From Escherichia coli (lineage in GTDB: Bacteria; Pseudomonadota; Gammaproteobacteria; Enterobacterales; Enterobacteriaceae), in assembly GCF_024700885.2 (NCBI RefSeq), contig NZ_CP117016.1: a DNA stretch of 64,000 bases, one strand, 5' to 3'. The translations under genes and the position numbers were made by a program. Positions 1 through 64,000 of this stretch are shown piece after piece. How positions within the stretch are numbered: position 1 is the first letter of the stretch; each line of letters opens with the position of its first letter. The notes under the pieces were generated by a model that was not told the origin of the DNA, made no database searches, and worked only from the letters and a program-made list of their open reading frames with translations.

Positions 1-223
1 CGCGAAATACCGGCGCGGAAATCATCGACTTACGCATAGGCGCAAAGTTAAATGGCACGAGGATAATGGCCAGAGGCACCAGTACCCACGCCGACCACAG
101 ACCAGCAACGCCGAGGGCGGCTGTCCAGGCGAGCAAAATCAGACTGCTGATAAATAAGCTCACGCGGTGATAGAACAACGCGCCGAGCAGGACAACCGTA
201 GCGAGAATACTCAAAATCATCAT
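1..223 (-). CDS. fadE: Acyl-CoA dehydrogenase FadE, N-terminal part only (gene continues beyond window start)
   Basis: Reverse-strand ATG at 221-223, then MMILSILATVVLLGALFYHRVSLF..., the hydrophobic FadE N-terminus; synteny divergent from gmhA. Confidence 0.85.
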   Translation of the reverse strand, partial: MMILSILATVVLLGALFYHRVSLFISSLILLAWTAALGVAGLWSAWVLVPLAIILVPFNFAPMRKSMISAPVFR

Positions 224-462
224 AACGAAAAGCCCCTTACTTGTAGGAGGTCTGACCACTTGTGATGATATGGTTGTAGTGGATGTAAAAACATTTAGCA
301 ATGTGTTTACAATATAATTACAACAAAGCTCACATTGTTGCTGTTTTTATCCGCACTTCAGGTCAAAAAGTCCTGGTCATAGCACCTGCCCGTACTTCTC
401 GCTTTTGGCGGTATCCGGTACACTGCATTTTGTCTATTACATTTATGCTGAAGGATATCCTC

Positions 463-1041
463 ATGTACCAGGATCTTATTCGTAACGAACTGAACGAAGC
501 GGCGGAAACGCTGGCTAACTTTTTAAAAGATGACGCCAATATTCACGCCATTCAGCGCGCGGCGGTCCTGTTAGCAGACAGCTTTAAAGCCGGTGGCAAA
601 GTGCTTTCCTGCGGCAACGGCGGCTCCCATTGCGACGCTATGCACTTTGCCGAAGAGTTGACCGGTCGCTACCGTGAAAACCGTCCGGGCTACCCGGCGA
701 TTGCCATTTCTGACGTTAGTCATATTTCCTGCGTCGGTAACGATTTTGGTTTCAATGATATTTTCTCCCGTTACGTTGAAGCGGTAGGTCGCGAAGGCGA
801 TGTACTGCTGGGGATCTCCACCTCCGGTAACTCTGCAAACGTGATCAAAGCGATCGCGGCGGCGCGTGAGAAGGGGATGAAAGTGATCACCCTGACCGGT
901 AAAGACGGCGGTAAAATGGCTGGCACAGCGGATATCGAAATTCGTGTTCCGCACTTTGGTTATGCCGACCGCATTCAGGAGATCCACATTAAAGTGATCC
1001 ATATCCTGATCCAGTTAATTGAAAAAGAGATGGTTAAGTAA
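463..1041 (+). CDS. gmhA: Phosphoheptose (sedoheptulose-7-P) isomerase GmhA/LpcA
   Basis: ORF 301-1041; [17 protein letters not shown]... from internal ATG 463 gives the 192-aa GmhA; SIS-domain motifs [15 protein letters not shown] and STSGNS. Confidence 0.95.
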
Positions 1042-1048
1042 GGTCTTT

Positions 1049-1088
1049 TCTCCCTCTCCCTTTCAGGGAGAGGGCCGGGGTGAGGGTA
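1049..1088. repeat. Intergenic GC-rich hairpin repeat (tccctctccc/gggagaggg stem followed by GGGTGAGGG tail); doubles as gmhA terminator-like structure
   Basis: Inverted repeat 1051-1060/1066-1074; a second copy of the same element type at 10889-10928. Confidence 0.6.
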
Positions 1089-1162
1089 ACAGCCTGAACC
1101 TTTGTACTTTTTAATCAATCTTCGCCGGGGGCCATGTGCTCCCGCTGTTGTGGAGGTTACCC

Positions 1163-1930
1163 ATGTGCGAATTGCTCGGGATGAGCGCCAACGTCCCTAC
1201 CGATATCTGCTTTAGTTTCACCGGGCTTGTACAGCGTGGTGGTGGAACCGGGCCACATAAAGATGGCTGGGGCATCACCTTTTACGAAGGTAAAGGCTGT
1301 CGCACATTTAAAGATCCACAACCCAGCTTTAATTCCCCCATCGCCAAACTTGTCCAGGACTACCCGATAAAATCCTGTTCGGTGGTGGCTCATATTCGCC
1401 AGGCGAATCGGGGCGAGGTGGCGCTGGAAAATACTCACCCGTTTACCCGCGAGTTATGGGGGCGTAACTGGACTTATGCCCATAATGGGCAACTGACGGG
1501 CTATAAATCACTGGAAACCGGCAACTTCCGCCCGGTCGGTGAAACCGACAGCGAAAAAGCCTTCTGCTGGCTCCTGCATAAATTAACGCAGCGTTACCCG
1601 CGCACACCGGGCAACATGGCGGCAGTGTTTAAATATATCGCCTCACTGGCGGATGAACTGCGGCAGAAGGGCGTTTTCAACATGCTGCTTTCTGACGGGC
1701 GCTATGTAATGGCGTATTGCTCGACTAATTTACACTGGATCACCCGCCGCGCGCCGTTTGGCGTGGCAACGTTGCTGGATCAGGATGTGGAAATCGACTT
1801 CAGCTCGCAGACCACACCGAATGATGTGGTCACGGTGATTGCGACACAGCCGCTGACGGGCAATGAAACCTGGCAAAAGATTATGCCAGGCGAATGGCGC
1901 TTATTTTGCCTCGGGGAGCGTGTAGTTTGA
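1163..1930 (+). CDS. yafJ: Class II glutamine amidotransferase YafJ
   Basis: ORF 1136-1930; [19 protein letters not shown] from ATG 1163 (N-terminal Cys nucleophile after Met). Confidence 0.92.
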
Positions 1931-2641
1931 TGCCAGCTGTGGCTGCACAACTTCGTGGCTTAACGGCTTGCTGACCACGTAACGACCATTGACCACAGAA
2001 ACGGTCGGTGGCTTACGGGTTTGCTCAAAGTAGTCGTAACCCGGCTTCAGCTGCTCCCAGAAGTCCTTAAAGTTGGAATATTTATGGCGCTTCATATTGG
2101 CGTCGGTCATGCGGAACGGGTAAATACTCACTTGCACGCTCGGCTGACCAAAAACCAGCGCACCAGTAACGAACTGGAAGATCTCATCAATACCCTGATT
2201 GGTCATCGCGTAGCAGCCGATGGAAACACAATCGCCGTGGATCATCAGATATTTCCCTTCATAACCATGCGCACGGTCATAGGCATTGGGGAATCCAATA
2301 TTAATCGCCTTGTAGTAACGGCTGTCTGGTTTTAACTGATTACGCTGGACGCTATAAAACCCTTCCGGGCTTTTGAAATCGCCCTGACGCTGTTTTGGCC
2401 CCAAGCCGCCGGAATATTTACAGATTTTATAGCTGTCGAGCAGTTGATATTGCTCGCCCATTTTGACGTAGAGATCGAGCGTACGTTCTTCCTTGAAGAT
2501 CTGGATGTAGACAGGGGATCCCATCAACTGCTGCTTATACTCTTTGCTCACTGGCGTGGTCGAGCTACTGCTGCCCAGCAAACCGGCAAACGAAACGCAC
2601 GGGATCAACAACATCGCAAGAATTAATGCGATTTTACGCAT
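1901..2641 (-). CDS. yafK: L,D-transpeptidase-fold periplasmic protein YafK (LdtF/DpaA)
   Basis: 246-aa ORF with signal peptide [19 protein letters not shown] and YkuD-type [12 protein letters not shown] motif; 3' end overlaps yafJ convergently by 30 bp. Confidence 0.93.
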
Positions 2642-2932
2642 ACTGCTTATTCCTTGATAAAACGGTTACACACGCCAGGACGGCAAAATAGATCCCAAAT
2701 CGGAATAGTCTGGATTTGGAAGGCTCACATTATCACCAAAAGAGTTTTACGCAAGCCTGTCGGCGCAGGGTTTACAAATTTAGCACAGGGGCAGTTTTCA
2801 ATAGTCCGAAAAGCGCATGTATCATTTATTTCCTAAGATTATGAAACCTCAATAGTAATATGCAAATAAGCAATTAATAATCCCGTTTACTCCTCCGGTC
2901 TTTTAAAATTCTCACCTTCATTCAGCCGGTTT

Positions 2933-3691
2933 ATGTCCTTCATGTCTTCGTTCTTGCTCGGCAGATTTCTGCATCCAGGCGTGTTTTCGTTATGCGTTTT
3001 GCTCCCTTTACTCGCCAGCGCCACCACATCACATATCTCATTCAGCTACGCCGCCCGCCAGCGGATGCAAAACCGTGCGCGTTTATTAAAACAGTACCAA
3101 ACCCATCTGAAAAAACAGGCCAGCTATATTGTGGAAGGCAATGCCGAAAGCAGAAAGGCGCTGCGCCAGCACAACCGCGAACAGATAAAACAGCATCCAG
3201 AATGGTTTCCTGCGCCGCTCAAGGCAAGTGACAGACGCTGGCAGGCGCTGGCGGAGAACAACCATTTCTTAAGCAGCGACCATCTACACAACATCACCGA
3301 AGTGGCGATTCACCGCCTGGAGCAGCAGCTTGGCAAGCCTTACGTCTGGGGCGGCACGCGGCCCGATCAAGGCTTCGACTGTAGCGGGTTGGTTTTTTAT
3401 GCCTACAACAAGATCCTCGAGGCGAAGCTCCCGCGCACGGCCAATGAGATGTATCACTACCATCGGGCAACGATTGTGGCGAACAACGACCTGCGCCGGG
3501 GAGATTTGCTGTTTTTCCATATTCACAGCCGTGAAATTGCCGACCATATGGGCGTGTATCTGGGAGACGGTCAGTTTATCGAGTCGCCGCGCACGGGGGA
3601 AACCATTCGGGTAAGTCGGTTAGCTGAACCTTTCTGGCAGGATCATTTTTTAGGCGCGCGGCGGATTTTGACGGAGGAGACGATTTTGTAA
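2933..3691 (+). CDS. yafL: NlpC/P60-family peptidoglycan hydrolase lipoprotein YafL
   Basis: 252-aa ORF; NlpC/P60 core GKPYVWGGTRPDQGFDCSGLVFYAY ... DHMGVYLGDGQFIESP; start codon choice among first Mets uncertain. Confidence 0.9.
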   Translation: MSFMSSFLLGRFLHPGVFSLCVLLPLLASATTSHISFSYAARQRMQNRARLLKQYQTHLKKQASYIVEGNAESRKALRQHNREQIKQHPEWFPAPLKASDRRWQALAENNHFLSSDHLHNITEVAIHRLEQQLGKPYVWGGTRPDQGFDCSGLVFYAYNKILEAKLPRTANEMYHYHRATIVANNDLRRGDLLFFHIHSREIADHMGVYLGDGQFIESPRTGETIRVSRLAEPFWQDHFLGARRILTEETIL

Positions 3692-3718
3692 ATGGGTAAT
3701 ATTGACGAACTGGCAAAA

Positions 3719-3744
3719 GGTCGGATGCCACGCGGCATCCGACC
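3719..3744. terminator. Bidirectional REP-like hairpin between convergent yafL and hicB-like gene
   Basis: ggtcggatgcc (3719-3729) / ggcatccgacc (3734-3744), 11-bp perfect stem, 4-nt loop. Confidence 0.6.
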
Positions 3745-3747
3745 TGT

Positions 3748-4104
3748 TTACATCTGGGCTGAAAACTCACGTTCTAAGACATCAACAATGAGCTGGTTTT
3801 TTGAAATGGAATGTTGTCTGGCGACGATGGTCAGCCGCGAATCAATGTGATGAGGAACACGAAGCGTCAGGCGTTTTTGCTCTTCTTCTTCACGAAAAGG
3901 GGCAATACCGTCCTCTTCACAATCCGCCATCCACTCATCCAGCGCGCTTTCGCCTTCACGATATAATGCCTCAATACTTGTGGCTACAAAGTCACAATAA
4001 CCGTTTACATTGAGGAACTTGCCGCGAAATGCGTTGATATCGGCTTCAAATGTCACTGCGGCTGGTTGACCTTTAATTGTGATAATGTTCGATGCTTTAT
4101 TCAT
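3748..4104 (-). CDS. HicB-family antitoxin with C-terminal ribbon-helix-helix
   Basis: 118 aa; N-terminal HicB-like fold pattern (..FRGKFLNVNGYCDFVATSIEALYREGESALDEWMADCEEDG) and C-terminal RHH-like TLRVPHHIDSRLTIVARQHSISKNQLIVDVLEREF; overlaps upstream toxin gene by 8 nt. Confidence 0.7.
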   Translation of the reverse strand: MNKASNIITIKGQPAAVTFEADINAFRGKFLNVNGYCDFVATSIEALYREGESALDEWMADCEEDGIAPFREEEEQKRLTLRVPHHIDSRLTIVARQHSISKNQLIVDVLEREFSAQM

Positions 4105-4396
4105 AATCTACCCCTACACAGTTAACAAACCACTCCTTAAGACCTGCTACTGCGCCTTTATCCATCACATTCTTTGGATGTGGCTCATGTGTGCTGAATT
4201 TGGTCGTTCCAATCTGAAATTTTCGTCTGGAGCCGTTGTTATTTTTTATTGTTCCACCCACAGCTTTAATGAGTGCAACAACATCATCCCATTTAATTCC
4301 AGATTTTGGCGGCTCCGTCATTACATCGTCGAATGTTTTTCTATGACGAGAGCCTAGCGCGCTGACCTTAATCATACTATCAATCCATGACGTCAT
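4097..4396 (-). CDS. HicA-family mRNA-interferase toxin (long form)
   Basis: 99 aa (or 92 aa from M8 at 4375); pattern IKWDDVVALIKAVGG...NGSRRKF....FSTHEPHPKNVMDKGAVAGLKEWF matches the HicA layout (W-D..L....G / GS+ / H.PHP / kgav..v+.fl). Confidence 0.65.
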   Translation of the reverse strand: MTSWIDSMIKVSALGSRHRKTFDDVMTEPPKSGIKWDDVVALIKAVGGTIKNNNGSRRKFQIGTTKFSTHEPHPKNVMDKGAVAGLKEWFVNCVGVDYE

Positions 4397-4479
4397 TGTA
4401 TGGTGTCATCGTAGTCTCTTTGCAGTGTGACGTCAATTAATGGTGTCAGGTGCTGCAAAGCATGGAAAAGATTCCTCAA

Positions 4480-6573
4480 TCAACTCAACGCCCCCATAAT
4501 CTTCAACTCCAGCTCATCCGGCACTTCGTTATACGACAGCACATGCAGCCCCGGCGCAAACAATCTCGCATAGCGCGCCAGCAAAGGACGCAACTGCGGC
4601 GGCACCAGCAGCACCGGGTCTTTCCCCGCCGCTTTCATCTGCTCCTTCACCTGCGGCATCGTGATCTGAAACTGGTTGAGCATATTCGGGTCAACCGGTA
4701 CGCTGTCGAGCATCACTTTCCCGCCCTGTTGCGCCTGATTCACCACGTTGGTCAGCAGATTTTCCAGCTCATTATTCAGCGTATACACCGTCAGCTCCTG
4801 CTTGCGAACGAGCGGATGGGTAATGCTGCGCCGTAGCGCCAGGCGCACATCAGCTGCCAGCAGAATATGATCTTTGGTCACTGTGCTACTGGCGACCAGC
4901 ACGGTGGCGATGGTGACGATATCGCGCAGGGAAACGCCTTCAGTCAGTAGCGCCCGGTACACTTTCAGCAACTGGCTGTAATTGAGCGCCGCGCTCAAAT
5001 CTTCCGCCAGTCGCGGTGCCATCGACGACAAACGGTTATGCAGCTGAGTAATATCGTCATAGTTAAACAAATCAGGAATATAGCTGCGGACAATCTTGTT
5101 CACATGGGTGGCAATCACGCTGGCGCTGTCGATCACCTGATACCCCATATTCAGCGCCTTCGCTTTCTGCGCAGGCTGAATCCAGGTGACCGGCATCCCG
5201 TACGCCGGGTCGTTCCCCAATACGCCGTCTATCTCGCCGTAGGTTTCGCTGGAGGGCAGGGCCATCAGTTTATCCGCCGGAATATCCGCTTCATCAGCCT
5301 TAATGCCGTTGATGAAAATGGCGTACTGGCTGGGCTTGAGGCGGAAATTTTCCCGAATGCGGATCTCCGGCAGCAGCACGCCGTTGCCGTCGGAAATCAC
5401 CTGCCGCACGCCGCGAATCCGCTGGGTGAGCGGGTTACCTTGGGCTTTATCGACCAGCGCCACCAGCTTGTAGCCGAGGCTTAAGCTGATGGGCTCGATC
5501 AGCGGAATGGTTTCCCAACTGACCTGTTGCTCGCTGGTTTCAGTGATAGTGCGGGTCAGCGTTTCGAGACTTTTCTCTTCTGCCTCCGCCGCCTGCGGGC
5601 GTTTGCTCATCCGCCAGCCGGTAAAGCCAAGCAGGGCGCTGAACAGCAAAAACGGCAGATGCGGCATTCCCGGCACCACCGCCAGTACGAACATGATCCC
5701 GGTGGCGGTGTAGAGCACCGACGGGCTTGCCAGCAGCTGGTGGCGCACGTCATGGGCGATATCGCCGTTGTCGCTGACGCGGGTGACGATAATCGCCGCC
5801 GCGGTGGAAAGCAGCAGGGAAGGGATCTGCGCCACCAGGCCGTCGCCGATGGTCATCAGCACATATTGCTGGAAGGCGGCGTCGGCGCTCAGGTTGTATT
5901 TGAAGATCCCGATACAGACGCCGCCGATCAGGTTGATCGCCAGAATCATCATCCCGGCTATGGCATCCCCACGCACAAACTTCGATGCCCCGTCCATCGC
6001 GCCGTAGAAATCGGCCTCGCTGGCAACATCTTTACGCCGTGTTTGCGCCTGCGCCTGGTTGATCAACCCGGCGTTAAGATCGGCGTCAATCGCCATCTGT
6101 TTGCCGGGCATCGCGTCCAGGGTAAAGCGGGCGGAAACCTCGGAAATACGCTCGGCCCCTTTGGTGACGACGATAAAGTTGATGATCATCAGGATGATAA
6201 ACACCACGAAACCGACGACAAAGTTGCCGCCAATCACCACCTGACCAAATGACTCAATCACCTTACCTGCTGCGCCCGCGCCGAGATGCCCGTGCAGTAG
6301 CACCACGCGCGTAGAAGCAACGTTCAGCGTCAGGCGCATTAAGGTGGTGATCAGCAAAATGGTCGGGAACAGGCTGAATTCCAGCGGCCTTTTCGCCGAC
6401 ACCGCCACCAGCAGCACCATCACCGCCAGCACAATGTTGAAGGTGAACAGAATATCCAGCAGCGCAGGCGGCAGCGGCAAAATAACCATCGCCAGAATAC
6501 ACAGGATCACCAGCGGCACGCCGGGATTACCGCCGCGCAGTAGCGCGAGGAACGATTTAGTTGTTTTCGCCAT
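4480..6573 (-). CDS. lfhA: Flag-2 lateral flagellar export gate protein LfhA (FlhA homologue), full length
   Basis: 697 aa; FlhA/T3SS export-gate N-terminal TM domain and cytoplasmic domain; position next to lfhB. Confidence 0.9.
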   Translation of the reverse strand: MAKTTKSFLALLRGGNPGVPLVILCILAMVILPLPPALLDILFTFNIVLAVMVLLVAVSAKRPLEFSLFPTILLITTLMRLTLNVASTRVVLLHGHLGAGAAGKVIESFGQVVIGGNFVVGFVVFIILMIINFIVVTKGAERISEVSARFTLDAMPGKQMAIDADLNAGLINQAQAQTRRKDVASEADFYGAMDGASKFVRGDAIAGMMILAINLIGGVCIGIFKYNLSADAAFQQYVLMTIGDGLVAQIPSLLLSTAAAIIVTRVSDNGDIAHDVRHQLLASPSVLYTATGIMFVLAVVPGMPHLPFLLFSALLGFTGWRMSKRPQAAEAEEKSLETLTRTITETSEQQVSWETIPLIEPISLSLGYKLVALVDKAQGNPLTQRIRGVRQVISDGNGVLLPEIRIRENFRLKPSQYAIFINGIKADEADIPADKLMALPSSETYGEIDGVLGNDPAYGMPVTWIQPAQKAKALNMGYQVIDSASVIATHVNKIVRSYIPDLFNYDDITQLHNRLSSMAPRLAEDLSAALNYSQLLKVYRALLTEGVSLRDIVTIATVLVASSTVTKDHILLAADVRLALRRSITHPLVRKQELTVYTLNNELENLLTNVVNQAQQGGKVMLDSVPVDPNMLNQFQITMPQVKEQMKAAGKDPVLLVPPQLRPLLARYARLFAPGLHVLSYNEVPDELELKIMGALS

Positions 6574-7696
6574 CCAGTTTAAGCACCTCTTTGGGAATGG
6601 AAATATGTCTGTTCAGGGCCGGGCGCGGCTGTGCGCCGTCGCGCCAGTGTTTCATTTGCAGGACGTAGGTCAGAACGTGGGCGATGGCCCGGTAAAGCTG
6701 AAACGGAATTTGCTGGTTCACCTGGGTGGTGTAGTAAACCGAGCGCGCCAGCCGCGGGAACTCGACCACTTCCACCTGATTCTCAGCAGCGACCTGACGA
6801 ATATAGAGGGCGATTTCATCGGTGCCTTTCGCCACCACAAACGGCGCGGCGGCGCGCGACTGGTCGTACTGCAACGCTACGGCGTAGTGGGTCGGGTTGG
6901 TGATCACCACGTTGGCTTTTGGCACCACTTTGCGGATTTGCCCCATCGCCAGCTGCCGTTGCAGCCGCCGCACGCGTGCCTTCACTTCCGGCTTGCCTTC
7001 CTGATTTTTGTACTCTTCTTTCAGCTCCTGCTTGGTCATCTTCAGTCCTTTGGTGAACAGGGCTTTCGCCAGCGGCACGTCGATTAACGCAAAGAAGATA
7101 AACAGGATGACAAAGTTGCGCATCACGCTGGCGTAGAGCGATAAACCGTCATTCATCGCCAGTTTGAACGGTAGTGCCTGCAGGCCGAGAAAGGCGGCAA
7201 AGTTATTGCGCAGGCTTACCCACAGCATCACCAGCACCACCACCGACTTCACCGTCATCTTTCCCGTTTCCGCCAGATGTTCGCTGGAAAACAGTCGCCC
7301 AATGCCTTTTAACGGGCTGATTTTGCTGAAATCCGGGAGGATTTTTTTCGGCAGAAACAGCCAGCCGCCGGGCACCAGCGAAGAGAGCAGCGCGGCGGCG
7401 GGCATCGGTAGCAAGGTAAGAATAAACTTGCCGAGAATTAACAGGTGATGGCGCAGAAACTGGCCGAGCACCTGCGGGTTATTAATCTCCTGCGCATACT
7501 GATGCACGCTGATAAAACTCTCGCGTACAAAATCGGCGTACCACGGAAAACTGCTGGAGATCACCACAAACGCCGCAAACAGGCTCGCCGCTAGCCCCAT
7601 ATCCTTCGAGCGCGGCAGTTGCCCCTCTTCACGCGCTTTACGCAGCTTTTGCGCCGAGGGTTTCTCTGTTTTTTCTTCGCTGCTGCTATCCGCCAT
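6557..7696 (-). CDS. lfhB: Flag-2 export switch protein LfhB (FlhB homologue)
   Basis: 379 aa; FlhB hallmarks EKTEKPSAQKLRKAREEGQ N-terminus and autocleavage motif NPTHYAVAL. Confidence 0.9.
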   Translation of the reverse strand: MADSSSEEKTEKPSAQKLRKAREEGQLPRSKDMGLAASLFAAFVVISSSFPWYADFVRESFISVHQYAQEINNPQVLGQFLRHHLLILGKFILTLLPMPAAALLSSLVPGGWLFLPKKILPDFSKISPLKGIGRLFSSEHLAETGKMTVKSVVVLVMLWVSLRNNFAAFLGLQALPFKLAMNDGLSLYASVMRNFVILFIFFALIDVPLAKALFTKGLKMTKQELKEEYKNQEGKPEVKARVRRLQRQLAMGQIRKVVPKANVVITNPTHYAVALQYDQSRAAAPFVVAKGTDEIALYIRQVAAENQVEVVEFPRLARSVYYTTQVNQQIPFQLYRAIAHVLTYVLQMKHWRDGAQPRPALNRHISIPKEVLKLDGENN

Positions 7697-8468
7697 AGTG
7701 ACCTTTCAGCGCGTCGAGTTGCTGCAACACAAAATTCGCCAGATGCAGATAGTGATCCGGCAGGTTGTAGAGCAGGGTGGCGAAGCAGACCAGCCCCGCC
7801 AGCATGTTGATGGGAAAGCCGAGCGAAAAGAGGTTCAGCGGCGGCGCGATGCGGTTGAGCAGGCCAAAGCAGCCCTGCACAATCAGCATGATAAAGGTGG
7901 TCGGCAGCGCCAGCAGCGATGCGGACGCCAGCACCCAGCTAAAGGCCAGTGCGATGGTGCGCAGGGGTTGCGGATGCAGCGCGTTGCCAATCGGCCAGTA
8001 GGTGAAGCCCTTATACAAAACACTCACCAGCAACAGATGCCCGTCCATGGCAAAAAACAGCAGGATTGCGTAGACGTTGATTAACTCCGCCAGCACGGTG
8101 GTCGATGCGCCGCTGCTCGGGTCGTTCATCACCGCCATGCTCATCCCCATATTGAACGAGAGAATTTGCCCGGCCAGTTGCAGCGCCAGAAACAGAAACT
8201 GAAACATCAGCCCGAACAACATGCCCCATAATATTTGCTCCACCGTCAGGATCAGGCTGTTGAGCGATAGCAGGTCGTGGGGAATGGGATGGGGGATCAA
8301 CGGCGTGATGATGATTGCCAGCGCCAGCGACAAAATGATCCGCACACGCACGGTCAGGGCGCTGTTATCCAGCACCGGCACATAGCGCAGAAACGCCATA
8401 ATGCGCACGAAGGGAAACCACAGCCCCATCGCCAGATCCATCAGTTGCGTAACGTCGCTTGTACGCAT
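7686..8468 (-). CDS. lfiR: Flag-2 export apparatus protein LfiR (FliR homologue)
   Basis: ORF 7686-8519; start set at M18 (ATG 8466-8468), immediately after the lfiQ stop; polytopic membrane protein. Confidence 0.85.
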   Translation of the reverse strand: MRTSDVTQLMDLAMGLWFPFVRIMAFLRYVPVLDNSALTVRVRIILSLALAIIITPLIPHPIPHDLLSLNSLILTVEQILWGMLFGLMFQFLFLALQLAGQILSFNMGMSMAVMNDPSSGASTTVLAELINVYAILLFFAMDGHLLLVSVLYKGFTYWPIGNALHPQPLRTIALAFSWVLASASLLALPTTFIMLIVQGCFGLLNRIAPPLNLFSLGFPINMLAGLVCFATLLYNLPDHYLHLANFVLQQLDALKGHYGG

Positions 8469-8469
8469 C

Positions 8470-8742
8470 TTAATGCACCAGCAACGCGGCCTGGGTAAAC
8501 AGATGAATACACAGATCATGCAACTGGATAATCATCCATTTGCCGCACACGCCCAGCACCACCAGCGTGACAATCAGCCTCGGCAAAAAACTCAGGGTCT
8601 GTTCGTTAATCTGCGTCACCGCCTGGAACACGCTCACCAGCAGGCCAACCAGCAGGCTCGGCACTACCAGCACGGAAACCAGCAAAATCACCACTTTTAT
8701 GCCGCTCGCGACAATGTCGGCGGCTACGTCTACGGTCAACAT
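8470..8742 (-). CDS. lfiQ: Flag-2 export apparatus protein LfiQ (FliQ homologue)
   Basis: 90 aa, 2-TM FliQ-like with QINEQTLSFLP motif. Confidence 0.88.
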   Translation of the reverse strand: MLTVDVAADIVASGIKVVILLVSVLVVPSLLVGLLVSVFQAVTQINEQTLSFLPRLIVTLVVLGVCGKWMIIQLHDLCIHLFTQAALLVH

Positions 8743-8744
8743 AA

Positions 8745-9497
8745 TCAGCCCAGCCCCAGCCCGCGAATGCTGGTGGTGAGCGTACCGATTGTCAGCGACC
8801 AGCCGTCGATCAGCACAAACAGCATCAGTTTAAAGGGCAGCGAAACAATCAGCGGCGACAGCATCATCATCCCCATCGCCATCAATACGCTGGCGACAAT
8901 CAGGTCGATAACCAGAAACGGGATGTAAATCATAAAGCCAATCTGGAAGGCGGTTTTCAGCTCGCTCAACACATAGGCAGGCACCACGATGGAGAGATCC
9001 TGATCGGCGGCATTGCCCTTCGCGCCGCCGATGGTCATGATTTGCGCCATCGCTTTTTTGTCGGTCTGCGCCAGCATAAAGCGTTTGAGCGGCGTCGCGG
9101 CGGTGCTTAATGCATCGGTCAGGGTAATCTGATCGTTTTCGAACGGCACTACCGCGTGGTCGTAAATATTGAGCCAGATAGGGCGCATCACCAGCATAGT
9201 GAGTGAGAGCGCAATACCAATCAAAATGCGGTTTGGCGGCGTTTGTTGCAGCCCCAGCGCCTGGCGCAGCAGCGACAGCACGATAATAAAGCGCGTAAAG
9301 CAGGTCATCATCAGCACCATCGTCGGCAGCAAACCGACGAGGGTCATCAGAATCAGTACCTGAATTTTGACGCTGTACTCCTGAGTGTTGCCGTGGGTGA
9401 CCACGTTAAGCAGCGCAATATCGCCACCCTGGGCTAACGCCAGCGGCGCAAGCGCCAGCAGCCCAAGGCCCAGCGTCAGTTGAGTGCGGCGTTTCAT
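8745..9497 (-). CDS. lfiP: Flag-2 export apparatus protein LfiP (FliP homologue)
   Basis: 250 aa; signal peptide plus FliP-type TM pattern (FTRFIIVLSLLRQALG, LSELKTAFQIGF). Confidence 0.9.
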   Translation of the reverse strand: MKRRTQLTLGLGLLALAPLALAQGGDIALLNVVTHGNTQEYSVKIQVLILMTLVGLLPTMVLMMTCFTRFIIVLSLLRQALGLQQTPPNRILIGIALSLTMLVMRPIWLNIYDHAVVPFENDQITLTDALSTAATPLKRFMLAQTDKKAMAQIMTIGGAKGNAADQDLSIVVPAYVLSELKTAFQIGFMIYIPFLVIDLIVASVLMAMGMMMLSPLIVSLPFKLMLFVLIDGWSLTIGTLTTSIRGLGLG

Positions 9498-9865
9498 GGT
9501 GCCAGGTCGTTGATATCGCGGGTGTTAAACTCCAGCACGCGCAGGCCGTACTTCTCGTTGACCACCACCACTTCTGCTTTGCCCAACAGGATATTGTTTA
9601 CTTTAATATCCAGCGGCTCCCCGGCGAGCTTATCCAGCTCAATCACCGTGTCGTCGTCGATGTTAAGGAGGTCGGCTAACATGATCTCTACTGATGACAC
9701 TTCCAGCGTTAAGGTCACCGGAATGCGTTTTAGCAGCGTCATCGAGTCGGAAAAACGGTCTTCCAGGCGGGTGACCAGCGTTTCAGCGTCGGCAGATTTC
9801 GCGACAGGCGCAACTTCATCGGTGAGGCCAAAATCCCCGGCTAAAATATCTTCTTGCTTACTCAT
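9494..9865 (-). CDS. lfiN: Flag-2 C-ring/switch protein LfiN (FliN homologue)
   Basis: ORF 9494-9925; start set at MSKQEDIL (ATG 9863-9865), overlapping the lfiM stop; SpoA-like C-terminus IPVTLTLEVSSVEIMLADLLNI...GKAEVVVVNEKYGLRV. Confidence 0.85.
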   Translation of the reverse strand: MSKQEDILAGDFGLTDEVAPVAKSADAETLVTRLEDRFSDSMTLLKRIPVTLTLEVSSVEIMLADLLNIDDDTVIELDKLAGEPLDIKVNNILLGKAEVVVVNEKYGLRVLEFNTRDINDLAP

Positions 9866-10709
9866 GGCTATTCTCATTTTTGCCCGCCAGCTCCGACAAA
9901 AACAGTTTGTCTTTGTCTTCCACAATCAGGGCGCTAAATAATTCAGATTGCCCAATCGCCACCGGGAACGTTTCTCCCAGCGAGATGGGTAAAATATCCC
10001 CGGCTTTTATCTGCGTGAGATCCGCGACATTCAGCGACAGCTCGGCGATTTTGACGTTCAGGGTCAGCGGCAGAGAGCGGATAATCTCTTTAATCAGGGC
10101 CGGTTTATTAACGGATTTCGCCACCTGCTGCGGTTTACTGTGCTCGCTGTGGCGGATCAGATTCAAAATAAAATCGGTGTGGGCGTCGTCGAGCAAAATA
10201 CGAAAACTGCTCTCTTCATCGCCCGCAAGGGTAAAGGTTAATTGATACGCCCAGTGGGTAATCACCGTGCTGCTATCCAGCTTTAATTTCAGCGCAATAC
10301 CGGAGGTTTGCAGATTAAATATCAGCGTGCAGATATCCAGCGCGAGTCGGTTTTTTAAACGAGTTTCGGTTTTGGTCGGCAGCCCGTTATGCGCTTTCGC
10401 CTCTTCAAGAGAGGACTCCAGACCATAAAAATTGCCCAGCAGCATTAACAATAAGGAGCGATCAATATCAAACGCCAGATGCCCGACCTGGGAAACCATC
10501 AGTTCGGCGTTTTTATTAATAATATCCATTTCGCAGCCAATCTTTTTTAAGGTGATATTGCTGCGATGCTTTTTGAGAAAGTAGCTGCCCAGATGCGAAT
10601 CAATCACGTCAAAATTCCCCGTAAACAGGGTCGGCAGGCGATGGTAGGGGCGTCCGAGCCGATTACCTTCTAATTTAAAGATGCCTGGCGTTTTACTGTA
10701 CTTCAGCAT
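9858..10709 (-). CDS. lfiM: Flag-2 switch protein LfiM (FliM homologue)
   Basis: 283 aa, first gene of the leftward lfiMNPQR-lfhBA string. Confidence 0.8.
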   Translation of the reverse strand: MLKYSKTPGIFKLEGNRLGRPYHRLPTLFTGNFDVIDSHLGSYFLKKHRSNITLKKIGCEMDIINKNAELMVSQVGHLAFDIDRSLLLMLLGNFYGLESSLEEAKAHNGLPTKTETRLKNRLALDICTLIFNLQTSGIALKLKLDSSTVITHWAYQLTFTLAGDEESSFRILLDDAHTDFILNLIRHSEHSKPQQVAKSVNKPALIKEIIRSLPLTLNVKIAELSLNVADLTQIKAGDILPISLGETFPVAIGQSELFSALIVEDKDKLFLSELAGKNENSHE

Positions 10710-10888
10710 GGCTTACTTTCTCTGCTGTAATGGTATGGGTGTTTCTGTGCACGCAAATCCGGCTGTGACACAAGGTGAGGTATTAAATAGAGGGGGAGTG
10801 AAAGGGGCAAATTATTAATAGGATGAAAAAATAATTAATCGATTAATTGCTTAATGGGAGTGATTTTCGCCAATCAGTCTGCGGTCTG

Positions 10889-10928
10889 TCCCCTCGCCCC
10901 ATCCGGGGAGAGGGTTAGGGTGAGGGGG
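10889..10928. repeat. Second copy of the cccctc.cccc/ggggagaggg + TTAGGGTGAGGG intergenic hairpin repeat
   Basis: tcccctcgcccc atcc ggggagaggg ttagggtgaggggg; same architecture as 1049-1088. Confidence 0.6.
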
Positions 10929-11081
10929 CATCACAGATGTCCAAATTAACAGTATTAATATCTAACTAATTGTTTACCATCAAATAATATTTTTATTATC
11001 GTTTAATTCGAACTTGTTAATCCCGCCGGTGATACGCTTCAGAACATCCTGTTTTCTGTCGCTACTTATATCGTTCACCCT

Positions 11082-11349
11082 ATGTCTGAACTTATTGCAA
11101 CTGCCGCTTCCAGCATTAACGCTTTTACTCTGGCAAAGCGTGTCGCCGCATTTAACGTGCCGGTGCTCATTCAGGGCGAAACCGGCGCGGGCAAAGAATG
11201 CGTGGCAAAATATATTCACACCGTCGCCTTTGGTGAAAATGATAACGCGCCCTATATCGGCGTGAACTGCGCGGCGATCCCGGAAAACATGCTGGAAGCT
11301 ACATTATTTGGCTACGACAAAGGCGCATTTACCGGCGCAATTGCCAGCG
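11082..11349 (+). pseudogene. lafK: lafK (sigma-54-dependent Flag-2 activator) truncated after ~89 codons by IS1
   Basis: MSELIATAASS...VLIQGETGAGKECVAKYIH...FGYDKGAFTGA: AAA+ Walker A and GAFTGA motifs of sigma-54 activators; reading frame runs straight into the IS1 left end at 11350. Confidence 0.85.
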
Positions 11350-11404
11350 GGTGATGCTGCCAACTTACTGATTTAGTGTATGATGGTGTTTTTGAGGTGC
11401 TCCA

Positions 11405-11680
11405 GTGGCTTCTGTTTCTATCAGCTGTCCCTCCTGTTCAGCTACTGACGGGGTGGTGCGTAACGGCAAAAGCACCGCCGGACATCAGCGCTATCTCTGC
11501 TCTCACTGCCGTAAAACATGGCAACTGCAGTTCACTTACACCGCTTCTCAACCCGGTACGCACCAGAAAATCATTGATATGGCCATGAATGGCGTTGGAT
11601 GCCGGGCAACCGCCCGCATTATGGGCGTTGGCCTCAACACGATTTTCCGCCATTTAAAAAACTCAGGCCGCAGTCGGTAA
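11405..11680 (+). CDS. insA: IS1 InsA (transposition inhibitor / N-terminal part of transposase)
   Basis: 91 aa [40 protein letters not shown]... Confidence 0.95.
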
Positions 11681-12102
11681 CCTCGCGCATACAGCCGGGC
11701 AGTGACGTCATCGTCTGCGCGGAAATGGACGAACAGTGGGGATACGTCGGGGCTAAATCGCGCCAGCGCTGGCTGTTTTACGCGTATGACAGGCTCCGGA
11801 AGACGGTTGTTGCGCACGTATTCGGTGAACGCACTATGGCGACGCTGGGGCGTCTTATGAGCCTGCTGTCACCCTTTGACGTGGTGATATGGATGACGGA
11901 TGGCTGGCCGCTGTATGAATCCCGCCTGAAGGGAAAGCTGCACGTAATCAGCAAGCGATATACGCAGCGAATTGAGCGGCATAACCTGAATCTGAGGCAG
12001 CACCTGGCACGGCTGGGACGGAAGTCGCTGTCGTTCTCAAAATCGGTGGAGCTGCATGACAAAGTCATCGGGCATTATCTGAACATAAAACACTATCAAT
12101 AA
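11599..12102 (+). CDS. insB: IS1 InsB frame (expressed as InsAB' transposase by -1 frameshift)
   Basis: 167-aa ORF in the -1 frame relative to insA; slippery A6C motif at 11656-11662. Confidence 0.9.
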
Positions 12103-12118
12103 GTTGGAGTCATTACCG

Positions 12119-12274
12119 GAATGCCTGACGGAAATGAAATTTGAAGATTTGCGCGGCATGAAAATATCCGCCATCCGCAAACTGATTTCTGATGCGCTAA
12201 AGAAAGATCTTCAGCGTCGCAAAATGAGCGCACCGTATAAGGATTTGCTGGTGAAAAAAGTGGTCTTCCAGTAA
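12119..12274 (+). pseudogene. 3' stub (51 codons) of the gene preceding lafS (lafF position in intact Flag-2 loci)
   Basis: Open frame from the IS1 right junction: ECLTEMKFEDLRGMKISAIRKLISDALKKDLQRRKMSAPYKDLLVKKVVFQ*, with no start codon or upstream part. Confidence 0.55.
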
Positions 12275-12293
12275 TCACCAGGCGGATATAAAC

Positions 12294-13010
12294 ATGCTAC
12301 AGGACGTATTCGAGTCAGAAGAATTTGCTGCCGCGCCGGTATTAACCCCGCAGCAGGAGAGCCACTACTTGCAGGCCTATTTACCGTTGGTGCGTAAAGT
12401 GGTGCGGCAACTTGCCCCGCAGTGTAATTGCATTATTGATCGTCAGGATATGGAACAAATGGCGTTAATGGGGCTGCTTAATGCCATTCGTCGCTACGGG
12501 CTGCCGGACGAAGGTTTTGCGGGCTATGCCGTGCACCGTATTCGCGGCGCGATCCTGGATGAGCTGCGCGCTCTCGACTGGCGACCGCGCCAGCTGCGAC
12601 AGAAATATCATCAGATGAAAGATCTGATACGCGAAACGCGTAAAAAACTGGGGCACGAACCGGAGTGGTCAGAACTGGCCGTGGAAGGGATTTCGCATGA
12701 AGATTATATCGAATATCAGCAACTGGAAGGGGCGGAAACGCTCGCCAGCCTTGACGAACTGCTGAACGGCGAAGGGCCAGGCATTCCACTTGTTGGCAGG
12801 GAACTGGAAGATCAGTTTGTCACCCAGCAAATGCTGCAATACGCGCTTTCACTATTAAGCGAAAAAGAGCAACTGATCCTCTCCATGTATTACCAGCATG
12901 AGATGAATCTCAAAGAGATTGCGCTGGTATTAGGGCTAACCGAGGCCCGAATTTGTCAACTGAATAAACAGATCGCGCAGAAAATTCGTGATTTTGTCTA
13001 TCCGAATTAA
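12294..13010 (+). CDS. lafS: Flag-2 sigma-28-family sigma factor LafS (FliA homologue)
   Basis: 238 aa; sigma-70 family regions 2 and 4 (MALMGLLNAIRRY..., LKEIALVLGLTEARICQLNKQ). Confidence 0.88.
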   Translation: MLQDVFESEEFAAAPVLTPQQESHYLQAYLPLVRKVVRQLAPQCNCIIDRQDMEQMALMGLLNAIRRYGLPDEGFAGYAVHRIRGAILDELRALDWRPRQLRQKYHQMKDLIRETRKKLGHEPEWSELAVEGISHEDYIEYQQLEGAETLASLDELLNGEGPGIPLVGRELEDQFVTQQMLQYALSLLSEKEQLILSMYYQHEMNLKEIALVLGLTEARICQLNKQIAQKIRDFVYPN

Positions 13011-13022
13011 AGTGAAGAAATC

Positions 13023-13886
13023 ATGCAAAAAATATTAGGTTTACTGGTGGTGCTCGGCTGCGTATTTGGCGGTTATTTTGAAGCGGGCGGGCAACTAGTG
13101 GCTATCTGGCAACCGGCGGAGATGATCATTATTTTGGGTGCCGGTTTCGGGGCGATGATTATTGGTAATCCGAAACATGTGCTGAAAGAGATTGCTCATC
13201 AAATTAAAGGCGTGATCAGTAAAAAACAGCTCGGGCCGGAGTTTCAGCGTCAGCTATTAATGTGCCTGTATGAGTTGCTCGAAATGGTACAAAACGGCGG
13301 CCTGCGCATGTTGGATCAGCATATTGAGCAGCCGGAAGAGAGCACCGTTTTCCAGAAATACCCGCTGGTGTTAACCCAGAAGCGGCTGGTGACCTTTATT
13401 GCCGATAACTTTCGCCTGATGGCGATGGGCAAAATCGACGCCCACGAACTGGAAGGCATTCTCGATCAGGAGCTGGATACCGCCGAAGAGTCGCTGCTCA
13501 CGCCGTCGCGCTCGCTGCAACGTACCGCCGAAGCGATGCCGGGATTTGGTATTTGCGCGGCGGTGCTGGGCATCATCATCACCATGCAGTCGATTGATGG
13601 ATCTATCGCCCTGATTGGCCTGAAAGTGGCGGCGGCTCTGGTGGGGACGTTTTTAGGCGTCTTTATCTGCTACTGCCTGATGGACCCGCTTGCCAACGCC
13701 ATGGAACAACAGGCGCGGGCGGAACATTCTTTGCTGGAATGTGTGCGTACCGTGCTGGTGGCGCAGGCGGGCGGTAAACCGACGCTGCTGGCGGTAGACG
13801 CCGGGCGTAAGCTGCTGCATCTAGCGTCCAAACCGACCTTCGCCAACCTCGACGCGTGGGTGAATGCGATGCTGGAGCAAGAATAA
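13023..13886 (+). CDS. lafT: Flag-2 stator protein LafT (MotA homologue)
   Basis: 287 aa, MotA/ExbB/TolQ-type channel with 4 TM segments. Confidence 0.88.
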   Translation: MQKILGLLVVLGCVFGGYFEAGGQLVAIWQPAEMIIILGAGFGAMIIGNPKHVLKEIAHQIKGVISKKQLGPEFQRQLLMCLYELLEMVQNGGLRMLDQHIEQPEESTVFQKYPLVLTQKRLVTFIADNFRLMAMGKIDAHELEGILDQELDTAEESLLTPSRSLQRTAEAMPGFGICAAVLGIIITMQSIDGSIALIGLKVAAALVGTFLGVFICYCLMDPLANAMEQQARAEHSLLECVRTVLVAQAGGKPTLLAVDAGRKLLHLASKPTFANLDAWVNAMLEQE

Positions 13887-13888
13887 GC

Positions 13889-14812
13889 ATGAGAAAGACG
13901 GGCAACCGCCGCGAGCGTGGGGCAAAAACCACCATCGTCCGGCGGCAGATCAAAAAGAATCATGCCGGGCATCACGGCGGGGCGTGGAAGGTGGCGTTCG
14001 CCGACTTTACTTTGGCAATGATGGCGCTATTTATGACGCTGTGGATTGTCAACAGCGTCAGTAAATCCGAGCGTGAAAGCATTATCGCCGCGCTGCACGG
14101 GCAGTCGATTTTCAATGGCGGCGGGTTGTCGCCGTTAAATAAAATCAGCCCGTCTCATCCGCCAAAACCTGCCACCGTGGCGGTGCCGGAAGAGACGGAG
14201 AAAAAAGCGCGTGACGTCAATGAGAAAACGGCGCTGCTGAAGAAGAAATCAGCCACTGAGCTTGGCGAGCTGGCGACCAGTATCAACACCATTGCCCGTG
14301 ATGCACATATGGAAGCGAATCTGGAGATGGAGATTGTTCCCCAGGGACTGCGCGTGCTGATTAAAGATGACCAGAACCGCAATATGTTTGAACGCGGCAG
14401 CGCACAGATTATGCCGTTCTTTAAAACTTTGCTGGTGGAGCTCGCGCCAGTGTTCGACTCGCTCGATAACAAAATTATTATTACCGGGCATACCGATGCG
14501 ATGGCCTACAAAAACAATATCTACAACAACTGGAACCTTTCGGGCGATCGCGCGCTTTCGGCTCGTCGGGTGCTGGAAGAGGCCGGAATGCCGGAAGATA
14601 AAGTGATGCAGGTGAGCGCGATGGCGGACCAGATGCTGCTGGACGCGAAAAATCCGCAAAGCGCGGGCAACCGACGCATTGAGATTATGGTGCTGACCAA
14701 AAGTGCGTCCGATACGCTGTATCAATACTTTGGTCAGCATGGGGATAAAGTGGTGCAGCCGCTGGTGCAAAAGCTGGATAAGCAGCAGGTGCATTCGCAG
14801 CGAACGCGCTAG
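13889..14812 (+). CDS. lafU: Flag-2 stator protein LafU (MotB homologue), full length
   Basis: ORF 13856-14812; start at MRKTGNRRERG (13889), 3 nt after the lafT stop; MotB plug/TM (WKVAFADFTLAMMALFMTLW) and OmpA-like C-terminus (GHTDAM...NWNLSGDRALSARR). Confidence 0.88.
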   Translation: MRKTGNRRERGAKTTIVRRQIKKNHAGHHGGAWKVAFADFTLAMMALFMTLWIVNSVSKSERESIIAALHGQSIFNGGGLSPLNKISPSHPPKPATVAVPEETEKKARDVNEKTALLKKKSATELGELATSINTIARDAHMEANLEMEIVPQGLRVLIKDDQNRNMFERGSAQIMPFFKTLLVELAPVFDSLDNKIIITGHTDAMAYKNNIYNNWNLSGDRALSARRVLEEAGMPEDKVMQVSAMADQMLLDAKNPQSAGNRRIEIMVLTKSASDTLYQYFGQHGDKVVQPLVQKLDKQQVHSQRTR

Positions 14813-14850
14813 ATGCTGAATCTTTACGCATTTCTCAAACCCTGAAATCA

Positions 14851-14866
14851 CTGTATACTTTACCAG
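14851..14866 (+). promoter_or_regulatory. LexA (SOS) box of dinB
   Basis: CTGTATACTTTACCAG = CTG-N10-CAG, 17 nt upstream of the dinB ATG. Confidence 0.9.
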
Positions 14867-14882
14867 TGTTGAGAGGTGAGCA

Positions 14883-15938
14883 ATGCGTAAAATCATTCAT
14901 GTGGATATGGACTGCTTTTTCGCAGCGGTGGAGATGCGCGACAATCCCGCCCTGCGCGATATCCCTATTGCTATTGGCGGCAGCCGCGAACGTCGGGGGG
15001 TGATCAGCACCGCCAATTATCCCGCGCGTAAATTTGGCGTACGTAGCGCTATGCCGACAGGGATGGCGCTCAAATTATGCCCACATCTCACCTTGCTTCC
15101 GGGGCGCTTTGACGCCTACAAAGAAGCCTCAAATCATATCCGTGAAATCTTCTCGCGCTACACCTCGCGTATTGAACCGTTGTCACTGGATGAAGCCTAT
15201 CTCGATGTCACTGATAGCGTCCATTGCCACGGTTCTGCGACCCTCATCGCCCAGGAAATCCGCCAGACGATTTTCAGCGAGCTGCAACTGACGGCGTCTG
15301 CGGGCGTGGCACCAGTAAAGTTTCTCGCCAAAATCGCCTCCGACATGAATAAACCCAACGGCCAGTTTGTGATTACGCCGGCAGAAGTTCCGGCATTTTT
15401 ACAAACCTTACCACTGGCAAAAATCCCCGGCGTCGGCAAAGTCTCGGCGGCAAAACTGGAAGCGATGGGGCTGCGGACCTGCGGTGATGTACAAAAGTGT
15501 GATCTGGTGATGCTGCTTAAACGCTTTGGCAAATTTGGCCGCATTTTGTGGGAGCGTAGTCAGGGGATTGACGAACGCGATGTTAACAGCGAACGGTTGC
15601 GAAAATCCGTCGGCGTGGAACGCACGATGGCGGAAGATATTCATCACTGGTCTGAATGTGAAGCGATTATCGAGCGGCTGTATCCGGAACTTGAACGCCG
15701 TCTGGCAAAGGTGAAACCTGATTTACTGATTGCTCGCCAGGGGGTGAAATTAAAGTTTGATGATTTTCAGCAAACCACTCAGGAGCACGTCTGGCCGCGG
15801 CTGAATAAAGCTGATCTAATCGCCACCGCGCGTAAAACCTGGGATGAACGCCGCGGCGGGCGCGGTGTGCGACTGGTGGGGCTGCATGTGACGTTGCTTG
15901 ACCCTCAAATGGAAAGACAACTGGTGCTGGGATTATGA
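14883..15938 (+). CDS. dinB: DNA polymerase IV (Y-family)
   Basis: 351 aa [22 protein letters not shown]... Confidence 0.97.
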
Positions 15939-15989
15939 TGTATACTATTATGTCTATTCTGGTGTGCATTATTATGAGGGGATCACTGT

Positions 15990-16283
15990 ATGCATCGAAT
16001 TCTCGCTGAAAAATCGGTCAATATCACTGAGTTACGTAAAAACCCAGCTAAATACTTTATTGATCAACCGGTTGCGGTTCTTTCTAATAATCGCCCCGCA
16101 GGATATCTCTTAAGTGCCAGCGCATTCGAAGCGTTAATGGACATGCTTGCTGAACAAGAGGAGAAAAAACTGGTTAAGGCGCGCTTCCGTCCGAGTGCCG
16201 CAAGATTAGAGGAAATTACACGCCGCGCTGAACAATATCTTAATGATATGACGGATGATGATTTCAATGACTTTAAGGAATAA
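15990..16283 (+). CDS. yafN: YafN antitoxin (Phd/YefM family)
   Basis: 97 aa MHRILAEKSVNITELRKNPAKYF... Confidence 0.93.
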   Translation: MHRILAEKSVNITELRKNPAKYFIDQPVAVLSNNRPAGYLLSASAFEALMDMLAEQEEKKLVKARFRPSAARLEEITRRAEQYLNDMTDDDFNDFKE

Positions 16284-16285
16284 GG

Positions 16286-16684
16286 ATGCGGGTATTCAAA
16301 ACAAAACTTATTTGCCTGCAACTTACAGCAGAGGAACTTGATGCGTTAACGGCGGATTTTATTTCCTATAAGCGTGACGGTGTTTTGCCAGATATATTTG
16401 GTCGCGATGCACTCTACGACGACTCGTTTACCTGGCCATTAATCAAATTTGAGCGAGTTGCTCATATTCATCTGGCAAATGTGAATAATCCATTTCCGCC
16501 ACAGTTGCGCCAATTCAGCAGAACGAATGACGAAGCGCATTTGGTATATTGTCAGGGTGCGTTTGATGAGCAAGCATGGTTGCTCATTGCCATTCTGAAA
16601 CCTGAACCTCATAAACTGGCTCGAGATAACAACCAAATGCATAAAATTGGGAAAATGGCAGAAGCGTTTCGCATGCGTTTTTGA
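16286..16684 (+). CDS. yafO: YafO ribosome-dependent mRNA interferase toxin
   Basis: 132 aa, immediately downstream of yafN in the dinB operon. Confidence 0.92.
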   Translation: MRVFKTKLICLQLTAEELDALTADFISYKRDGVLPDIFGRDALYDDSFTWPLIKFERVAHIHLANVNNPFPPQLRQFSRTNDEAHLVYCQGAFDEQAWLLIAILKPEPHKLARDNNQMHKIGKMAEAFRMRF

Positions 16685-16693
16685 ATTTATATT

Positions 16694-17146
16694 ATGAATA
16701 ACATACAAATAAGAAACTATCAGCCTGGCGATTTTCAGCAACTATGCGCTATTTTCCTTAGAGCGGTTACGATGACCGCCAGTCAGCATTATTCACCACA
16801 ACAAATTGCCGCCTGGGCGCAGATTGACGAATCTCGCTGGAAGGAGAAACTCGCGAAATCACAAGTATGGGTTGCGATCATTAATGCACAACCGGTTGGT
16901 TTTATTTCCCGCATTGAACACTATATCGATATGTTATTTGTTGACCCTGAATACACCCGCCGTGGGGTTGCCAGCGCTTTGTTAAAACCTTTGATTAAGT
17001 CTGAATCCGAACTTACGGTGGACGCAAGCATAACCGCAAAACCCTTTTTTGAACGTTATGGTTTTCAGACAGTTAAGCAGCAGCGCGTTGAATGCAGGGG
17101 AGCGTGGTTTACTAATTTTTCTATGCGATATAAACCGCAACATTAA
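16694..17146 (+). CDS. yafP: GNAT-family N-acetyltransferase YafP
   Basis: 150 aa; GNAT motif RRGVASALLKPL. Confidence 0.92.
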   Translation: MNNIQIRNYQPGDFQQLCAIFLRAVTMTASQHYSPQQIAAWAQIDESRWKEKLAKSQVWVAIINAQPVGFISRIEHYIDMLFVDPEYTRRGVASALLKPLIKSESELTVDASITAKPFFERYGFQTVKQQRVECRGAWFTNFSMRYKPQH

Positions 17147-17390
17147 ATTCAGCTTGCAATGAAAATAACACCCGCCTGGTATGTGCGCGTTTTCTTATTC
17201 CACAAACTGCAAGGAGGTAAATCATGACAAATCCTTTATCAATGACTCTTTGCAGACCTTTCCAGGATTAATTCTTTTTTCTTGCCCTGGATTCGTCTGC
17301 CATTTCCTGATTTTTATATTTATATACTCTAAATAATTCGAGTCGCAGTACATGCAACTTGAAGTATGACGAGTATAAATGGGATGGTAC

Positions 17391-17645
17391 ATGGGCAAAT
17401 CTATTCGTCCCTTATCCGATGCGGTATTTACCATCGCATCTGATGGCCTGTGGATCGAGAGTTTAGCGATCCAACAATTACACACCACGGCAAATTTACC
17501 CAACATGCAGCGCGTAGTAGGGATGCCAGATTTACACCCCGGACGCGGCTACCCGATTGGCGCAGCGTTCTTCTCCGCAGGCCGTTTTTACCCGGCAAGA
17601 CGTCGCGGTAACGGTGCTGGAAACAGAAACGGGCCGCTACTCTGA
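17391..17645 (+). pseudogene. ykfJ: RtcB-like RNA ligase N-terminal fragment (ykfJ-type pseudogene) fused out of frame to prfH
   Basis: [60 protein letters not shown]... is an RtcB N-terminus; homology ends near 17590. Confidence 0.75.
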
Positions 17646-17945
17646 CACGCTGCGTTCGGCGCTGATTTCTCTGGATGGCGATAACGCATGGGCATTAAGC
17701 GAAAGTTGGTGCGGCACTATTCAGTGGATTTGTCCGAGTCCGTATCGGCCTCATCATGGGCGCAAAAACTGGTTTCTGGGCATGCTAACAAGCGGCTGGC
17801 GCGATTGCTGATTGCCTGGAAGCTGGAACAACAGCAACAGGAAAATAGCGCGGCGCTGAAATCGCAGTGGCGAATGTTCCATCATCAAATTGAACGTGGC
17901 AACCCGCGACGGACATTTACAGGGATGGCTTTTATCGAAGGATAA
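17593..17945 (+). pseudogene. prfH: Peptide chain release factor H (prfH) remnant, split over two frames
   Basis: [63 protein letters not shown] in one frame, [54 protein letters not shown] in another; no GGQ-containing segment in any listed frame. Confidence 0.7.
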
Positions 17946-18001
17946 TGAAGGATGAAACTGCCGGAAGGCGATTAAACGCCATCCGGCAGCAAATCAAATA
18001 A

Positions 18002-19459
18002 TTACTTCGCCGGAATTTCTTTCAGCAGTTCAGTCAGCAGTGTCCAGTAATGACCAACGCTTTCGATATGAACCTGCTCATCCGGAGAGTGCGGACCGGT
18101 GATGGTTGGCCCGATAGAAACCATGTCCATTTCCGGATACGGTTTTTTAAACAGACCACATTCCAGGCCCGCGTGGATAATCTGGATGTTCGGCGTCTTG
18201 TTGAACAGACGCTGATAGGTTTCACGCACCAGGTGCATCACCGGAGAATTAGCGTCCGGCTGCCAGCCTGGATACGCGCCTTTCGCTTCGGTTTTCGCGC
18301 CAGCCAGTTTACCCAGCGAATCCAGCATGCTCACCACGTAGTCTTTACCGCTGTCGATCAGAGAACGGATCAGGCAGTGAATTTCTACGTTATTGTCAGT
18401 CATGGTCACCACACCGACGTTCAGGGAGGTTTCGACCACACCTTTTGCCACGTCGGAGTTGCGGATCACACCGTTCGGGGTAGCGTTCAGCAGACGAATA
18501 AAGGTATCGCGAGATTTCGCAATCAGGGCAGCTTTATCGTTCGCAACAGAGTCCAGCAGCAATGCCAGATTTTTCTCTTTCTCTGCCAGCTCGTTTTTCA
18601 GGATCTCCTGATAGGTATTCACCAGAGATTTCAGTGCGTCGACTTTATCAGCTGCGACAGCAATCGTCGCAAAGGCTTCACGCGGGATGGCGTTACGCAG
18701 TGTGCCACCGTTGAAATCGATAAGGCGCAGGTCCAGCTCTTCCGCATGACCCGCCAGGAAGCGCACCAGCAGTTTGTTGGCATTACCCAGGCCAACGTGG
18801 ATTTCACCGCCGGAGTGACCGCCTTTCAGGCCTTTTAAGGTTAACTTGAAGGTTTCAAAGCCAGCTGGAACCGCTTCACGATCTAAATGCAGGTTGGAGG
18901 TAAAGTCGATACCCCCCGCGCAACCCATGTAGATTTCACCTTCCTCTTCGGAGTCGGTGTTAATCAGAATATCAGCCTGCAACCAGTTGCTCTGTAAGCC
19001 AAAAGCACCATCCATACCGGCTTCTTCGGTCATGGTCAGCAGCACTTCCAGCGGGCCGTGAACCACGTTTTCGTCAGCCAGAACCGCCAGCGCAGACGCC
19101 ATACCAATGCCGTTATCCGCACCCAGCGTGGTGCCGCGCGCTTTAACCCATTCGCCATCAATATAAGGCTGGATAGGATCTTTAGTGAAGTCATGCACAG
19201 TGTCGTTATTTTTCTGCGGCACCATATCGAGGTGGGCCTGCAAGACGACCGGTTTACGATTTTCCATACCTGCGGTAGCAGGTTTACGAATCAGGATATT
19301 ACCTACCTGATCGCGTTCGACATGGAAACCTTTCTCTTTTGCCCAACCAACAATGTATTCAGCGAGTTGCTCTTCATGATAGGACGGGTGAGGAATAGAA
19401 CAGATTTTGGCAAAAATATCCCACAGCGGCTGTGGAGATAATTGAGACAGTTCAGACAC
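18002..19459 (-). CDS. pepD: Aminoacyl-histidine dipeptidase (peptidase D)
   Basis: 485 aa MSELSQLSPQPLWDIFAKICSIPHPSYHEEQL... Confidence 0.97.
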   Translation of the reverse strand: MSELSQLSPQPLWDIFAKICSIPHPSYHEEQLAEYIVGWAKEKGFHVERDQVGNILIRKPATAGMENRKPVVLQAHLDMVPQKNNDTVHDFTKDPIQPYIDGEWVKARGTTLGADNGIGMASALAVLADENVVHGPLEVLLTMTEEAGMDGAFGLQSNWLQADILINTDSEEEGEIYMGCAGGIDFTSNLHLDREAVPAGFETFKLTLKGLKGGHSGGEIHVGLGNANKLLVRFLAGHAEELDLRLIDFNGGTLRNAIPREAFATIAVAADKVDALKSLVNTYQEILKNELAEKEKNLALLLDSVANDKAALIAKSRDTFIRLLNATPNGVIRNSDVAKGVVETSLNVGVVTMTDNNVEIHCLIRSLIDSGKDYVVSMLDSLGKLAGAKTEAKGAYPGWQPDANSPVMHLVRETYQRLFNKTPNIQIIHAGLECGLFKKPYPEMDMVSIGPTITGPHSPDEQVHIESVGHYWTLLTELLKEIPAK

Positions 19460-19719
19460 GTTAAGTCTCCTTGTCGATCACCCGCAAAACAGTATTGCAG
19501 GTCACAGGGTTAGCAGAAAATGTTGTCAACACAAGACAGGCTTGCGAGATATGTTTGAGAATACCACTTTATCCCGCGTCAGGGAGAGGCAGTGCGTAAA
19601 AAGACGCGGACTCATGTGAAATACTGGTTTTTAGTGCGCCAGATCTCTATAATCTCGCGCAACCTATTTTCCCCTCGAACACTTTTTAAGCCGTAGATAA
19701 ACAGGCTGGGACACTTCAC

Positions 19720-20178
19720 ATGAGCGAAAAATACATCGTCACCTGGGACATGTTGCAGATCCATGCACGTAAACTCGCAAGCCGACTGATGCCTTCTGAA
19801 CAATGGAAAGGCATTATTGCCGTAAGCCGTGGCGGTCTGGTACCGGGTGCGTTACTGGCGCGTGAACTGGGTATTCGTCATGTCGATACCGTTTGTATTT
19901 CCAGCTACGATCACGACAACCAGCGCGAGCTTAAAGTGCTGAAACGTGCAGAAGGCGATGGCGAAGGCTTCATCGTTATTGATGACCTGGTGGATACCGG
20001 TGGTACTGCGGTTGCGATTCGTGAAATGTATCCAAAAGCGCACTTTGTCACCATCTTCGCAAAACCGGCCGGTCGCCCGCTGGTTGATGATTATGTTGTT
20101 GATATCCCGCAAGATACCTGGATCGAACAGCCGTGGGATATGGGCGTCGTATTCGTCCCGCCAATCTCCGGTCGCTAA
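19720..20178 (+). CDS. gpt: Xanthine-guanine phosphoribosyltransferase
   Basis: 152 aa [23 protein letters not shown]...; PRPP motif [13 protein letters not shown]. Confidence 0.97.
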
Positions 20179-20185
20179 TCTTTTC

Positions 20186-20217
20186 AACGCCTGGCACTGC
20201 CGGGCGTTGTTCTTTTT
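20186..20217 (+). terminator. Rho-independent terminator of gpt
   Basis: aacgcctgg/ccgggcgtt stem followed by tgttcttttt. Confidence 0.75.
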
Positions 20218-20269
20218 AACTTCAGGCAGGTTACAATAGTTTCCAGTAAGTATTCTGGAGGCTGCATCC

Positions 20270-21514
20270 ATGACACAGGCAAACCTGAGCGAAACCCTGT
20301 TCAAACCCCGCTTTAAACATCCTGAAACCTCGACGCTAGTTCGCCGCTTTAATCACGGCGCACAACCGCCTGTGCAGTCGGCCCTTGATGGTAAAACCAT
20401 CCCTCACTGGTATCGCATGATTAACCGTCTGATGTGGATCTGGCGCGGCATTGACCCACGTGAAATCCTCGACGTCCAGGCACGTATTGTGATGAGCGAT
20501 GCCGAACGTACCGACGATGATTTATACGATACGGTGATTGGCTACCGCGGCGGCAACTGGATTTATGAGTGGGCTACCCAGGCGATGGTGTGGCAACAAA
20601 AAGCCTGTGCGGAAGAAGATCCGCAACTCAGTGGTCGTCACTGGCTGCATGCGGCTACGTTGTACAACATTGCCGCCTATCCTCATCTGAAAGGAGATGA
20701 CCTGGCCGAGCAAGCGCAGGCTTTGTCAAACCGCGCCTATGAAGAGGCCGCCCAGCGTCTGCCGGGCACCATGCGGCAGATGGAGTTTACCGTACCCGGC
20801 GGTGCGCCCATCACCGGCTTTTTGCATATGCCGAAAGGGGATGGCCCGTTCCCGACAGTATTAATGTGTGGTGGTCTGGATGCGATGCAGACGGACTATT
20901 ACAGCCTGTATGAACGTTATTTTGCGCCGCGCGGCATTGCGATGCTGACTATTGATATGCCGTCGGTGGGCTTTTCTTCAAAATGGAAGCTCACCCAGGA
21001 CTCCAGCCTGTTGCATCAGCACGTCTTAAAGGCGCTGCCTAACGTACCGTGGGTAGATCACACTCGCGTCGCGGCCTTTGGTTTCCGTTTCGGCGCTAAC
21101 GTTGCCGTACGTCTGGCATACCTTGAATCGCCGCGTCTGAAAGCGGTTGCCTGTCTTGGTCCGGTAGTTCATACCCTGTTGAGTGATTTTAAGTGCCAGC
21201 AACAGGTGCCGGAAATGTATCTTGACGTTCTGGCGAGTCGTTTGGGGATGCATGATGCTTCCGACGAAGCGTTGCGCGTGGAGCTGAATCGCTATTCATT
21301 AAAAGTGCAAGGATTGCTGGGACGTCGCTGCCCAACGCCAATGTTATCAGGCTACTGGAAGAACGATCCGTTCAGCCCGGAAGAGGACTCACGCTTAATC
21401 ACCTCATCATCTGCTGACGGTAAATTATTAGAGATCCCATTTAACCCAGTGTATCGGAATTTTGACAAAGGTCTTCAGGAAATCACCGACTGGATCGAAA
21501 AACGATTGTGTTAA
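20270..21514 (+). CDS. frsA: Fermentation-respiration switch esterase FrsA
   Basis: 414 aa [27 protein letters not shown]... Confidence 0.96.
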
Positions 21515-21973
<459 letters not shown>

Positions 21974-21981
21974 GTGAAATG

Positions 21982-22004
21982 TGCCGGATGCATCACATCC
22001 GGCA
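21982..22004. terminator. Bidirectional hairpin between convergent crl and phoE
   Basis: tgccggatg catca catccggca (9-bp stem). Confidence 0.65.
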
Positions 22005-22011
22005 ATATCCA

Positions 22012-23067
22012 TTAAAACTGATAGGTCATGCCAACCGCGACAATATCATCATTATTGATGTTCAGCTTATTATCGCTATCCAGTTGGTTTATTTTATAAT
22101 CAACAAATGCCGACATATTTTTGTTGAAATAATACGTAGCACCAACATCGATATAATTGACCAGATCTTCATCACCGATGCCTTCAATATCTTTCCCTTT
22201 CGATAAGACATAACCCAGCGACGGACGTAGACCAAAGTCAAACTGGTATTGGGCGACCGCTTCAAAGTTCTGTGTCTTATTGGCAAAGCCGCCAGTTATT
22301 GGCGTCATTTTGCGTGTTTCAGAATAGAAAGTTGCCAGATAAATATTATTGGCATCGTATTTCAGACCTGTTGCCCATGCTTCTGCACGCTTGCCTGTGC
22401 CACGGCTTTGCAGGTTCTGCTCGTTGGTGCGATCAGAGTTGGTATAGGCTCCACTGATGGCGAAATCGCTGCCACCAAAGTCATATGTCAATGACGTGCC
22501 GAAGCCATCGCCGTTTTGCTTTTTAACGTCGCGGTTTTCGTTTTTCCCTTGATATTGCAGGGTTAAGTTCAGACCATCGATAACGCCGAAGAAGTCGGTG
22601 TTCCTATACGTCGCCAGACCGCTGGCACGTTTGGTCATAAAGTTGTCGGTCTGTGCGGAGGAGTCGCCACCAAATTCCGGGAACATATCGGTCCAGGCTT
22701 CCACGTCATACAGCGCGCCCAGGTTACGACCATAATCGAAAGAACCCAAATCTTTATATTTCAACCCGGCAAAAGCGAGACGTGTTTTTTGCTGTGCAGT
22801 ATCACTCTCTGCTTTATTACCGGCAAACTCTGCTTCCCAGCGACCATAACCGGTCAATTGATCGTTAATTTGTGTTTCGCCTTTAAAACCAAAACGGATA
22901 TAACTCTGGTCGCCATCTTTACTGTCATTATCACTCATATAATGCATGGCTTTAACTTTGCCATAGACATCCAGTTTATTACCGTCTTTGTTATATATTT
23001 CTGCGGCCTGTACGGATGCAGATGCCACAATGCCCATCACCACTAATGCCAGAGTGCTCTTTTTCAT
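22012..23067 (-). CDS. phoE: Phosphate-starvation porin PhoE
   Basis: ORF 22012-23073; [37 protein letters not shown] from M3 gives 351 aa, ending in the porin C-terminal F. Confidence 0.96.
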
Positions 23068-23148
23068 TTTCATTCCTGATTTTAATTAACGCGCGAATAT
23101 TCAGCGGGAGAGTCCCGTTGAAAACAGGAAAGTTTTTAACCTGAGATT

Positions 23149-23166
23149 GTTAAAGATATATTACAG
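23149..23166 (-). promoter_or_regulatory. Pho box (PhoB site) of the phoE promoter
   Basis: Reverse strand reads CTGTAATATATCTTTAACA about 80 nt upstream of the phoE ATG; a second CTGTAATAAAAGCGTAAAC-like half in opposite orientation lies at about 23204-23222. Confidence 0.75.
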
Positions 23167-23354
23167 ATTAATAATATTCTTAAAATGTGGTAATTTATTA
23201 AATCTGTAATAAAAGCGTAAACAACTGCCGCTACGCTTGCTGATCCCGCGCAACAAAACGCCATGCTTTGCTCGCAGATGGTTGGCAACCGACGACAGTC
23301 CTGCTAAAACGTTCGTTTGATATCATTTTTCCTAAAATTGAATGGCAGAGAATC

Positions 23355-24458
23355 ATGAGTGACAGCCAGACGCTGGTGGTAAAACTCGGCACCAGTGTGC
23401 TAACAGGCGGATCGCGCCGTCTGAACCGTGCCCATATCGTTGAACTTGTTCGCCAGTGCGCGCAGTTACATGCCGCCGGGCATCGGATTGTTATTGTGAC
23501 GTCGGGCGCGATCGCCGCCGGACGTGAGCACCTGGGTTACCCGGAACTGCCAGCGACTATCGCCTCGAAACAACTGCTGGCGGCGGTAGGGCAGAGTCGA
23601 CTGATTCAACTGTGGGAACAGCTGTTTTCTATTTATGGCATTCACGTCGGGCAAATGCTGCTGACCCGTGCTGATATGGAAGACCGTGAACGCTTCCTGA
23701 ACGCCCGCGACACCCTGCGTGCGTTGCTCGATAACAATATCGTTCCGGTAATCAATGAGAACGATGCTGTCGCTACTGCAGAGATTAAGGTCGGCGATAA
23801 CGACAATCTTTCTGCGCTGGCGGCGATTCTGGCGGGTGCCGATAAACTGTTGCTGCTGACCGATCAAAAAGGTTTGTATACCGCTGACCCGCGCAGCAAT
23901 CCGCAGGCAGAACTGATTAAAGATGTTTACGGCATTGATGACGCACTGCGCGCGATTGCTGGCGACAGCGTTTCAGGCCTCGGAACTGGCGGCATGAGTA
24001 CCAAATTGCAGGCCGCAGACGTGGCTTGCCGTGCGGGTATCGACACCATTATTGCCGCGGGCAGCAAGCCGGGCGTTATTGGTGATGTGATGGAAGGCAT
24101 TTCCGTCGGTACGCTGTTCCATGCCCAGGCGACTCCGCTTGAAAACCGTAAACGCTGGATTTTCGGTGCACCACCTGCGGGTGAAATCACGGTAGATGAA
24201 GGGGCAACCGCCGCCATTCTTGAACGCGGCAGCTCCCTGTTGCCGAAAGGCATTAAGAGCGTAACTGGCAATTTCTCGCGTGGTGAAGTCATCCGCATTT
24301 GCAACCTCGAAGGTCGCGATATCGCCCACGGCGTCAGTCGTTACAACAGCGATGCATTACGCCGCATTGCCGGACACCACTCGCAAGAAATTGATGCAAT
24401 ACTGGGATATGAATATGGCCCGGTTGCCGTTCACCGTGATGACATGATTACCCGTTAA
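23355..24458 (+). CDS. proB: Glutamate 5-kinase
   Basis: ORF 23268-24458; [19 protein letters not shown] from ATG 23355 gives 367 aa. Confidence 0.96.
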
Positions 24459-24469
24459 GGAGCAGGCTG

Positions 24470-25723
24470 ATGCTGGAACAAATGGGCATTGCCGCGAAGC
24501 AAGCCTCGTATAAATTAGCGCAACTCTCCAGCCGCGAAAAAAATCGCGTGCTGGAAAAAATCGCCGATGAACTGGAAGCACAGAGCGAAATCATCCTCAA
24601 CGCTAACGCCCAGGATGTTGCTGACGCGCGTGCCAATGGCCTTAGCGAAGCGATGATTGACCGTCTGGCACTGACGCCCGCACGGCTGAAAGGCATTGCC
24701 GATGATGTGCGCCAGGTGTGCAACCTCGCCGATCCGGTGGGGCAGGTAATCGATGGTGGCGTGCTGGACAGTGGCCTGCGTCTGGAGCGCCGTCGCGTGC
24801 CGCTGGGTGTGATTGGCGTGATTTATGAAGCGCGGCCGAACGTGACGGTTGATGTCGCTTCGCTGTGCCTGAAAACCGGTAACGCAGTGATCCTGCGTGG
24901 TGGCAAAGAAACCTGTCGCACTAACGCTGCAACGGTGGCGGTGATTCAGGACGCCCTGAAATCCTGCGATTTACCGGCAGGCGCAGTACAAGCGATTGAT
25001 AATCCTGACCGCGCGCTGGTCAGTGAAATGCTGCGTATGGATAAATACATCGACATGCTGATCCCGCGTGGTGGCGCTGGCCTGCATAAACTGTGCCGCG
25101 AACAGTCGACGATCCCGGTGATCACAGGTGGTATAGGCGTATGCCATATTTATGTTGATGAAAGTGCAGAGATCGCTGAAGCCCTGAAAGTAATCGTCAA
25201 CGCGAAAACCCAGCGTCCGAGCACATGTAATACGGTTGAAACGTTGCTGGTGAATAAAAACATCGCCGATAGCTTCCTGCCTGTGTTAAGCAAACAGATG
25301 GCTGAAAGCGGTGTGACGTTACACGCCGATGCTACCGCACTGACGCAATTGCAGGCAGGTCCCGCGAAGGTGGTTGCTGTTAAAGCTGAAGAGTATGACG
25401 ATGAGTTTCTGTCATTAGATTTGAACGTCAAAATCGTCAGCGATCTTGACGATGCCATCGCCCATATTCGTGAACACGGCACACAACACTCCGATGCGAT
25501 CCTGACCCGCGATATGCGCAACGCCCAGCGTTTTGTTAATGAAGTAGATTCATCCGCTGTTTACGTTAACGCCTCTACGCGTTTTACCGACGGCGGCCAG
25601 TTTGGACTGGGCGCGGAAGTGGCGGTAAGCACACAAAAACTCCACGCGCGTGGCCCAATGGGGCTGGAAGCGCTGACCACTTACAAGTGGATCGGCATTG
25701 GTGATTACACCATTCGTGCGTAA
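24470..25723 (+). CDS. proA: Gamma-glutamyl phosphate reductase
   Basis: 417 aa [36 protein letters not shown]... Confidence 0.96.
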
Positions 25724-25837
25724 ATAAAACCGGGTGATGCAAAAGTAGCCATTTGATTCACAAGGCCATTGACGCATCGCCCGGTTAGTTTTAACCTTGT
25801 CCACCGTGATTCACGTTCGTGAACATGTCCTTTCAGG

Positions 25838-25913
25838 GCCGATATAGCTCAGTTGGTAGAGCAGCGCATTCGTAATGCGAAGGTCGTAGGTTCGACTCCT
25901 ATTATCGGCACCA
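25838..25913 (+). tRNA. thrW: tRNA-Thr (anticodon CGT)
   Basis: 76 nt GCCGATATAGCTCAGTTGGTAGAGCAGCGCATTCGTAATGCGAAGGTCGTAGGTTCGACTCCTATTATCGGCACCA: acceptor stem pairs, T-loop GGTTCGA, encoded CCA. Confidence 0.95.
25897..25913 (+). repeat. attL core (3' end of thrW)
   Basis: TCCTATTATCGGCACCA, repeated with one G missing at 38138-38153. Confidence 0.8.
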
Positions 25914-26077
25914 TCACCTAGTTTTCCCAAGTCAACCCACATCAACAAAATCATTTAAAAACATATATATTACGTTGTTTTCATACGTTTGAGGTCAACC
26001 CTTGTCTCTTGAAATCAACACGCGGTTGGGGGCACAATCAGGGGCATGTTCTGTTCGGTCTAGGAAATGTGCCCCCA

Positions 26078-27268
26078 ATGATGCTGAATGCCCGCAAGGT
26101 TGAAGCTGCGAAAGGAAAAGAGAAGAGCTACAAGCTGTTTGATGGAGGTGGCCTATATCTTCAGGTCGAACCTAATGGCTCGCGTTACTGGCGTATGAAA
26201 TACCGTTTTGCTGGTAAAGAGAAACGATTGTCCTTTGGTGTTTATCCAACAGTCACACTTGCTGATGCCAGACAAAAACGAGAAGACGCGAAGAAACTAC
26301 TCGCAGCAGGTGAAGATCCCGGCGAAGTCAAAAAAGCCAAAAAGCAGGCTTTAAATGCAGCGATTGAGACACTTAACCCATTCAGAGAAGTGGCGTTAGA
26401 GTGGCACAAAATGAAATCACCCAAATGGTCTGAGGGCTATGCTTCCGACATCATTGAGGCATTCGAGAAAGACATTTTCCCGCATATTGGGCACAGACCT
26501 ATAGCTGATATTCAGCCCCTTGAACTGCTTGAAGTTCTGAGATTGATAGAAGCTCGAGGCGCTATGGAGAAAGCGAAGAAAGTCCGTCAGCGATGCGGTG
26601 AAGTTTTTCGCTATGCCATCGTAACGGGTAGGGCAATCTACAATCCGGCACCGGATCTTGCCAGTGCGATGCAAGGACATGAAGCAGTCCACTATCCATT
26701 CCTCAAAGCCAACGAACTACCGGAGTTCTTTAATGCCCTTAATTCTTATTCAGGAAGTCCAATTGTATTGTTGGGGGCGCATTTACTTATCCTGACAGGT
26801 CTACGAACTGGAGAACTACGAGCAGGTGAGTGGCGAGAGGTGGATTTTGATAATGCGGTGTGGGAGATCCCAAAAGAACGTATGAAAATGCGTAGGAGCC
26901 ATATTGTCCCGTTGTCAAAACAAGCATTATCCCATCTCAAAAGTTTGAAAGAACTAACTGGGAACTACCCGCTGATGTTCCCTGGACGCAACGATCCTAG
27001 CAAATTTATGAGTGAAGCAAGCATTAATCAGGTGTTTAAACGTATTGGATATGCAGGGCGTGTTACGGGGCATGGTTTCAGGCATACGATGAGTACAATC
27101 CTACATGAGAAAGGATTTAACAGCGCTTGGATTGAAACCCAGCTTGCTCATTCGGACAAAAACTCTATTCGTGGAATTTATAACCATGCCCAATATCTCG
27201 AAGGGAGAAGAGAAATGATGCAATGGTATGCTAATTATTTATCTGAGCTAATTGGTACTCATAAATGA
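26078..27268 (+). CDS. int: Tyrosine recombinase, P4-type integrase
   Basis: ORF 26009-27268 (TTG); likely ATG 26078: MMLNARKVEAAKGKEKSYKLFDGGGLYLQVEPNGSRYWRMKYRFAGKEKRLSFGVYP (P4-int N-terminal arm domain); catalytic HGFRHT...H..R..Y region near the C-terminus. Confidence 0.9.
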   Translation: MMLNARKVEAAKGKEKSYKLFDGGGLYLQVEPNGSRYWRMKYRFAGKEKRLSFGVYPTVTLADARQKREDAKKLLAAGEDPGEVKKAKKQALNAAIETLNPFREVALEWHKMKSPKWSEGYASDIIEAFEKDIFPHIGHRPIADIQPLELLEVLRLIEARGAMEKAKKVRQRCGEVFRYAIVTGRAIYNPAPDLASAMQGHEAVHYPFLKANELPEFFNALNSYSGSPIVLLGAHLLILTGLRTGELRAGEWREVDFDNAVWEIPKERMKMRRSHIVPLSKQALSHLKSLKELTGNYPLMFPGRNDPSKFMSEASINQVFKRIGYAGRVTGHGFRHTMSTILHEKGFNSAWIETQLAHSDKNSIRGIYNHAQYLEGRREMMQWYANYLSELIGTHK

Positions 27269-28089
27269 ATATTTTAAAAATTAATAATACTGATTCTCTG
27301 CTCAGAGATTACTACCAGTTGGATGAAGCTTCAGAAAAAATTGGTTGTAGTGAAAAGGATATACTCTGGTTTGCCAGAGAACGAGATGTAGAGCTATGCA
27401 TGGAATTCCATGATGATGAGTATGATGTTTCATGTGGTTTGAAGATTGATGGTCAAATGGATGAGTTCTTATCTAATCTGAAATATTTACCACGAGATAG
27501 AAATGGCAATATTATGTTGTCAGACTTAAGTTCTATAAGAATCCCTGATGAAGATAATTTAATTGATAAAAATGGTTTTATTCGATGTTTCATATCCGGT
27601 TTATGGGCTGTTGATTATGAATATAAAGATCTGTTAGTTAAGCATGAGGGGCAACCGGATTCCTGGCCTATTCATTTTCTACTGGCGGGTACGCCTAATA
27701 TAAATTGTAAGGTAATTCTTTATGTAAATTATGATGAAAAAGAAAATTATTATCTTTTTGAGGTTTTGTGGATTACAAAGGTACAGATTCAAAAATTCAT
27801 TGATATAGTCTTATGCGAACAAAAGCGGATAAAAAACGCCAATAAATATAAATCACAATCTGAGGCGCAAAAACAAAAACATGCTGTTCCTCGAGCTGAA
27901 ATACTCATGGCTATTATTTCGCTCTATCATCGTGATATGAGGCTAAGAAGAGAGAGTCCAGCAGCGATAGCTGATTATCTTTTTCAACATGCCAGTGAGT
28001 TCTGGCCTAAGACCGGAGAACCGCCTTTGAGCTATGATACTGTTGTTAGTTTGCTACGTAGTTGCATGAAAAACACTAAGTTTAACTAA
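27265..28089 (+). CDS. Hypothetical protein, translationally coupled to int (ATGA overlap), AT-rich
   Basis: 274-aa ORF; no family recognised by eye; possible N-terminal HTH (LDEASEKIGCSEKDILWFARE). Confidence 0.6.
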   Translation: MNILKINNTDSLLRDYYQLDEASEKIGCSEKDILWFARERDVELCMEFHDDEYDVSCGLKIDGQMDEFLSNLKYLPRDRNGNIMLSDLSSIRIPDEDNLIDKNGFIRCFISGLWAVDYEYKDLLVKHEGQPDSWPIHFLLAGTPNINCKVILYVNYDEKENYYLFEVLWITKVQIQKFIDIVLCEQKRIKNANKYKSQSEAQKQKHAVPRAEILMAIISLYHRDMRLRRESPAAIADYLFQHASEFWPKTGEPPLSYDTVVSLLRSCMKNTKFN

Positions 28090-28214
28090 ATATTAACAAT
28101 TATTGTGGCTAATGATTTTGGATTTTTTTCATTAGTCACATTTTTCTCATTTATAACCTATGTTTTAATTTTCCGTGTTGAAGCCAATAGACTTAGATAA
28201 ACGGAGAATGATGA

Positions 28215-28421
28215 ATGTTATCTAAACATGATAATACTACTTTGCAACGACCTTCAATGGATTCTCTGATCGATATGAAGTTTATTACTTCCGATTGTTT
28301 ATTAAGTGATAAATGGATTTATCGATTGATTTCTCTGAATCGCTTTCCAAAACCTATAAAAATAGGTCGGATGTCACGATGGCGCGCTGCTGATTATTAT
28401 AAGTGGCGAGATGGGTTTTAA
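28215..28421 (+). CDS. alpA: AlpA-family transcriptional regulator / excisionase-like protein
   Basis: 68 aa; SDKWIYRLISLNRFPKPIKIGRMSRWRAADYYKW matches the AlpA/Vis HTH pattern (..iyrli..g.FPkPikiG.rs.W...ev..W). Confidence 0.75.
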   Translation: MLSKHDNTTLQRPSMDSLIDMKFITSDCLLSDKWIYRLISLNRFPKPIKIGRMSRWRAADYYKWRDGF

Positions 28422-28537
28422 GAAAACTCAGGTCAACATTTTGAGGGAATGAGAAATAAGGCAAGAGCAATTAATAAAGGGAATAGATTATCACCTACTC
28501 CCTAAGCCTTAATTGATAGTTAGTAATATTTAACTGA

Positions 28538-28711
28538 TTAGCCTTTAGGGTCAATCCCGCGTGATTGGAGTTCTTTGCGTAAAATTCTTTTAATCCAAGT
28601 TGCCAACGCGCTATCTCCATCTTTGCGCATTTCGTTTTCGAGTTGCAACCTAAAATCGTCGGTAAGACGCATTTGGAATGGTGGAGAACGTTTCTCTTGT
28701 GGTGTTGACAT
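28538..28711 (-). CDS. Small ribbon-helix-helix (Arc/MetJ-like) DNA-binding protein, candidate satellite repressor
   Basis: 57-aa ORF below the ORF-track cutoff, translated by hand: MSTPQEKRSPPFQMRLTDDFRLQLENEMRKDGDSALATWIKRILRKELQSRGIDPKG; beta-strand FQMRL plus two helices; its start codon lies inside the operator repeat. Confidence 0.6.
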   Translation of the reverse strand: MSTPQEKRSPPFQMRLTDDFRLQLENEMRKDGDSALATWIKRILRKELQSRGIDPKG

Positions 28712-28751
28712 GGTAATTACCCTAGAATATGATGACTACATGGTAATTACC
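28705..28751 (+). promoter_or_regulatory. Early rightward promoter (TTGACA-17-TATGAT) bracketed by two ACATGGTAATTACC operator repeats
   Basis: TTGACA 28705-28710, TATGAT 28728-28733; 14-bp direct repeats at 28708-28721 and 28738-28751, each with the perfect palindrome GGTAATTACC. Confidence 0.65.
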
Positions 28752-28842
28752 ATTGTAAGTATAGTTCGCTTGTAAAAGCAATGCCCGATTGTGCGGGAAC
28801 ACAAATCGGGCATTTAACCAACCGTTATAAGAGGTAACGAAG

Positions 28843-29019
28843 ATGGCTAAACAGAAGTGTACTTGGTTATTTGCGGCGATCAACCGCAGTCAACGCAATG
28901 CCCGTCCTGTGATGTTAAGGATCACCGCAGATAACGAGCGGTCAGCGCGGCGCAGACTTGCCCCGGACTATGTACTGAGCTTTGCCGGGCGCATTCCCTG
29001 CGGAGGTGAACATGCGTAA
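28843..29019 (+). CDS. Icd-like host cell-division inhibitor family small protein
   Basis: 58-aa ORF translated by hand: MAKQKCTWLFAAINRSQRNARPVMLRITADNERSARRRLAPDYVLSFAGRIPCGGEHA; resembles remembered Icd-like proteins of P4-type elements (..ARP..L.v.A..E..ARR.La....LSFAaRlPv). Confidence 0.6.
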   Translation: MAKQKCTWLFAAINRSQRNARPVMLRITADNERSARRRLAPDYVLSFAGRIPCGGEHA

Positions 29020-29371
29020 TTATCCGCACCCCGGCGAACGCTGGCAGCATGAACGTGGCTGGACGGTCACGATTATCCGATTAATAGAAGCATCGCCCTC
29101 TGTGGCACTGGTTAATCCTGAATTCAGCTGTGAAGTGCTGATACGTCATGACAGCGACAACCAGCTTTCTTCCTGCCCTCTGGCATGGTTTGAACAGCGG
29201 TATACGCGCCTGTTTGATGTACCGCTCTTTAAGCCTGCACCAGCTCCTGCAGGCGGTAGTGGTTCCGGCCCGCTGACACTGCATCCGTCTGTGCTATTTA
29301 TCCGCTGGCGGGAGCGTAGCATATGGCGTTCTGCTGAGCCTGACGACGGTCACTATTCAAAGTTTCTCTGA
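29012..29371 (+). CDS. Hypothetical protein (satellite early operon)
   Basis: ORF 28982-29371; ATG 29012 overlaps the stop of the preceding gene (ATGCGTAA). Confidence 0.55.
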   Translation: MRNYPHPGERWQHERGWTVTIIRLIEASPSVALVNPEFSCEVLIRHDSDNQLSSCPLAWFEQRYTRLFDVPLFKPAPAPAGGSGSGPLTLHPSVLFIRWRERSIWRSAEPDDGHYSKFL

Positions 29372-29402
29372 CAAAATACCGCTGAAAACGGAGTAATCCA
29401 CG

Positions 29403-29687
29403 ATGAATATTTCAAACGGGCACAACGGTGCTCAGGGCCACACTTTGCCTGAAAAACACAATACCGGTGCTTTTGCCTATGGGTTGTCAGAGGACAGTTT
29501 CGGAAAGCTGACCCGCGCAAGAAATGCCTGCGACATGCTCCAGCTTCTCTTTTCTGAATACCCGTCTCAGGCCGGAGCACTGGACGCTGGCTGTGCGCAT
29601 GGTGTCGCCGCGCTGATGGAGTACCTGCTGGCAGATTTGACGGATATTGCACACAGCTGCGCACTGATTGAAGGAGGTGCCAGATGA
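29403..29687 (+). CDS. Hypothetical protein (satellite early operon)
   Basis: 94-aa ORF, same strand and GC style as neighbours; ATGA overlap with the next ORF. Confidence 0.55.
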   Translation: MNISNGHNGAQGHTLPEKHNTGAFAYGLSEDSFGKLTRARNACDMLQLLFSEYPSQAGALDAGCAHGVAALMEYLLADLTDIAHSCALIEGGAR

Positions 29688-30067
29688 ACCAGCCGCAGGT
29701 TTCCATTTTCCCGGCAGAAATGACCACCGCGCTTTACCGGCGGGCTATTGCTTCAGCATGGCGGCAGAAAATGCTGAACGAAACTGGCAGTGATCAGTAT
29801 GGTCCGCACAGCCTGACGGTGGAGCGTATTGAAATGGCCATTGCGCTGCATATCGAGTGCGTACTGATTAACGAGTACGGCGAAGTGCAGGGCGCCGCTG
29901 CCGCGCTGGCACTGCTGACTGACATGCTGGAGCCGTCACTGCTGACCGCGCCGCCGGTACTGACCGCGCGCGGCTGTGAAGTGATGGCGGAGATGTACCG
30001 CACGCTTCCGGCGGCCTTTGATGACTTCTGCAGTACCGGTGTGACGTTGTATGAGGGGGAAGTATGA
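29684..30067 (+). CDS. Hypothetical protein (satellite early operon)
   Basis: 127-aa ORF, ATGA-coupled on both sides. Confidence 0.55.
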   Translation: MNQPQVSIFPAEMTTALYRRAIASAWRQKMLNETGSDQYGPHSLTVERIEMAIALHIECVLINEYGEVQGAAAALALLTDMLEPSLLTAPPVLTARGCEVMAEMYRTLPAAFDDFCSTGVTLYEGEV

Positions 30068-32736
30068 CAATACAGACGGTTACGCAGATTTCAGCCGCCG
30101 CACGGGGGAAATGGCCCGTTATTCTGCAGATGCTGCGTATTGATGTACCTGAAAACGGCAGGCACGGTCCCTGCCCGAAATGTGGGGGCAAGGATCGTTT
30201 TCGCCTTGATGACCTTGACGGGCGCGGGACGTGGATCTGCAGCCAGTGTGGCAATGGTGACGGTCTGGATCTGGTTAAGCTCGTAACCGGTTACAGCGTC
30301 AGAAAGGCTGCGCAGGAGGTGGCGCAGGTGCTTAATGTGCCGAATATGCAGGAACTGCCTGTTAAGCCTGCCAGACAAAAAGCCCCTAAACGCGACATGG
30401 GTCTTACCGTGGCGGCGCTGATGAAAGAGAGCCACACGGGAGAAAGCGCCTATCTGACAGGAAAAGGGTTCGCCGGATACCCGGCCTCTCTGACCGGAAG
30501 CGTGCAGCATATCAGCGGTAAGGATTTCCCTGCCGGTTCCCTGCTGTTACCACTCACGACCAACACCGGAGCCGTGACCGGTGCACAGCTTATCGCCCCG
30601 ACGGGTGAAAAAAGCATACTGCCCGGCAGCACGATGAAAGGCGCGTTTGTGTCGCTCAGCCCGTTACCGTCTGAACCACCGGTACAGGTGGTGATTACCG
30701 AAGGTTACGCTACGGCGCTGACGGTAAGTCAGCTCACTGCCGGATGCGTAGTGGCTGCCATATCTGCGGGCAACCTGCCCAATGTGGCGCAGTCGCTGCG
30801 GGCACGCTGGCCTGAGGTAAAAATTATCATCGCCGGTGATAACGATTTTCAGGACGGAGATGAGAATCCCGGCAGAGCCTTTGCTGAACGGGCGGCAAAA
30901 GCTGTTGGCGGCTGGATGACGCTGCCACCAGGAGAGATTAAGGCTGACTGGAATGACTTTCATCGGGAGCACGGTATTACCCGTGCCCGTGAAGCCTTTC
31001 GCAACGGTCTGGTACTGTGCGGGGAAGGCCGCACGCAACTGCCGCACGGGTTCCGTCTTACCCAGGAATATCTCTGGTATGAAAAGCAGGTACAGCGCAA
31101 CGGTGAGACGGAGATCCAGAACGTCAAAATATGCAGCCCGCTGCGCGTGACGGCAATCACCTGCGATGCCGATGGCGGTAACTTCGGACGACTGCTGGAA
31201 TGGGAAGATACGTGGGGTGAGTGTCGCCGCTGGGCGATGCCGATGGAAATGCTGAGCGGCAGTGGTGAGGAACTGCGCCGGGTACTGCTGGTTAACGGGC
31301 TGTCTTATATCAGCACCACCGGTGAGGCACGCGCACGCCTGATGGAATATATCTCACTGTGTAAACCGGAACGCCGCGTGACCTGCGTCAGTCGTACTGG
31401 CTGGCATGGTCAGGTTTACGTCCTGCAGGATGAGGTCAGCGGTGAAGGTGCAGAGGGTGTCATTCTCCAGACCACTTCCGTGCAGGGGCGTGATTTCCGC
31501 GTGTCGGGCACAACAGAGGAATGGCGGGAGCATGTATCCCGCTACTGTACCGGCAACTCCCGCGTGGCATTTGCTGTCAGCCTGGCCTTTGCTGCACCAC
31601 TGTTACGGCTGGTTGGTATGGACGGCGGCGGCTACCACCTCAAAGGGGAATCGACAGACGGTAAGACCACCACCATGAAAGCGGCAACCTCCGTCTGCGG
31701 CGGGCCTGACTACTGGCAGACATGGCGGGCCACCGGCAACGCGCTGGAGGGATGCGCCAGCCGCCGCAACGATGCCGCCATGATGCTTGATGAGATCCGG
31801 GAAGTTGACGGACGCGAGGCAGGCAATATCGCCTACATGCTGGCAAACGGTCAGGGCAAGGGCCGTGCCGGTACGGACGGTGAGCTGCGTACCCGTAAGC
31901 AGTGGCGCCTGTTGTTCTTTTCAACTGGCGAGTTGTCTCTGACCGAACATGCGGCAAAGGCCGGTGAGCGTACTTTTGCCGGGATGGAAGTCAGGATGAT
32001 CCAGATCCCCAGCGATTCCGGGAAGTTTGGCGTTTTTGAGGAGCTGCACGGCTTCGACAGCGGCAAGGCTCTGGCAGAGCATCTTGAATGGGCCACGTCC
32101 TGCTACTACGGTTCGCCGTTCCGGGAGTGGCTGAAAGCACTGACCGCTGATCTTAACGGACTAACGGCACAGGCAAAATCGCTGATGAAGGAATATGCTG
32201 CCGCCCTGACTCCGAAAGATGCAGGCAATCAGGTGGGCCGGGCTGTGAACCGCTTTGCTCTGGTGGCGATGGCAGGTGAACTGGCAACCCGTCTGGGTAT
32301 CACCGGCTGGCCTGAGGGTGAAGCACTGCGGGCAACCCGCGTCTGCCTGAACGCATGGCTGAAAGATCGCGGGCACACCGCCAATCAGGAAGATATCGCC
32401 GCACTGGAGCAGGTTCGCAGTTTCTTTACCGCGAATCAGTACAGCCGCTTTGCAGACTGGTATGACGAGCGCAACCGCCCCGGCAATATGGTGGGCTGGC
32501 GCAGGGTGGAGAAAGGCAGTACCGCGCAGGGCACGGAAGCTGTCACTACGTTCTATGTCATGCCGTCCGGCTGGAAAGAAATCTGCAGGGGATTTGACCC
32601 GCGCAAGGTGGCGCGTCTGTGCGCAGATCGTGGATACCTGCTGCCCTCCACAGATGGCAAACTCCAGACAACCATTCGCCCGCCAGAGATGAATCCCCGC
32701 AGGCTCTATGTCTTCAACAGCGAGGTGCCTGGTTAA
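30064..32736 (+). CDS. P4 alpha-type bifunctional DNA primase / replicative helicase
   Basis: 890 aa; N-terminal Zn ribbon CPKCGGKDRFRLDD...CSQCG, Toprim-like acidic motif IIIAGDNDFQDGDENPG, helicase Walker A GESTDGKTT. Confidence 0.88.
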   Translation: MTIQTVTQISAAARGKWPVILQMLRIDVPENGRHGPCPKCGGKDRFRLDDLDGRGTWICSQCGNGDGLDLVKLVTGYSVRKAAQEVAQVLNVPNMQELPVKPARQKAPKRDMGLTVAALMKESHTGESAYLTGKGFAGYPASLTGSVQHISGKDFPAGSLLLPLTTNTGAVTGAQLIAPTGEKSILPGSTMKGAFVSLSPLPSEPPVQVVITEGYATALTVSQLTAGCVVAAISAGNLPNVAQSLRARWPEVKIIIAGDNDFQDGDENPGRAFAERAAKAVGGWMTLPPGEIKADWNDFHREHGITRAREAFRNGLVLCGEGRTQLPHGFRLTQEYLWYEKQVQRNGETEIQNVKICSPLRVTAITCDADGGNFGRLLEWEDTWGECRRWAMPMEMLSGSGEELRRVLLVNGLSYISTTGEARARLMEYISLCKPERRVTCVSRTGWHGQVYVLQDEVSGEGAEGVILQTTSVQGRDFRVSGTTEEWREHVSRYCTGNSRVAFAVSLAFAAPLLRLVGMDGGGYHLKGESTDGKTTTMKAATSVCGGPDYWQTWRATGNALEGCASRRNDAAMMLDEIREVDGREAGNIAYMLANGQGKGRAGTDGELRTRKQWRLLFFSTGELSLTEHAAKAGERTFAGMEVRMIQIPSDSGKFGVFEELHGFDSGKALAEHLEWATSCYYGSPFREWLKALTADLNGLTAQAKSLMKEYAAALTPKDAGNQVGRAVNRFALVAMAGELATRLGITGWPEGEALRATRVCLNAWLKDRGHTANQEDIAALEQVRSFFTANQYSRFADWYDERNRPGNMVGWRRVEKGSTAQGTEAVTTFYVMPSGWKEICRGFDPRKVARLCADRGYLLPSTDGKLQTTIRPPEMNPRRLYVFNSEVPG

Positions 32737-32770
32737 GGCTTTGCGTGAGTCTTATTTATTAAGGGTAACA

Positions 32771-32958
32771 GGTGAAACAGGTGGAACAACCGTATTTTAC
32801 AGGGCTGAACCTGTTCCACCTTCTGAAATAGTGAGGTGGAACAGATGTAACGCCAGCCAATCCGCTGTTCCACCTTGTTACCCGCGATGTTCCACCGGTG
32901 CAGTGTATATAAATGCCTTATAAAACAAAGCCGTAACACATGTTTCACCTGTTCCACC
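32771..32958. repeat. Origin-type iteron cluster: 8 copies of GGTGGAACA/TGTTCCACC around an AT-rich core
   Basis: Forward copies at 32771 (variant GGTGAAACA), 32780, 32835; reverse copies at 32812, 32866, 32888, 32941 (variant TGTTTCACC), 32950; AT-rich tatataaatgccttataaaacaaag at about 32905-32929. Confidence 0.75.
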
Positions 32959-33046
32959 GCATCAGGGACATAAAGCAGACTGAAACAGAGGGCATTTTTA
33001 TCTGGCTGGCTTTCATAGCCACGTCTGAATAACCGCAAGCGCCCGT

Positions 33047-33102
33047 TGTGCCAGCCACCACACACTGAACACCGATAGTGTGCTTGTGTCAGCCACGACA
33101 CA
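33047..33102 (+). promoter_or_regulatory. Ogr/Delta-dependent late promoter (two TGT-N12-ACA sites) upstream of sid
   Basis: TGTGCCAGCCACCACACA (33047-33064) and TGTGTCAGCCACGACACA (33085-33102), centres 38 bp apart; sid ATG at 33137 preceded by AGGAG. Confidence 0.65.
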
Positions 33103-33136
33103 ATTGACGTAACGAACCAACCCGACAGGAGAAGTC

Positions 33137-33880
33137 ATGAACAATACCGCAGTAAATAACAACCTTTCCACTTTTCCGGCTGTAACGCAGCGGGCACTGG
33201 AAACCATGAACACAGCCAGAAACGCATGGCTTGAAGCACGTCGTCAGCAGAAAGCGGCAGCGGATAATATTGCGACAATCCGCCAGCGTCGCGCTGAAAT
33301 GGAAGCCACGACGAACACACTGAATGAGGAGTGGCGCACGCTGTTTCGTGAAAGTCAGGGCGTGATCTCAAAGGAAATGAAAAAACTGCGCACGGAAATT
33401 GCGCTGGGACGAGAAACGCTTGAGGATTTTGATGAGCTGCTGGCGGCTCAGGAAAGCGAAAATGCACTTTTGCCGCAGAAAGCTGCAGAATTAGCCGGAA
33501 AGTATATCCACGCGCATAACATTCTTGTGGATATTCGCGCAAAACAAATCTGGGAGGATTTTATGCAGTCGCATGGAAAAGTGCTTATTCAGACGCTGAG
33601 CCTGCTTAAATCCACAATGGGCCGGGAAGCCAGTGCCGTTGTGGGTGTGGTGAATTCAGTTAATGACCCGGACACAGTGCTGAAAGACTTTATTCATAAA
33701 TATATCACCAGACCGGCTCTGGCTAACGATGCGATGCCTGAGCAGGACCCGGTGTTTAAACTGGCGGGAGTTGCCCCGGATTATGCGGCGCGTCTGGATT
33801 TCAGTAATCAACTCTCTCCGGCAGCTATGCATAAAATTAAGGTTCGTCAGGAACTTGCTGAGAAGGAGAAAGCAGTATGA
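33137..33880 (+). CDS. sid: Sid-like capsid size-determination (external scaffold) protein
   Basis: 247 aa; segment EEWRTLFRESQGVISKEMKKLRTEIALGRETLEDFDEL parallels remembered P4 Sid (DDWRTAFRAAGGVLSDELKQRHIE...); size and position fit. Confidence 0.7.
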   Translation: MNNTAVNNNLSTFPAVTQRALETMNTARNAWLEARRQQKAAADNIATIRQRRAEMEATTNTLNEEWRTLFRESQGVISKEMKKLRTEIALGRETLEDFDELLAAQESENALLPQKAAELAGKYIHAHNILVDIRAKQIWEDFMQSHGKVLIQTLSLLKSTMGREASAVVGVVNSVNDPDTVLKDFIHKYITRPALANDAMPEQDPVFKLAGVAPDYAARLDFSNQLSPAAMHKIKVRQELAEKEKAV

Positions 33881-34428
33881 CGGCCCGAGGCACGCCTGAC
33901 CAGGCACTTACCAGTTTTCGGAATGCCCGTATTCTGTGGGCCGGACATAATGAGAGCCGAAAAGCCGTTGAACAACAGATAACATCTCTCCTCGCTGCCA
34001 CAGAAAAACCAGCAGATTATGCCCGACAGCTCGAATTACTGCGGGAACGTCTGGATGTGCTGAAATGGCAAATTAACTGTGCTGCGCGCGAATGCATTTA
34101 CTCGCAGCATTTACTGATGGAGGCCTGCACAGAAGCCGCTCTCAGCAATTTTATGCAGGCGAATGGGGCAGCCCTGACATCTGCACTGGCTCCGTTCCTG
34201 AAGGGGCGCGGAGGGGTTGACGTTGCGTCCCGTATATTACGCAGTGCTCTGGTTCGCCAGCTGGCAATAACACCGCCTGAATTTGCCGGGGATTATCGTG
34301 AGATCCTGGATGAATCCGGTTTGATGCTTGACCCCGGGATGATTCGTGATTGCCAGGGTTCTTACACCCCGGCACAACATCTGCGTTTTCAGCAACGCCT
34401 GAATGACATTAACGATATACAGGAGTGA
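33877..34428 (+). CDS. psu: Psu-like polarity-suppression / capsid decoration protein
   Basis: 183 aa; FMQANGAALTSALAPFLKG parallels remembered P4 Psu FMQQHGTALAAALAPELMG; ATGA-coupled to sid. Confidence 0.7.
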   Translation: MTARGTPDQALTSFRNARILWAGHNESRKAVEQQITSLLAATEKPADYARQLELLRERLDVLKWQINCAARECIYSQHLLMEACTEAALSNFMQANGAALTSALAPFLKGRGGVDVASRILRSALVRQLAITPPEFAGDYREILDESGLMLDPGMIRDCQGSYTPAQHLRFQQRLNDINDIQE

Positions 34429-34433
34429 TATTA

Positions 34434-34706
34434 ATGGCACTTAAATGTCCGGAATGCGGTACAGTTGCACACGCCAGAACAGCAGCCTATGAAGCTCCGT
34501 CAGTTAAACGCTCGTGGTATCAGTGCCAGAATCTGGAATGTTCCTGCACATTTACGGCACTGGAGAGTGTGGATAAGATAATCATGAAACCCCGGCGCAA
34601 TGAACAGGAACCAGACAAATCACAAACCCCGGTAAAACAACAGCAAACGCTCAATCGCTATGGCTCCGCGTCAAAACTGTCAAGCCGTCAGCAGATTCCT
34701 GTCTGA
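34434..34706 (+). CDS. Ogr/Delta-family zinc-finger late transcription activator
   Basis: MALKCPECGTVAHARTAAYEAPSVKRSWYQCQNLECSCTFTALESV: CxxC-N22-CxxxxC Ogr/Delta finger; AGGAG RBS at 34421-34425. Confidence 0.85.
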   Translation: MALKCPECGTVAHARTAAYEAPSVKRSWYQCQNLECSCTFTALESVDKIIMKPRRNEQEPDKSQTPVKQQQTLNRYGSASKLSSRQQIPV

Positions 34707-34727
34707 TTAGAAAAAAAATGCCCACGT

Positions 34728-34754
34728 AATCCCGGTCGAGTACTGGGATTTTTA
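34728..34754 (+). terminator. Rho-independent terminator of the sid-psu-delta late operon
   Basis: aatcccgg tcgagta ctgggatt + ttt (8-bp stem with one G-U, T-run). Confidence 0.65.
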
Positions 34755-34916
34755 ACACCTTACCCCTGGCTGGCCTGAGAGCGCATGAGTGCATGTCTAT
34801 GGCGCATGAAAACGCATGAGTCTCATGCACCATTTTTGACGCGAAAGCCCTTGTGTGGTGGCTTCTGAGACGATTAATGAGGTGCATGAAAACCAGTCTG
34901 TTAAGTGAAGCGGGAA

Positions 34917-34935
34917 GGCGTGCGGGGCTGCGCAC
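34917..34935. other. Candidate P2/P4-type cos (cohesive end) sequence
   Basis: GGCGTGCGGGGCTGCGCAC matches the remembered 19-nt P2/P4 cohesive end GGCGAGGCGGGGAAAGCAC at 12 of 19 positions (both ends conserved); location after psu/delta, as in P4. Confidence 0.35.
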
Positions 34936-35260
34936 GTAGCAGGGTTAAATGGTCAATTCTGGCGCAGCTCACGACATTAAGTCAGCCTCAATAGATGTAC
35001 GTGTTGGTAGGGGTAATTCGCTACTTTTTTGTATCCTAAATTGTATGGTTTGATGCTGATCGTTTCTTCACCGCACCTGCAGAGATATCAATTCAATGTG
35101 GACAAAAATGAGTCTGGCTCTTTCCGTATCACTAGAATTGCCAGTATTGTTAGGGATGATGCCCATATCATACGGAGGGAGCCAGTGGGGGCGATTGCGC
35201 GTGGAAAGTGCTTTGGATTTATTCATCGGTTTTATGATTCTACATAAGGAGCAAAGGTAC

Positions 35261-35289
35261 TTGTATCGTATGAAAAAAAATAGTATAGA
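35261..35289 (+). promoter_or_regulatory. Candidate retron promoter (TTGTAT-17-TATAGA)
   Basis: -35 at 35261-35266, -10 at 35284-35289; places the transcription start at the first base of the a1 repeat (~35295). Confidence 0.45.
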
Positions 35290-35294
35290 TATAA

Positions 35295-35457
35295 TGCTCC
35301 TTACGCGTTATGGCATAGTTATATGCTAGTCGGGCGATTAGCCAGACTCGAACTTATTGAACGGTATTAGGGTTGCGCTTGGTGTGCCTCTGGATTGCAC
35401 TCCATGCTGTCGCGCAATCCAGAGGCACACCAAGCGCTTCCTTTAGGTAAGTGAGTA
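35295..35457 (+). ncRNA. Retron msr-msd non-coding RNA (predicted)
   Basis: a1 TGCTCCTTAC (35295-35304) pairs with a2 GTAAGTGAGTA (35447-35457); G35305 directly 3' of a1 in CTTAC-G-CG context; two short msr hairpins (35311-35328, 35329-35347); 24-bp perfect msd hairpin 35375-35398/35414-35437; immediately upstream of effector and RT genes. Confidence 0.7.
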
Positions 35458-35529
35458 AAAACAGCACCTTCTTCGATTTATGATGAAGGTGCTGCAATCG
35501 TAACGTTTTTTGTATACACGGATAGTATA

Positions 35530-36498
35530 GTGGCTGAGACATACGAAGATAAAGTTGCTAATCATGTTTCAGAGTGGGAAATGGAAAATTTCCGTGTATG
35601 TTATGATGATCAGGTTATTTTCTTATGTGGTGCGGAAGTACTTCCTCAAGGAAGTGTTCAGACTTCAATGAGAGGGCATTTTTATCACTATTGCCTGAAT
35701 AAAAATAAAGATATAGCTGATAAAATAATTCTTGCCGAAAACTTCAAAAAATATCTTCAAAATAATCATTATCCAGACTTAATAACTTTTGAGCATGATG
35801 TTGCAAGTATATCTAGTTTAGTTGTTATTTTCTTGGAAAGCAGTGGTTCAATTGCTGAGTTAGGTGTTTTCTGTAATATTAGTGATGTCAATAAAAAATT
35901 ATTGATATTTGTTCCATCAGATGAAGTTGAAGGTGACAAGAAAGAGTCTTTCATTTACTTAGGGCCTTTATTGTTTTTAAAAGAAAAGGTCAATGAAAAA
36001 GCATTTAAGATTTATCCAAAACCCACTAATGGTTCTGATTACTCCGAGCATTTAGAGATTATGGCTGATGACTTGGCTGAACTATTACCTAGAAGTGGTA
36101 AGTTTGAAAGCTTCGATCCTGACAATTTAGGGCATATAGCTTTTCTTATATGCAGAATTGTGCATTTAGTAATGCCTATTAAGCTAAAGGAAATATTAAA
36201 TTGTTTAAAAATAATAGGTATCAATAAATATACTCTGACTGAGGTTGAAAGAATTTTGTTTTTATTGGAAACATTGGGTTTTATAAATATTTATCCGTAT
36301 GGCGATTTAAAATACTATTATTCAATGCAAGCCAGGCAAAATCTTAAATTAGGGAAAAATAAAACCGGATTCACAATCGATGAGGCTGGTATTTTTACTG
36401 ATATTAGTGTTTTTATCAATGACAATAAATTATGTAGTGATAAAAAAAGACGGCTGGTTTTGAAAGGCATTAAGGAGAAGCATAATGGACATAATTAA
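35530..36498 (+). CDS. Retron effector: nucleoside deoxyribosyltransferase-like N-domain plus C-terminal winged-helix-like domain (St85/Ec73-type layout)
   Basis: 322-aa ORF (GTG start; ATG at 35581 is an alternative); Rossmann-like VIFLCGAE and FLESSGSIAELGVF (candidate catalytic Glu) typical of NDT-like retron effectors; overlaps the RT start by 14 nt. Confidence 0.7.
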   Translation: MAETYEDKVANHVSEWEMENFRVCYDDQVIFLCGAEVLPQGSVQTSMRGHFYHYCLNKNKDIADKIILAENFKKYLQNNHYPDLITFEHDVASISSLVVIFLESSGSIAELGVFCNISDVNKKLLIFVPSDEVEGDKKESFIYLGPLLFLKEKVNEKAFKIYPKPTNGSDYSEHLEIMADDLAELLPRSGKFESFDPDNLGHIAFLICRIVHLVMPIKLKEILNCLKIIGINKYTLTEVERILFLLETLGFINIYPYGDLKYYYSMQARQNLKLGKNKTGFTIDEAGIFTDISVFINDNKLCSDKKRRLVLKGIKEKHNGHN

Positions 36499-37417
36499 AA
36501 AAATCGCAGATGAAACTCTAATGCCGGTATCAAAAGTATCTGCTTTTATATTTACAGCCCCATATAGATATAAAGTATATCCCATCCCCAAAAGGAATGG
36601 TGGGTTTAGGGAGATTGCTCAACCGTCAAGGGCATTAAAGTTTATGCAAAGGATTGTTATTGCTGAACTAGAGAAAGTACTTAAGGTTCATGAAAACGCA
36701 TATGCTTATGTCAAAGGACGTAGTATAAAAGATAATGTGGAAAAGCATCAAAGAAACTCTTATATTTTGAAAGTTGATTTCTGCGACTTTTTTAATAGCA
36801 TAAACCCTTACGACCTTGAGTTATGTTTAAAAAACAATGGGTTAGACTCATTGTTAAGCTCACAAGAATTATTGAATAAACTTTTTTTCTATAAGAAAAG
36901 TAAAAGAGGTGCTTTATCAATGAGCATCGGGGCACCTAGTTCTCCATTTTTGTCAAATGCGATTATGTATAAGTTTGATTCAGTCATTAGTGATATGTGT
37001 TCAAATAAAAATATTACTTATACAAGATATGCTGATGATCTTACATTTTCTACTAATGAAAAAGGTATTTTGTATGAATTCATACATGAAATAGATAAAG
37101 TTCTTGAGGAGATAGATAGTCCTAAATTAAAACTAAATGATAAGAAAACCATATTTGCATCTAAAAAATGCAATCGTCATATAACAGGAATTGTTATTAA
37201 TAACGAAGAAAAACTTTCAATTGGTAGAGATAAAAAACGTTACTTAAGTAGTTTAATTCATAAATTCTCGCTTAATGCACTTAATGAGGAAGGAGTTGAA
37301 CATTTAAAAGGGTATTTGGCGTATGTAAATAAAATTGAACCTTCATTCATTAGCAGAATGAAAAGGAAATATGGAGTCGAAGTTGTCAACTCCATAATCA
37401 CATTTAATCCATTATAA
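36485..37417 (+). CDS. ret: Retron-type reverse transcriptase
   Basis: 310 aa; RT motifs FREIAQPS, NAYAYVKGRSIKDN, KVDFCDFFNSI, IGAPSSPFLSN, catalytic YTRYADDLTFS and retron-typical ITGIVIN (VTG) motif; no maturase, endonuclease or other extra domains. Confidence 0.9.
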   Translation: MDIIKKIADETLMPVSKVSAFIFTAPYRYKVYPIPKRNGGFREIAQPSRALKFMQRIVIAELEKVLKVHENAYAYVKGRSIKDNVEKHQRNSYILKVDFCDFFNSINPYDLELCLKNNGLDSLLSSQELLNKLFFYKKSKRGALSMSIGAPSSPFLSNAIMYKFDSVISDMCSNKNITYTRYADDLTFSTNEKGILYEFIHEIDKVLEEIDSPKLKLNDKKTIFASKKCNRHITGIVINNEEKLSIGRDKKRYLSSLIHKFSLNALNEEGVEHLKGYLAYVNKIEPSFISRMKRKYGVEVVNSIITFNPL

Positions 37418-37894
37418 ATGTGAACTTATTATATTTATAATGGTTGTGCTTTTTTCTTGTACCTTAGGGGTGTAAAAGAATGTCATCATGAAGATAATTA
37501 AAAAATGAATGGCAATAAGAGTAATAGGTAACATTTTTTCAATATCACTTAAATGGCGATGCCTTTTTTGTGTAATAACTTCCTCTTCTCTTTTGAAAGG
37601 AGTTATACCTATCTTGACCTCCATCTCCTGAATTACTGTAAACTTAGCAGCATTAATTCTTTTATAGGAAGTAATTAGATTTATCCAATAGATATTAATT
37701 ACGACTCCAGCGAGAGAGATTAAGATTACCCAAATAGGCTGTATTGTTGGCTTTAAAGAAAAATATCCAACAAGCGGTAAAATAGAAGAGTTTAAGGCTA
37801 ATAAAAATGTATTTGACTTAAGTCTTCGATCACTTATTCTATCCGCCATCTCAACGCATGTTTTATATATTTCTATGACTTTATCATCCGTCAC
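37412..37894 (-). CDS. Small predicted 3-TM membrane protein of unknown function (candidate defence/abortive-infection effector)
   Basis: 160 aa; amphipathic N-terminal helix IEIYKTCVEMADRISDRRLKSNTF, then hydrophobic segments FLLALNSSILPLVGYFSL, IWVILISLAGVVINIYWINLI, MLPITLIAIHFLIIFMMTFFY; AT-rich; stop overlaps the RT stop. Confidence 0.65.
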   Translation of the reverse strand: MTDDKVIEIYKTCVEMADRISDRRLKSNTFLLALNSSILPLVGYFSLKPTIQPIWVILISLAGVVINIYWINLITSYKRINAAKFTVIQEMEVKIGITPFKREEEVITQKRHRHLSDIEKMLPITLIAIHFLIIFMMTFFYTPKVQEKSTTIINIISSHL

Positions 37895-38137
37895 TAATAG
37901 TATCCTTATAAATTTCTGAGTTGTTCAAATAAATGTTATCATATATTTTTATCAACGTAATATGTATTTTTACGTATTTTTAACTGTGAGAGATACATAG
38001 TGATTGTTGGGTGCATGTACAATCCTTGATACTTAACAATGAAAGCGTAGTTGTGGGGGGGGGGCATATTTGGGGGCATTACTATTTAATCTTTCTTGAT
38101 TTTTATTATAAAACAACTGGTTGTATTGATGTTTTGT

Positions 38138-38153
38138 TCCTATTATCGCACCA
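38138..38153 (+). repeat. attR core (pseudo-thrW 3' end)
   Basis: TCCTATTATCGCACCA = attL 25897-25913 minus one G; next base T also shared. Confidence 0.75.
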
Positions 38154-38280
38154 TTTAAATCAAGTAGTTACCTCACATTCAATTACACCACATTTTCCTC
38201 CTGTGCCGTATTTGTGCCATTGTAACCCTGGCAATTCATCAAAATACTGTTCTGACATCAGGCAGTGCAGGTGCAGACAT

Positions 38281-38514
38281 TTAAGCCAATTGCTGCCGCC
38301 ATTCCTTGACGTGGTCAATCAGGGCGCGGAGCTTTGGTGCAATATTGCGACGCTGTGGGAAATACAGATAGAAGCCCGGAAATTGTGGAAGAAAGTCATC
38401 AAGCAGCGATACAAGCTTACCGCTTTCAATATATGGCCTGAAAGTTTCCTGAGTGGCAATTGTTATGCCTGCGCCGGCAAGAGCCAGCCTCAACATCAGA
38501 CGCAGATCATTCTG
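38281..38514 (-). pseudogene. LysR-family regulator, C-terminal ~77 codons only
   Basis: QNDLRLMLRLALAGAGITIATQETFRPYIESGKLVSLLDDFLPQFPGFYLYFPQRRNIAPKLRALIDHVKEW: LysR effector-domain C-terminus; in-frame stop immediately upstream, no HTH part. Confidence 0.7.
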
Positions 38515-38594
38515 CTAATCCCACCGATGCTTCGGTCTGGAGTGGTAAATTAATATTGGACACAGTTTTATTTTCTCTCTTTTTCGAGGGCTAT

Positions 38595-38875
38595 ATGAAC
38601 AGGAAGAATACATCCCTAAGCGGTTAATGCTGGCGTAATCAATAGACCAGCATTAATCACAGATGATTACCAATCAGACAGAAATGGTTAAATCGTCGAA
38701 TTCATATTTAATACGTTTTCTTACGCCGCTGAGCAACTTGAAAGCAGGAAAAGGATGTATATTTTAAATATCAGTGAAGTGAACAGTTTATTGCCGTTAT
38801 TAATAGAGATGGAGGAATAAATAGGCGTATTCTACTATTGCAACAAAAACAACGATAATGATCAGTTTTCATAAT
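38595..38875. repeat. Collapsed, diverged second copy of the ykgO-3'/terminator and ykgR segments
   Basis: 38595-38735 aligns by eye with 57206-57345, and 38745-38875 with 58035-58165; the ykgR-like frame here has an in-frame TGA where the N-terminus should be. Confidence 0.7.
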
Positions 38876-39079
38876 GAAGTAACCTGACAGATATAAAAAT
38901 GTTGATTGAGGCTAAATGCCCGGATGAAGGTTGTCGAGGGAGCCAGGTGGTTTTTTCTTTTGGGTGATCTCCATTGCTGGATAGTCCTCTCTTTCTCGCT
39001 CAAAGCAGACCCTGGAATTGAATGCAGAGGGACTACCTGACACAATTTTGCACAGTGAAGAGTCGGTCGTTATTAACGT

Positions 39080-39964
39080 TCAGATTTTCAATGTATCAAT
39101 GACCATCCGCAGGGCGGGGGAGACGTTGCGATGAGGGTAATAGAGAAACAATCCCTCCATTCGCAGGCTGTAACGCTGCAACACCCTGATAAGCTTACCG
39201 TGTTCTAAATCATCCGCGACCAGTTCAACAGGAACATAGGCCAATCCGAGGCCCAGCCGGGCTGCTTCTGCTTCCATATAGCTGTCGGATAAGGCCCATT
39301 GCCCTTCAGGGCGATGAGTGATTTTTTTATCATCCTGATTGAGTTCCCACTGGTATACGCTGCCGTCGGCAAACTGATAGGCGATACAGGGATGCGCCTT
39401 TAAATCCGCCGGGGTTTGCGGAAAACCATAGCGACGAAAATGTTCCGGAGTCCCCACAATTGCCATCTCCATATCGGGCGTGATGCGTACCGCGACCATA
39501 CCCTGGCCGACTTCAGGCCCCAGGCGGACACCTGCATCGAATCTTTCCTCGATGATATCGACGAACCGGCTCTCATTTATCAGTTCAAGCCGGATATCAG
39601 GATATCTCTGTTTAAATACCGCCAGCTTTGGCAGCAGGCATTTATCAATCGCGTGCTGGCTGGCATTGATACGCACCGTGCCGGAGGGCGTCTCTCGATA
39701 GTGCGCCAGCGTGGCAAGCCCAAGATCTAACATTTCAAATCCAGATGCCGTCTTCTGGTAGAGCTGCTCGCCTGCTTGTGTCAGCGACAGTTTACGCGTG
39801 GTGCGCACTAGCAGCTGGACGCCCAGCCTTTCTTCAAGCTCGCGAACAGAACGGCTGACTCCTGACTGAGCAAGACCCAGCCGCTGAGCCGCTGCGGTAA
39901 AGCTGCCTTCCCGCACCACCTGCATAAACAGGTACAGCTCGTTGTAGTTCTCCCTTTTCGCCAT
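39080..39964 (-). CDS. LysR-family transcriptional regulator
   Basis: 294 aa; N-terminal HTH ELYLFMQVVREGSFTAAAQRLGLAQSGVSRSVRELEERLG. Confidence 0.88.
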   Translation of the reverse strand: MAKRENYNELYLFMQVVREGSFTAAAQRLGLAQSGVSRSVRELEERLGVQLLVRTTRKLSLTQAGEQLYQKTASGFEMLDLGLATLAHYRETPSGTVRINASQHAIDKCLLPKLAVFKQRYPDIRLELINESRFVDIIEERFDAGVRLGPEVGQGMVAVRITPDMEMAIVGTPEHFRRYGFPQTPADLKAHPCIAYQFADGSVYQWELNQDDKKITHRPEGQWALSDSYMEAEAARLGLGLAYVPVELVADDLEHGKLIRVLQRYSLRMEGLFLYYPHRNVSPALRMVIDTLKI

Positions 39965-40150
39965 TGAAACATCCCCCCTTCATGCCGGCAATCTCCGCAT
40001 TAATTTATAACAATATGGTATTAATCTTAGCATTAATCGCCCCCTAATCAGCACTAATTCTGCTCACTATAATGACCCCATCAAAGTAAAGCACCGCAGC
40101 GTTGTCCGTCGGAAACCTGTATCTCTCTGTTGTTTTTTATGGGGATTTTT

Positions 40151-41279
40151 ATGAAAGCCTTCACCCGCACGCTAAAAACCGCGATGCCGACCATGCTGCT
40201 TTTCGCATCATTAAGTGGAGTCACGACAATGAGTTATGCTGATTCAACCAATCCTAATGCCCCTGTGTCCATGACAGATAAATGGGATAAAACGTTCGCC
40301 GAGAGCCAGAAAGTCGATCACCGTAAAGTCTCGTTCCCGAACCGATATGGCATCACCTTAGTGGGCGATCTTTACCTGCCTAAAGACCGTGGCGATCGCA
40401 AGCTGGCGGCGATTGCGGTCAGTGGGCCATTTGGCGCGGTGAAAGAGCAATCCAGCGGCTTGTATGCGCAGACGCTGGCGGAACGAGGGTTTGTTACCCT
40501 GGCGTTCGATCCTTCTTACACCGGGGAAAGCGGCGGCTATCCGCGAAACGTCGCCTCACCGGATATCAACACTGAAGATTTCAGCGCGGCGGTGGATTTC
40601 TTAGGGCTGCAAAAAGAGGTAGATCGCAACCGTATCGGGCTGCTCGGTATTTGTGGCTGGGGCGGCATGGCGCTGAACGACGTGGCGATGGATACCCGCG
40701 TTAAAGCGGTAGCTACCAGCGTGATGTATGACATGAGCCGGGCGATGGGTCATGGTGTGGGGGATGGCAAAGACCGTTATTCTACCGCCGACCGTCGTGC
40801 CGTTCTGCAATATCTGAATGAACAGCGCTGGAAGGATGCGCAGAGCGGAACGTTCGCTCACGGTGGTCATGATATTAATGTCGACAGCAACGGCAAGGTC
40901 AGTGCGGGCGAGCGCATTCTGCCAGAAACGCTGCCGGCAAATCCTCATCCGGTACTGAAAGAGTTCTTTGACTACTATCGCATGCCGCGCGGCTTCCACG
41001 AACGTTCCGTTAACTCTACCGGGGCGTGGACGGCAACGATGCCGCTGGAATATGCCGCTGTTGAGCTACGCCAGTGAAATCACCATCCCGACGCTGATTG
41101 TGACCGGTGAGAAAGCGCATTCACGCTATTTTGCTGAAGATGCTTACAAGGTGGTTGGCAGTAACGACAAAGAGCTGGTGGTGGTACCAGGGGCAAATCA
41201 CGTGGACCTGTACGATAACGTGGCCGGAAAAATACCTTTCGCGAAGTTCGAACAATTTTTCCAGACCAAACTGAAATAA
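40151..41279 (+). pseudogene. Secreted alpha/beta-hydrolase (dienelactone-hydrolase-like), disrupted by a frameshift near 41040-41070
   Basis: ORF 40130-41077 (signal peptide, nucleophile elbow GICGWGG) stops early; the C-terminal part (IPTLIVTGEKAHSRYF...GANHVDLYD, catalytic His) continues in ORF 40968-41279 in another frame; paralogous to the intact 60049-60969 gene. Confidence 0.75.
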
Positions 41280-41354
41280 AACCTCTCCTGAATTGATGCA
41301 AAGCCACCGGCCATAGGCTGGTGGCTTTTATCCTGATCTTTGTGAAATTTCACT

Positions 41355-42548
41355 ATGTCGACACTAAGCCAAACACTATCACCTCATCATCAGCGCGCAT
41401 ACTGGGGCGGTATTTTTGCCATGACCCTGTGCGTGTTTGTGCTGATTGCTTCTGAATTTATGCCCGTCAGCCTGCTCACGCCGATTACCCGCGATTTAGG
41501 CGTGACGGAGGGGCTGGCAGGGCAGGGGATTGCTATCTCCGGCGCGCTGGCGGTTCTGACCAGCCTGACGCTTTCAACGCTAGCTGGAAAGATGAATCGT
41601 AAGTTCCTGCTGCTGGGGATGACGGTTCTGATGGCCGTATCGGGGCTTATTATTGCGCTGGCTTCCAGTTATCTGATGTATATGGTCGGTCGTGCGATGA
41701 TTGGTGTGGCTATTGGCGGATTCTGGTCGATGTCAGCGGCAACGGCGATTCGTCTGGTGCCGCAGCATCAGGTCACGCGTGCGCTGGCAATTTTCAACGC
41801 CGGTAATGCGCTGGCGACGGTCGTGGCCGCACCGCTGGGAAGCTATCTGGGGGCTACGGTCGGATGGCGAGGCGCTTTCTTGTGCCTGGTGCCCATCGCG
41901 GTTGTCGCCTTTATCTGGCAGTGCATCAGCCTGCCAAGCATGGATGCGAATAAAAGCCACACTTCATGTGGCGCGGTATTCCGCTTATTTAGCCGCCGCA
42001 TGGTTGTGGTCGGCATGATAGCCTGCTGCCTGTTTTTCATGGGGCAGTTTGCACTATTCACCTATGTGCGCCCGTTTCTGGAGTCGGTGACACGGGTTAA
42101 TTCCTTAGGCTTGTCGTTGATTTTGCTGATTATCGGCGTGGCCGGTTTTATTGGCACGCTGGTTGTTTCGGCATTTCTCAACAGAAAATTCTACCCCACG
42201 CTGATGGCCATACCCGGACTGATGGCCGTCATTGCTATCGGTCTGATGCTGACCGGGCATCACGTCTGGACGGTCTCGCTGCTGTTAGGACTCTGGGGCA
42301 TGCTGGCCACCGCCGCGCCAACCGGATGGTGGACATGGATTGCGCGTACGTTGCCTGACAACGCCGAAGCCGGAGGCGGGCTCATGGTCGCGGTGATTCA
42401 GCTCTCCATCGCCCTTGGATCAACAGCAGGAGGCATCGTATTTGACCGCCTTGGCTGGCAGAGCACGTTTGCTATGAGTAGCGTGCTGCTCCTTTGCGCT
42501 GGCGTACTGACCTTTGTTACCGCACGCCAGAAGGCCGGTGCGCTTTAG
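41355..42548 (+). CDS. MFS transporter (12-TM)
   Basis: 397 aa, highly hydrophobic, MFS-like loop motif GKMNRKF. Confidence 0.85.
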   Translation: MSTLSQTLSPHHQRAYWGGIFAMTLCVFVLIASEFMPVSLLTPITRDLGVTEGLAGQGIAISGALAVLTSLTLSTLAGKMNRKFLLLGMTVLMAVSGLIIALASSYLMYMVGRAMIGVAIGGFWSMSAATAIRLVPQHQVTRALAIFNAGNALATVVAAPLGSYLGATVGWRGAFLCLVPIAVVAFIWQCISLPSMDANKSHTSCGAVFRLFSRRMVVVGMIACCLFFMGQFALFTYVRPFLESVTRVNSLGLSLILLIIGVAGFIGTLVVSAFLNRKFYPTLMAIPGLMAVIAIGLMLTGHHVWTVSLLLGLWGMLATAAPTGWWTWIARTLPDNAEAGGGLMVAVIQLSIALGSTAGGIVFDRLGWQSTFAMSSVLLLCAGVLTFVTARQKAGAL

Positions 42549-42668
42549 TCCGGCGAGGGCGCGCGTTGCTGAATAAGTTACACAAGGCGATGAGCGCCCA
42601 CTATGGGTTGGGTGCTCTTTTAAACGATTTAGGTGATTTTCTAAAACGGCTACTGCAGATTTTTCTCT

Positions 42669-42749
42669 TAATTTATGGGTATTTCCCCCGGAGGCGAGAA
42701 AGCGCTCTCCACGCCCGGCCGCAAGGATCAGGACGACGGGGGCAGGCAT
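42669..42749 (-). pseudogene. 5' stub of a MobA/MocA-like nucleotidyltransferase (Mo-cofactor cytidylyltransferase type) downstream of paoD
   Basis: ATG 42747-42749 overlaps the paoD 3' end; MPAPVVLILAAGRGERFLASGGNTHKL matches the NTP-transferase P-loop (hLAAGrg.Rf...K), then similarity is lost. Confidence 0.5.
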
Positions 42750-43684
42750 GAATCCTCCTCCTGATGGAGACGTACAGAGGCGACTTCTGCCAGCACGGAG
42801 AGTGCCAGAGTATGCGCATCCCGGGCTTTGGGGAATATCCCGACGGGTGCCCGGATTTGCGCTGTCTCCTCCCTGGACCATCCCAGCTCGTGGAGCTTTT
42901 GCAGACGTAAAGTGTGGGTTCGATAGCTGCCCAATGCGCCGAGATAAAAGGGTTTTGCTTCTCGCGCGGCCTGCAACACTGGCAGCTCCCGGTTGAGATC
43001 ATGGCACAGCAAAATGACCGCCGTATCGGTATCGATCTGAGCGCTGGCTGAGGCCGGAAAAAGATCGAAGATATGGCTGTCATAGCCTGTGGCTGCTGCA
43101 AGACTCGCGGTTGCCTGCGCCTCAAGAGAACGTCCGTAAATCATCAGCCTGACGCATGGCCTGAACCCCACCTCAAAGCCATTGAGACTCCAGCCCGTCC
43201 GGGTTTGCGTGGGCAGGCACACCAGCGATTGAGCTTGCGGATCGTAGCGCAGACCCGCCGGTTTTCTCTGTTCCAGGCGGTTCAGCACGGCGAGCAGAGG
43301 CTGTGCCGAGCGTAGTTTATGGAGCGTCAGCGTGATCCCACCGCCGCAGGGCAGAACGATGTCAAACCACGGCGAACCTTCGCCATAGCGAACTTCGCGA
43401 TCGCGGCCTGAGCCCATCACCTCCAGCGCTTCAAAAGCGGCAGCGGCCTCCACGCAGCCGCCAGAGACAAAACCGCAGTAACGGCCATCTTCGCGCACCA
43501 CCATCTGCGCCCCGAGCGGGCGCGCCGCGCCGCCGCGTATCTCCACCAGCGTCACCAGCACCGCTCCTTTACCGGACATTAGCGCCTCTACGGCGAAGCG
43601 CAGAATGGTCCGGTGGTCATCGGTGAGAAACGCCTGCTCTGGCTTATGCCAGTGCTCGTCTTTATCAAAAAGCGAGTATGACAT
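42728..43684 (-). CDS. paoD: Periplasmic aldehyde oxidoreductase maturation factor PaoD (XdhC family)
   Basis: 318 aa MSYSLFDKDEHWHKPEQAFLTDDHRTILRFAVEAL... Confidence 0.92.
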   Translation of the reverse strand: MSYSLFDKDEHWHKPEQAFLTDDHRTILRFAVEALMSGKGAVLVTLVEIRGGAARPLGAQMVVREDGRYCGFVSGGCVEAAAAFEALEVMGSGRDREVRYGEGSPWFDIVLPCGGGITLTLHKLRSAQPLLAVLNRLEQRKPAGLRYDPQAQSLVCLPTQTRTGWSLNGFEVGFRPCVRLMIYGRSLEAQATASLAAATGYDSHIFDLFPASASAQIDTDTAVILLCHDLNRELPVLQAAREAKPFYLGALGSYRTHTLRLQKLHELGWSREETAQIRAPVGIFPKARDAHTLALSVLAEVASVRLHQEEDSCLPPSS

Positions 43685-43693
43685 TGTTCCTCC

Positions 43694-45892
43694 TTAAACC
43701 ACATCCGGCAGTTTATCGAGCAGCTTATCCAGAGTGATGGGATAATCCCGTACCCGAATACCGGTGGCGTTATACACCGCGTTGGCGATAGCCGCGCTCA
43801 CGCCGCACAGGCCCAGCTCACCGACACCTTTGGCCTTCATCGGGGAGGAGATGGGGTCGGTATCATCCAGGAAAATCACCTCCTGTTTTGGGATATCCGC
43901 ATGAACCGGCACCTCATACCCCGCCATATCGTGATTAACGAAGTAGCCCAAACGGTCATCTACCGCCAGCTCCTCCATCAGTGCCGCGCCCATGCCCATA
44001 GTCATCGCGCCAATGACCTGGCTACGTGCAGTTTTCGGATTCAGGATGCGTCCTGCAGCACACACAGCGAGCATACGCCGGACCCGAACTTCTCCCGTCG
44101 CGCTATGCACGCCGACCTCCACAAAATGCCCGGCAAAGGTCGACTGCTGGTACTCCTTGCTCAGTGTTCCGAATTCAATGCTCTCTTCCGCTGTCAGTCT
44201 GCCGCCTGCGGTGGCCTCATGTAGCGTGGCGCTTCGGGTACCGTTGGTAATCTTGCCGTCGGCAAACTGCGACTGCTCAGGATCAAACCCGACTGCCGAG
44301 GCAATCATTTCGCGAAGTTTCACACAGGCGGCGTAAACGCCGGAGGTGGAGGTATTCGCGCCCCATTGTCCACCAGACCCCGCAGAAACCGGGAAACTGG
44401 AATCGCCGAGGTGAACCGCAACCTGCTCCAGCGGTACGCCAAGCATTTCCGCTGCCGTCTGGGCCAGAATGGTGTAGCTGCCAGTGCCAATATCGGTCAT
44501 GTCCGTTTCCACGGTAACGGTGCCGTTTTGTTCGAGATGAACCCGCGCACCCGATTTTTCCAGCAGATTATTGCGAAAGCCCGCCGCAACACCGTGGCCG
44601 ACTAGCCACTCCCCGTCGCGTACCTGTCCGGGTGTGGCGTTGCGCTGCTTCCAGCCAAATTTATCCGCTCCGGTGCGCAAGCACTCAATAAGCTGACGGC
44701 GAGAGAAGCGGCGCGTCGGGTCGGCGGGGTCAACCTGAGTGTCATTCAGGATGCGAAACTCGACGGGATCGATGCCCGCTTTTTCCGCCAGTTCATCGAT
44801 CGCGATTTCGAGCGCCATCAGACCGGGGGCTTCGCCGGGCGCACGCATGGCGTTCCCTTCCGGCAAATCAAGCGTGGCGAGCCGCAGGCCGGTATGACGA
44901 TTCGCCCCTGCGTAAAGAAATTCGCTTTGCTGTACCGCCGTTTCCGGCGTGCCGCCGGGCAGGTTTCCGGACCAGCTTTCATGTGAGATAGCAGTGATTT
45001 TCCCGCTCTGGTCGGCACCGATACGCAGGTGCTGAAGGGTGGCGGGGCGGTGCGTTGTGTTATTGGGAATAGTGGGGCGGGGGAGCATCACTTTAACCGG
45101 ACGTTTCACCGCACGGGCGGCGAGGGCCGCCAGCAGCGCATCGCTTCTCAGGAACAGCTTGCCGCCAAACCCTCCACCGATATACGGGGAGATAATACGC
45201 ACATTCTCCACGGGCACTTTCAGCGTTTTTGCCAGATCGGTGCGGCACCAGTCAATCATCTGATTTGAGGTCCAGAGGGTAAGCTTATTTCCATCCCAGA
45301 CGGCCATCGAGGCATGCGGCTCCATCGCCATATGGCTCTGGTCCGGGGTCGTGTAGGTAGCATCAATCTTCACCGCAGCGGAGGTGAAAGCCCCGTCAAA
45401 GTCACCAACATTTTTATCGGGCGTGTCTTCCGGCGGCTGACTGACGGCCTGTTTCTCGTCCGCCAGGGAGTAAGCTCCTTTATTACGGCGATAGTGCGCC
45501 TGCACCAGCGAGGCCGCCGCTCGTGCCTGTTCGAAGGTCTCGGCCACTACCAGCGCAATGGCCTGATGATAGTGCTCAATAGTGGGGCCGCCTAACAGCC
45601 TGGCGGTGTTTTTGTCGCCTTTGCCGAGCACCCCGGCGTTACTGGCGGTAATGACAGCCAGTACGCCCGGCGCTTTTTGCGCGGCGTCCGTATCGAGGGC
45701 GGTGAGGCATCCTTTGGCAATGGCGGAACCGACGATATAACCATAGGCGGCGTTGGGGGCTTCTTCATGCCATTCGTAGGCGTAGCGTGCCGTGCCGGTA
45801 GTTTTCAGCGGTCCGTCGATGCGGTCATGGGGACGACCGACAACCTTCAGCTGATCGATCGGGTTTTCCCCTGCGGGTTTATCAAATTTCAT
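43694..45892 (-). CDS. paoC: Aldehyde oxidoreductase molybdopterin subunit PaoC
   Basis: 732 aa, xanthine-dehydrogenase-family Mo-binding subunit. Confidence 0.94.
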
Positions 45893-46845
45893 GCCTGTGC
45901 CCTCGCTTCAGCCAGTACGGAGGCAAGCGTTCGCTTCGCCAACAGGAGTTTAAAGGTGTTTTCAGCGGTGGGATGGGCGCTGGCGAACAGCGCGTCATAT
46001 ACGGCCTGCGCCCCCTGGGATAGCTGAGCATCCGCAGCCTCAATGCGCCAGGGCTTATGTGCTACTCCGCCCAGCGCGACGCGCCCGCTGCCGTCAGGCT
46101 GAATAATCGCTGCGACCGATACCAGGGCAAAGGCGTAGGAGGCGCGATCGCGCACCTTACGGTAAATATGTTTTCCGCCGAGCGGCGGAGGTAACGTCAC
46201 CGCAACGATAAGCTCACCGGGAAGCAGGGCGGTTTCAATGTGCGGCGTTTTTCCCGGAGGGTGATAAAAATCAGCCAGTGTGATACTGCGAGTCTTTCCC
46301 TCCGGCGTGATGGTTTCCACCACCGCATCCAGCAACCGCATTGCGACCGCCATATCGCTCGGATGGGTGGCAATGCAGGCTTCGCTTACGCCTACCACCG
46401 CGTGCTGACGGCTAAAGCCTTCAAGTGCCGCGCAGCCGCTCCCGGGCAGGCGCTTATTGCAGGGCTGATTGGTGTCGTAAAAATAGGGGCAGCGCGTGCG
46501 CTGGAGCAGATTACCTGCGGTGGTTGCCTGATTACGTAACTGACCAGACGCGCCAGCGAGCAGGGCGCGGGAGAGTACCGCGTAATCACGACGCACGCGC
46601 TCGTGAGCTGCCAGGTCGGTGTTCCGTACCAGTGCGCCGATGCGCAGCCCACCCGCGTCGGTCACTTCAATCTTATCGAGCCCGAGCCCGTTCACATCGA
46701 TAAGGTGGGTTGGCGTTTCAATTTCCAGCTTCATCAGGTCCAGCAGATTGGTCCCGCCCGCGATAAATTTTGCGCCGGGTACGCGCTGAGCGCTAAGTGC
46801 CGCCTCGGCCGGGGTGTTCACTCGTTCATAGGTAAACGCCTTCAT
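45889..46845 (-). CDS. paoB: Aldehyde oxidoreductase FAD subunit PaoB
   Basis: 318 aa; FAD-binding [14 protein letters not shown]-coupled to paoA and paoC. Confidence 0.94.
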
Positions 46846-47531
46846 GATTTTATCTCCCCCGCAGCGTCTTCAATGGCGGCAAGGATGTTAGCGTATGCTC
46901 CACAGCGACAGATGTTGCCGCTCATACGTTCACGGATCTCATCGGCAGTTCTTTCTGGAGGGGAAACCAAATCGACCGTGACGTGACTGGGAATGCCGTC
47001 CTGAATCTCTTTTAGCACCGCTACTGATGAGCAAATTTGCCCGGAGGTGCAGTAGCCGCACTGGAAGCCATCATGCTTGATAAAGGCCGCCTGCATGGGG
47101 TGAAGATTCTCTGGTGAACCCAGGCCTTCAATGGTGGTGATCTCGGCCCCCTGATGCATGACTGCAAGCGTCAGGCAGGCATTAAGCCTGCGACCATTGA
47201 CCAGCACGGTACAGGCTCCGCACTGTCCGTGATCGCAACCTTTCTTGGTACCGAACAGATGCAGATTTTCACGCAAAGCGTCCAGTAGCGTGGTTCGGGT
47301 ATCCACCTCAAGCTGCTCGGTTTTGCCGTTCACCTTAAGTGTCAGGGGCATTATCTCTGGCGCGGGTGTAGCTGCCGGAACGCTTGCTGCAAGCGTAGAA
47401 TGAGGATAAACCACGGCGGTCGCCGCCGTTGCGGCGCTGACTTTAATCAGATCGCGACGGGTCAAACTAAAATCGTGCGGCTCGTGCTTCCCAACCCGAT
47501 TATCTTCGGGGTATTCGCCTTGGTTGCTCAT
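46842..47531 (-). CDS. paoA: Aldehyde oxidoreductase [2Fe-2S] subunit PaoA (Tat-exported)
   Basis: 229 aa; twin-arginine signal [16 protein letters not shown]; ferredoxin cysteines [10 protein letters not shown] and CGYCTSG. Confidence 0.94.
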
Positions 47532-47937
47532 ACCAGGCCTCCGGTATTCTAAAGGGGAAAATAAGAGAGCGTTGCGAGAGTGCTGATGCTTTTTTAAACG
47601 TTAAGCATAGTCGGTGAGAGCAGGAGGATTATTCTTAAAACGCGAATGCAGCTATGAGCCCGGCTAATTAATTCATATTCGCCGATGACGGGAGCTCGTT
47701 TATTGCTTTAGTTGTGCGATGCAAAAACCGATAAGGAAACCTGTGATTGTCAGCTCTGCATCACCCTACAAATCTTTGTCACTTCTAACATAAAAATAGG
47801 GAGAAATGATGGTGCTTATATTCATTGGCGATTAGGAAACTATCTTGTTATACAAAACAATACAGTTCTTTACATTTGTCTTGTTTTATGAATACTCCTG
47901 AAGAGGTGTATAACATAATGGTACAAGCAGGGTAGAT

Positions 47938-48552
47938 ATGAATATATTTGAACAAACTCCACCGAACCGCAGACGTTATGGTCTTGCTGCATTCATTGGG
48001 CTGATTGCTGGCGTTGTTTCCGCATTTGTGAAGTGGGGGGCTGAAGTTCCATTGCCGCCACGTAGCCCGGTGGATATGTTTAATGCAGCGTGTGGCCCGG
48101 AATCATTAATCAGGGCTGCTGGGCAAATTGATTGCTCCCGTAATTTTCTCAATCCTCCGTATGTTTTTCTTCGAGACTGGCTAGGGCTGACAGATCCCAA
48201 TGCGGCTGTTTATACCTTTGCCGGGCATGTCTTTAACTGGGTTGGCGTTACGCACATTATCTTTTCGATAGTGTTTGCTGTCGGTTATTGTGTGGTTGCT
48301 GAAGTATTTCCAAAAATTAAACTCTGGCAGGGCTTACTGGCAGGTGCTTTAGCCCAACTTTTTGTTCATATGATTTCATTCCCTCTCATGGGACTGACGC
48401 CACCTCTGTTTGATCTCCCGTGGTATGAGAATGTTTCTGAAATTTTTGGACATTTAGTCTGGTTCTGGTCCATTGAAATTATTCGCAGAGATTTACGAAA
48501 CAGAATTACTCATGAGCCAGACCCTGAGATCCCTTTAGGCTCAAACAGATAA
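47938..48552 (+). CDS. yagU: Inner-membrane acid-resistance protein YagU (DUF1440)
   Basis: 204 aa [34 protein letters not shown]... Confidence 0.93.
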
Positions 48553-48565
48553 TGCATTGAATAAT

Positions 48566-48594
48566 AAAAATGGCGCAAATGCAGCGCCATTTTT
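48566..48594 (+). terminator. Terminator after yagU
   Basis: aaaaatggcgc aaatgca gcgccattttt. Confidence 0.8.
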
Positions 48595-48743
48595 ATAGGT
48601 TAAAAACATTGCTTTTTACTTTCTGAAGCAGATAGCCAGTGAGTACATCGCGCTACTTCAGGATGCTGTAGATCCGGAGAACACTATAGAGGAAGATGCA
48701 TTGTTGCTGGCAGATGGAAGAAGTTTCGGGTTTTGTTATCCCT

Positions 48744-48778
48744 GAAAAACGAAGCCCCGCGGTTATAGCTGGCGGGGC
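48744..48778 (-). terminator. Terminator after ykgJ
   Basis: gccccgc/gcggggc stem followed on the reverse strand by cgttttt. Confidence 0.65.
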
Positions 48779-48800
48779 AGTGCAATTAATTATTGCATAT

Positions 48801-49130
48801 TTATAACGGTGTCAGCCCGTATTTAGCTCTTGCACGATTGCAAGCCTCATTGACGACTCCGTTCTCACCAGACATGGCGAATTCTCTGCACGTGGACGAT
48901 CGATTTTTATATATCGTGCAGCAGGCATTTTTGCCCGGTGTTCCTGCAAGGGCAATACATCGGGGGTTTTTCTGATTGGTACCGCTCATGCATCGGTGAA
49001 AAGGGGATATTTGTTCAGTGAGCCTGGCGGGAATGGTACCGCCAGCATCGTCGGCTTCGGCCCAGTAAAAAGAGACGCGGAAAAATGCACAACAGGCACC
49101 ACACGTCATGCATGGATTCAGATTGCTCAT
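48801..49130 (-). CDS. ykgJ: Zinc/iron-chelating cysteine-cluster protein YkgJ
   Basis: 109 aa [23 protein letters not shown]... Confidence 0.92.
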
Positions 49131-49443
49131 AATTCACCAGTACAGCTATAAATCGTAAAGAGAACAACGGTACATCGTATGTAAGAACGTACCGCGGTTG
49201 GCTGGGGAACTTTCGATAGTGTGAGTATTGAATGATTTCCAGCCGTTACCGATTTTACGTACTAATTCGTGAATAAACCACTCGTTAGCAGGCTGCCTGG
49301 TACCTTTCCGTGTCTCCTGAACACTATGGTGTACATATGAGAAAGCCCATCGTTACAGGTGACATTGACGATCGCTTCCACATCATTTAATCGATTATTT
49401 GAGTCTCTGAGGTGGAATTCTTCCCTCGTCCGATGGATAAGTC

Positions 49444-50154
49444 TTAGTCCGCCGAAGGGGGCTTAGCAGGACAGGAATCGCTAATCTTAATGAATTTGTC
49501 GTTATAGACCAGATAATGATTCCCCGGCTGACGTAACTCAGGCTGATGAACCACGTCTCCCGGACGTAGATACCAGGCGTCGCCTTCCTCTTCGGTCGAA
49601 TCACATCCTGGTTTAATCAGTAGCTTAAACCACGTGTTGCCGGTGTTACTTACCGTTCCTTTCACCTGGTCGAAGGACCATCTAAACTGAACCTGACGAG
49701 GTCGTACTACCAGAATGGTATCCATCACCACCACCGGCTCCGTGCTGACCTCGCCGCCGGTCGGGCTACGTCTTGTCTGGTTGCGAGTGGGGACCTCGCG
49801 AAATGAGACCCGGTAGTAGCGCTCGCGGTTATCCCGTGGACCATGATAGTAAAATTTAAAATACTCGCTCTCACCAGCCTGCAACGCCAGCTGGCGGGGG
49901 GCGAAAAGCAGTTCACCATCCACCGGTCGGGTGCGCAATTCACTGCTGCCCGGGCTATCGATAGCACTGATGGCAATACGGTATATCCGTGCGCTTTTGT
50001 TGTTATTCACTACACGTTTGCTGACAAAGTCAGTCTCGGACGGCAGCGAAAATGTCAGATTGCCGACCGAAATCGCCTGTGTCAAAGGTGCCGCTAGCAT
50101 ACAGACCACTGTCAGCAGGGCCTTAGTTAATGTTACGCCACGTCGCCTGAACAT
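49444..50154 (-). CDS. ecpE: E. coli common pilus chaperone EcpE (YagV)
   Basis: ORF 49444-50199; [27 protein letters not shown] from M16 gives 236 aa. Confidence 0.9.
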
Positions 50155-51766
50155 GAATTTCTCCTGAAGCGCTGACTTCGCCAAACCAGCCGTTATCATC
50201 TACCGTACGCAGCGAAATGGCGTTATCCATTGGAATCGAAAATTTGACAGTGGTCTTATCCATCTGCCCCACTTCGCCAGAGATATCAGTCCACGGTGTA
50301 GTCAGCCACAGCGCATCGGTCATATCCCGCCAGCTATCATCGCACCCGGCATCGTAGGTTTTTGTAGCTCCGTTGCGGGTAATAAAGGAAAGCGTCGCCG
50401 GGAACGGTACTTTCGCCTTACCGTCATCGGAGCTGAAGACACAATAGGAGCGCCCGCCAATCACCTGCGCGGGTCCGGTCACCTTGATCAGCACTTCGTC
50501 GGCAGCTGTTTTACCGCTGGTGGTTACGATATAGCCGAAATCGAGTGCCGACTCGCCGCTGCCGACATATCCCTCCCGCGACGGTGTCTGAGTATATTCA
50601 TCGGAGATAATACTGATGCTGAAATCACGGGGTTTGATAATCAGCGTGTTGGAGGTAGAAAATTCATACCAGCCAGACTCCGGTGATGTCGTGTTCTGAA
50701 AGCGAAAGTTGAATAGATCTTTGGTGTTGATATCGCTGATCCCGAGGTTCACCATCTGCTTAAAGAAGTTGCTCGAGAAGAAAACATAGATCGAGTCTGC
50801 GCTCTTCATCTCGTTGAAGGTGTAGTAATAGGCAGTATTGCTCACCGGTTTCCATGAACTGCCATTCAGACTGAACTGCATATCGTACGCCCCGACGGCC
50901 GAGGCTAACGACGAGTTGGCGATCGCCGGGAATATATGGATTGAGATGTTGCTGAGTCCGTTTGTTTGCAGGGTGTAGTTGACCATCTTACAACTTAATC
51001 CTGAAAGGCTGCCGATGGTTTGCGTCCGGCAGTCGGCGTTCCCTTCGCCCAGAGTCGGTACTCCGTCGCTGTTGATAAATACCTCCGCCAGCGAGTGGGT
51101 ATTTATTAACCGCAGATTTGCTGCTTTCGTATGGGTGACATTGCGAACATACCAGTTGCCGGAGGCCTGATCCTTACAACGCGCGCCGCTGCTGGCGTCA
51201 TAGTTCACAGAGGTCTGACAGGCATTGATGGTCATTGTAAAGCTGCTGCCGACGGGCATTTGTTGCATATACTGGTAAAACGCGTCTGACAACATGCCGT
51301 GCATCCACTTCGCGCCGCCGCTGGTCACCGTCGCGCCATAAAATCCACTGGCGTCGGTGGTTTGCGGCAGGATAAGACTGGTGGTCATATTACACCCTGC
51401 GTACCAGTTGATGCAGCGCAAGCCAGTTAAAGGAGATGAAACTGGTGAATTTTCCAGCCACATATCAAACTTCCAGTTGGTATAAAGGCCGGTGTTGTAA
51501 CCGTTATCAATGTAGCCGAGGCTTTGCTGATAGATGGTTCCTGAACCATTGTATTTTAAACCGGTCCAGCGGTTGGCACCGGTCAGGCGCGGATCCAGCG
51601 CCCCGCCAGGCGTGACGAAAAAGTTGTCGTCTGAGTTGTTTTCGACAAACACAAACTCGCTTGCCGGTGCATCCGCCCAGGTTGTTTTGCTCACTGCAGC
51701 TCTGAGCGCGGTTGCAGGCCAGATTAGCGCAAATATTATCATCGCTATCAGTAGGTTAACTCTCAT
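50123..51766 (-). CDS. ecpD: ECP tip fimbrial adhesin EcpD (YagW)
   Basis: 547 aa with signal peptide; position in the ecp operon. Confidence 0.92.
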
Positions 51767-54281
51767 TCTCTTCTCCTGTCTGCGTCACCGCCGCCCACGA
51801 TGAGAGGCCGCTGCAGACCACATCACCGACCCAGACGGCACCGCGCGCCTGGCTGAGTTCCAGTGCCACTTCGCAGGTTTTATTGCCACTGTAGCGAAAA
51901 TCGATAGTGGGGTATTTCTTATCCACGTCCATGACAAACTCGCCGTTTTCATCGGTTCGGGTTCGGCCGATATGGTTGTTAATCCGTGCGTTAGCCAGCA
52001 GTGTGCCGTCTTCCGCACGGATACGACCGGAGACGGTAACCATCTGCTTCACCTCTGGCTCAATGACAGCGACATTGCCTGGATAGAGAGTCAGATGACT
52101 TTTGCGACCGCTGACGATATCGTAACTGTCGAGTGAGTTTTTGCTGTTCTGTAACTCCACCTCATATCTTCCATAGGGAGAGAGCGGGAGATAGTTACGC
52201 TTGCCGTTAAGCGGGAAAATCCGCCCGTTGATTTTGGCGCTGATCTGACCGTCGTCCTCCAGCCCGGTGTTGAATATCACCCCAGCGTTGCCATCAGTCC
52301 GCCCGCTGGCAGCAATGTTTTTACCCTGCCAGCCGACGCTGCCATTGGCGGTCAAGTTGGTATTGACGTAGCCGTCCGCCGCGCTATTGATGTTCAGCGT
52401 TCCGCTGGCGTAACGAGCGTCGAACTGTGCATACGCTCCACCGCTGAGGGTTTTGTCATCACCGGTATCGCCGGAGATGGCTCGTGACAGATTGGCACCA
52501 ACAGTGCGAATGGTCCCTTCATCAAACTGCTTGCGTGCTGACAGGTTTGCCATGGTGTAGCCGTTTTGATGGGTCATCCCTGCGCTAAACCAGTTGCCCA
52601 GTGGTAGCGAGAGATCGAGAGCGATATATTTTCCTGTATTGGCGCTGCTGTCGCCGTTGTTATAGCGCTGAATACCGGCCCGCAGGCCAAGCGTACCAAA
52701 GGTACCGCTGTAGACACTTTGATAGTAATCTGCCGTGTAATAATGGCTGTTGTAACGGCGGTCATCATTGTAGCTGATGCTGAATGTGCCCAGCTTCGAC
52801 CACAGTGAGTTCAGGTTGAGTGTGCCGCCGATAGCACGGTTGTCGGCATCGCTACGTCGCAATTGATTGCCAATGCGGGTTTTTTCCTGATTAACCCACA
52901 GCGAACTAAAGCCTCCCGGTAGAGTGGCGCTGATGCTGCCGATGCTGCTCCATGAGCTGTCACTGGCCAGCATATTTTGCAGGTTAACGTTGATCGCTCC
53001 CCCAAGCGGCAGCGTCAGACGGGTTTCACCCACCGCCTGATTATCGTATCCATATCCCGTTGCCGCCCAGCTAAGCGTACTCAGTGAGCCGGAGGTCGAG
53101 GCACCTGCCAGCCAACTCTCTTTGGCTGGTCGCGTCTTTTTCCCGTTTTCCGACCAGCGATCCATATGAAAGCTACCGCCCCATATCTGCCACGCCAGTG
53201 GTGCACCGACGCCGCGCCCCCGGCTAAACAGCTTATTGACCCGTTGAGTGCGTTTGCTGATCACGCGACCGTTAACGATGACCTCAACTTCCACATCGTA
53301 AATACCGTACGGTAGACCCCGGGTATCCACTTCATGATTGCCCATGGTGAAGTTCTGAACGCTTAGTAGCCGCCCATCACGGGTGAGATGTACTTCGCCC
53401 GCCGCCGGTAAAAAGGCGATCACTGGCGTGGCTGACTGGCTGCTGTCGAAGATGGTGGAGCTGGCCTGGTTTCCCCAGGAAAGGCCGTAAATCTTCCCTG
53501 CTGAAATGGCGGTCATCGGCCCTAAGGACTGCAAGTTCCAGGTGTCGAGCATTCCACCGGCAAATCGGTGACCGGCAAAATCGCGTTCATACATCGCTTT
53601 ATATAATTCACTGTCCTGTTGACCGCTACCGATCCCGTACAGCGAGCCGTCGAGCACCACGTGATGTTCGCGCAGTGCAGTAACGTTATTCAGCGACAGA
53701 TAGCTGGATGTGTTGCTCCCGCCGTTACGCAACTGGTTGTTATAGACGCCGAAGTTATAGCTCAGATTACTGCTGAGGGTGTTAACACTGGACTGCCCGA
53801 TGTCTTCGCTACGTGAGCGTAGTACGGTGCCCAGCGCTTCGCGCTTGACCACTAGCTGCAGCAGCAGTTGGCGCAAGCTGAGATCCAGCTGCGCGTTGTC
53901 AGTCAGGGGGATGGTAAGGGCCTCATTGAACGGGGCGTTCGCCAGAGCCATCAGCTGCTGTCGAGTTTGTTCGCTGACACTGGCGTTATCTTCACTCTCT
54001 TCCAGCTGTATTTTCCGGATGCGTAGCTGTCCATCATCCAGCCAGATAAAAGCGCTGCCGATTCGCTGATCGTCCTGGCGACCCTGGCTACCGGCGAGAT
54101 GAATATAAAGCGGGACGCTCATGCCGTCCTGGAGCGCCTGACTGAAGGCCTGCGGAATAATCACCCCACCTATTTGCTGCGCACTTATGTCAGCAGCGCT
54201 GGCATCGGGCTGAACGAACAAAAAGACCATGCCGAAGGCAAACTGGGCTTTCAGTCCTGGGGAGAACCGTCGTAAAGGCAT
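51756..54281 (-). CDS. ecpC: ECP outer-membrane usher EcpC (YagX)
   Basis: 841 aa. Confidence 0.92.
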
Positions 54282-54306
54282 TGTCGTTATCCATCTGCAC
54301 AGCTAT

Positions 54307-54975
54307 CTATTTCACGGGAATGAACTTATCACCCTGCCAAAGTGCAACCCGTCCTTTGTTATCCGCCGTGTCCACGCGGGTAAAACGACGCGACTTGCCC
54401 GGCATCAGGTAGTAATTCTCTTTACACTCCTTACCATTGGCGGCTTTCAGGCAGGGGCCGTAGGCGAGGATCCGCAGCGTCGCATTTCCTGTATTTGTCA
54501 GGGAGCCGTTGGCGTACTGAAAGCGGTAGTTCGCCTGGCGGGGGGCGACGACCAGAATGGTGCCGATGCGGGCGGAAGCAGTGGCTACAGCGCTGCGGTT
54601 GGCATTATCGCGCTGCGCATCACTGAGGGCCTGATCGAACCAGACAATGCGGTAATAGCGCTCTTTCTCATCTACTGGTCCCTTATAGAAGAAGCGGATC
54701 ACTTCGCTGGCTTGGGCGGGTAGCAGCAAGCTAGCGGGAGTGAGTAGCAACTCATCCGGCTTGTCCATTGAGATAACCTGCCCGTCGTCAAGCGGTGAAG
54801 AGAGCCGTTCGAGACGGATATTGATGAGGCGGCCACTGTCGGTACTGTTTTGGATCGTTTTGCTCAGCGTGCTGCTGTCACTGTTCATAAACGATGATAT
54901 ATCGCCGACATCCAGCGCCTGGGCCGGAGATATTCCGGAAAACAGCAGAGCGAGAGGCAGAAGGTGCTTTTTCAT
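54307..54975 (-). CDS. ecpB: ECP periplasmic chaperone EcpB (YagY)
   Basis: 222 aa [20 protein letters not shown]... Confidence 0.92.
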
Positions 54976-55032
54976 AACAATTCCGTCCAGGAATAAAGCA
55001 GGGGGGCTACCCCTGCTGGTACATCAGAGAGA

Positions 55033-55620
55033 TTAACTGGTCCAGGTCGCGTCGAACTGTACGCTAACGTCGCCGCTCCAGATGCCTTCCGGTAGAGTGC
55101 TGTAATCGGTTACTGCGGTGGTACCATTGGTGGTGCCGCTGATGATGGTGAAGGTGAAACCATCCTGTGCGGTGGTACGATTGCTGGCATTGTAACCGTT
55201 AGCCAGCGGGCTAAGGTTGCCGCCCAGTACGCCGTTGGCGGTATCGATCATCACGGTATCGCCAGTTTTTTCGACTGCCGCGCCGTTATAATCCACGCCC
55301 ACATTCAGTGTGGAACCTGAGGTATCCAACTGGGTTAATGTGTTGGTGATAAGACGTGAGGTCAGTTTAAAGGCGGTAGCCGTTGAGTCACCTTCGATAG
55401 CCACGTCAAATAGACCTTTCTGTGAGTTAAAACCTTTAATGCCTTCGGCATACTGGAACGCCAGGCTACCGAGTGGCGTCACAACCAGCTTACTGGTGGT
55501 GTCTTTTTTGGCTGTTGCTGACCAGGTCGCTACAGCCTGAGCTGTTACGTCAGCAGCCTGCGCCACACCCATGCCGGTAAACACCGTTACCAGAGCTATT
55601 GCCAGAACCTTTTTTTTCAT
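55033..55620 (-). CDS. ecpA: ECP major pilin EcpA (MatB/YagZ)
   Basis: 195 aa [46 protein letters not shown]... Confidence 0.94.
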
Positions 55621-55693
55621 TGCTTTTCTTCCCGAGTTGAATTGAGGACATGAAGTCCCGGTGAGTCATTTTTAAAACTAACTTGCCTGGAGT

Positions 55694-56305
<612 letters not shown>

Positions 56306-56688
56306 TTACAGGTGCATTCAGTTTCCTTAGTAAACCGGAGGTAAATAAGATACGTAGTACATATCAATAAAGGTTAAACGAGATTAAGTTTAATTATTTT
56401 CGATTGGGCTTAAATTTATGTTTTTTTCCCGATGAGTGTCAATATGTGAACGGAAAAGGAATTCAATGGTTAAGTCAATATTTAGAAAAACTGAAAATAT
56501 TGCTTTTTTGATAAGAAGAAAAAGACATTTAGTTTCATAAGGTTATTGGCAATATAACGTTCATTTCTTACTTGCATTTTATATTGGTCAGGAACTTTGC
56601 CCTGAAGTGTTAGGAATAGTCTTAATGCGCTGTGTGATGGACTAGTAAAAAAACAAGTTTTAAGGGTAAGGGATAGAATATAAAACTA

Positions 56689-56913
56689 TTATGAGCTGTC
56701 ATTGAAGATGATTTGCCAATCAGTAAGATATTTTAATGGATTAACATGCCGCACAAAATGGTTATAGGTGTTCATTACAATAAGTGATGGAAAATTGAAC
56801 GGGTATAAGTACGTCATCTGTTCGGTAAGTCCCCCAAGAGCCAAATTAAGTGAAGTTAAACGAAGGCTGCCAGCTGTCACAGGAACGATGGCCTCTTTGT
56901 CAGGGCACTGCAT
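56689..56913 (-). CDS. ykgL: Small protein of unknown function at the ykgL position
   Basis: 74-aa ORF between ecpR and ykgO; assignment by synteny only. Confidence 0.4.
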   Translation of the reverse strand: MQCPDKEAIVPVTAGSLRLTSLNLALGGLTEQMTYLYPFNFPSLIVMNTYNHFVRHVNPLKYLTDWQIIFNDSS

Positions 56914-57319
56914 TCAGTCATCTGTGCGCATTACTCTAACTGGCACTCGAACGTCAGCGACGGGGTTACCGGTGGATCAGGCTGTTCCTGTGGCGTAAAC
57001 GTTTTTATGTTAGTACCAACAGATTTACCACATTTATCATCTTAACAGTTTGAGTGAAAATGCAGGCTGCGCCGCAAAGGGAGGAGACTGATGGCGTGTT
57101 CAGTCTAAAAGAGGGTTGATGCCAGCATACAGGGGCGAAGCTGGTCAACACGTCAACATTAATATAATGGAATATTCGGAGAGAAACGTCAGGCAGTTGA
57201 CCTTAAATGAACAGGAAGATACATCCCCAGGAAAATTAATGCTGGTGTAATAAATACACCAACATTAATCCGGTCTGATTATTAATCAGACAAATATCGT
57301 TAATTCGTCGAATTTTAAA

Positions 57320-57460
57320 TCAACGTTTTTTCTTACGACCCTGAACGGCCTTAAAACGTGGATTAGATTTACAAATCACATACAGCCGTCCTTTTCGCTT
57401 CACAATCTGACAGTCTGGATGGCGTTCTTTTGCGGTACGCAGAGAGTTAAGGACTTTCAT
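57320..57460 (-). CDS. ykgO: Zinc-independent ribosomal protein L36 paralogue (RpmJ2)
   Basis: 46-aa ORF translated by hand: [46 protein letters not shown]; start overlaps the ykgM stop (TGATG). Confidence 0.9.
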
Positions 57461-57723
57461 CATGCCTCCTTTTTCGTGCTAACAAAACGACCAAAACGTT
57501 GGGTGAACCGTGCAACATTTCCTTCTGATGCCACTGTTCTCAGCTTCCCTGTATAGAACGGGTGCGATTTCGAAGAGACATCAATTGTTACGTACGGATA
57601 CGTTACGCCATCCAGCTCAATCTCACGGTCTGTTTTGATAGTCGAGCCGATTTTAAAGTACTCATCAACACTGGTGTCATGGAACACCACAGTACGATAC
57701 TCAGGATGGATATTGGGTTTCAT
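57460..57723 (-). CDS. ykgM: Zinc-independent ribosomal protein L31 paralogue (RpmE2)
   Basis: 87 aa [60 protein letters not shown]... Confidence 0.93.
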
Positions 57724-57733
57724 CATTTTTACC

Positions 57734-57753
57734 GGTTATGTTATAACATAACC
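57734..57753. promoter_or_regulatory. Zur box controlling ykgM-ykgO
   Basis: Perfect 20-bp palindrome GGTTATGTTATAACATAACC, 10 nt upstream of the ykgM start. Confidence 0.85.
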
Positions 57754-58087
57754 GCAAAGATACATGCTCATCCGGATCATTTCAACACCCAATCCCTGTG
57801 ACTATTTGTAGGATGTGGAATTTCCGCAACGGAGAAGTCTGGTATTGTTAGCAGCCATTGGCGACGCTCTCATAAACGCCTGGATGAGTGATTGATGATG
57901 GTTTCGCTGAGAGTATGAATTTTTCGAGAATGGAGGCTATCTCCACTTTACTGGCCGATGATTTATCGCAGTTTGATTGATTACCTGACAGCGTGTATTC
58001 CTCTCCCACGGATATAATAATTACTTACAAAAAAGGGAGAGGATGCATATTTTAAATATCACTGCAGTGAACAGTTTATTGCCGTTA

Positions 58088-58189
58088 TTAATAGAAATGG
58101 AGAAATAAATAGGCGTATTCTACAATTGCGACAAAAACAACGATATTAATCAGTTTATGACTGATTTGCTGTACTTTATTCTCTTTCAT
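58088..58189 (-). CDS. ykgR: Small membrane protein YkgR (33 aa)
   Basis: Translated by hand: MKENKVQQISHKLINIVVFVAIVEYAYLFLHFY*. Confidence 0.8.
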   Translation of the reverse strand: MKENKVQQISHKLINIVVFVAIVEYAYLFLHFY

Positions 58190-58661
58190 TGGTACTTCCT
58201 CGCTTTAAAAAAGAGTGCACTTCGTAAGTGCCCTTATATAAATAACGAGTTTGGTCAACCAATTTTTTGATATGTATCACAAATTTGAATAGATGTATTA
58301 CATCGGCTATCTTTTATTGCCCCAACGTCATTGATATATGTCGCCTGAAGTCAGTCCGGGAATGAGTCTGATCTCAAAACTGGCCCAGTCCGGGCGTTGA
58401 TTGGTGCTGAGGAGCATATCGCATCTCATCATAATGTCGTATCTCCTGGGGTGTTATACAAGATATCGTTGTTGGTGACCTGGGCGAGGAATTGAGTTCT
58501 ATTAAACCGTCAACTATGCTGGATACATACTGGATTACACTGCAGGCACGCCTTACGAGAGAACGTGCCGCAGTGACGGGTTAATTATCTGAAAGAATTT
58601 GCGAGACTGTATCGGTTACTCATTGATTTGATAGTTTTACTCTCGGGAGAGTAATAGATAT

Positions 58662-59804
58662 TTAATCTATTAACGGAAACCAGCCAGTTCCTTTCGATGC
58701 CTGAATTTGATCCCATAGTTTATCCGGAATGGTTAATTCAGGAACAAGTTGTGGATTAAGGGTTGTTTGAATTTCATGGCCTCTACCTGATTCAGCTAAA
58801 GTCACCCATTCTGGATTTATCACCAGCCCTTTACCGATCGCAACAAGTGGCAGGCCAGTGGAAATTGCTTCTTGAGCCTGAGACGGTGTGCGTATTTTAC
58901 CTGCAGCGATTACCGGCACTCTGCCTGCAATATGATTTAAAATCAATTCAATAGTTCGGGGGCCATTTGGCGACTCAACAGGGTAGCTATCGTTAATACT
59001 GACCAGCGAGGTATGTATATACGAAATACCGGATGAAATGAGCCGATCAAGGAGTTTATAAGTATCCTCTATCCGCAGCCCCCCTGTTACAGATTCTTCA
59101 GGAGATATTCTGTAACCGATAGCAAAGGGCTTTGTCGCATATTCATAGACTACATTTTTTACTTCCTGTAATACGGCCAGCGGGAAGCGCATACGTCCTT
59201 CAAGATCTCCTCCCCATCGGTCATTACGCTGGTTAAATAGAGGGGAGAAGAAATTCTGCAGAAGGAATCCGTGCGCACCATGAAGTTCAACGCCATCAAA
59301 ACCTGCTTTAATCGCCCTTTTTGTGACATCTCCGAATGCTCTAATGGTTTCCTGAATTTCGTTTTCAGTCATTTCCCTGCTTTGTACCACTCTCTTCATA
59401 AAGTCACCAGATTTTACGCTTGATGCGCTGGCACTAATAACATCGTTATTTGGTACAAGCTCCGGGATGGCTTTATTACCGGCGTGGAAAATCTGCAAAA
59501 TAGCCGGAGCCCCCCCACTTTGGGCTGCCGCTGCTAACTTTTCAAGGCTGTTAATGAAACGGTCGTCATATGCGGCAAATTCATGAGTAAACCCAATGCC
59601 GCTTGGCGTGACATAGGTACATCCTGTTATTACTAAACCAACATTTTGTGAGCGGCGTTTATAAAATTCGAGTTCTTGCTCAGAGATGGTTCCATCAGGA
59701 TTCGCTGACCAGGTCGTCATAGGGGCCATAACGATACGATTACGTAGCTTTATTTTTTCTGTCAGCATAAAAGGAGAAAACAATGATGGGTGTTTATTTG
59801 TCAT
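58662..59804 (-). CDS. NADH:flavin oxidoreductase, Old Yellow Enzyme family
   Basis: 380 aa; OYE N-terminus LFSPFMLTEKIKLRNRIVMAPMTT and HGAHGFLLQNFFSP active-site region. Confidence 0.88.
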   Translation of the reverse strand: MTNKHPSLFSPFMLTEKIKLRNRIVMAPMTTWSANPDGTISEQELEFYKRRSQNVGLVITGCTYVTPSGIGFTHEFAAYDDRFINSLEKLAAAAQSGGAPAILQIFHAGNKAIPELVPNNDVISASASSVKSGDFMKRVVQSREMTENEIQETIRAFGDVTKRAIKAGFDGVELHGAHGFLLQNFFSPLFNQRNDRWGGDLEGRMRFPLAVLQEVKNVVYEYATKPFAIGYRISPEESVTGGLRIEDTYKLLDRLISSGISYIHTSLVSINDSYPVESPNGPRTIELILNHIAGRVPVIAAGKIRTPSQAQEAISTGLPLVAIGKGLVINPEWVTLAESGRGHEIQTTLNPQLVPELTIPDKLWDQIQASKGTGWFPLID

Positions 59805-60048
59805 AACAATACCTCAAATGTTTATCTGATTTTGATGCGTATGTTTTAACTGGTTAGTTGTTGCCAGCTTTGGAACCAAGATTTCTGGCTTTATTTATAA
59901 TCCCTTCAAAGGGTTTCTAATAATCTTAATAATTGAGTTGCTGCTTTTTTGTTTCTTTAATGAAATTTCTTTTTGAGTAATTTTATTATTGTTGTGTAGT
60001 CAATAAAGGATAAATGTCAGGGAGATAAGGAATCTCCCTGTAAAATTA

Positions 60049-60969
60049 TTACAAATGTGTTTTATAAAAAGGAATTAATTTATCGAGTGCCTGTTTCACA
60101 GGTTCTGGCTTATCATACAGGTCGTAATGTGAATAACCTTCAACCACGACCAGCTCTTTATGTTTTGAGGCAGCGCGGCCAATAATTTCGCAGCCGTCAC
60201 GGTAGGCACCAAATGCGCCCACTCTATCGCCCACCACAACCATTATTGGTTGAGTTAACAGGACTTCTGCAAGATGAAATGCATCCCAACCCACGGCAAC
60301 AGTCTGATGTGAGAATAGCGAACGATTTACCCCATTAGGTGCACAGCCTCGTGGCGAACGATAATATTCTGTGGCTTCAAAAAGGTCTATTTCTGTTAAT
60401 CCCGCTTCAAGAGCTGCATCCGGAGAAGAGGGGAGTAAATCATCTACGCGAAGTTTTGCGCCGTTAGCTTCGTCTGTTCTTTGTTGCGCCATTGCTTCGA
60501 GTGCTCCGATAGGATTAAACGCTGTAAATCCCTCACGCATAAGACGCCCGTAGTTTGCACCCGTGACAGTACCAATAGCTTTAATTCGACGTTCTGTCAT
60601 TGCGGCATTAATGGCATATCCACCTCCACCACAAATACCCAGTACACCAATACGCCCGGCATCAACGTAAGGTAAGGTGGTAAGGTAATCAACGACAATG
60701 CTGAAGTCTTTTACTCGCATTGTTGGATCTTCCAGATAACGCGGTTCCCCACCGCTGCTTCCCTGAAAACTGGCATCAAAAGCAATGACGATAAAGCCAG
60801 CTTTTGCCAGGGCGGCACCATACACACTACCCGATGTCTGTTCTTTGCAGCTTCCAATTGGATGGGCGCTGATAATGGCAGGATACTTTTTTTCACTATT
60901 AAAATCGTCAGGGAAATAGATATCAGCAGCTATATCCCAGTAAGTGTGTTTTATCGAAACAGTTTTCAT
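60049..60969 (-). CDS. Alpha/beta hydrolase (dienelactone-hydrolase-like)
   Basis: 306 aa; nucleophile elbow GICGGGG, C-terminal HYDLYD; paralogue of the frameshifted 40151-41279 gene. Confidence 0.85.
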   Translation of the reverse strand: MKTVSIKHTYWDIAADIYFPDDFNSEKKYPAIISAHPIGSCKEQTSGSVYGAALAKAGFIVIAFDASFQGSSGGEPRYLEDPTMRVKDFSIVVDYLTTLPYVDAGRIGVLGICGGGGYAINAAMTERRIKAIGTVTGANYGRLMREGFTAFNPIGALEAMAQQRTDEANGAKLRVDDLLPSSPDAALEAGLTEIDLFEATEYYRSPRGCAPNGVNRSLFSHQTVAVGWDAFHLAEVLLTQPIMVVVGDRVGAFGAYRDGCEIIGRAASKHKELVVVEGYSHYDLYDKPEPVKQALDKLIPFYKTHL

Positions 60970-61125
60970 TTCAAGCTCCGGGGATTTGCCTAAACAGATT
61001 TAAATATCATTTCTATTATCCGCAACTGGCATTCGTGTTCATATCGAGAACGGCGTAATAGTATGACTTGTATTGGTTATCATCAATGGTCTAATATCTA
61101 TCACAGTGTTAAGTTAAGGTTTACA

Positions 61126-62052
61126 ATGATGAAAATAGAGCCTTCAATTTTGCCTTCTCTTGCCTGGTTTGCGCATATTGTTCGTGCCGGCAGTTTTTCC
61201 AGAGCCGCTTCTGAAATGGGTATTACGCGGGCCGCATTGTCCCAGAATTTAAAATCTCTTGAGGAACGTCTTAACACCAAGCTGATATACCGTACGACCC
61301 GCAATATGTCGCTTACTGAGGAAGGACTGCGTCTGTATGAAGTGCTGGTGTCGGCTTTGGGGCAAATTGATGATGCTTTGAAAGATGTTGGTGATACCCA
61401 ACTTGAACCTACAGGCCTGTTGAGAATAAATTCCTCCCGTGTTGCAGCAAGGATGCTTATTGAGCCTCATATTGGCGAGTTTCTTACTCGTTACCCCAAA
61501 ACAAAGATAGAACTCATTATGGATGACGGTTTATCTAACATTATTGCGGACGGCTGTGATGTGGGCATACGTCTTGAGCAAGGACTGGATGAGCATATGA
61601 CTGCCGTTCCTGTTTCTCCGCTTATTAAACTGGTTACTGTGGCATCGCCAGATTATTTAAAAGAACACGGTATTCCTGAAACGCCTCAGGAACTGAGTAA
61701 CCATAATTGCCTTCGGTTGCGGCATAAAAGTAGCGGTGCACTCTCTGCATGGGAGTTTTCTAATGTTGCGGGCGGGAATGAAGAGTTCGAAATAGAGGTT
61801 TCAGGTAAGTATATTTCTAATGATGACGAAAGCATGATACGAATGGCGCTGAATGGAACGGGTATCATTCAACATCTGGATTTTGCAATCGCTGAACATA
61901 TCAATGCGGGCAAGTTACAGCCGATTCTTGAGGATTGGGCCGTTTCATTTCCTGGGTTTTATATATATGTTTCATCACGGGTGAGAATGCCCTCTAAAGT
62001 TCGTGCTTTTATTGATTTTATGGTGGAGAAAAGAGTAAAAATAGAAAGTTAA
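61126..62052 (+). CDS. LysR-family transcriptional regulator
   Basis: ORF 61063-62052; start at MMKIEPSILPSLAWFAHIVRAGSFSRAASEMGITRAALSQNLKSLEERL. Confidence 0.87.
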   Translation: MMKIEPSILPSLAWFAHIVRAGSFSRAASEMGITRAALSQNLKSLEERLNTKLIYRTTRNMSLTEEGLRLYEVLVSALGQIDDALKDVGDTQLEPTGLLRINSSRVAARMLIEPHIGEFLTRYPKTKIELIMDDGLSNIIADGCDVGIRLEQGLDEHMTAVPVSPLIKLVTVASPDYLKEHGIPETPQELSNHNCLRLRHKSSGALSAWEFSNVAGGNEEFEIEVSGKYISNDDESMIRMALNGTGIIQHLDFAIAEHINAGKLQPILEDWAVSFPGFYIYVSSRVRMPSKVRAFIDFMVEKRVKIES

Positions 62053-62134
62053 TGATGTGTGTCAGAATATCGGTAAGAAGAATGGCACAATCGTGAGGAT
62101 ACGTTTATTCATAATAAATCTCCTGAAAGTTTAG

Positions 62135-64000
<1,866 letters not shown>

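What the first reader, a model, noticed from the sequence alone, without database searches (positions are those of the whole stretch)
32771..32958. Iteron origin: eight GGTGGAACA/TGTTCCACC repeats in mirrored arrangement right after the primase-helicase gene
Seen: the forward copies start at 32771 (GGTGAAACA variant), 32780 and 32835. The reverse copies start at 32812, 32866, 32888, 32941 (TGTTTCACC variant) and 32950. A tandem pair sits at each outer edge in opposite orientation, and an AT-rich segment lies at about 32905-32929. Established: the P4 alpha protein binds type I iterons (TGTTCACC, as I recall) in ori and crr. The repeat here differs by one extra C. Inference: this is the satellite ori (or a fused ori/crr), recognised by the adjacent alpha-type protein, with altered specificity relative to P4.
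Basis: partly seen in the sequence, partly recalled or inferred. Interest (0 to 1): 0.5.

Follow-up and report, generated by a model that had tools for sequence, protein, structure and literature searches.

The report
Iteron replication origin of P4-like satellite
A 200-base cluster of a repeated 9-letter DNA word just after a phage satellite's primase-helicase gene is very probably that satellite's replication origin; it is of a kind already known from related mobile elements, so the find is sound but not surprising.

Summary
All eight GGTGGAACA/TGTTCCACC copies lie at the stated coordinates and orientations. There is one other exact copy in 64 kb, against 0.5 expected. The AT-rich patch is 20% GC. 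Four further degenerate copies give a 12-site array, 32762-32958.

The element is a P4-like satellite at tRNA-Thr, with int, AlpA, a sid-like gene, psu, delta and a retron.

The neighbouring 890-aa protein is only partly "alpha-type". Its first 316 aa (Zn-ribbon and Toprim) resemble P4 alpha. The rest is a DUF927 helicase with a C-terminal winged-helix domain, homologous to SaPI Rep and SCCmec Cch. It is unrelated to alpha's D5-type helicase and DNA-binding domain.

In about 50 homologous loci across Enterobacterales the same array layout follows the gene. The 9-mer changes in concert by clade (GGTGTAACA, CTGGTAACA, GTGGATACA, TGTAGTACA and others). These switches coincide with substitutions in the predicted recognition helix and wing (aa 846-871; K866/R866).

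The best reading is a SaPI/PICI-type origin bound by the cognate self-loading helicase, here in a P4-like satellite. It is one array, not P4's separate ori and crr. It is a new member of a known kind. No replication or binding was tested.

The parts
30064..32736 (+). Gene for the presumed initiator, 890 aa. Domains: Zn-ribbon (aa 32-68), Toprim (209-304), DUF927 helicase (330-612; Walker A GESTDGKTT at 528, Walker B MLDEI at 574), helical linker, and C-terminal winged-helix-like domain (about 796-890).
   Evidence: Pfam hits. The N-terminus is 39% identical to P4 alpha over 316 aa. The helicase core matches SaPI Rep 8tch (E 4.6e-15) and Cch 5dgk. The C-terminal model matches 8tch, TcpK and 5dgk.
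32747..32755 (+). GAGTCTTAT, a non-iteron motif just upstream of the array. TCTTAT is invariant in 13 lineages whose iterons differ. Function unknown.
   Evidence: Alignment A3. In L039 the array is displaced 1.1 kb from the gene, and a near-identical GAGTATTAT still precedes it.
32762..32788 (+). Left outer tandem triple at 9-bp pitch: AGGGTAACA (degenerate), GGTGAAACA, GGTGGAACA.
32812..32820 (-). Inner iteron TGTTCCACC.
32835..32852 (+). Inner forward pair: GGTGGAACA followed by the decayed copy GATGTAACG. Close relatives have GGTGGAACG at the second position.
32866..32884 (-). Inner reverse pair: TGTTCCACC followed by the degenerate copy TGTTACCCG.
32888..32896 (-). Inner iteron TGTTCCACC, next to the AT-rich segment.
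32905..32929 (.). AT-rich segment GTATATAAATGCCTTATAAAACAAA (20% GC), the presumed unwinding element. The family consensus here is CTTTTAAATCAA.
   Evidence: That melting occurs here is inferred by analogy with SaPI and PICI origins (PMC9371898, PMC6092414).
32932..32958 (-). Right outer tandem triple at 9-bp pitch: CGTAACACA (degenerate), TGTTTCACC, TGTTCCACC.
33047..33102 (+). Neighbouring feature, not part of the origin. Two TGT-N12-ACA dyads (33047-33064 and 33085-33102) lie in front of the sid-like gene at 33137. This is a Psid-type late promoter.
   Evidence: (D4). The 38-bp spacing and the 35-bp distance to the ATG are the same as for the P4 dyads at 9493-9510 and 9531-9548, read. An Ogr/Delta gene is present at 34425-34706. 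That such dyads bind Ogr/Delta is my own knowledge of P2/P4 late promoters.

Best explanation
The array at 32762-32958 is the vegetative replication origin of a P4-like satellite integrated at tRNA-Thr. It works like a SaPI/PICI Rep origin.

The product of the upstream gene is a fusion of a P4-alpha-like primase with a DUF927 helicase of the SaPI Rep/Cch type. Its C-terminal winged-helix domain binds the 9-bp iterons. The oppositely oriented iteron sets bring helicase rings onto the DNA on either side of the AT-rich segment (32905-32929), which melts. The helicase loads itself without a separate loader, and its own Toprim domain lays down primers.

Shown here:
- the repeats and their enrichment;
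- the domain make-up and homologies of the protein;
- conservation of the array's position and layout across about 50 loci, with concerted change of the iteron word;
- purifying selection on the iterons;
- amino-acid changes at the predicted DNA-reading surface that coincide with iteron switches.

Inferred, not shown: binding, melting at the AT-rich patch, helicase self-loading, and replication itself.
For: 1. Enrichment and uniqueness of the repeat.

3. In 50 homologous loci (58-100% identity) a 5-13-copy array starts about 25-45 nt after the stop codon. Site positions are nearly fixed: about +26 to +53 forward, +77 reverse, +99 and +108 forward, +130 to +150 reverse, then the AT-rich stretch, then +200 to +220 reverse. 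The word itself differs by clade and changes at all sites together.

4. The three apparent exceptions carry the array 1.1 kb downstream, behind an inserted integrase gene.

5. The iteron word is absent from the rest of each 10-15 kb locus, with one exception.

6. Within the GGTGGAACA class, 4 of 72 iteron columns vary, against 39 of 140 spacer columns.

7. In aa 325-890 a single column separates the iteron classes without overlap: K866 versus R866. Near-identical protein pairs with different iterons differ at 846 and 850 (start of the predicted recognition helix) and at 862-871 (the following strand and wing). Xenorhabdus pairs with the same iteron show 0 of about 50 differences in that stretch.

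8. The neighbouring genes (int, AlpA, sid, psu, delta) are absent or unrecognisable in many loci that keep the array. L050 and L051 even lack the primase domain. The DUF927 plus C-terminal-domain gene is therefore the only constant partner.

9. A 34%-identical full-length homologue, on a 12,152-bp record deposited as circular, has GTTGGTTCA x3 and TGAACCAAC x3 in the same place.

10. No DnaA box, IHF consensus, promoter or terminator consensus, or Rfam hit offers an alternative reading of the interval.
Against: - Nothing functional was tested. Binding, melting and replication all rest on analogy.
- The sliding-window correlation between protein segments and iteron type was weak and diffuse.
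- The K866/R866 split rests on perhaps two independent switches, and the region 840-870 is variable in the family anyway. Same-iteron pairs still place 9.8% of their differences there, against 5% expected from its length.
- Between the 96%-identical GGTGGAACA and GGTGTAACA groups, no position in aa 320-890 tracks the iteron word across the wider family.
- The AT-rich patch is not central. Nine sites lie to its left and three to its right, unlike the roughly symmetric SaPI picture.
- The AT-rich patch is only 25 nt long.
Confidence: 0.8

Rival explanations
1. This is a true P4-type origin. The adjacent protein is an alpha orthologue whose C-terminal DNA-binding domain has shifted specificity from TGTTCACC to TGTTCCACC.
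For: The N-terminal 316 aa are 39% identical to P4 alpha. The iteron differs from the P4 type I repeat by one inserted base. The array occupies both the P4 crr position (after alpha) and the P4 ori position (before sid). The element carries P4-type sid-like, psu and delta genes and a DUF5375 gene upstream of the primase, as in P4.
Against: The helicase is DUF927, not D5_N/DUF5906, and there is no Pox_D5 C-terminal domain. BLASTP finds nothing beyond residue 316. A profile of the C-terminal domain against the last 110 aa of alpha gives probability 0.14%. The fold searches return SaPI Rep and Cch, and no P4 alpha domain is among the listed matches. There is no P4-type octamer in the region and no second cluster. 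Relatives use very different words.
Confidence: 0.03
2. The array is an auxiliary cis site, not the point of initiation. It could be a crr-like enhancer, or a copy-number or incompatibility site that titrates or handcuffs the initiator. Replication would start elsewhere in the element.
For: P4 needs such a second iteron site (crr), and it lies exactly at this position relative to alpha. Iteron arrays in plasmids are known to serve in copy control (my own knowledge).
Against: No other cluster of the word exists in the element or in the 10-15 kb around any homologue. The array carries its own AT-rich segment, flanked by opposed iterons, which is the full origin design of SaPI and PICI elements (PMC9371898, PMC6092414). 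Copy control could be an additional role and need not be an alternative.
Confidence: 0.07
3. The repeats are operators for transcriptional control. Examples would be autoregulation or termination of the early operon, or gating of the downstream late (sid-psu-delta) operon, either by the primase-helicase or by another regulator such as AlpA or Delta.
For: The array lies between the end of the early operon and a Psid-type promoter. Initiators often autoregulate through their iterons (my own knowledge). Inverted copies could form hairpins in a read-through transcript (I7 and I9).
Against: The late-promoter elements are accounted for separately, and with the same geometry as in P4. The array persists in loci with no detectable AlpA, sid, psu or delta. 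No promoter-like or terminator-like site was found. Tandem direct copies and 12 sites spread over 200 bp are not what a hairpin or a simple operator needs. The word changes in step with the initiator's winged helix.
Confidence: 0.07
4. This is a chance or decaying repeat with no function.
For: Four of the twelve sites are degenerate in this copy.
Against: No shuffle of 100 reaches the observed count. The layout is conserved across genera. Iteron columns are about five times less variable than spacers. The same DNA is present in 327 of 5426 complete E. coli genomes.
Confidence: 0.01

Closest known systems
SaPI Rep and ori (Staphylococcus aureus pathogenicity islands; Rep structures 8tch, and PriRep5/Rep1 in PMC9371898) and the related SCCmec Cch helicase (5dgk)
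   Same: The helicase core is homologous by sequence. The C-terminal domain is homologous by fold. The origin lies directly 3' of the initiator gene. It has many short iterons, an AT-rich stretch, and at least two iterons on each side in opposite orientation. A primase can be fused to Rep, as in SaPI5 PriRep5.
   Different: The iterons here are 9-mers at 9-bp pitch, not penta- or hexanucleotides. The array is asymmetric about the AT-rich patch (9 sites against 3). The fused primase is a Zn-ribbon/Toprim domain related to P4 alpha. The host is a Gram-negative bacterium and the carrier is a P4-like satellite, not a PICI.
E. coli PICI origin, EcCICFT073 pri-rep-ori (Fillol-Salom et al. 2018, PMC6092414)
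   Same: The design is the same: an array of about 230 bp right after the replicase gene, tandem iterons at both edges in opposite orientation, and an AT-rich interior. The gene neighbourhood is similar: int, an AlpA-like HTH, Icd-like, small ORFs, replicase, all on one strand. This origin has been tested for function.
   Different: The EcCICFT073 replicase is D5_N plus DUF5906 plus Pox_D5, that is, the P4-alpha type of helicase and DNA-binding domain, with no Toprim. Its iteron is TGTCTACC. It carries capsid and PerC genes, not sid, psu and delta. A PICI-like 12-kb circular record (L060) does carry a Toprim-DUF927 homologue with its own iterons.
Satellite phage P4 ori and crr with the alpha protein
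   Same: The primase domain is homologous. The iteron word is similar (GGTGAACA against GGTGGAACA). The array sits after the replicase gene, like crr, and about 175 bp upstream of sid next to two TGT-N12-ACA dyads, like ori. The satellite gene set matches (sid-like, psu, delta, DUF5375, integrase).
   Different: P4 has two separate sites 4.5 kb apart, and this element has one. P4 uses an octamer and this element a nonamer. P4 ori also carries type II repeats, and no counterpart was looked for here. The alpha helicase and DNA-binding domain are replaced by non-homologous ones.
Iteron plasmid origins (RepA, pi and TrfA type: pSC101, R6K, RK2, F)
   Same: An initiator encoded next to an array of its own binding sites, plus an AT-rich unwinding element.
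   Different: According to my own knowledge, those origins use 17-22-bp directly repeated iterons, DnaA boxes, and a host DnaB loaded by DnaC. Here the sites are 9-mers in opposed sets. There is no DnaA box, IHF consensus or GATC. The initiator is itself a helicase-primase.

Membership tests
SaPI/PICI-type Rep-ori module | The origin lies immediately 3' of the initiator (rep or pri-rep) gene. | tested here: met
   The first site starts 26 nt after the stop codon. The same holds in about 47 of 50 homologous loci. In the other three, an integrase gene is inserted between the gene and the array.
SaPI/PICI-type Rep-ori module | Multiple short iterons in two sets of opposite orientation flank an AT-rich region (at least two on each side). 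| tested here: met
   Forward triple at 32762-32788, reverse triple at 32932-32958, and a 20% GC patch at 32905-32929. Caveat: the AT-rich patch is off-centre.
SaPI/PICI-type Rep-ori module | The initiator is a Rep-type (MCM-like, DUF927) hexameric helicase with a C-terminal winged-helix domain. | tested here: met
SaPI/PICI-type Rep-ori module | The initiator binds its own iterons specifically, and the segment replicates autonomously. | not testable with these tools
   Only indirect evidence is available: concerted iteron change by clade, and covariation at aa 846, 850 and 862-871, including K866/R866.
SaPI/PICI-type Rep-ori module | The carrier element is a PICI (PICI gene set, not a P4-type hijacking module). 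| tested here: not met
   The carrier has sid-like, psu and ogr/delta genes and a Psid-type promoter. The module is of the PICI/SaPI kind, but the element is P4-like.
P4 ori/crr-alpha system | Type I iteron octamer TGTTCACC/GGTGAACA. | tested here: not met
   There is no copy in 32737-33136. GGTGAACA occurs at 6442, 7052 and 29005 only, as expected by chance. The word here is a nonamer.
P4 ori/crr-alpha system | Two cis sites, ori and crr, several kb apart, both needed. | tested here: not met
   There is a single cluster in the window and in every related locus. Whether both halves of the one array are needed was not testable.
P4 ori/crr-alpha system | The initiator has alpha's architecture: Zn-ribbon/Toprim primase, D5-type SF3 helicase and Pox_D5 C-terminal DNA-binding domain. 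| tested here: not met
   Only the primase part matches. hhalign of the C-terminal domains gives probability 0.14%.
P4-like satellite (the carrier element) | Integrase, psu, sid, delta, alpA and a replicase within a 10-12 kb island at a tRNA gene. | tested here: met
   tRNA-Thr at 25838-25913. int, an AlpA-like gene, Psu-family genes x2 and Ogr/Delta. An epsilon homologue was not looked for.
Iteron-plasmid origin (RepA, pi or TrfA type) | 17-22-bp direct iterons with DnaA boxes, and an initiator that lacks helicase activity. | tested here: not met
   The sites are 9-mers in opposed sets. There is no DnaA box. The initiator carries helicase and primase domains.

The most novel reading that the evidence does not exclude
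In this lineage of P4-like satellites one compact array may do the work that P4 divides between ori and crr. It would be served by a chimeric initiator that joins a P4-alpha-type primase to a SaPI-Rep-type self-loading helicase. The family may also offer a readable winged-helix-to-iteron recognition code (positions 846, 850, 866-871), with natural near-isogenic specificity switches such as L023/L024, which differ at 13 residues (GGTGTAACA to CTGGTAACA). That would allow orthogonal satellite replicons to be engineered and incompatibility between co-resident satellites to be predicted. The invariant GAGTCTTAT motif that travels with the array could be a fixed priming or loading signal read by a conserved part of the protein.
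Probability: 0.25. Interest if true: 0.5.

Novelty: new member of a known kind. Interest (0 to 1): 0.35.

Why it matters
Exactly this module is carried by 327 of 5426 complete E. coli genomes, and relatives occur across Enterobacterales. These satellites ferry anti-phage systems; here the cargo is a retron. The P4-like satellite survey I read (PMC8628076) does not discuss origins.

Knowing where the satellites start replication, and which protein reads the site, has practical uses:
- it tells which satellites can coexist or compete in one cell;
- it gives a handle for building or curing them;
- it shows that the P4-like "alpha" slot can be filled by a non-homologous, SaPI-Rep-type helicase that brings its own style of origin.

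The clade-by-clade iteron switches, paired with a handful of amino-acid changes, form a ready-made natural experiment on how initiator specificity evolves.

Tried and rejected
1. A strict search for residues separating the GGTGGAACA group from the GGTGTAACA group found none. The nine positions that differ between the two 96%-identical groups do not track iteron type across the family. The fifth base may be weakly read.

2. A sliding-window partial correlation between protein distance and iteron distance gave only weak, diffuse signals, at 525-550, 590-620 and 840-890. I report it as inconclusive and rely on close-pair contrasts instead.

3. A full-text search for the iteron words returned only primer sequences. 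The search for DUF927 with P4 failed because the term was too short. The 1993 paper on the multifunctional P4 alpha protein (origin recognition, helicase, primase) is not held.

4. The P4 cos end (19 nt, up to 3 mismatches) and blastn of the whole P4 genome against 24-40 kb found only the integrase region. cos in this element remains unlocated.

5. No direct repeat of 15 nt or longer marks attL and attR.

6. Promoter and terminator scans, Rfam, and DnaA/IHF/GATC pattern searches found nothing in the interval.

7. The apparent absence of iterons in L039, L047 and L056 was resolved: the array sits behind an inserted integrase gene.

8. The small Salmonella "plasmid" OX345456 is a linear 7-kb record and says nothing about autonomous replication.

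9. I considered reading the inverted copies as RNA hairpins or a terminator. I set this aside because tandem direct copies change in concert too, and no T-tract follows.

Full report
**Observation.** The sequence between the stop codon of ORF 30064-32736 and the next gene (ATG at 33137) contains GGTGGAACA at 32780 and 32835 on the + strand, and at 32812, 32866, 32888 and 32950 on the - strand. Seven exact copies occur in the 64-kb window, against 0.52 expected. None of 100 shuffles reached seven, and the one copy outside the cluster (4250) is what chance predicts. No other 250-nt stretch of the window has any 8-mer five or more times. The AT-rich segment 32905-32929 is 20% GC, in the lowest 2% of 25-nt windows. 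Aligning the interval with relatives shows four more decayed copies, at 32762, 32844, 32876 and 32932. The array is therefore a 12-site structure with a tandem triple at each edge, the two triples pointing towards each other.

**Context.** The window is E. coli chromosome. The same 500 bases occur in 327 of 5426 complete E. coli genomes, at 90-100% identity. The array lies in an island of about 12 kb next to tRNA-Thr(CGT) at 25838-25913. The island's genes, in order, are:
- an integrase;
- an AlpA-like regulator;
- an Icd-like gene;
- a DUF5375 gene;
- the 890-aa primase-helicase;
- the array;
- two Psu-family genes, the first in the position of sid;
- an Ogr/Delta zinc-finger gene;
- a retron (msr RNA at 35296-35365, St85-type effector and reverse transcriptase).

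This is a P4-like satellite. Directly downstream of the array are two TGT-N12-ACA dyads, at 33047 and 33085. They have the same 38-bp spacing and the same 35-bp distance to the start codon as the two dyads in front of P4 sid. The intergenic region therefore holds two separate things: the array and a Psid-type late promoter.

**The neighbouring protein.** Residues 5-316 (Zn-ribbon and Toprim) are 39% identical to P4 alpha, and nothing beyond that aligns. P4 alpha continues with D5_N, DUF5906 and a Pox_D5 C-terminal domain. This protein continues with DUF927 (E 2e-90), whose solved relatives are the SaPIbov1 Rep initiator (8tch, E 4.6e-15) and the SCCmec Cch helicase (5dgk).

**Comparative evidence.** A scan of species-representative genomes gave 55 loci encoding relatives at 58-100% identity. 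In nearly all loci with sequence beyond the gene, the 500 bases after the stop codon hold 5-13 copies of one 9-mer. The word depends on the clade:
- GGTGGAACA;
- GGTGTAACA;
- GGGGTAACA;
- TGGGTAACA;
- (A)CTGGTAACA;
- GTGGTAACA;
- GTGGATACA;
- TGTAGTACA.

The positions and orientations of the sites relative to the stop codon are almost constant, and in the alignment every site changes to the new word together. The word has no exact copy in the rest of each 10-15 kb locus, apart from one copy in L023.

Three loci that seemed to lack an array have 10-11 copies of GTGGGAACA, in the same layout, 1.1 kb further on. They lie behind a tyrosine-recombinase gene inserted between the replicase gene and the array.

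Among loci that share GGTGGAACA, 4 of 72 iteron columns vary, against 39 of 140 spacer columns.

The surrounding genes are not constant. Many loci keep the array but show no detectable AlpA, sid, psu or delta. Two loci (L050, L051) have a 700-aa protein without the primase domain yet with the same array. A 34%-identical full-length homologue, on a 12,152-bp circular E. coli record with PICI-type genes, has GTTGGTTCA x3 and TGAACCAAC x3 in the same place. The one constant partner of the array is the DUF927 helicase with its C-terminal domain.

**Who reads the iterons.** Broad correlation tests were inconclusive. Close-pair contrasts were informative.
- Xenorhabdus L023 (GGTGTAACA) and L024 (CTGGTAACA) differ at 13 of 568 positions. 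Four of these are P846S, S850A, K866R and T870S.
- Proteus L025 and L028 (GGTGTAACA against TGGGTAACA) differ at six positions, including A846T and T867P.
- L019 and L020 differ at 18 positions, six of them at 862-871.
- Xenorhabdus pairs with the same iteron have none of about 50 differences in 844-872.

Position 866 is the only column in residues 325-890 that separates the iteron classes without overlap. K goes with GGTGG-, GGTGT-, GGGGT- and TGGGT-type words, and R goes with the rest. In the model, 846-855 is the second helix of the helix-turn-helix and 868-871 with 879-884 form the hairpin after it. These are the usual DNA-reading parts of a winged helix. The pairs are not independent and the segment is variable in general, so I treat this as suggestive support, not proof.

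**Mechanism.** Published work on SaPI Reps describes a C-terminal winged-helix domain that recognises iterons. In those elements 6-12 iterons lie immediately after rep, around an AT-rich region, with at least two iterons on each side in opposite orientation. Binding and melting are ATP-independent, and the helicase loads itself (PMC9371898). The PICI paper reports the same origin organisation in E. coli PICIs and tested the EcCICFT073 pri-rep-ori segment as a replicon (PMC6092414). I read that origin in CFT073. It has TGTCTACC iterons with tandem pairs at both edges in opposite orientation, although its replicase is of the D5/Pox_D5 type.

The array in the window matches this design and its initiator matches the Rep family. 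There is no DnaA box, IHF consensus, GATC, promoter-like or terminator-like site, or Rfam match in the interval.

I therefore conclude, with about 80% confidence, that 32762-32958 is the satellite's origin. It would be bound by the C-terminal domain of the upstream protein, melted at 32905-32929 and unwound by the self-loaded helicase, with priming by the fused Toprim domain. Binding, melting, loading and replication are inferred; none was tested.

**Relation to P4.** The P4 record confirms GGTGAACA/TGTTCACC as the type I repeat. It places crr directly after alpha and ori directly before sid. In this element alpha and sid are neighbours, so one array occupies both positions, and there is no second cluster.

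The idea that the word is P4's with one base inserted, read by an alpha-type domain of altered specificity, is not supported. The reading domain is not homologous to alpha's. The family's words vary widely, and the decayed sites in this copy (GGGTAACA, TGTTACCC) look like the words used by other clades.

**Novelty and interest.** The kind of system is known: a SaPI/PICI-type Rep-ori module, and more loosely the P4 iteron origin. I did not find this particular family described, that is, a Toprim-DUF927 replicase with a 9-mer array in P4-like satellites. The P4-like satellite survey (PMC8628076) does not discuss origins. I rate it a new member of a known kind, with moderate interest. The most useful by-product is the set of near-isogenic initiator and iteron switches.

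Noticed in passing
window 33047-33064 and 33085-33102: Two near-identical TGT-N12-ACA dyads (TGTGCCAGCCACCACACA and TGTGTCAGCCACGACACA) lie 38 bp apart, and the second ends 35 bp before the sid-like ATG. The geometry is identical to the two dyads before P4 sid (L002 9493-9510 and 9531-9548). This is probably an Ogr/Delta-activated late promoter.
   Followed up: partly
window 32747-32755; L039 about 9812-9820: GAGTCTTAT precedes the array, and TCTTAT is invariant in 13 lineages whose iterons differ. In L039 the array is displaced 1.1 kb from the gene, and GAGTATTAT still precedes it. The motif therefore belongs to the origin and not to the gene's 3' end. Its function is unknown.
   Followed up: partly
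window 35296-37417: The satellite's variable region carries a retron: msr RNA (Rfam RF00170, 53 bits) at 35296-35365, an St85-family effector at 35530-36498 and a reverse transcriptase at 36485-37417. A RipA-family membrane protein gene lies on the other strand at 37412-37894.
   Followed up: partly
window 32987-33002 and 35671-35686: An exact 16-nt direct repeat, AGAGGGCATTTTTATC, occurs twice. One copy lies between the origin and the late promoter, and the other lies inside the retron effector ORF. About 0.02 such pairs are expected by chance in 13.7 kb. It is unexplained.
   Followed up: no
L039 8649-9656 (also L047 and L056): In three relatives (Klebsiella, Scandinavium, Apirhabdus) a tyrosine-recombinase gene is inserted between the replicase gene and its iteron array (GTGGGAACA, 10-11 copies). 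In L039 a PIN-domain gene follows the array.
   Followed up: partly
L051 5263-7344 and L050 (gene ends at 7701): These are 693-706-aa DUF927 proteins with no Zn-ribbon or Toprim domain, and with a 130-aa N-terminus that has no Pfam match. They are followed by the same array layout. L051 (Serratia), only 65% identical to the window protein, uses the same GGTGGAACA word in 11-12 copies and sits near an AntA antirepressor gene.
   Followed up: partly
L060 (NZ_CP148430.1, 12,152 bp, circular): An E. coli record deposited as a plasmid looks like an excised PICI-type island (integrase, AntA, Icd-like, PerC). It carries a 918-aa Toprim-DUF927 protein and GTTGGTTCA/TGAACCAAC iterons right after the gene.
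   Followed up: partly
window 24000-40000: No P4-type cos was found (the 19-nt P4 end with up to 3 mismatches, or blastn of the P4 cos junction). No direct repeat of 15 nt or longer marks attL and attR. At the DNA level only the integrase region resembles P4 (69% identity).
   Followed up: partly
window 33137-33880 and 33877-34428: Two Psu-family genes lie in tandem. The first (247 aa) matches Pfam Psu only weakly (2e-9, C-terminal part) and occupies the position of sid. The gene order sid-like, psu, delta differs from P4's sid, delta, psu.
   Followed up: no
window 32762-32770, 32844-32852, 32876-32884: The decayed sites in this copy read (A)GGGTAACA, GATGTAACG and TGTTACCCG. They are closer to the words used by other clades (GGGGTAACA, GGTGTAACA) than to GGTGGAACA. 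They may be leftovers of an earlier iteron type that was not fully converted.
   Followed up: partly

What the first reader, a model, noticed from the sequence alone, without database searches (positions are those of the whole stretch)
35261..37417. Apparently complete retron (ncRNA - NDT-like effector - RT) in the cargo slot of a P4-like satellite
Seen in sequence: a 310-aa ORF carries the RT catalytic YADD box (YTRYADDLTFS), the retron-typical ITGIV (VTG) motif and no accessory domains. A 322-aa ORF overlaps its start by 14 nt and has an NDT-like signature (VIFLCGAE ... SSGSIAELGVF) plus a helical C-terminal half. Upstream lies a structured ~160-nt region with the expected retron geometry. 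The block is visibly much more AT-rich than the satellite core (not computed). Established knowledge: the order ncRNA-effector-RT with an NDT-like/DNA-binding effector is the layout of the St85(Sen2)/Ec73-type retrons. Retron Ec73 was itself found on a P4-like retronphage (phiR73). The psu-to-int interval of P4-like satellites is a described hotspot for anti-phage cargo (Rousset et al. 2022). Inference: this is a functional anti-phage retron mobilised by the satellite. I cannot tell from memory whether this ncRNA/RT/effector allele has already been described.
Basis: partly seen in the sequence, partly recalled or inferred. Interest (0 to 1): 0.85.

Follow-up and report, generated by a model that had tools for sequence, protein, structure and literature searches.

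The report
St85-type retron on a P4-like satellite
This is a complete, already auto-annotated anti-phage retron of the Sen2/St85 type, carried as cargo by a small P4-like phage satellite in E. coli; the only unexpected feature is a membrane-protein gene that always travels with it and that elsewhere partners TIR immune enzymes.

Summary
Window 35295-37417 holds a complete type II-A1 (Sen2/St85-family) retron:
- an msr-msd ncRNA (Rfam msr above its gathering score, closing a2/a1 stem, 24-bp msd hairpin, covariation);
- a 322-aa NDT-like plus winged-helix effector (PADLOC 2e-79; predicted fold matches the Retron-Eco1 effector; catalytic Glu is E110);
- a 310-aa retron RT (PADLOC 7e-123).

It is the terminal, AT-rich cargo of a 12.3-kb P4-like satellite inserted at tRNA-Thr. 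RefSeq annotates the identical locus as "retron St85 family" in 23 of 5426 complete E. coli genomes. Retrons in this satellite hotspot were described by Rousset et al. 2022. This allele is not Retron-Eco9, and I found no experimental study of it. It is a new member of a known kind.

One addition. A convergent 160-aa "8xMP/RipA" membrane-protein gene (37412-37894) overlaps the RT stop codon. It is present in all eight lineages of this retron subclade, including one outside any satellite, and in 0 of 79 more distant effector-RT loci. Elsewhere, 82% of 8xMP genes sit beside ThsB-type TIR genes, and 8xMP probably equals the untested "3TM" Thoeris effector. A functional link between the retron's NAD-type glycosidase and this membrane protein is plausible but unproven.

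The parts
35261..35289 (+). Putative promoter of the ncRNA: TTGTAT (35261-35266), a 17-nt spacer, then TATAGA (35284-35289). This would start transcription at about 35295-35297, the first bases of a2.
   Evidence: Read directly from the sequence. A TATAGA/TATAAA-type hexamer sits at the same distance upstream of a2 in homologous loci. The consensus promoter scan did not call it. This is an inference only.
35295..35457 (+). Retron ncRNA (msr-msd), 163 nt. It contains: a2 at 35295-35304; the predicted branching G at 35305; msr hairpins at 35311-35328 and 35329-35347; the msd stem-loop at 35369-35443 (perfect 24-bp core at 35375-35398 / 35414-35437); and a1 at 35447-35457. The predicted msDNA is roughly 80-90 nt.
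   Evidence: Rfam msr scores 53.4 bits against a gathering score of 52, and STnc400 scores 53 bits. Inverted repeat. MFE -83.4 kcal/mol, z = -7.6. The same architecture is closed by an a2/a1 stem in all 5 lineages. There is a compensatory change in the msd stem, and a2/a1 covaries. The branching G and the msDNA length are inferred by analogy and were not measured.
35462..35494 (+). Terminator-like hairpin between the ncRNA and the effector gene (13-bp arms).
   Evidence: Inverted repeat I2. A hairpin is conserved at this position with many two-sided compensatory changes across lineages (columns 189-217). It is followed by a T-run in L003, L007 and L010. Its function is inferred.
35530..36498 (+). 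Retron effector, 322 aa. The N-terminal part is an NDT-like N-glycosidase domain with catalytic Glu E110 in GSIAELG. The C-terminal part is a winged-helix domain. It is RcaT/STM3845-type.
   Evidence: PADLOC NDT_II-A 2.3e-79. NCBIfam NF038232 at 224 bits. phmmer matches the Ec86 effector 7v9x_C at 1e-6, and E110 aligns with the Glu that is replaced by Ala in entry 8qbl, titled E106A. E110 is invariant in 20 homologs. The AF2 model has pLDDT 88.4, and Foldseek hits 8qbl_E, 8qbk_E and 7xjg_J at probability 1.0.
36485..37417 (+). Retron reverse transcriptase, 310 aa (YADD at 182-185, ITG at 233-235, NVEKH at 84-88). Its start overlaps the effector stop by 14 nt.
   Evidence: PADLOC RT_II-A 6.6e-123 and RT_I-A 3.3e-117. 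NCBIfam retron_St85_RT 347 bits. The nearest solved structures are the Ec78 and Ec83 retron RTs at about 1e-77.
37412..37894 (-). Convergent 160-aa 8xMP / 'RipA family octameric membrane protein' gene. Its stop overlaps the RT stop by 6 nt. It is a conserved companion of this retron subclade, and its function is unknown.
   Evidence: Pfam PF24838 1.5e-28. Same position and orientation in all 8 lineages sampled. 39-48% identical across lineages. The AF2 model is all-helical with pLDDT 83.5 and has no PDB match. Hydrophobic segments lie at about 48-76 and 117-145, with a weaker one at about 29-47. There is no PADLOC model for it.
37370..37396 (-). Terminator-like hairpin plus T-run on the minus strand, just downstream of the 8xMP stop and inside the 3' end of the RT coding sequence.
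   Evidence: Consensus terminator scan. Its function is not tested.
25838..25913 (+). tRNA-Thr (CGU). Its 3' end (25897-25914, TCCTATTATCGGCACCAT) is attL of the satellite.
   Evidence: ARAGORN, sequence, PGAP annotation of the identical locus.
26009..27268 (+). Tyrosine integrase of the satellite, 43% identical to P4 Int.
   Evidence: tblastn with P4 Int, 5.6e-103. NCBIfam integrase domain 1e-87.
30064..32736 (+). Replication protein, the counterpart of P4 alpha. It has a Zn-ribbon primase domain, a Toprim domain and DUF927.
   Evidence: Pfam. Its N-terminal 311 aa are 39% identical to P4 alpha.
33137..34706 (+). Late genes of the P4-like satellite: sid-like (33137-33880), psu (33877-34428) and delta (34425-34706).
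   Evidence: PHROG 6165 at 1e-91. Pfam Psu 5.4e-43 and Ogr_Delta 7.2e-16. P4 Psu 29% and Delta 45% identity.
38138..38154 (+). attR: TCCTATTATCG-CACCAT, a 17-of-18 copy of the tRNA-Thr 3' end. The element spans about 25897-38154, 12.3 kb.
   Evidence: Read from the sequence. The repeat finder missed it because of the 1-nt deletion. Truncated host genes follow it.

Best explanation
Window 35295-37417 is a complete type II-A1 retron of the Sen2/St85 family. It is the terminal cargo of a 12.3-kb P4-like satellite integrated at tRNA-Thr(CGU) in E. coli.

Shown here: the three retron parts are present, intact and in the canonical order ncRNA - NDT-like/winged-helix effector - RT. The ncRNA fold is conserved and covaries.

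Inferred by homology to Sen2, Eco9 and Eco1: the RT copies the msd part of the ncRNA into an msDNA of about 80-90 nt, branched from G35305. The RT-msDNA complex binds and silences the effector, acting as the antitoxin. Phage infection perturbs the msDNA or the complex and frees the effector. The effector's N-glycosidase activity (catalytic E110, probably on NAD+ or nucleotides) then arrests the cell before the phage completes its cycle. This is abortive infection that also protects the satellite's host.

The block moves as a three-gene module with a convergent 8xMP membrane-protein gene, which may be an added partner (see the novel case).
For: RT: PADLOC RT_II-A 6.6e-123; NCBIfam retron_St85_RT 347 bits against a cutoff of 235; PDB neighbours are the Ec78/Ec83/Ec86 retron RTs.

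Effector: PADLOC NDT_II-A 2.3e-79; NF038232 at 224 bits; fold match to the Retron-Eco1 effector at probability 1.0, then MilB N-glycosidase and wHTH proteins; invariant E110 aligned to Eco1 E106.

ncRNA: Rfam msr above its gathering score; 24-bp msd stem; a2/a1 closing stem in 5 lineages with compensatory changes.

Classification: II-A1 means ncRNA-NDT-RT with RT clade 1 shared with type I-A. This explains the near-equal RT_I-A score and the Ec78-like PDB hits.

Intactness and spread: 100% identical in 22 of 23 complete E. coli genomes; the exact proteins are seen on at least 1000 contigs.

Mechanism by homology: Sen2 and Eco9 are tripartite toxin-antitoxin systems in which RT plus msDNA neutralise RcaT. 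Eco9 defends against T7. Eco1's Ndt is described as NAD-depleting and as activated when the msDNA is disturbed; the PDB entry titles point the same way.

Satellite. Hotspot precedent.
Against: No experiment exists on this allele. msDNA production, toxicity, and defence range and trigger are all unmeasured. The Rfam msr score clears the gathering threshold by only 1.4 bits. The a2/a1 stem is short (10 bp with a bulge). No sigma-70 promoter was called by the scan. No P4/P2-type cos sequence was found in the satellite, so its mobilisation by a helper phage is not shown. [quoted passage not shown]
Confidence: 0.9

Rival explanations
1. The unit is really a four-part system. The convergent 8xMP membrane protein is a functional partner of the retron, for example a second, membrane-acting effector switched on by a product of the NDT-like glycosidase. 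This would resemble Thoeris, where a TIR-made NAD derivative activates a membrane effector.
For: 8xMP abuts or overlaps the RT stop in all 8 lineages of the subclade, including a Providencia locus that is not in a P4-like satellite. It has co-diverged with the retron proteins: 39-48% identity against 54-67%. It is absent from 79 of 79 more distant effector-RT loci. The high-scoring 8xMP subfamily was retron-linked in every locus I examined. Elsewhere, 61 of 74 evaluable 8xMP genes sit beside a same-strand ThsB-type TIR gene. TIRs listed with the untested '3TM' Thoeris effector are 45-66% identical to those neighbouring TIRs. Both TIR and NDT-like domains cleave N-glycosidic bonds of NAD+/nucleotides. 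K11, W70, K84, E92, E103, E119 and P123 are invariant across both 8xMP subfamilies.
Against: The gene is convergent and not co-transcribed with the retron, whereas TIR-linked 8xMP genes are operonic. Sen2 and Eco9 RcaT are toxic on their own in E. coli K-12, so the glycosidase does not need a membrane partner in general. No signal molecule, interaction or phenotype is known. Tight linkage could also arise from co-transfer alone.
Confidence: 0.4
2. 8xMP is an independent piece of cargo, such as a stand-alone defence or exclusion gene, or an orphaned Thoeris effector. It became physically welded to this retron lineage and is inherited with it without interacting.
For: It has the opposite orientation and its own terminator-like hairpin. 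Satellite hotspots commonly stack unrelated systems. The other type-II retron in Rousset's P4 hotspot table is listed with only two proteins.
Against: A Thoeris-type effector without a signal producer would be inert. Co-inheritance holds down to about 40% identity, across several genera and at least two kinds of mobile element, without a single loss in 13 sampled loci. That argues for selection on the combination.
Confidence: 0.5
3. The retron is an inert remnant, or the RT belongs to another RT class (group II intron, DGR, Abi/DRT).
For: None beyond the lack of experiments.
Against: Both ORFs are full length against their family profiles, and the catalytic residues are intact. The sequence is identical across 22 genomes. 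Group II intron and Drt models score far below their cutoffs: 67 bits against 300, and 24-46 bits against 200-550.
Confidence: 0.03

Closest known systems
Retron-Sen2 (St85) of Salmonella Typhimurium and Retron-Eco9 of E. coli NILS-16 (type II-A1; RcaT toxin with RT-msDNA antitoxin)
   Same: Same order msr-msd, effector, RT. Both proteins pass the NCBIfam St85-family models. The msr matches the Rfam model, and the msd region matches the Salmonella STnc400 model in its first 11 nt, with compensatory changes further along the stem. The expected mechanism is the same: a tripartite toxin-antitoxin system.
   Different: It is a different allele. STnc400 scores only 53 bits against a gathering score of 80. 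The Eco9 RcaT serines 155, 181, 254 and 292 are N, D, I and I here, so this is not Eco9. I had no Sen2 or Eco9 sequences and could not measure percent identity. I could not check whether Sen2 or Eco9 have an 8xMP neighbour.
Retron-Eco3 (Ec73) on retronphage phiR73, and the type-II retron listed in the P4-like hotspot table of Rousset et al. 2022
   Same: A type II-A1 retron carried as cargo by a P4-like satellite next to the psu/delta/cos end.
   Different: The RT of the retron in Rousset's table is only 44% identical, and that system is listed with two proteins and no third gene. This satellite sits at tRNA-Thr. Its order is sid-psu-delta, and its primase carries DUF927 rather than a D5-type helicase domain.
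Retron-Eco1 (Ec86; type II-A3), with solved structures 7v9x, 7xjg and 8qbk-8qbm
   Same: The effector has the same two-domain fold, and the catalytic Glu aligns.
   Different: The effector is only about 15-18% identical, and the RT is more distant (1e-34, against 1e-77 for the Ec78-type RTs). It belongs to a different RT clade (9 rather than 1) according to Mestre et al..
Retron-Eco7 (Ec78) and Ec83 (type I-A)
   Same: These are the closest solved RTs (about 1e-77, full-length alignment). They share the ncRNA-RT module.
   Different: Their effectors are a Septu-type ATPase plus an HNH nuclease, not an NDT-like protein.
Thoeris-like TIR + '3TM' two-gene operons (putative, untested type in bioRxiv 10.64898/2025.12.03.692087)
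   Same: The 8xMP gene beside this retron belongs to the same Pfam family (PF24838) as the membrane protein found beside ThsB-type TIR genes.
   Different: There is no TIR gene here. The neighbouring enzyme is an NDT-like retron effector, and the gene is convergent rather than operonic.

Membership tests
Retron (any type) | RT of the retron clade with YADD and retron-type motifs, and no group II intron or DGR signature | tested here: met
   PADLOC RT_II-A 6.6e-123. NCBIfam retron_St85_RT 347 bits against a cutoff of 235. Group II model 67 bits against 300. YADD, ITG and NVEKH are present.
Retron (any type) | Adjacent ncRNA with msr hairpins, a long msd stem-loop, flanking a2/a1 inverted repeats, and a G after a2 | tested here: met
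   Rfam msr 53.4 bits against a gathering score of 52. Fold and repeats. The architecture is conserved and covaries in 5 lineages.
Retron (any type) | Production of branched msDNA | not testable with these tools
   This needs msDNA extraction and gel analysis or sequencing.
Type II-A1 retron (Mestre et al. 2020) | Effector with an N-terminal NDT-like domain and a C-terminal DNA-binding (winged-helix) domain | tested here: met
   PADLOC NDT_II-A 2.3e-79. NF038232 at 224 bits. AF2 model plus Foldseek: Eco1 effector, MilB, wHTH proteins.
Type II-A1 retron (Mestre et al. 2020) | RT in clade 1, with the ncRNA-RT module shared with type I-A | tested here: inconclusive
   The evidence is consistent: the RT_II-A and RT_I-A models score almost equally, and the Ec78/Ec83 RTs are the nearest solved structures. 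No phylogeny against the Mestre dataset was run.
Type II-A1 retron (Mestre et al. 2020) | Gene order ncRNA - effector - RT on one strand | tested here: met
   Coordinates 35295-35457, 35530-36498 and 36485-37417, all on the + strand.
Retron-Eco9 (identity with the characterised E. coli allele) | RcaT carries Ser155, Ser181, Ser254 and Ser292 | tested here: not met
   Residues 155, 181, 254 and 292 here are N, D, I and I.
P4-like satellite | Core genes psu, delta, sid, an alpha-type primase and an integrase, in an element of about 10-15 kb at a tRNA gene | tested here: met
   Pfam Psu and Ogr_Delta. PHROG Sid/Psu-like. Toprim primase 39% identical to the N-terminus of P4 alpha. Int 43% identical. 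tRNA-Thr attL and attR lie 12.3 kb apart.
P4-like satellite | P2/P4-type cos site next to the cargo | tested here: not met
   There is no match to GGCGAGGCGGGGAAAGCAC with up to 3 mismatches, and no similarity to the P4 cos region. A cos-like string GGCGTGCGGGGCTGCGCAC at 34917-34935 is only my reading of the sequence.
Thoeris-type system | A TIR-domain (ThsB) gene adjacent to the effector gene | tested here: not met
   The ORFs called within the cargo block, 34700-38150, are only the effector, the RT and 8xMP, and none has a TIR match. The retron locus is therefore not a Thoeris system, although 8xMP relatives elsewhere do sit beside TIR genes.

The most novel reading that the evidence does not exclude
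This enterobacterial subclade of type II-A1 retrons is a retron-Thoeris hybrid. When the RT-msDNA complex releases it, the NDT-like glycosidase does more than deplete a metabolite. It also makes an NAD+/nucleotide-derived product that opens the co-inherited 8xMP ('3TM') membrane protein, which is the same protein family that ThsB-type TIR enzymes appear to use as an effector. That would give a defined downstream target for RcaT-type effectors, whose toxicity mechanism is still described as unclear. It would also show that NDT-like and TIR enzymes can be swapped in front of one membrane effector.
Probability: 0.25. Interest if true: 0.75.

Novelty: new member of a known kind. Interest (0 to 1): 0.35.

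Why it matters
As a retron on a P4-like satellite it adds little. The class, the layout, the hotspot and even the annotation already exist.

It may matter for two reasons. First, it is a naturally widespread E. coli allele (at least 1000 contigs, and also found in Salmonella, Enterobacter and Morganella) that appears untested. It has an unusually conserved msd stem, which could be useful for retron engineering or for trigger studies. Second, the invariable 8xMP companion gene gives a concrete, cheap experiment on two open questions: what RcaT-type NDT effectors actually do, and what the TIR-associated '3TM' membrane proteins respond to.

Tried and rejected
- P4/P2 cos search (19-mer with up to 3 mismatches, then blastn-short against the P4 cos region): nothing found. 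blastn of 34700-35295 against phage records gave only short 70-75% matches.
- DNA search of the retron against phage records: only a 52-nt msr-region match, to a Vibrio element. phiR73 was not found in that collection.
- Literature searches for the RefSeq accessions, '8xMP', 'octameric membrane protein' and 'RipA' with phage, Francisella or retron: no relevant paper. The 'RipA' hits were RIPA lysis buffer.
- Supplement of the retron census paper: neither the protein N-terminus nor the accession was found. Rousset's supplement: these three proteins were not found in the held (truncated) text.
- Identity with Retron-Eco9: rejected on four serine positions.
- 8xMP: no hit in PDB by sequence or by fold. 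No PADLOC, PHROG or NCBIfam model matches it. The afdb50 fold library was unavailable.
- The direct-repeat finder missed attR because of a 1-nt deletion. I found it by reading the sequence.
- The consensus promoter scan found nothing upstream of the ncRNA.
Full report
**1. The observation**

ORF listing confirms a 322-aa ORF at 35530-36498 and a 310-aa ORF at 36485-37417, both on the + strand and overlapping by 14 nt. They carry the quoted motifs VIFLCGAE, SSGSIAELGVF, YTRYADDLTFS and RHITGIVIN. GC content falls to 0.27-0.34 across 35500-38000, against 0.50-0.61 in the neighbouring satellite genes.

Upstream, Rfam's msr model matches 35296-35365 at 53.4 bits, just above its gathering score of 52. 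The Salmonella sRNA model STnc400 matches the next 119 nt at 53 bits, below its gathering score of 80. That region holds a perfect 24-bp inverted repeat at 35375-35398 / 35414-35437. The whole region folds far better than shuffled controls: z = -7.6, with 0 of 200 shuffles folding as well. The fold is closed by a 10-bp a2/a1 stem at 35295-35304 / 35447-35457.

**2. What the parts are**

*RT.* The RT scores 6.6e-123 against PADLOC RT_II-A and 3.3e-117 against RT_I-A. It scores 347 bits against NCBIfam retron_St85_RT, whose cutoff is 235. Group II intron and Drt models fall far below their cutoffs. Among solved structures it is closest to the Ec78 and Ec83 retron RTs (about 1e-77). Ec86 is more distant at 1e-34.

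*Effector.* The 322-aa protein scores 2.3e-79 against PADLOC NDT_II-A and 224 bits against NCBIfam STM3845_fam, whose cutoff is 100. By phmmer it aligns to the Ec86 effector. E110, in GSIAELG, falls on the glutamate that is replaced by alanine in PDB entry 8qbl, which is titled E106A. E110 is invariant in 20 homologs. An AlphaFold model built on that alignment has pLDDT 88.4 and pTM 0.87. Its top full-length Foldseek hits are the Retron-Eco1 effector (probability 1.0). Next come MilB/BcmB CMP N-glycosidases for the N-terminal half and winged-helix DNA binders for the C-terminal part.

**3. Classification**

Mestre et al. define type II-A1 as ncRNA - NDT/DNA-binding effector - RT, with Sen2 (St85), Vc81 and Ec73 as members. 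They note that II-A1 and I-A share one ncRNA-RT module (RT clade 1) but carry different effectors. That explains the near-equal I-A score and the Ec78-like PDB neighbours. I did not run a phylogeny, so clade placement rests on these proxies.

**4. ncRNA support from relatives**

The region upstream of the effector gene is homologous in four other lineages: L010, L003 (Klebsiella), L007 (Atlantibacter) and L013 (Providencia). The msd stem is almost invariant in sequence, although the proteins are only about 55% identical. One T-A to C-G compensatory change occurs in L010. The loop varies in length. Each lineage's minimum-energy fold is closed by its own covarying a2/a1 stem.

A hairpin between the ncRNA and the effector gene (35462-35494) is conserved in structure and carries many two-sided changes.

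The branching G (35305) and an msDNA length of about 80-90 nt are inferences by analogy.

**5. Context**

The identical 2.25-kb stretch occurs once in each of 23 of 5426 complete E. coli genomes, always on the chromosome. PGAP annotates it as 'retron St85 family effector protein', 'retron St85 family RNA-directed DNA polymerase' and 'RipA family octameric membrane protein'.

The element runs from the 3' end of tRNA-Thr(CGU) (25897-25914) to a 17-of-18 repeat at 38138-38154, a span of 12.3 kb. It encodes:
- an integrase, 43% identical to P4 Int;
- an Icd-like protein;
- a DUF5375 protein;
- a Zn-ribbon/Toprim/DUF927 primase, 39% identical to the N-terminus of P4 alpha;
- a Sid/Psu-like protein;
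- Psu;
- an Ogr/Delta protein.

It is thus a divergent P4-like satellite, and the retron is its last cargo before attR. I found no P4-type cos.

Rousset et al. 2022 state that retrons occupy this hotspot next to cos, and they cite phiR73. Their table lists a type-II retron there. Its RT is 44% identical to this one.

**6. Is this allele known?**

The exact proteins are in UniProt as A3RLX5 and A3RLX4. They occur on at least 1000 contigs and have close copies in Salmonella, Enterobacter and Morganella. I found no paper naming the accessions. They are not in the held supplement of the retron census.

The locus is not Retron-Eco9, the characterised Sen2-like E. coli retron. Eco9 RcaT has serines at 155, 181, 254 and 292, and this protein has N, D, I and I at those positions.

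The next RT relatives are 89% identical and then about 59% or less. The next effector relatives are 68% identical or less.

**7. Mechanism**

By homology, the RT plus msDNA neutralise the effector, and perturbing the msDNA frees it. This is shown for Sen2 and Eco9. Eco9 defends against T7. Eco1's Ndt is described as NAD-depleting and as triggered when the msDNA-ncRNA hybrid is disturbed. The PDB entry titles ('ADP-ribosylated effector', 'E106A inactive') are consistent with that. None of this has been measured for the present allele. The toxicity mechanism of RcaT-type effectors is still called unclear.

**8. The unexpected part: the 8xMP gene**

The convergent 160-aa gene at 37412-37894 matches Pfam 8xMP (PF24838) at 1.5e-28. 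Its stop codon overlaps the RT stop codon by 6 nt.

*Linkage to this retron subclade.* The same gene, in the same position and orientation, abutting or overlapping the RT stop, is present in every lineage of the subclade that I sampled:
- Klebsiella and Atlantibacter P4-like satellites at tRNA-Sec;
- three metagenomic or short contigs;
- a Providencia locus beside an IS91-type transposase and DUF932/antirestriction genes, that is, not a P4-like satellite;
- Mangrovibacter.

Identity to the window proteins is 55-67% for the effector, 54-58% for the RT and 39-48% for 8xMP. The three genes have therefore diverged together. By contrast, none of 79 more distant effector-RT loci (23-38% effector identity) has an 8xMP hit within 4 kb.

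*Where the family occurs otherwise.* In a family search, about 27 clusters score 190 bits or more, and the rest score 108 bits or less. Five of the four distant members' loci were looked up (L096-L100). Three of the four proteins lie close to TIR-domain genes: ThsB-type TIR genes directly adjacent in L096 and L099/L100, and a TIR-STAND gene two genes upstream in L098.

I then took 80 metagenomic 8xMP loci plus four of those earlier ones. Of the 74 with enough flanking sequence:
- 61 have an adjacent ThsB-type TIR gene;
- 5 are retron-linked;
- 8 have neither.

One of the 8 'neither' loci is L096. It has a ThsB_TIR gene upstream by the precomputed annotation, but the held DNA of that locus did not translate cleanly.

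The recurring neighbour matches Pfam PF08937 at up to 2e-18 and the PADLOC ThsB models.

*Link to Thoeris.* A December 2025 preprint on TIR signalling systems predicts 29 Thoeris types. Its Table S1 includes an untested '3TM' effector class. The TIR sequences listed for that class are 45-66% identical to the TIRs beside 8xMP in my loci. 8xMP is therefore very probably that '3TM' protein.

*Structure.* The 8xMP model is all-helical (pLDDT 83.5) and has no match among solved structures.

**9. Reading of the 8xMP result**

Both TIR domains and the retron's NDT-like domain cleave N-glycosidic bonds of NAD+ or nucleotides. The same membrane-protein family is attached to one or the other. This suggests that in this retron subclade the glycosidase feeds, or cooperates with, a membrane effector.

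Three points argue against that:
- the gene is convergent rather than operonic;
- it has its own terminator-like hairpin;
- RcaT alone is toxic in the Sen2 and Eco9 systems.

I rate a functional link at about 0.4 and the specific signalling model at about 0.25. The safest statement is that effector, RT and 8xMP form a conserved three-gene mobile module.

**10. Verdict**

The finding is correct and well observed, but it describes a known kind of system in a known kind of place, and standard pipelines already annotate it. It is a new, uncharacterised member of type II-A1 retrons. The conserved 8xMP companion is the only feature that lifts interest above routine.

Noticed in passing
window 27265-28089 (+): A second AT-rich gene (GC about 0.34, 274 aa) lies directly after the integrase, with its start overlapping the integrase stop. 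It has no hit in Pfam, NCBIfam, PHROGs or PADLOC. It may be a second cargo slot of the satellite.
   Followed up: partly
window 35369-35443, and L003, L007, L010, L013 (msd stems): The msd stem sequence is almost identical across lineages whose retron proteins are only about 55% identical, while the loop varies. This suggests selection on the stem sequence itself (recognition by a protein or by a trigger), not only on pairing.
   Followed up: partly
L003-L009 (Klebsiella and Atlantibacter loci): These relatives are canonical P4-like satellites at tRNA-Sec. They have the C4 antisense RNA and isrK RNA elements (Rfam), and the retron-8xMP block sits exactly between psu and int.
   Followed up: partly
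L099 and L100 (metagenomic contigs): A small mobilisable element (Mob_Pre relaxase, VapE-like protein, DnaG-type primase) carries an 8xMP gene followed by two ThsB-type TIR genes with overlapping starts. It looks like a compact, probably untested Thoeris-like operon.
   Followed up: partly
window 38281-38496 (-) and about 38600-38670: Immediately beyond attR lie truncated host genes: a LysR C-terminal fragment, and ykgR by PGAP annotation of the identical locus. This indicates a deletion or rearrangement at the right junction of the insertion site.
   Followed up: no
window 34917-34935: The string GGCGTGCGGGGCTGCGCAC resembles the P2/P4 cohesive-end sequence GGCGAGGCGGGGAAAGCAC but needs an indel to align. 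It sits between delta and the retron, where cos would be expected. It is unverified.
   Followed up: partly
L014 5839-6648 (Maridesulfovibrio-type locus): In a distant effector-RT locus, a co-directional 269-aa protein with no Pfam hit overlaps the RT stop. It may be a different accessory gene in another II-A subclade.
   Followed up: no
PQ189325.1 (Vibrio phage 10N.261.55.B9_PE001, 11.5 kb): This small Vibrio phage-like element carries an St85-family RT (47% identical) and a 52-nt stretch 86% identical to this msr. It is another satellite-sized element with a related retron.
   Followed up: no

What the first reader, a model, noticed from the sequence alone, without database searches (positions are those of the whole stretch)
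35295..35457. Explicit msr-msd model: a1/a2 stems, branching G at 35305, 24-bp perfect msd hairpin
Seen in sequence: a1 5'-TGCTCCTTAC (35295-35304) pairs with a2 5'-GTAAGTGAGTA (35447-35457). That gives 10 bp with one G-U and one bulged base (35452). The base directly 3' of a1 is G35305, in the context CTTAC-G-CG, comparable to the TTA-G-CG context of Ec86 as I recall it. Two short msr hairpins follow: TGGCATA/TATGCTA at 35311-35328 and GTCGGGC/GCCAGAC at about 35329-35347. A perfect 24-bp inverted repeat, GCGCTTGGTGTGCCTCTGGATTGC (35375-35398) / GCAATCCAGAGGCACACCAAGCGC (35414-35437) with a 15-nt loop, fills the msd position directly before a2. A TTGTAT-17-TATAGA promoter would start transcription exactly at a1. 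Inference: reverse transcription primed from the 2'-OH of G35305 and templated from 35446 leftwards would give an msDNA of roughly 70-80 nt dominated by the long hairpin.
Basis: partly seen in the sequence, partly recalled or inferred. Interest (0 to 1): 0.7.

Follow-up and report, generated by a model that had tools for sequence, protein, structure and literature searches.

The report
Retron msr-msd RNA gene, St85 family

Summary
Window 35295-35457 is the msr-msd gene of a type II-A1 (St85/Sen2-family) retron. Rfam msr matches 35296-35365 at the gathering score. The next two genes are an STM3845/RcaT-type effector (35530-36498) and a retron reverse transcriptase (36485-37417); both pass NCBIfam cut-offs. 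The cassette sits in the cargo hotspot of a P4-like satellite at tRNA-Thr in 23 of 5426 E. coli genomes.

In 56 homologous loci G35305 is invariant, the a1/a2 helix abutting it covaries (6 of 10 pairs change on both sides), and a long msd hairpin always fills the same slot.

Corrections:
- By the family rule that gives 79 nt for Yf79, the msDNA should be about 86 nt, not 70-80.
- The outermost a1/a2 pair is not conserved.
- The promoter is a weak consensus match, supported only by its conserved position.

It is not Retron-Eco9. It is an unnamed member of a known kind, so interest is low.

Two side observations are worth a look. The 24-bp stem sequence is held at 47/48 nt across cassettes whose proteins are about 55% identical. 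A convergent 8xMP/RipA membrane-protein gene always accompanies this subclade.

The parts
35261..35289 (+). Putative msr promoter: -35 TTGTAT (35261-35266), 17-nt spacer, -10 TATAGA (35284-35289)
   Evidence: Read from the sequence. It was not called by the consensus scan. A TTG and a TAnnnT box sit at the same distance from the branch G in 58 homologous loci. Homology with the closest relative L082 begins at CTTGTAT. The transcription start site was not measured.
35295..35304 (+). a1, the 5' arm of the a1/a2 helix
   Evidence: Pairs with 35447-35457 in the minimum-free-energy fold. The family helix covaries. T35295 is G in relatives.
35305..35305 (+). Predicted branching guanosine, whose 2'-OH primes reverse transcription
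   Evidence: Aligned to the consensus G of Rfam msr. Invariant in 56 of 56 homologous ncRNAs. The base 5' of it always closes the a1/a2 helix. The branch itself was not measured.
35311..35328 (+). msr hairpin 1 (TGGCATA / TATGCTA, loop GTTA)
   Evidence: Found in the fold. The stem sequence differs between loci while staying self-complementary (alignments).
35329..35347 (+). msr hairpin 2 (GTCGGGC / GCCAGAC with a central G.A), the most conserved msr element
   Evidence: Found in the fold. 88% of cells are paired over 56 loci and 3 of 7 pairs change on both sides.
35354..35360 (+). Conserved TTATTGA motif at the msr 3' region; reverse transcription is predicted to stop just 3' of it
   Evidence: Conserved across 69 loci. 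The Rfam msr model ends at 35365. The stop position is inferred from the Yf79 convention (PMC3335539).
35361..35446 (+). Predicted msd template, 86 nt. The msDNA would be its reverse complement, 5'-CTAAAGGAAGCGC...CCTAATACCGT-3'
   Evidence: The length rule is checked on L062 = Yf79, which gives 79 nt. G35446 is invariant. The DNA fold is -35.7 kcal/mol and dominated by the long hairpin. The ends were not measured.
35369..35444 (+). msd stem-loop: outer AGGG/CCTT (35369-72 / 35441-44), TT/TT internal loop, 24-bp perfect stem (35375-98 / 35414-37), 15-nt loop
   Evidence: A hairpin fills this slot in all 56 loci, with a median longest perfect stem of 18 bp. The stem base GCG/CGC is conserved and the fourth pair covaries.
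35447..35457 (+). a2, the 3' arm of the a1/a2 helix, with bulged T35452
   Evidence: The bulged base is A in L082, as expected for an unpaired position.
35462..35494 (+). Hairpin directly after a2 (CAGCACCTTCTTC / GATGAAGGTGCTG) with no adjoining T-run; a likely 3' end or attenuator of the ncRNA
   Evidence: The one substitution in L082 makes the stem perfect. 34 of 56 family loci have a significantly stable hairpin at this position, many with a T-run.
35530..36498 (+). Retron effector (STM3845/RcaT family, nucleoside deoxyribosyltransferase-like), 322 aa
   Evidence: PADLOC NDT_II-A 2.3e-79. NCBIfam STM3845_fam 224.5 bits against a cut-off of 100. RefSeq product 'retron St85 family effector protein'.
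36485..37417 (+). Retron reverse transcriptase, 310 aa
   Evidence: Pfam RVT_1 1.4e-24. PADLOC RT_II-A 6.6e-123. NCBIfam retron_St85_RT 347.4 bits against a cut-off of 235. YADD, NxxxH and xTG motifs are present.
37412..37894 (-). Convergent 8xMP/RipA membrane-protein gene overlapping the RT 3' end; a possible accessory of this subclade (not shown to be part of the retron)
   Evidence: Pfam 8xMP 1.5e-28. Present in exactly the same 23 E. coli genomes as the retron. Present in all subclade loci and in none of the other RT-homologous loci.

Best explanation
Window 35295-35457 is the msr-msd non-coding RNA gene of a type II-A1 (St85/Sen2-family) retron. The retron is carried in the cargo hotspot of a P4-like satellite prophage.

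Proposed mechanism (inferred from the family unless marked otherwise):
1. Transcription starts at about 35295 from a weak promoter at 35261-35289. It yields one RNA that continues into the effector and RT genes or ends near the hairpin at 35462-35494.
2. The RNA folds as the sequence and the comparative data show. a1 (35295-35304) pairs with a2 (35447-35457). This places G35305 at the end of the helix, next to the first template base G35446.
3. Two msr hairpins (35311-28 and 35329-47) form the RT recognition platform.
4. The RT (36485-37417) primes from the 2'-OH of G35305. It copies 35446 leftwards through the 24-bp hairpin and stops just 3' of the conserved TTATTGA (35354-60).
5. RNase H1 removes the template.
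6. The product is an msDNA of about 86 nt dominated by one long hairpin. It may be trimmed and debranched by ExoVII, as reported for Sen2 and Eco9.
7. By analogy with Sen2/Eco9, the RT-msDNA complex holds the RcaT-like effector (35530-36498) inactive. Phage interference with the msDNA releases the toxin and aborts the infection.
For: Shown here:
- Rfam msr match at the gathering score, with G35305 on the consensus branch position.
- Effector and RT pass the NCBIfam St85-family cut-offs and the PADLOC II-A models. RefSeq gives the same names.
- The minimum-free-energy fold equals the proposed structure, z = -8.9.
- 69 of 81 RT-anchored sequences searched carry an msr match upstream.
- G35305, G35446 and the hairpin-2 core are invariant in 56 loci.
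- The a1/a2 helix is 85% paired, with 6 of 10 pairs changed on both sides. For all scored helices together, pairing is 79.8% against at most 44% in the slid controls.
- Cognate a1/a2 pairing beats non-cognate pairing, 8.68 against 7.16 bp, in 0 of 10000 permutations.
- A long msd hairpin is present in 56 of 56 loci. The window's template length of 86 nt equals the family median.
- The promoter boxes sit at a conserved distance from the branch G.
- The bulged base T35452 is free to vary.

From the literature:
- Type II-A1 covers Sen2/St85, Vc81 and Ec73, and shares its ncRNA type with type I-A (PMC7736814).
- RT-msDNA acts as the antitoxin of RcaT, and msDNA production depends on RNase H and ExoVII (bioRxiv 10.1101/2020.06.22.160168).
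- RNase H1 sets the termination point; Eco9 RT-DNA is unbranched (PMC8989520).
- P4-like hotspots carry retrons (PMC9122126).
Against: - No expression, msDNA or branch-point data exist for this locus.
- The a1/a2 helix is weaker than the family norm: 5 bp, a bulge, then 5 bp, against 8-9 contiguous bp.
- The outermost a1/a2 pair is not conserved.
- The promoter fails the consensus scan. A perfect TATAAT at 35290-35295 would start transcription inside a1, but it is TATAAG in both close relatives.
- The 86-nt length rests on a convention that was itself a prediction for Yf79, modelled on St85.
- The defence mechanism is transferred from homologues only 43-57% identical or less.
- The predicted msDNA has no GATC site. 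Any Dam-type trigger reported for related retrons (my recollection, not checked here) would therefore not apply.
Confidence: 0.9

Rival explanations
1. The locus is a retron by descent, but its ncRNA is impaired. The interrupted a1/a2 helix and the weak promoter would mean that little or no msDNA is made, leaving the cassette a decaying or differently regulated remnant.
For: - a1/a2 is 5 bp, a bulge, then 5 bp, where the family averages 8.7 contiguous pairs.
- Every lineage of the nearest subclade also has an irregular a1/a2.
- The promoter matches 8 of 12 consensus positions and was not called by the scan.
Against: - Both ORFs are intact and pass curated family cut-offs.
- The 2.2-kb cassette is at least 99% identical in 22 of the 23 genomes and 95-99% in the other.
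- The msr core and msd are highly conserved across genera.
- An RcaT-type toxin without its msDNA antitoxin would be expected to be lethal (bioRxiv 10.1101/2020.06.22.160168). An intact effector therefore argues for a working msDNA.
- The irregularity is shared by a whole, clearly maintained subclade.
Confidence: 0.06
2. In read-through transcripts from the upstream P4 late genes, a1 pairs with the perfect upstream complement TAAGGAGCA (35245-35253) instead of a2. This would give an alternative, non-productive fold that regulates msDNA synthesis.
For: A 9 of 9 complementary match lies 41 nt upstream of a1. It is a better duplex than a1/a2 itself. It is conserved in strain SY038.
Against: - It lies upstream of the -35, so it is outside the predicted transcript.
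- It is absent from L082 (RT 89% identical), whose homology starts at the -35.
- It is not part of the family architecture.
- It contains an AAGGAG Shine-Dalgarno-like string that could be there for unrelated reasons.
Confidence: 0.03
3. The 24-bp inverted repeat is an ordinary transcription terminator or protein-binding palindrome between the P4 delta gene and the downstream operon, and the retron-like flanks are coincidental.
For: It is a long GC-rich perfect palindrome in an intergenic region.
Against: - No T-run follows it, and the terminator scan does not call it.
- Its flanks TAGGGTT...TTCCTTTAG match the retron msd flanks of STnc400 and of the family consensus.
- It lies between an Rfam-scored msr and a covarying a2.
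- Every homologous retron has a hairpin in the same slot.
Confidence: 0.01

Closest known systems
Retron-Sen2 (St85) of Salmonella Typhimurium, type II-A1
   Same: - Same gene order: msr-msd, RcaT/STM3845-type effector, then RT overlapping it.
- Both proteins pass the NCBIfam St85-family models.
- The msr matches the Rfam model built on this clade.
- The msd flanks (TAGGGTTGCG...CGCTTCCTnTAG) and the stem-plus-loop length (63 against about 62 nt) match the STnc400 consensus.
   Different: - The stem sequence is entirely different. STnc400 scores 53 bits against a threshold of 80.
- a1 ends TTAC-G rather than TTTA-G, with an extra C-G pair.
- a1/a2 is interrupted by a bulge.
- The msDNA has no GATC, whereas the St85-type consensus contains GAUC.
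- The cassette is carried on a P4-like satellite at tRNA-Thr and has a convergent 8xMP gene.
- Protein identity to Sen2 was not measured here.
Retron-Eco9 (E. coli NILS-16), type II-A1
   Same: It is an E. coli retron with an RcaT-like toxin and an RT-msDNA antitoxin. It gives modest defence against T2 and T7, and depends on RNase H and ExoVII (bioRxiv 10.1101/2020.06.22.160168; PMC8989520; PMC13645617). It is the best functional analogue.
   Different: It is not the same element. RcaT-Eco9 has Ser at residues 155, 181, 254 and 292 (PMC13645617). The window's effector has N, D, I and I at those positions, and no offset within +/-40 residues restores four serines.
Retron-Eco3 (Ec73) in retronphage phiR73
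   Same: It is a type II-A1 retron (PMC7736814) carried by a P4-like satellite of E. coli, in the same cargo hotspot (PMC9122126, citing Inouye 1991).
   Different: From my recollection of the literature, not tested here: Ec73 makes a 73-nt msDNA, its RT is 316 aa, and the element is integrated at selC. Here the predicted msDNA is 86 nt, the RT is 310 aa, and integration is at tRNA-Thr(CGT).
Type I-A retrons Ec78/Ec83 (Eco7/Eco4)
   Same: Their RTs are the closest solved structures, at about 262 bits. They share the IA/IIA1 ncRNA type (PMC7736814). Type I-A loci align with the window's msr, a1/a2 and msd flanks.
   Different: Their effector is an ATPase plus HNH nuclease downstream of the RT, not an NDT-like protein between the ncRNA and the RT.
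Retron-Eco1 (Ec86), type II-A3
   Same: It has an NDT-like effector and a UUA-G-CG-type branch context. By coincidence its msDNA length is the same (85-86 nt).
   Different: Its RT is distant: 123 bits against 263 bits for the Ec78 clade. The effector match is weak, 1e-6 over 130 residues. By my recollection its gene order is different.

Membership tests
Retron (msr-msd ncRNA + RT) | Reverse transcriptase of the retron clade with YADD, NAxxH-type and VTG-type motifs | tested here: met
   RVT_1 1.4e-24. PADLOC retron RT models reach 6.6e-123. YTRYADD, N84..H88 and R231-x-x-T234-G235 are invariant in the family alignment.
Retron (msr-msd ncRNA + RT) | msr RNA with the family's sequence and structure | tested here: met
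   Rfam RF00170 scores 53.4 bits against a gathering score of 52, covering the full model 1-69 at 35296-35365. The margin over the threshold is small.
Retron (msr-msd ncRNA + RT) | Inverted repeats a1/a2 flanking msr-msd, with a conserved G immediately 3' of a1 | tested here: met
   The helix is in the minimum-free-energy fold. G is invariant in 56 of 56 loci. There is covariation in 6 of 10 pairs and a permutation test gives 0 of 10000. The window's own helix is interrupted by one bulge.
Retron (msr-msd ncRNA + RT) | Stable stem-loop in the msd template directly 5' of a2 | tested here: met
   24-bp perfect stem. The homologous slot is filled by a hairpin in 56 of 56 loci.
Retron (msr-msd ncRNA + RT) | Production of msDNA joined by a 2'-5' bond to the branching G | not testable with these tools
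   This needs msDNA isolation and sequencing and a branch-point mutant. No published data were found for this sequence.
Type II-A1 / St85 (Sen2) family | RT belongs to the St85 RT family | tested here: met
   NCBIfam NF038233 retron_St85_RT scores 347.4 bits against a cut-off of 235. This model also covers type I-A RTs: PDB chains named 'St85 family' include Ec78.
Type II-A1 / St85 (Sen2) family | NDT-like STM3845/RcaT effector encoded between the ncRNA and the RT | tested here: met
   NCBIfam NF038232 STM3845_fam (equivalog) scores 224.5 bits against a cut-off of 100. PADLOC NDT_II-A gives 2.3e-79.
Type II-A1 / St85 (Sen2) family | Toxin neutralised by RT-msDNA; anti-phage activity | not testable with these tools
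   This was shown only for Sen2 and Eco9 (bioRxiv 10.1101/2020.06.22.160168; PMC8989520).
Retron-Eco9 (identity with the named element) | RcaT with Ser155, Ser181, Ser254 and Ser292 | tested here: not met
   The window's effector has N155, D181, I254 and I292. The residues come from PMC13645617.
Retron-Sen2 / St85 (identity with the named element) | msd matching Rfam STnc400 at its gathering score | tested here: not met
   53 bits against 80. Only the flanks and the structure match, and the stem sequence differs throughout.

The most novel reading that the evidence does not exclude
This retron may belong to a P4-satellite-borne subclade with two unusual properties.

First, the msDNA stem may be read by its sequence, not only by its shape. 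The 24-bp stem arms are 47/48 identical between cassettes whose RT and effector are about 55% identical and whose synonymous sites are saturated. Over the same comparison the msr, the hairpin loop, a1/a2 and the promoter have all drifted.

Second, a convergent 8xMP/RipA membrane protein may be a fourth, obligate component. It is present in all loci of the subclade and in exactly the same 23 E. coli genomes as the retron.

If both hold, the stem would be a sequence-specific ligand or decoy (for the effector, the 8xMP protein or a phage factor), and the system would be a four-part retron.
Probability: 0.2. Interest if true: 0.55.

Novelty: new member of a known kind. Interest (0 to 1): 0.2.

Why it matters
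For the question asked, the result is reassuringly ordinary. A tool-free reading of raw sequence reconstructed a retron ncRNA almost base for base, and the element falls into the best-studied retron clade. The practical value is modest.
- The RefSeq record examined annotates the two proteins but not the ncRNA. The coordinates given here (promoter, a1, branch G, msd, a2) would let the msr-msd gene be annotated.
- They would also let this retron be used or tested directly, for example as an editing scaffold with a perfect 24-bp stem.

The side observations could matter more. If the conserved stem sequence and the ever-present 8xMP gene are functionally tied to the retron, they bear on an open question: what the msDNA actually senses in type II-A systems.

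Tried and rejected
- **Full-text search for the stem sequence (DNA or RNA, both arms):** no paper holds it. It is also absent from the supplements of PMC8989520.
- **Is it Retron-Eco9?** Rejected by the four-serine test.
- **Is the hairpin a terminator?** There is no T-run and the scan does not call it.
- **Promoter scan:** no site passes the tool's criteria. Promoter support therefore rests on positional conservation only.
- **Phage collection search with the 2.2-kb cassette:** the only hit is a 52-nt msr-core match in a Vibrio satellite.
- **Second 'place' in the E. coli hits:** it is just the palindrome matching itself on the other strand.
- **My first a2 search by best complement:** it mis-picked distal sites in L064, L021 and L039. 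The MAFFT alignment showed the true a2 at the conserved position.
- **Pair counting on the mixed alignment:** the TTTA-G and TTAC-G classes are out of register by one column in a2. a1/a2 was therefore scored on the TTAC-class alignment A4 only.
- **attR direct repeat of the tRNA-Thr 3' end:** none of 16 nt or more was found.
- **Literature on 'RipA' or '8xMP':** only RIPA-buffer hits. No solved structure and no NCBIfam hit.
- **Is the msd conservation unique?** No. Other pairs with RT identity of 52-60% reach 80-88% msd identity. The window's pairs are the extreme of a general tendency.

Full report
**1. The observation**

- a1 TGCTCCTTAC (35295-35304) pairs with a2 GTAAGTGAGTA (35447-35457) as 5 bp, a bulged T35452, then 5 bp including one G.U.
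- G35305 follows a1.
- Hairpins lie at 35311-35328 (7 bp, loop GTTA) and 35329-35347 (GTCGGGC/GCCAGAC with a central G.A).
- A 24-nt, 100% complementary inverted repeat (35375-35398 / 35414-35437, 15-nt loop) precedes a2.

An unconstrained RNA fold of the 163 nt returns all of these helices. It adds four outer pairs at 35369-72 / 35441-44. The energy is -82.6 kcal/mol against -48.5 +/- 3.8 for shuffles (z = -8.9, 0 of 200 shuffles as stable). This is far beyond chance.

**2. What it is**

Rfam finds three families in the 64-kb window. One is retron msr (RF00170) at 35296-35365, at 53.4 bits against a gathering score of 52 and covering the full model. The alignment puts G35305 on the consensus UUA-G-CG guanosine.

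The next segment, 35368-35486, matches RF02058 STnc400 at 53 bits, below its threshold of 80. From memory, STnc400 is the Salmonella sRNA that covers the St85 msd region. The flanks TAGGGTTGCG...CGCTTCCTnTAG and the structure match, while every stem position differs.

Downstream lie two overlapping genes.
- Effector, 322 aa (35530-36498): PADLOC NDT_II-A 2.3e-79; NCBIfam STM3845_fam 224.5 bits against a cut-off of 100.
- RT, 310 aa (36485-37417): RVT_1; PADLOC RT_II-A 6.6e-123; NCBIfam retron_St85_RT 347.4 bits against a cut-off of 235.

RefSeq names them 'retron St85 family effector protein' and 'retron St85 family RNA-directed DNA polymerase'. No ncRNA feature is annotated in the RefSeq record examined.

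The cassette occurs in 23 of 5426 complete E. coli genomes, always on the chromosome. It sits at the end of a P4-like satellite integrated next to tRNA-Thr(CGT) (25838-25913). That element carries an integrase, a P4 alpha-type primase (30064-32736), a Sid-like protein, Psu and an Ogr/Delta protein. This is the known P4 cargo hotspot, which has been reported to hold retrons (PMC9122126).

In the classification of Mestre et al. this is type II-A1. That type contains Sen2/St85, Vc81 and Ec73, and shares its ncRNA type with type I-A (PMC7736814).

**3. Comparative test of the structure**

Using an alignment of 34 RT homologues, I fetched 80 loci from one-genome-per-species contigs. Their RTs are 37-56% identical to the query. 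These loci were chosen through the protein, not the RNA.

Iterated nhmmer found an msr upstream of the RT in 69 of the 81 sequences searched. It lies about 1.1 kb upstream where an NDT gene intervenes (44 loci have an effector homologue) and about 0.2 kb upstream in type I-A-like loci.

Two branch contexts exist: TTTA-G-CG in most loci, and TTAC-G-CG in the window and 18 others.

A MAFFT alignment of 56 non-redundant ncRNAs aligned both ends without help. It shows G35305, G35446 (the first template base) and the hairpin-2 core as invariant.

Results by element:
- **a1/a2.** On the TTAC-class alignment, the 10-pair helix abutting the G is paired in 85% of cells, and 6 pairs change on both sides. 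For example, the pair equivalent to C35300-G35451 is U-A in 11 loci, C-G in 7, A-U in 1 and U-G in 1. For the four scored helices together, pairing is 79.8% against at most 44% when partners are slid by 1-3 columns, and no shuffle reaches the observed covariation score.
- **a1/a2, alignment-free check.** Each a1 forms a longer helix with its own downstream region than with those of other loci, 8.68 against 7.16 bp. This is reached in 0 of 10000 permutations, and it also holds within each class.
- **Hairpin 2.** 88% of cells are paired, and 3 of 7 pairs change on both sides.
- **Hairpin 1.** Its sequence changes from locus to locus while remaining self-complementary.
- **msd hairpin.** Every one of the 56 loci has a long hairpin between the conserved TTATTGA and a2. 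The median longest perfect stem is 18 bp; the window's is 24.

**4.

*(a) msDNA length.* The distance from the base after TTATTGA to the base before a2 is 86 nt in the window, which is the family median. The same count gives 79 nt for L062, the Yersinia frederiksenii retron published as Yf79. That retron was described with a 70-nt msr and the branch G at position 12 (PMC3335539). The STnc400 alignment implies a hairpin one nucleotide longer than the St85 consensus, again pointing to about 86 nt. I therefore predict an msDNA of about 86 nt (template 35361-35446), not 70-80 nt. It folds as DNA into one long hairpin at -35.7 kcal/mol. Sen2 and Eco9 msDNA needs RNase H1 and ExoVII, and Eco9 RT-DNA is unbranched (bioRxiv 10.1101/2020.06.22.160168; PMC8989520). 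The mature product may therefore be a few nucleotides shorter and debranched.

*(b) Helix ends.* In the two closest relatives, T35295 is G, so the outermost pair is lost. These relatives are strain SY038 (ncRNA 97% identical) and a metagenomic contig, L082 (RT 89% identical). The bulged T35452 is A in L082, as expected for an unpaired base.

*(c) Promoter.* TTGTAT-17-TATAGA matches only 8 of 12 consensus positions and the scan does not call it.
- In its favour, 58 loci have a TTG and a TAnnnT box at the same distance from the branch G. The boxes are shifted by one base in the TTAC class, as the one-base-longer a1 requires.
- Also in its favour, homology between the window and L082 begins exactly at CTTGTAT.
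- The overlapping perfect TATAAT at 35290-95 would start transcription inside a1, but it reads TATAAG in both relatives.
- The start site is therefore plausible but unmeasured.

*(d) An alternative partner for a1.* A perfect 9-nt complement of a1 lies upstream at 35245-53. It is outside the conserved cassette and absent from L082, so I treat it as incidental.

**5. Mechanism**

Shown here: the RNA architecture and its conservation, and the identity of the two proteins.

Inferred from the family:
- priming from the 2'-OH of G35305;
- copying from 35446 leftwards;
- RNase H1-dependent termination next to TTATTGA;
- an RT-msDNA complex that neutralises the RcaT-like toxin until a phage perturbs the msDNA, leading to abortive infection.

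**6. Identity and novelty**

The element is not Retron-Eco9. RcaT-Eco9 has serines at 155, 181, 254 and 292 (PMC13645617), where the window's protein has N, D, I and I.

It is not St85 itself, because the stem differs throughout.

It is probably not Ec73. From memory, Ec73 has a 73-nt msDNA and sits at selC. This was not tested.

The exact RT sequence is in UniProt as A3RLX5 and the effector as A3RLX4. No paper holding the ncRNA sequence was found.

Beyond close copies (96% and 89% identity), the nearest RTs are 54-60% identical.

**7. Seen on the way**

*A conserved cassette.* The nearest subclade comprises Klebsiella, Serratia fonticola, Leclercia, Mangrovibacter and two IMG/VR contigs. Its RTs are 54-58% and its effectors 56-59% identical to the window's. 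It carries the same cassette in P4-like satellites: ncRNA, effector, RT, then a convergent 8xMP/RipA gene overlapping the RT stop.

*A conserved stem sequence.* In that subclade the msd stem arms are almost identical to the window's, 47/48 nt. By contrast:
- 3rd-codon identity is 41%, and only 21 of 60 four-fold sites are identical;
- the msr is 76-81% identical;
- the promoter is about 50% identical;
- the hairpin loop is 54% identical in L084, L087 and L002, and 88% in L086;
- a1/a2 differs, with a different irregularity in each lineage.

Among 152 locus pairs with RT identity of 50-60%, the median msd identity is 64% and the 95th percentile 84%. The window's pairs score 85-94% and include the maximum. 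Other pairs reach 80-88%, so this is the extreme of a general tendency rather than a singular case.

*The 8xMP gene.* It is found in exactly the same 23 E. coli genomes as the retron and in none of the 79 other RT-homologous loci. I found no literature on it.

*A hairpin after a2.* A hairpin directly after a2 (35462-35494) is conserved. It has counterparts, often with T-runs, in 34 of 56 loci.

Noticed in passing
window 35375-35398 / 35414-35437; L084 2200-2560, L086, L087, L002, L089, L090: The primary sequence of the msd stem is almost unchanged (47/48 nt) in cassettes from Klebsiella, Serratia, Leclercia and Mangrovibacter. Their RT and effector are only about 55% identical to the window's and their synonymous sites are saturated. 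The msr (76-81%), promoter and a1/a2 have diverged, as has the hairpin loop in most of these loci. The single differences are uncompensated, giving G.A or C.T mismatches. This is the upper extreme of a family-wide tendency: median msd identity is 64% at 50-60% RT identity.
   Followed up: yes
window 37412-37894 (-): An 8xMP/RipA 'octameric membrane protein' gene is convergent with the RT and overlaps its 3' end by 6 nt. It occurs in exactly the same 23 of 5426 E. coli genomes as the retron. It is next to the RT in all loci of the nearest subclade (down to 39% identity) and in none of the other 79 RT-homologous loci. I found no literature, solved structure or NCBIfam model.
   Followed up: partly
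window 35245-35253: TAAGGAGCA is a perfect 9-nt complement of a1 (35295-35303), lying 41 nt upstream of it and upstream of the -35. It is conserved in strain SY038 but absent from L082, whose homology starts at the -35. It is probably incidental.
   Followed up: partly
window 35462-35494: A 13-bp hairpin lies directly after a2, and the nearest T-run is 12 nt further on. The only substitution in L082 perfects the stem. 34 of 56 family loci have a stable hairpin at this position, many of them canonical terminators. It could set the ncRNA 3' end or attenuate read-through into the effector and RT genes.
   Followed up: partly
window 35509-35531: The promoter-like pair TTGTAT ... TAGTATAG recurs just before the effector's GTG start (35530) with a shorter spacer (8 nt rather than 14 nt). 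It might be a second regulatory site. It also raises the question of whether the effector really starts at GTG 35530 or at the ATG 16 codons downstream.
   Followed up: no
window 35361-35446 (predicted msDNA): The predicted msDNA contains no GATC and no CCWGG site, whereas the St85-type msd consensus (STnc400) contains GAUC. A Dam-methylation trigger of the kind I recall being proposed for related retrons would therefore have no target here.
   Followed up: no
window 25838-37900: The element at tRNA-Thr(CGT) is a P4-like satellite prophage: integrase, Icd-like protein, DUF5375 protein, alpha primase (30064-32736), Sid-like protein (33137-33880), Psu (33877-34428) and Ogr/Delta (34425-34706). 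The retron lies at the distal end. Truncated LysR and ykgR fragments follow it (L001 annotation). No attR repeat of 16 nt or more was found.
   Followed up: partly
PQ189325.1 6475-6526 (Vibrio phage 10N.261.55.B9_PE001, 11.5 kb): An 86.5% match to the msr core (window 35326-35377) lies in an unannotated stretch of a small Vibrio element. This suggests a retron of the same ncRNA type on another kind of satellite.
   Followed up: no
E. coli E2348/69 NC_011601.1 1701554-1701605 and about 19 other genomes: A 52-nt match at 92.5% to the msr core, with nothing annotated under it. It is presumably the unannotated msr of a different clade-1 retron in EPEC and related strains.
   Followed up: no
window 48558-48758 (+): Rfam IS009 (RF02111) matches at 190.7 bits, well above its gathering score of 117. 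It is unrelated to the retron.
   Followed up: no
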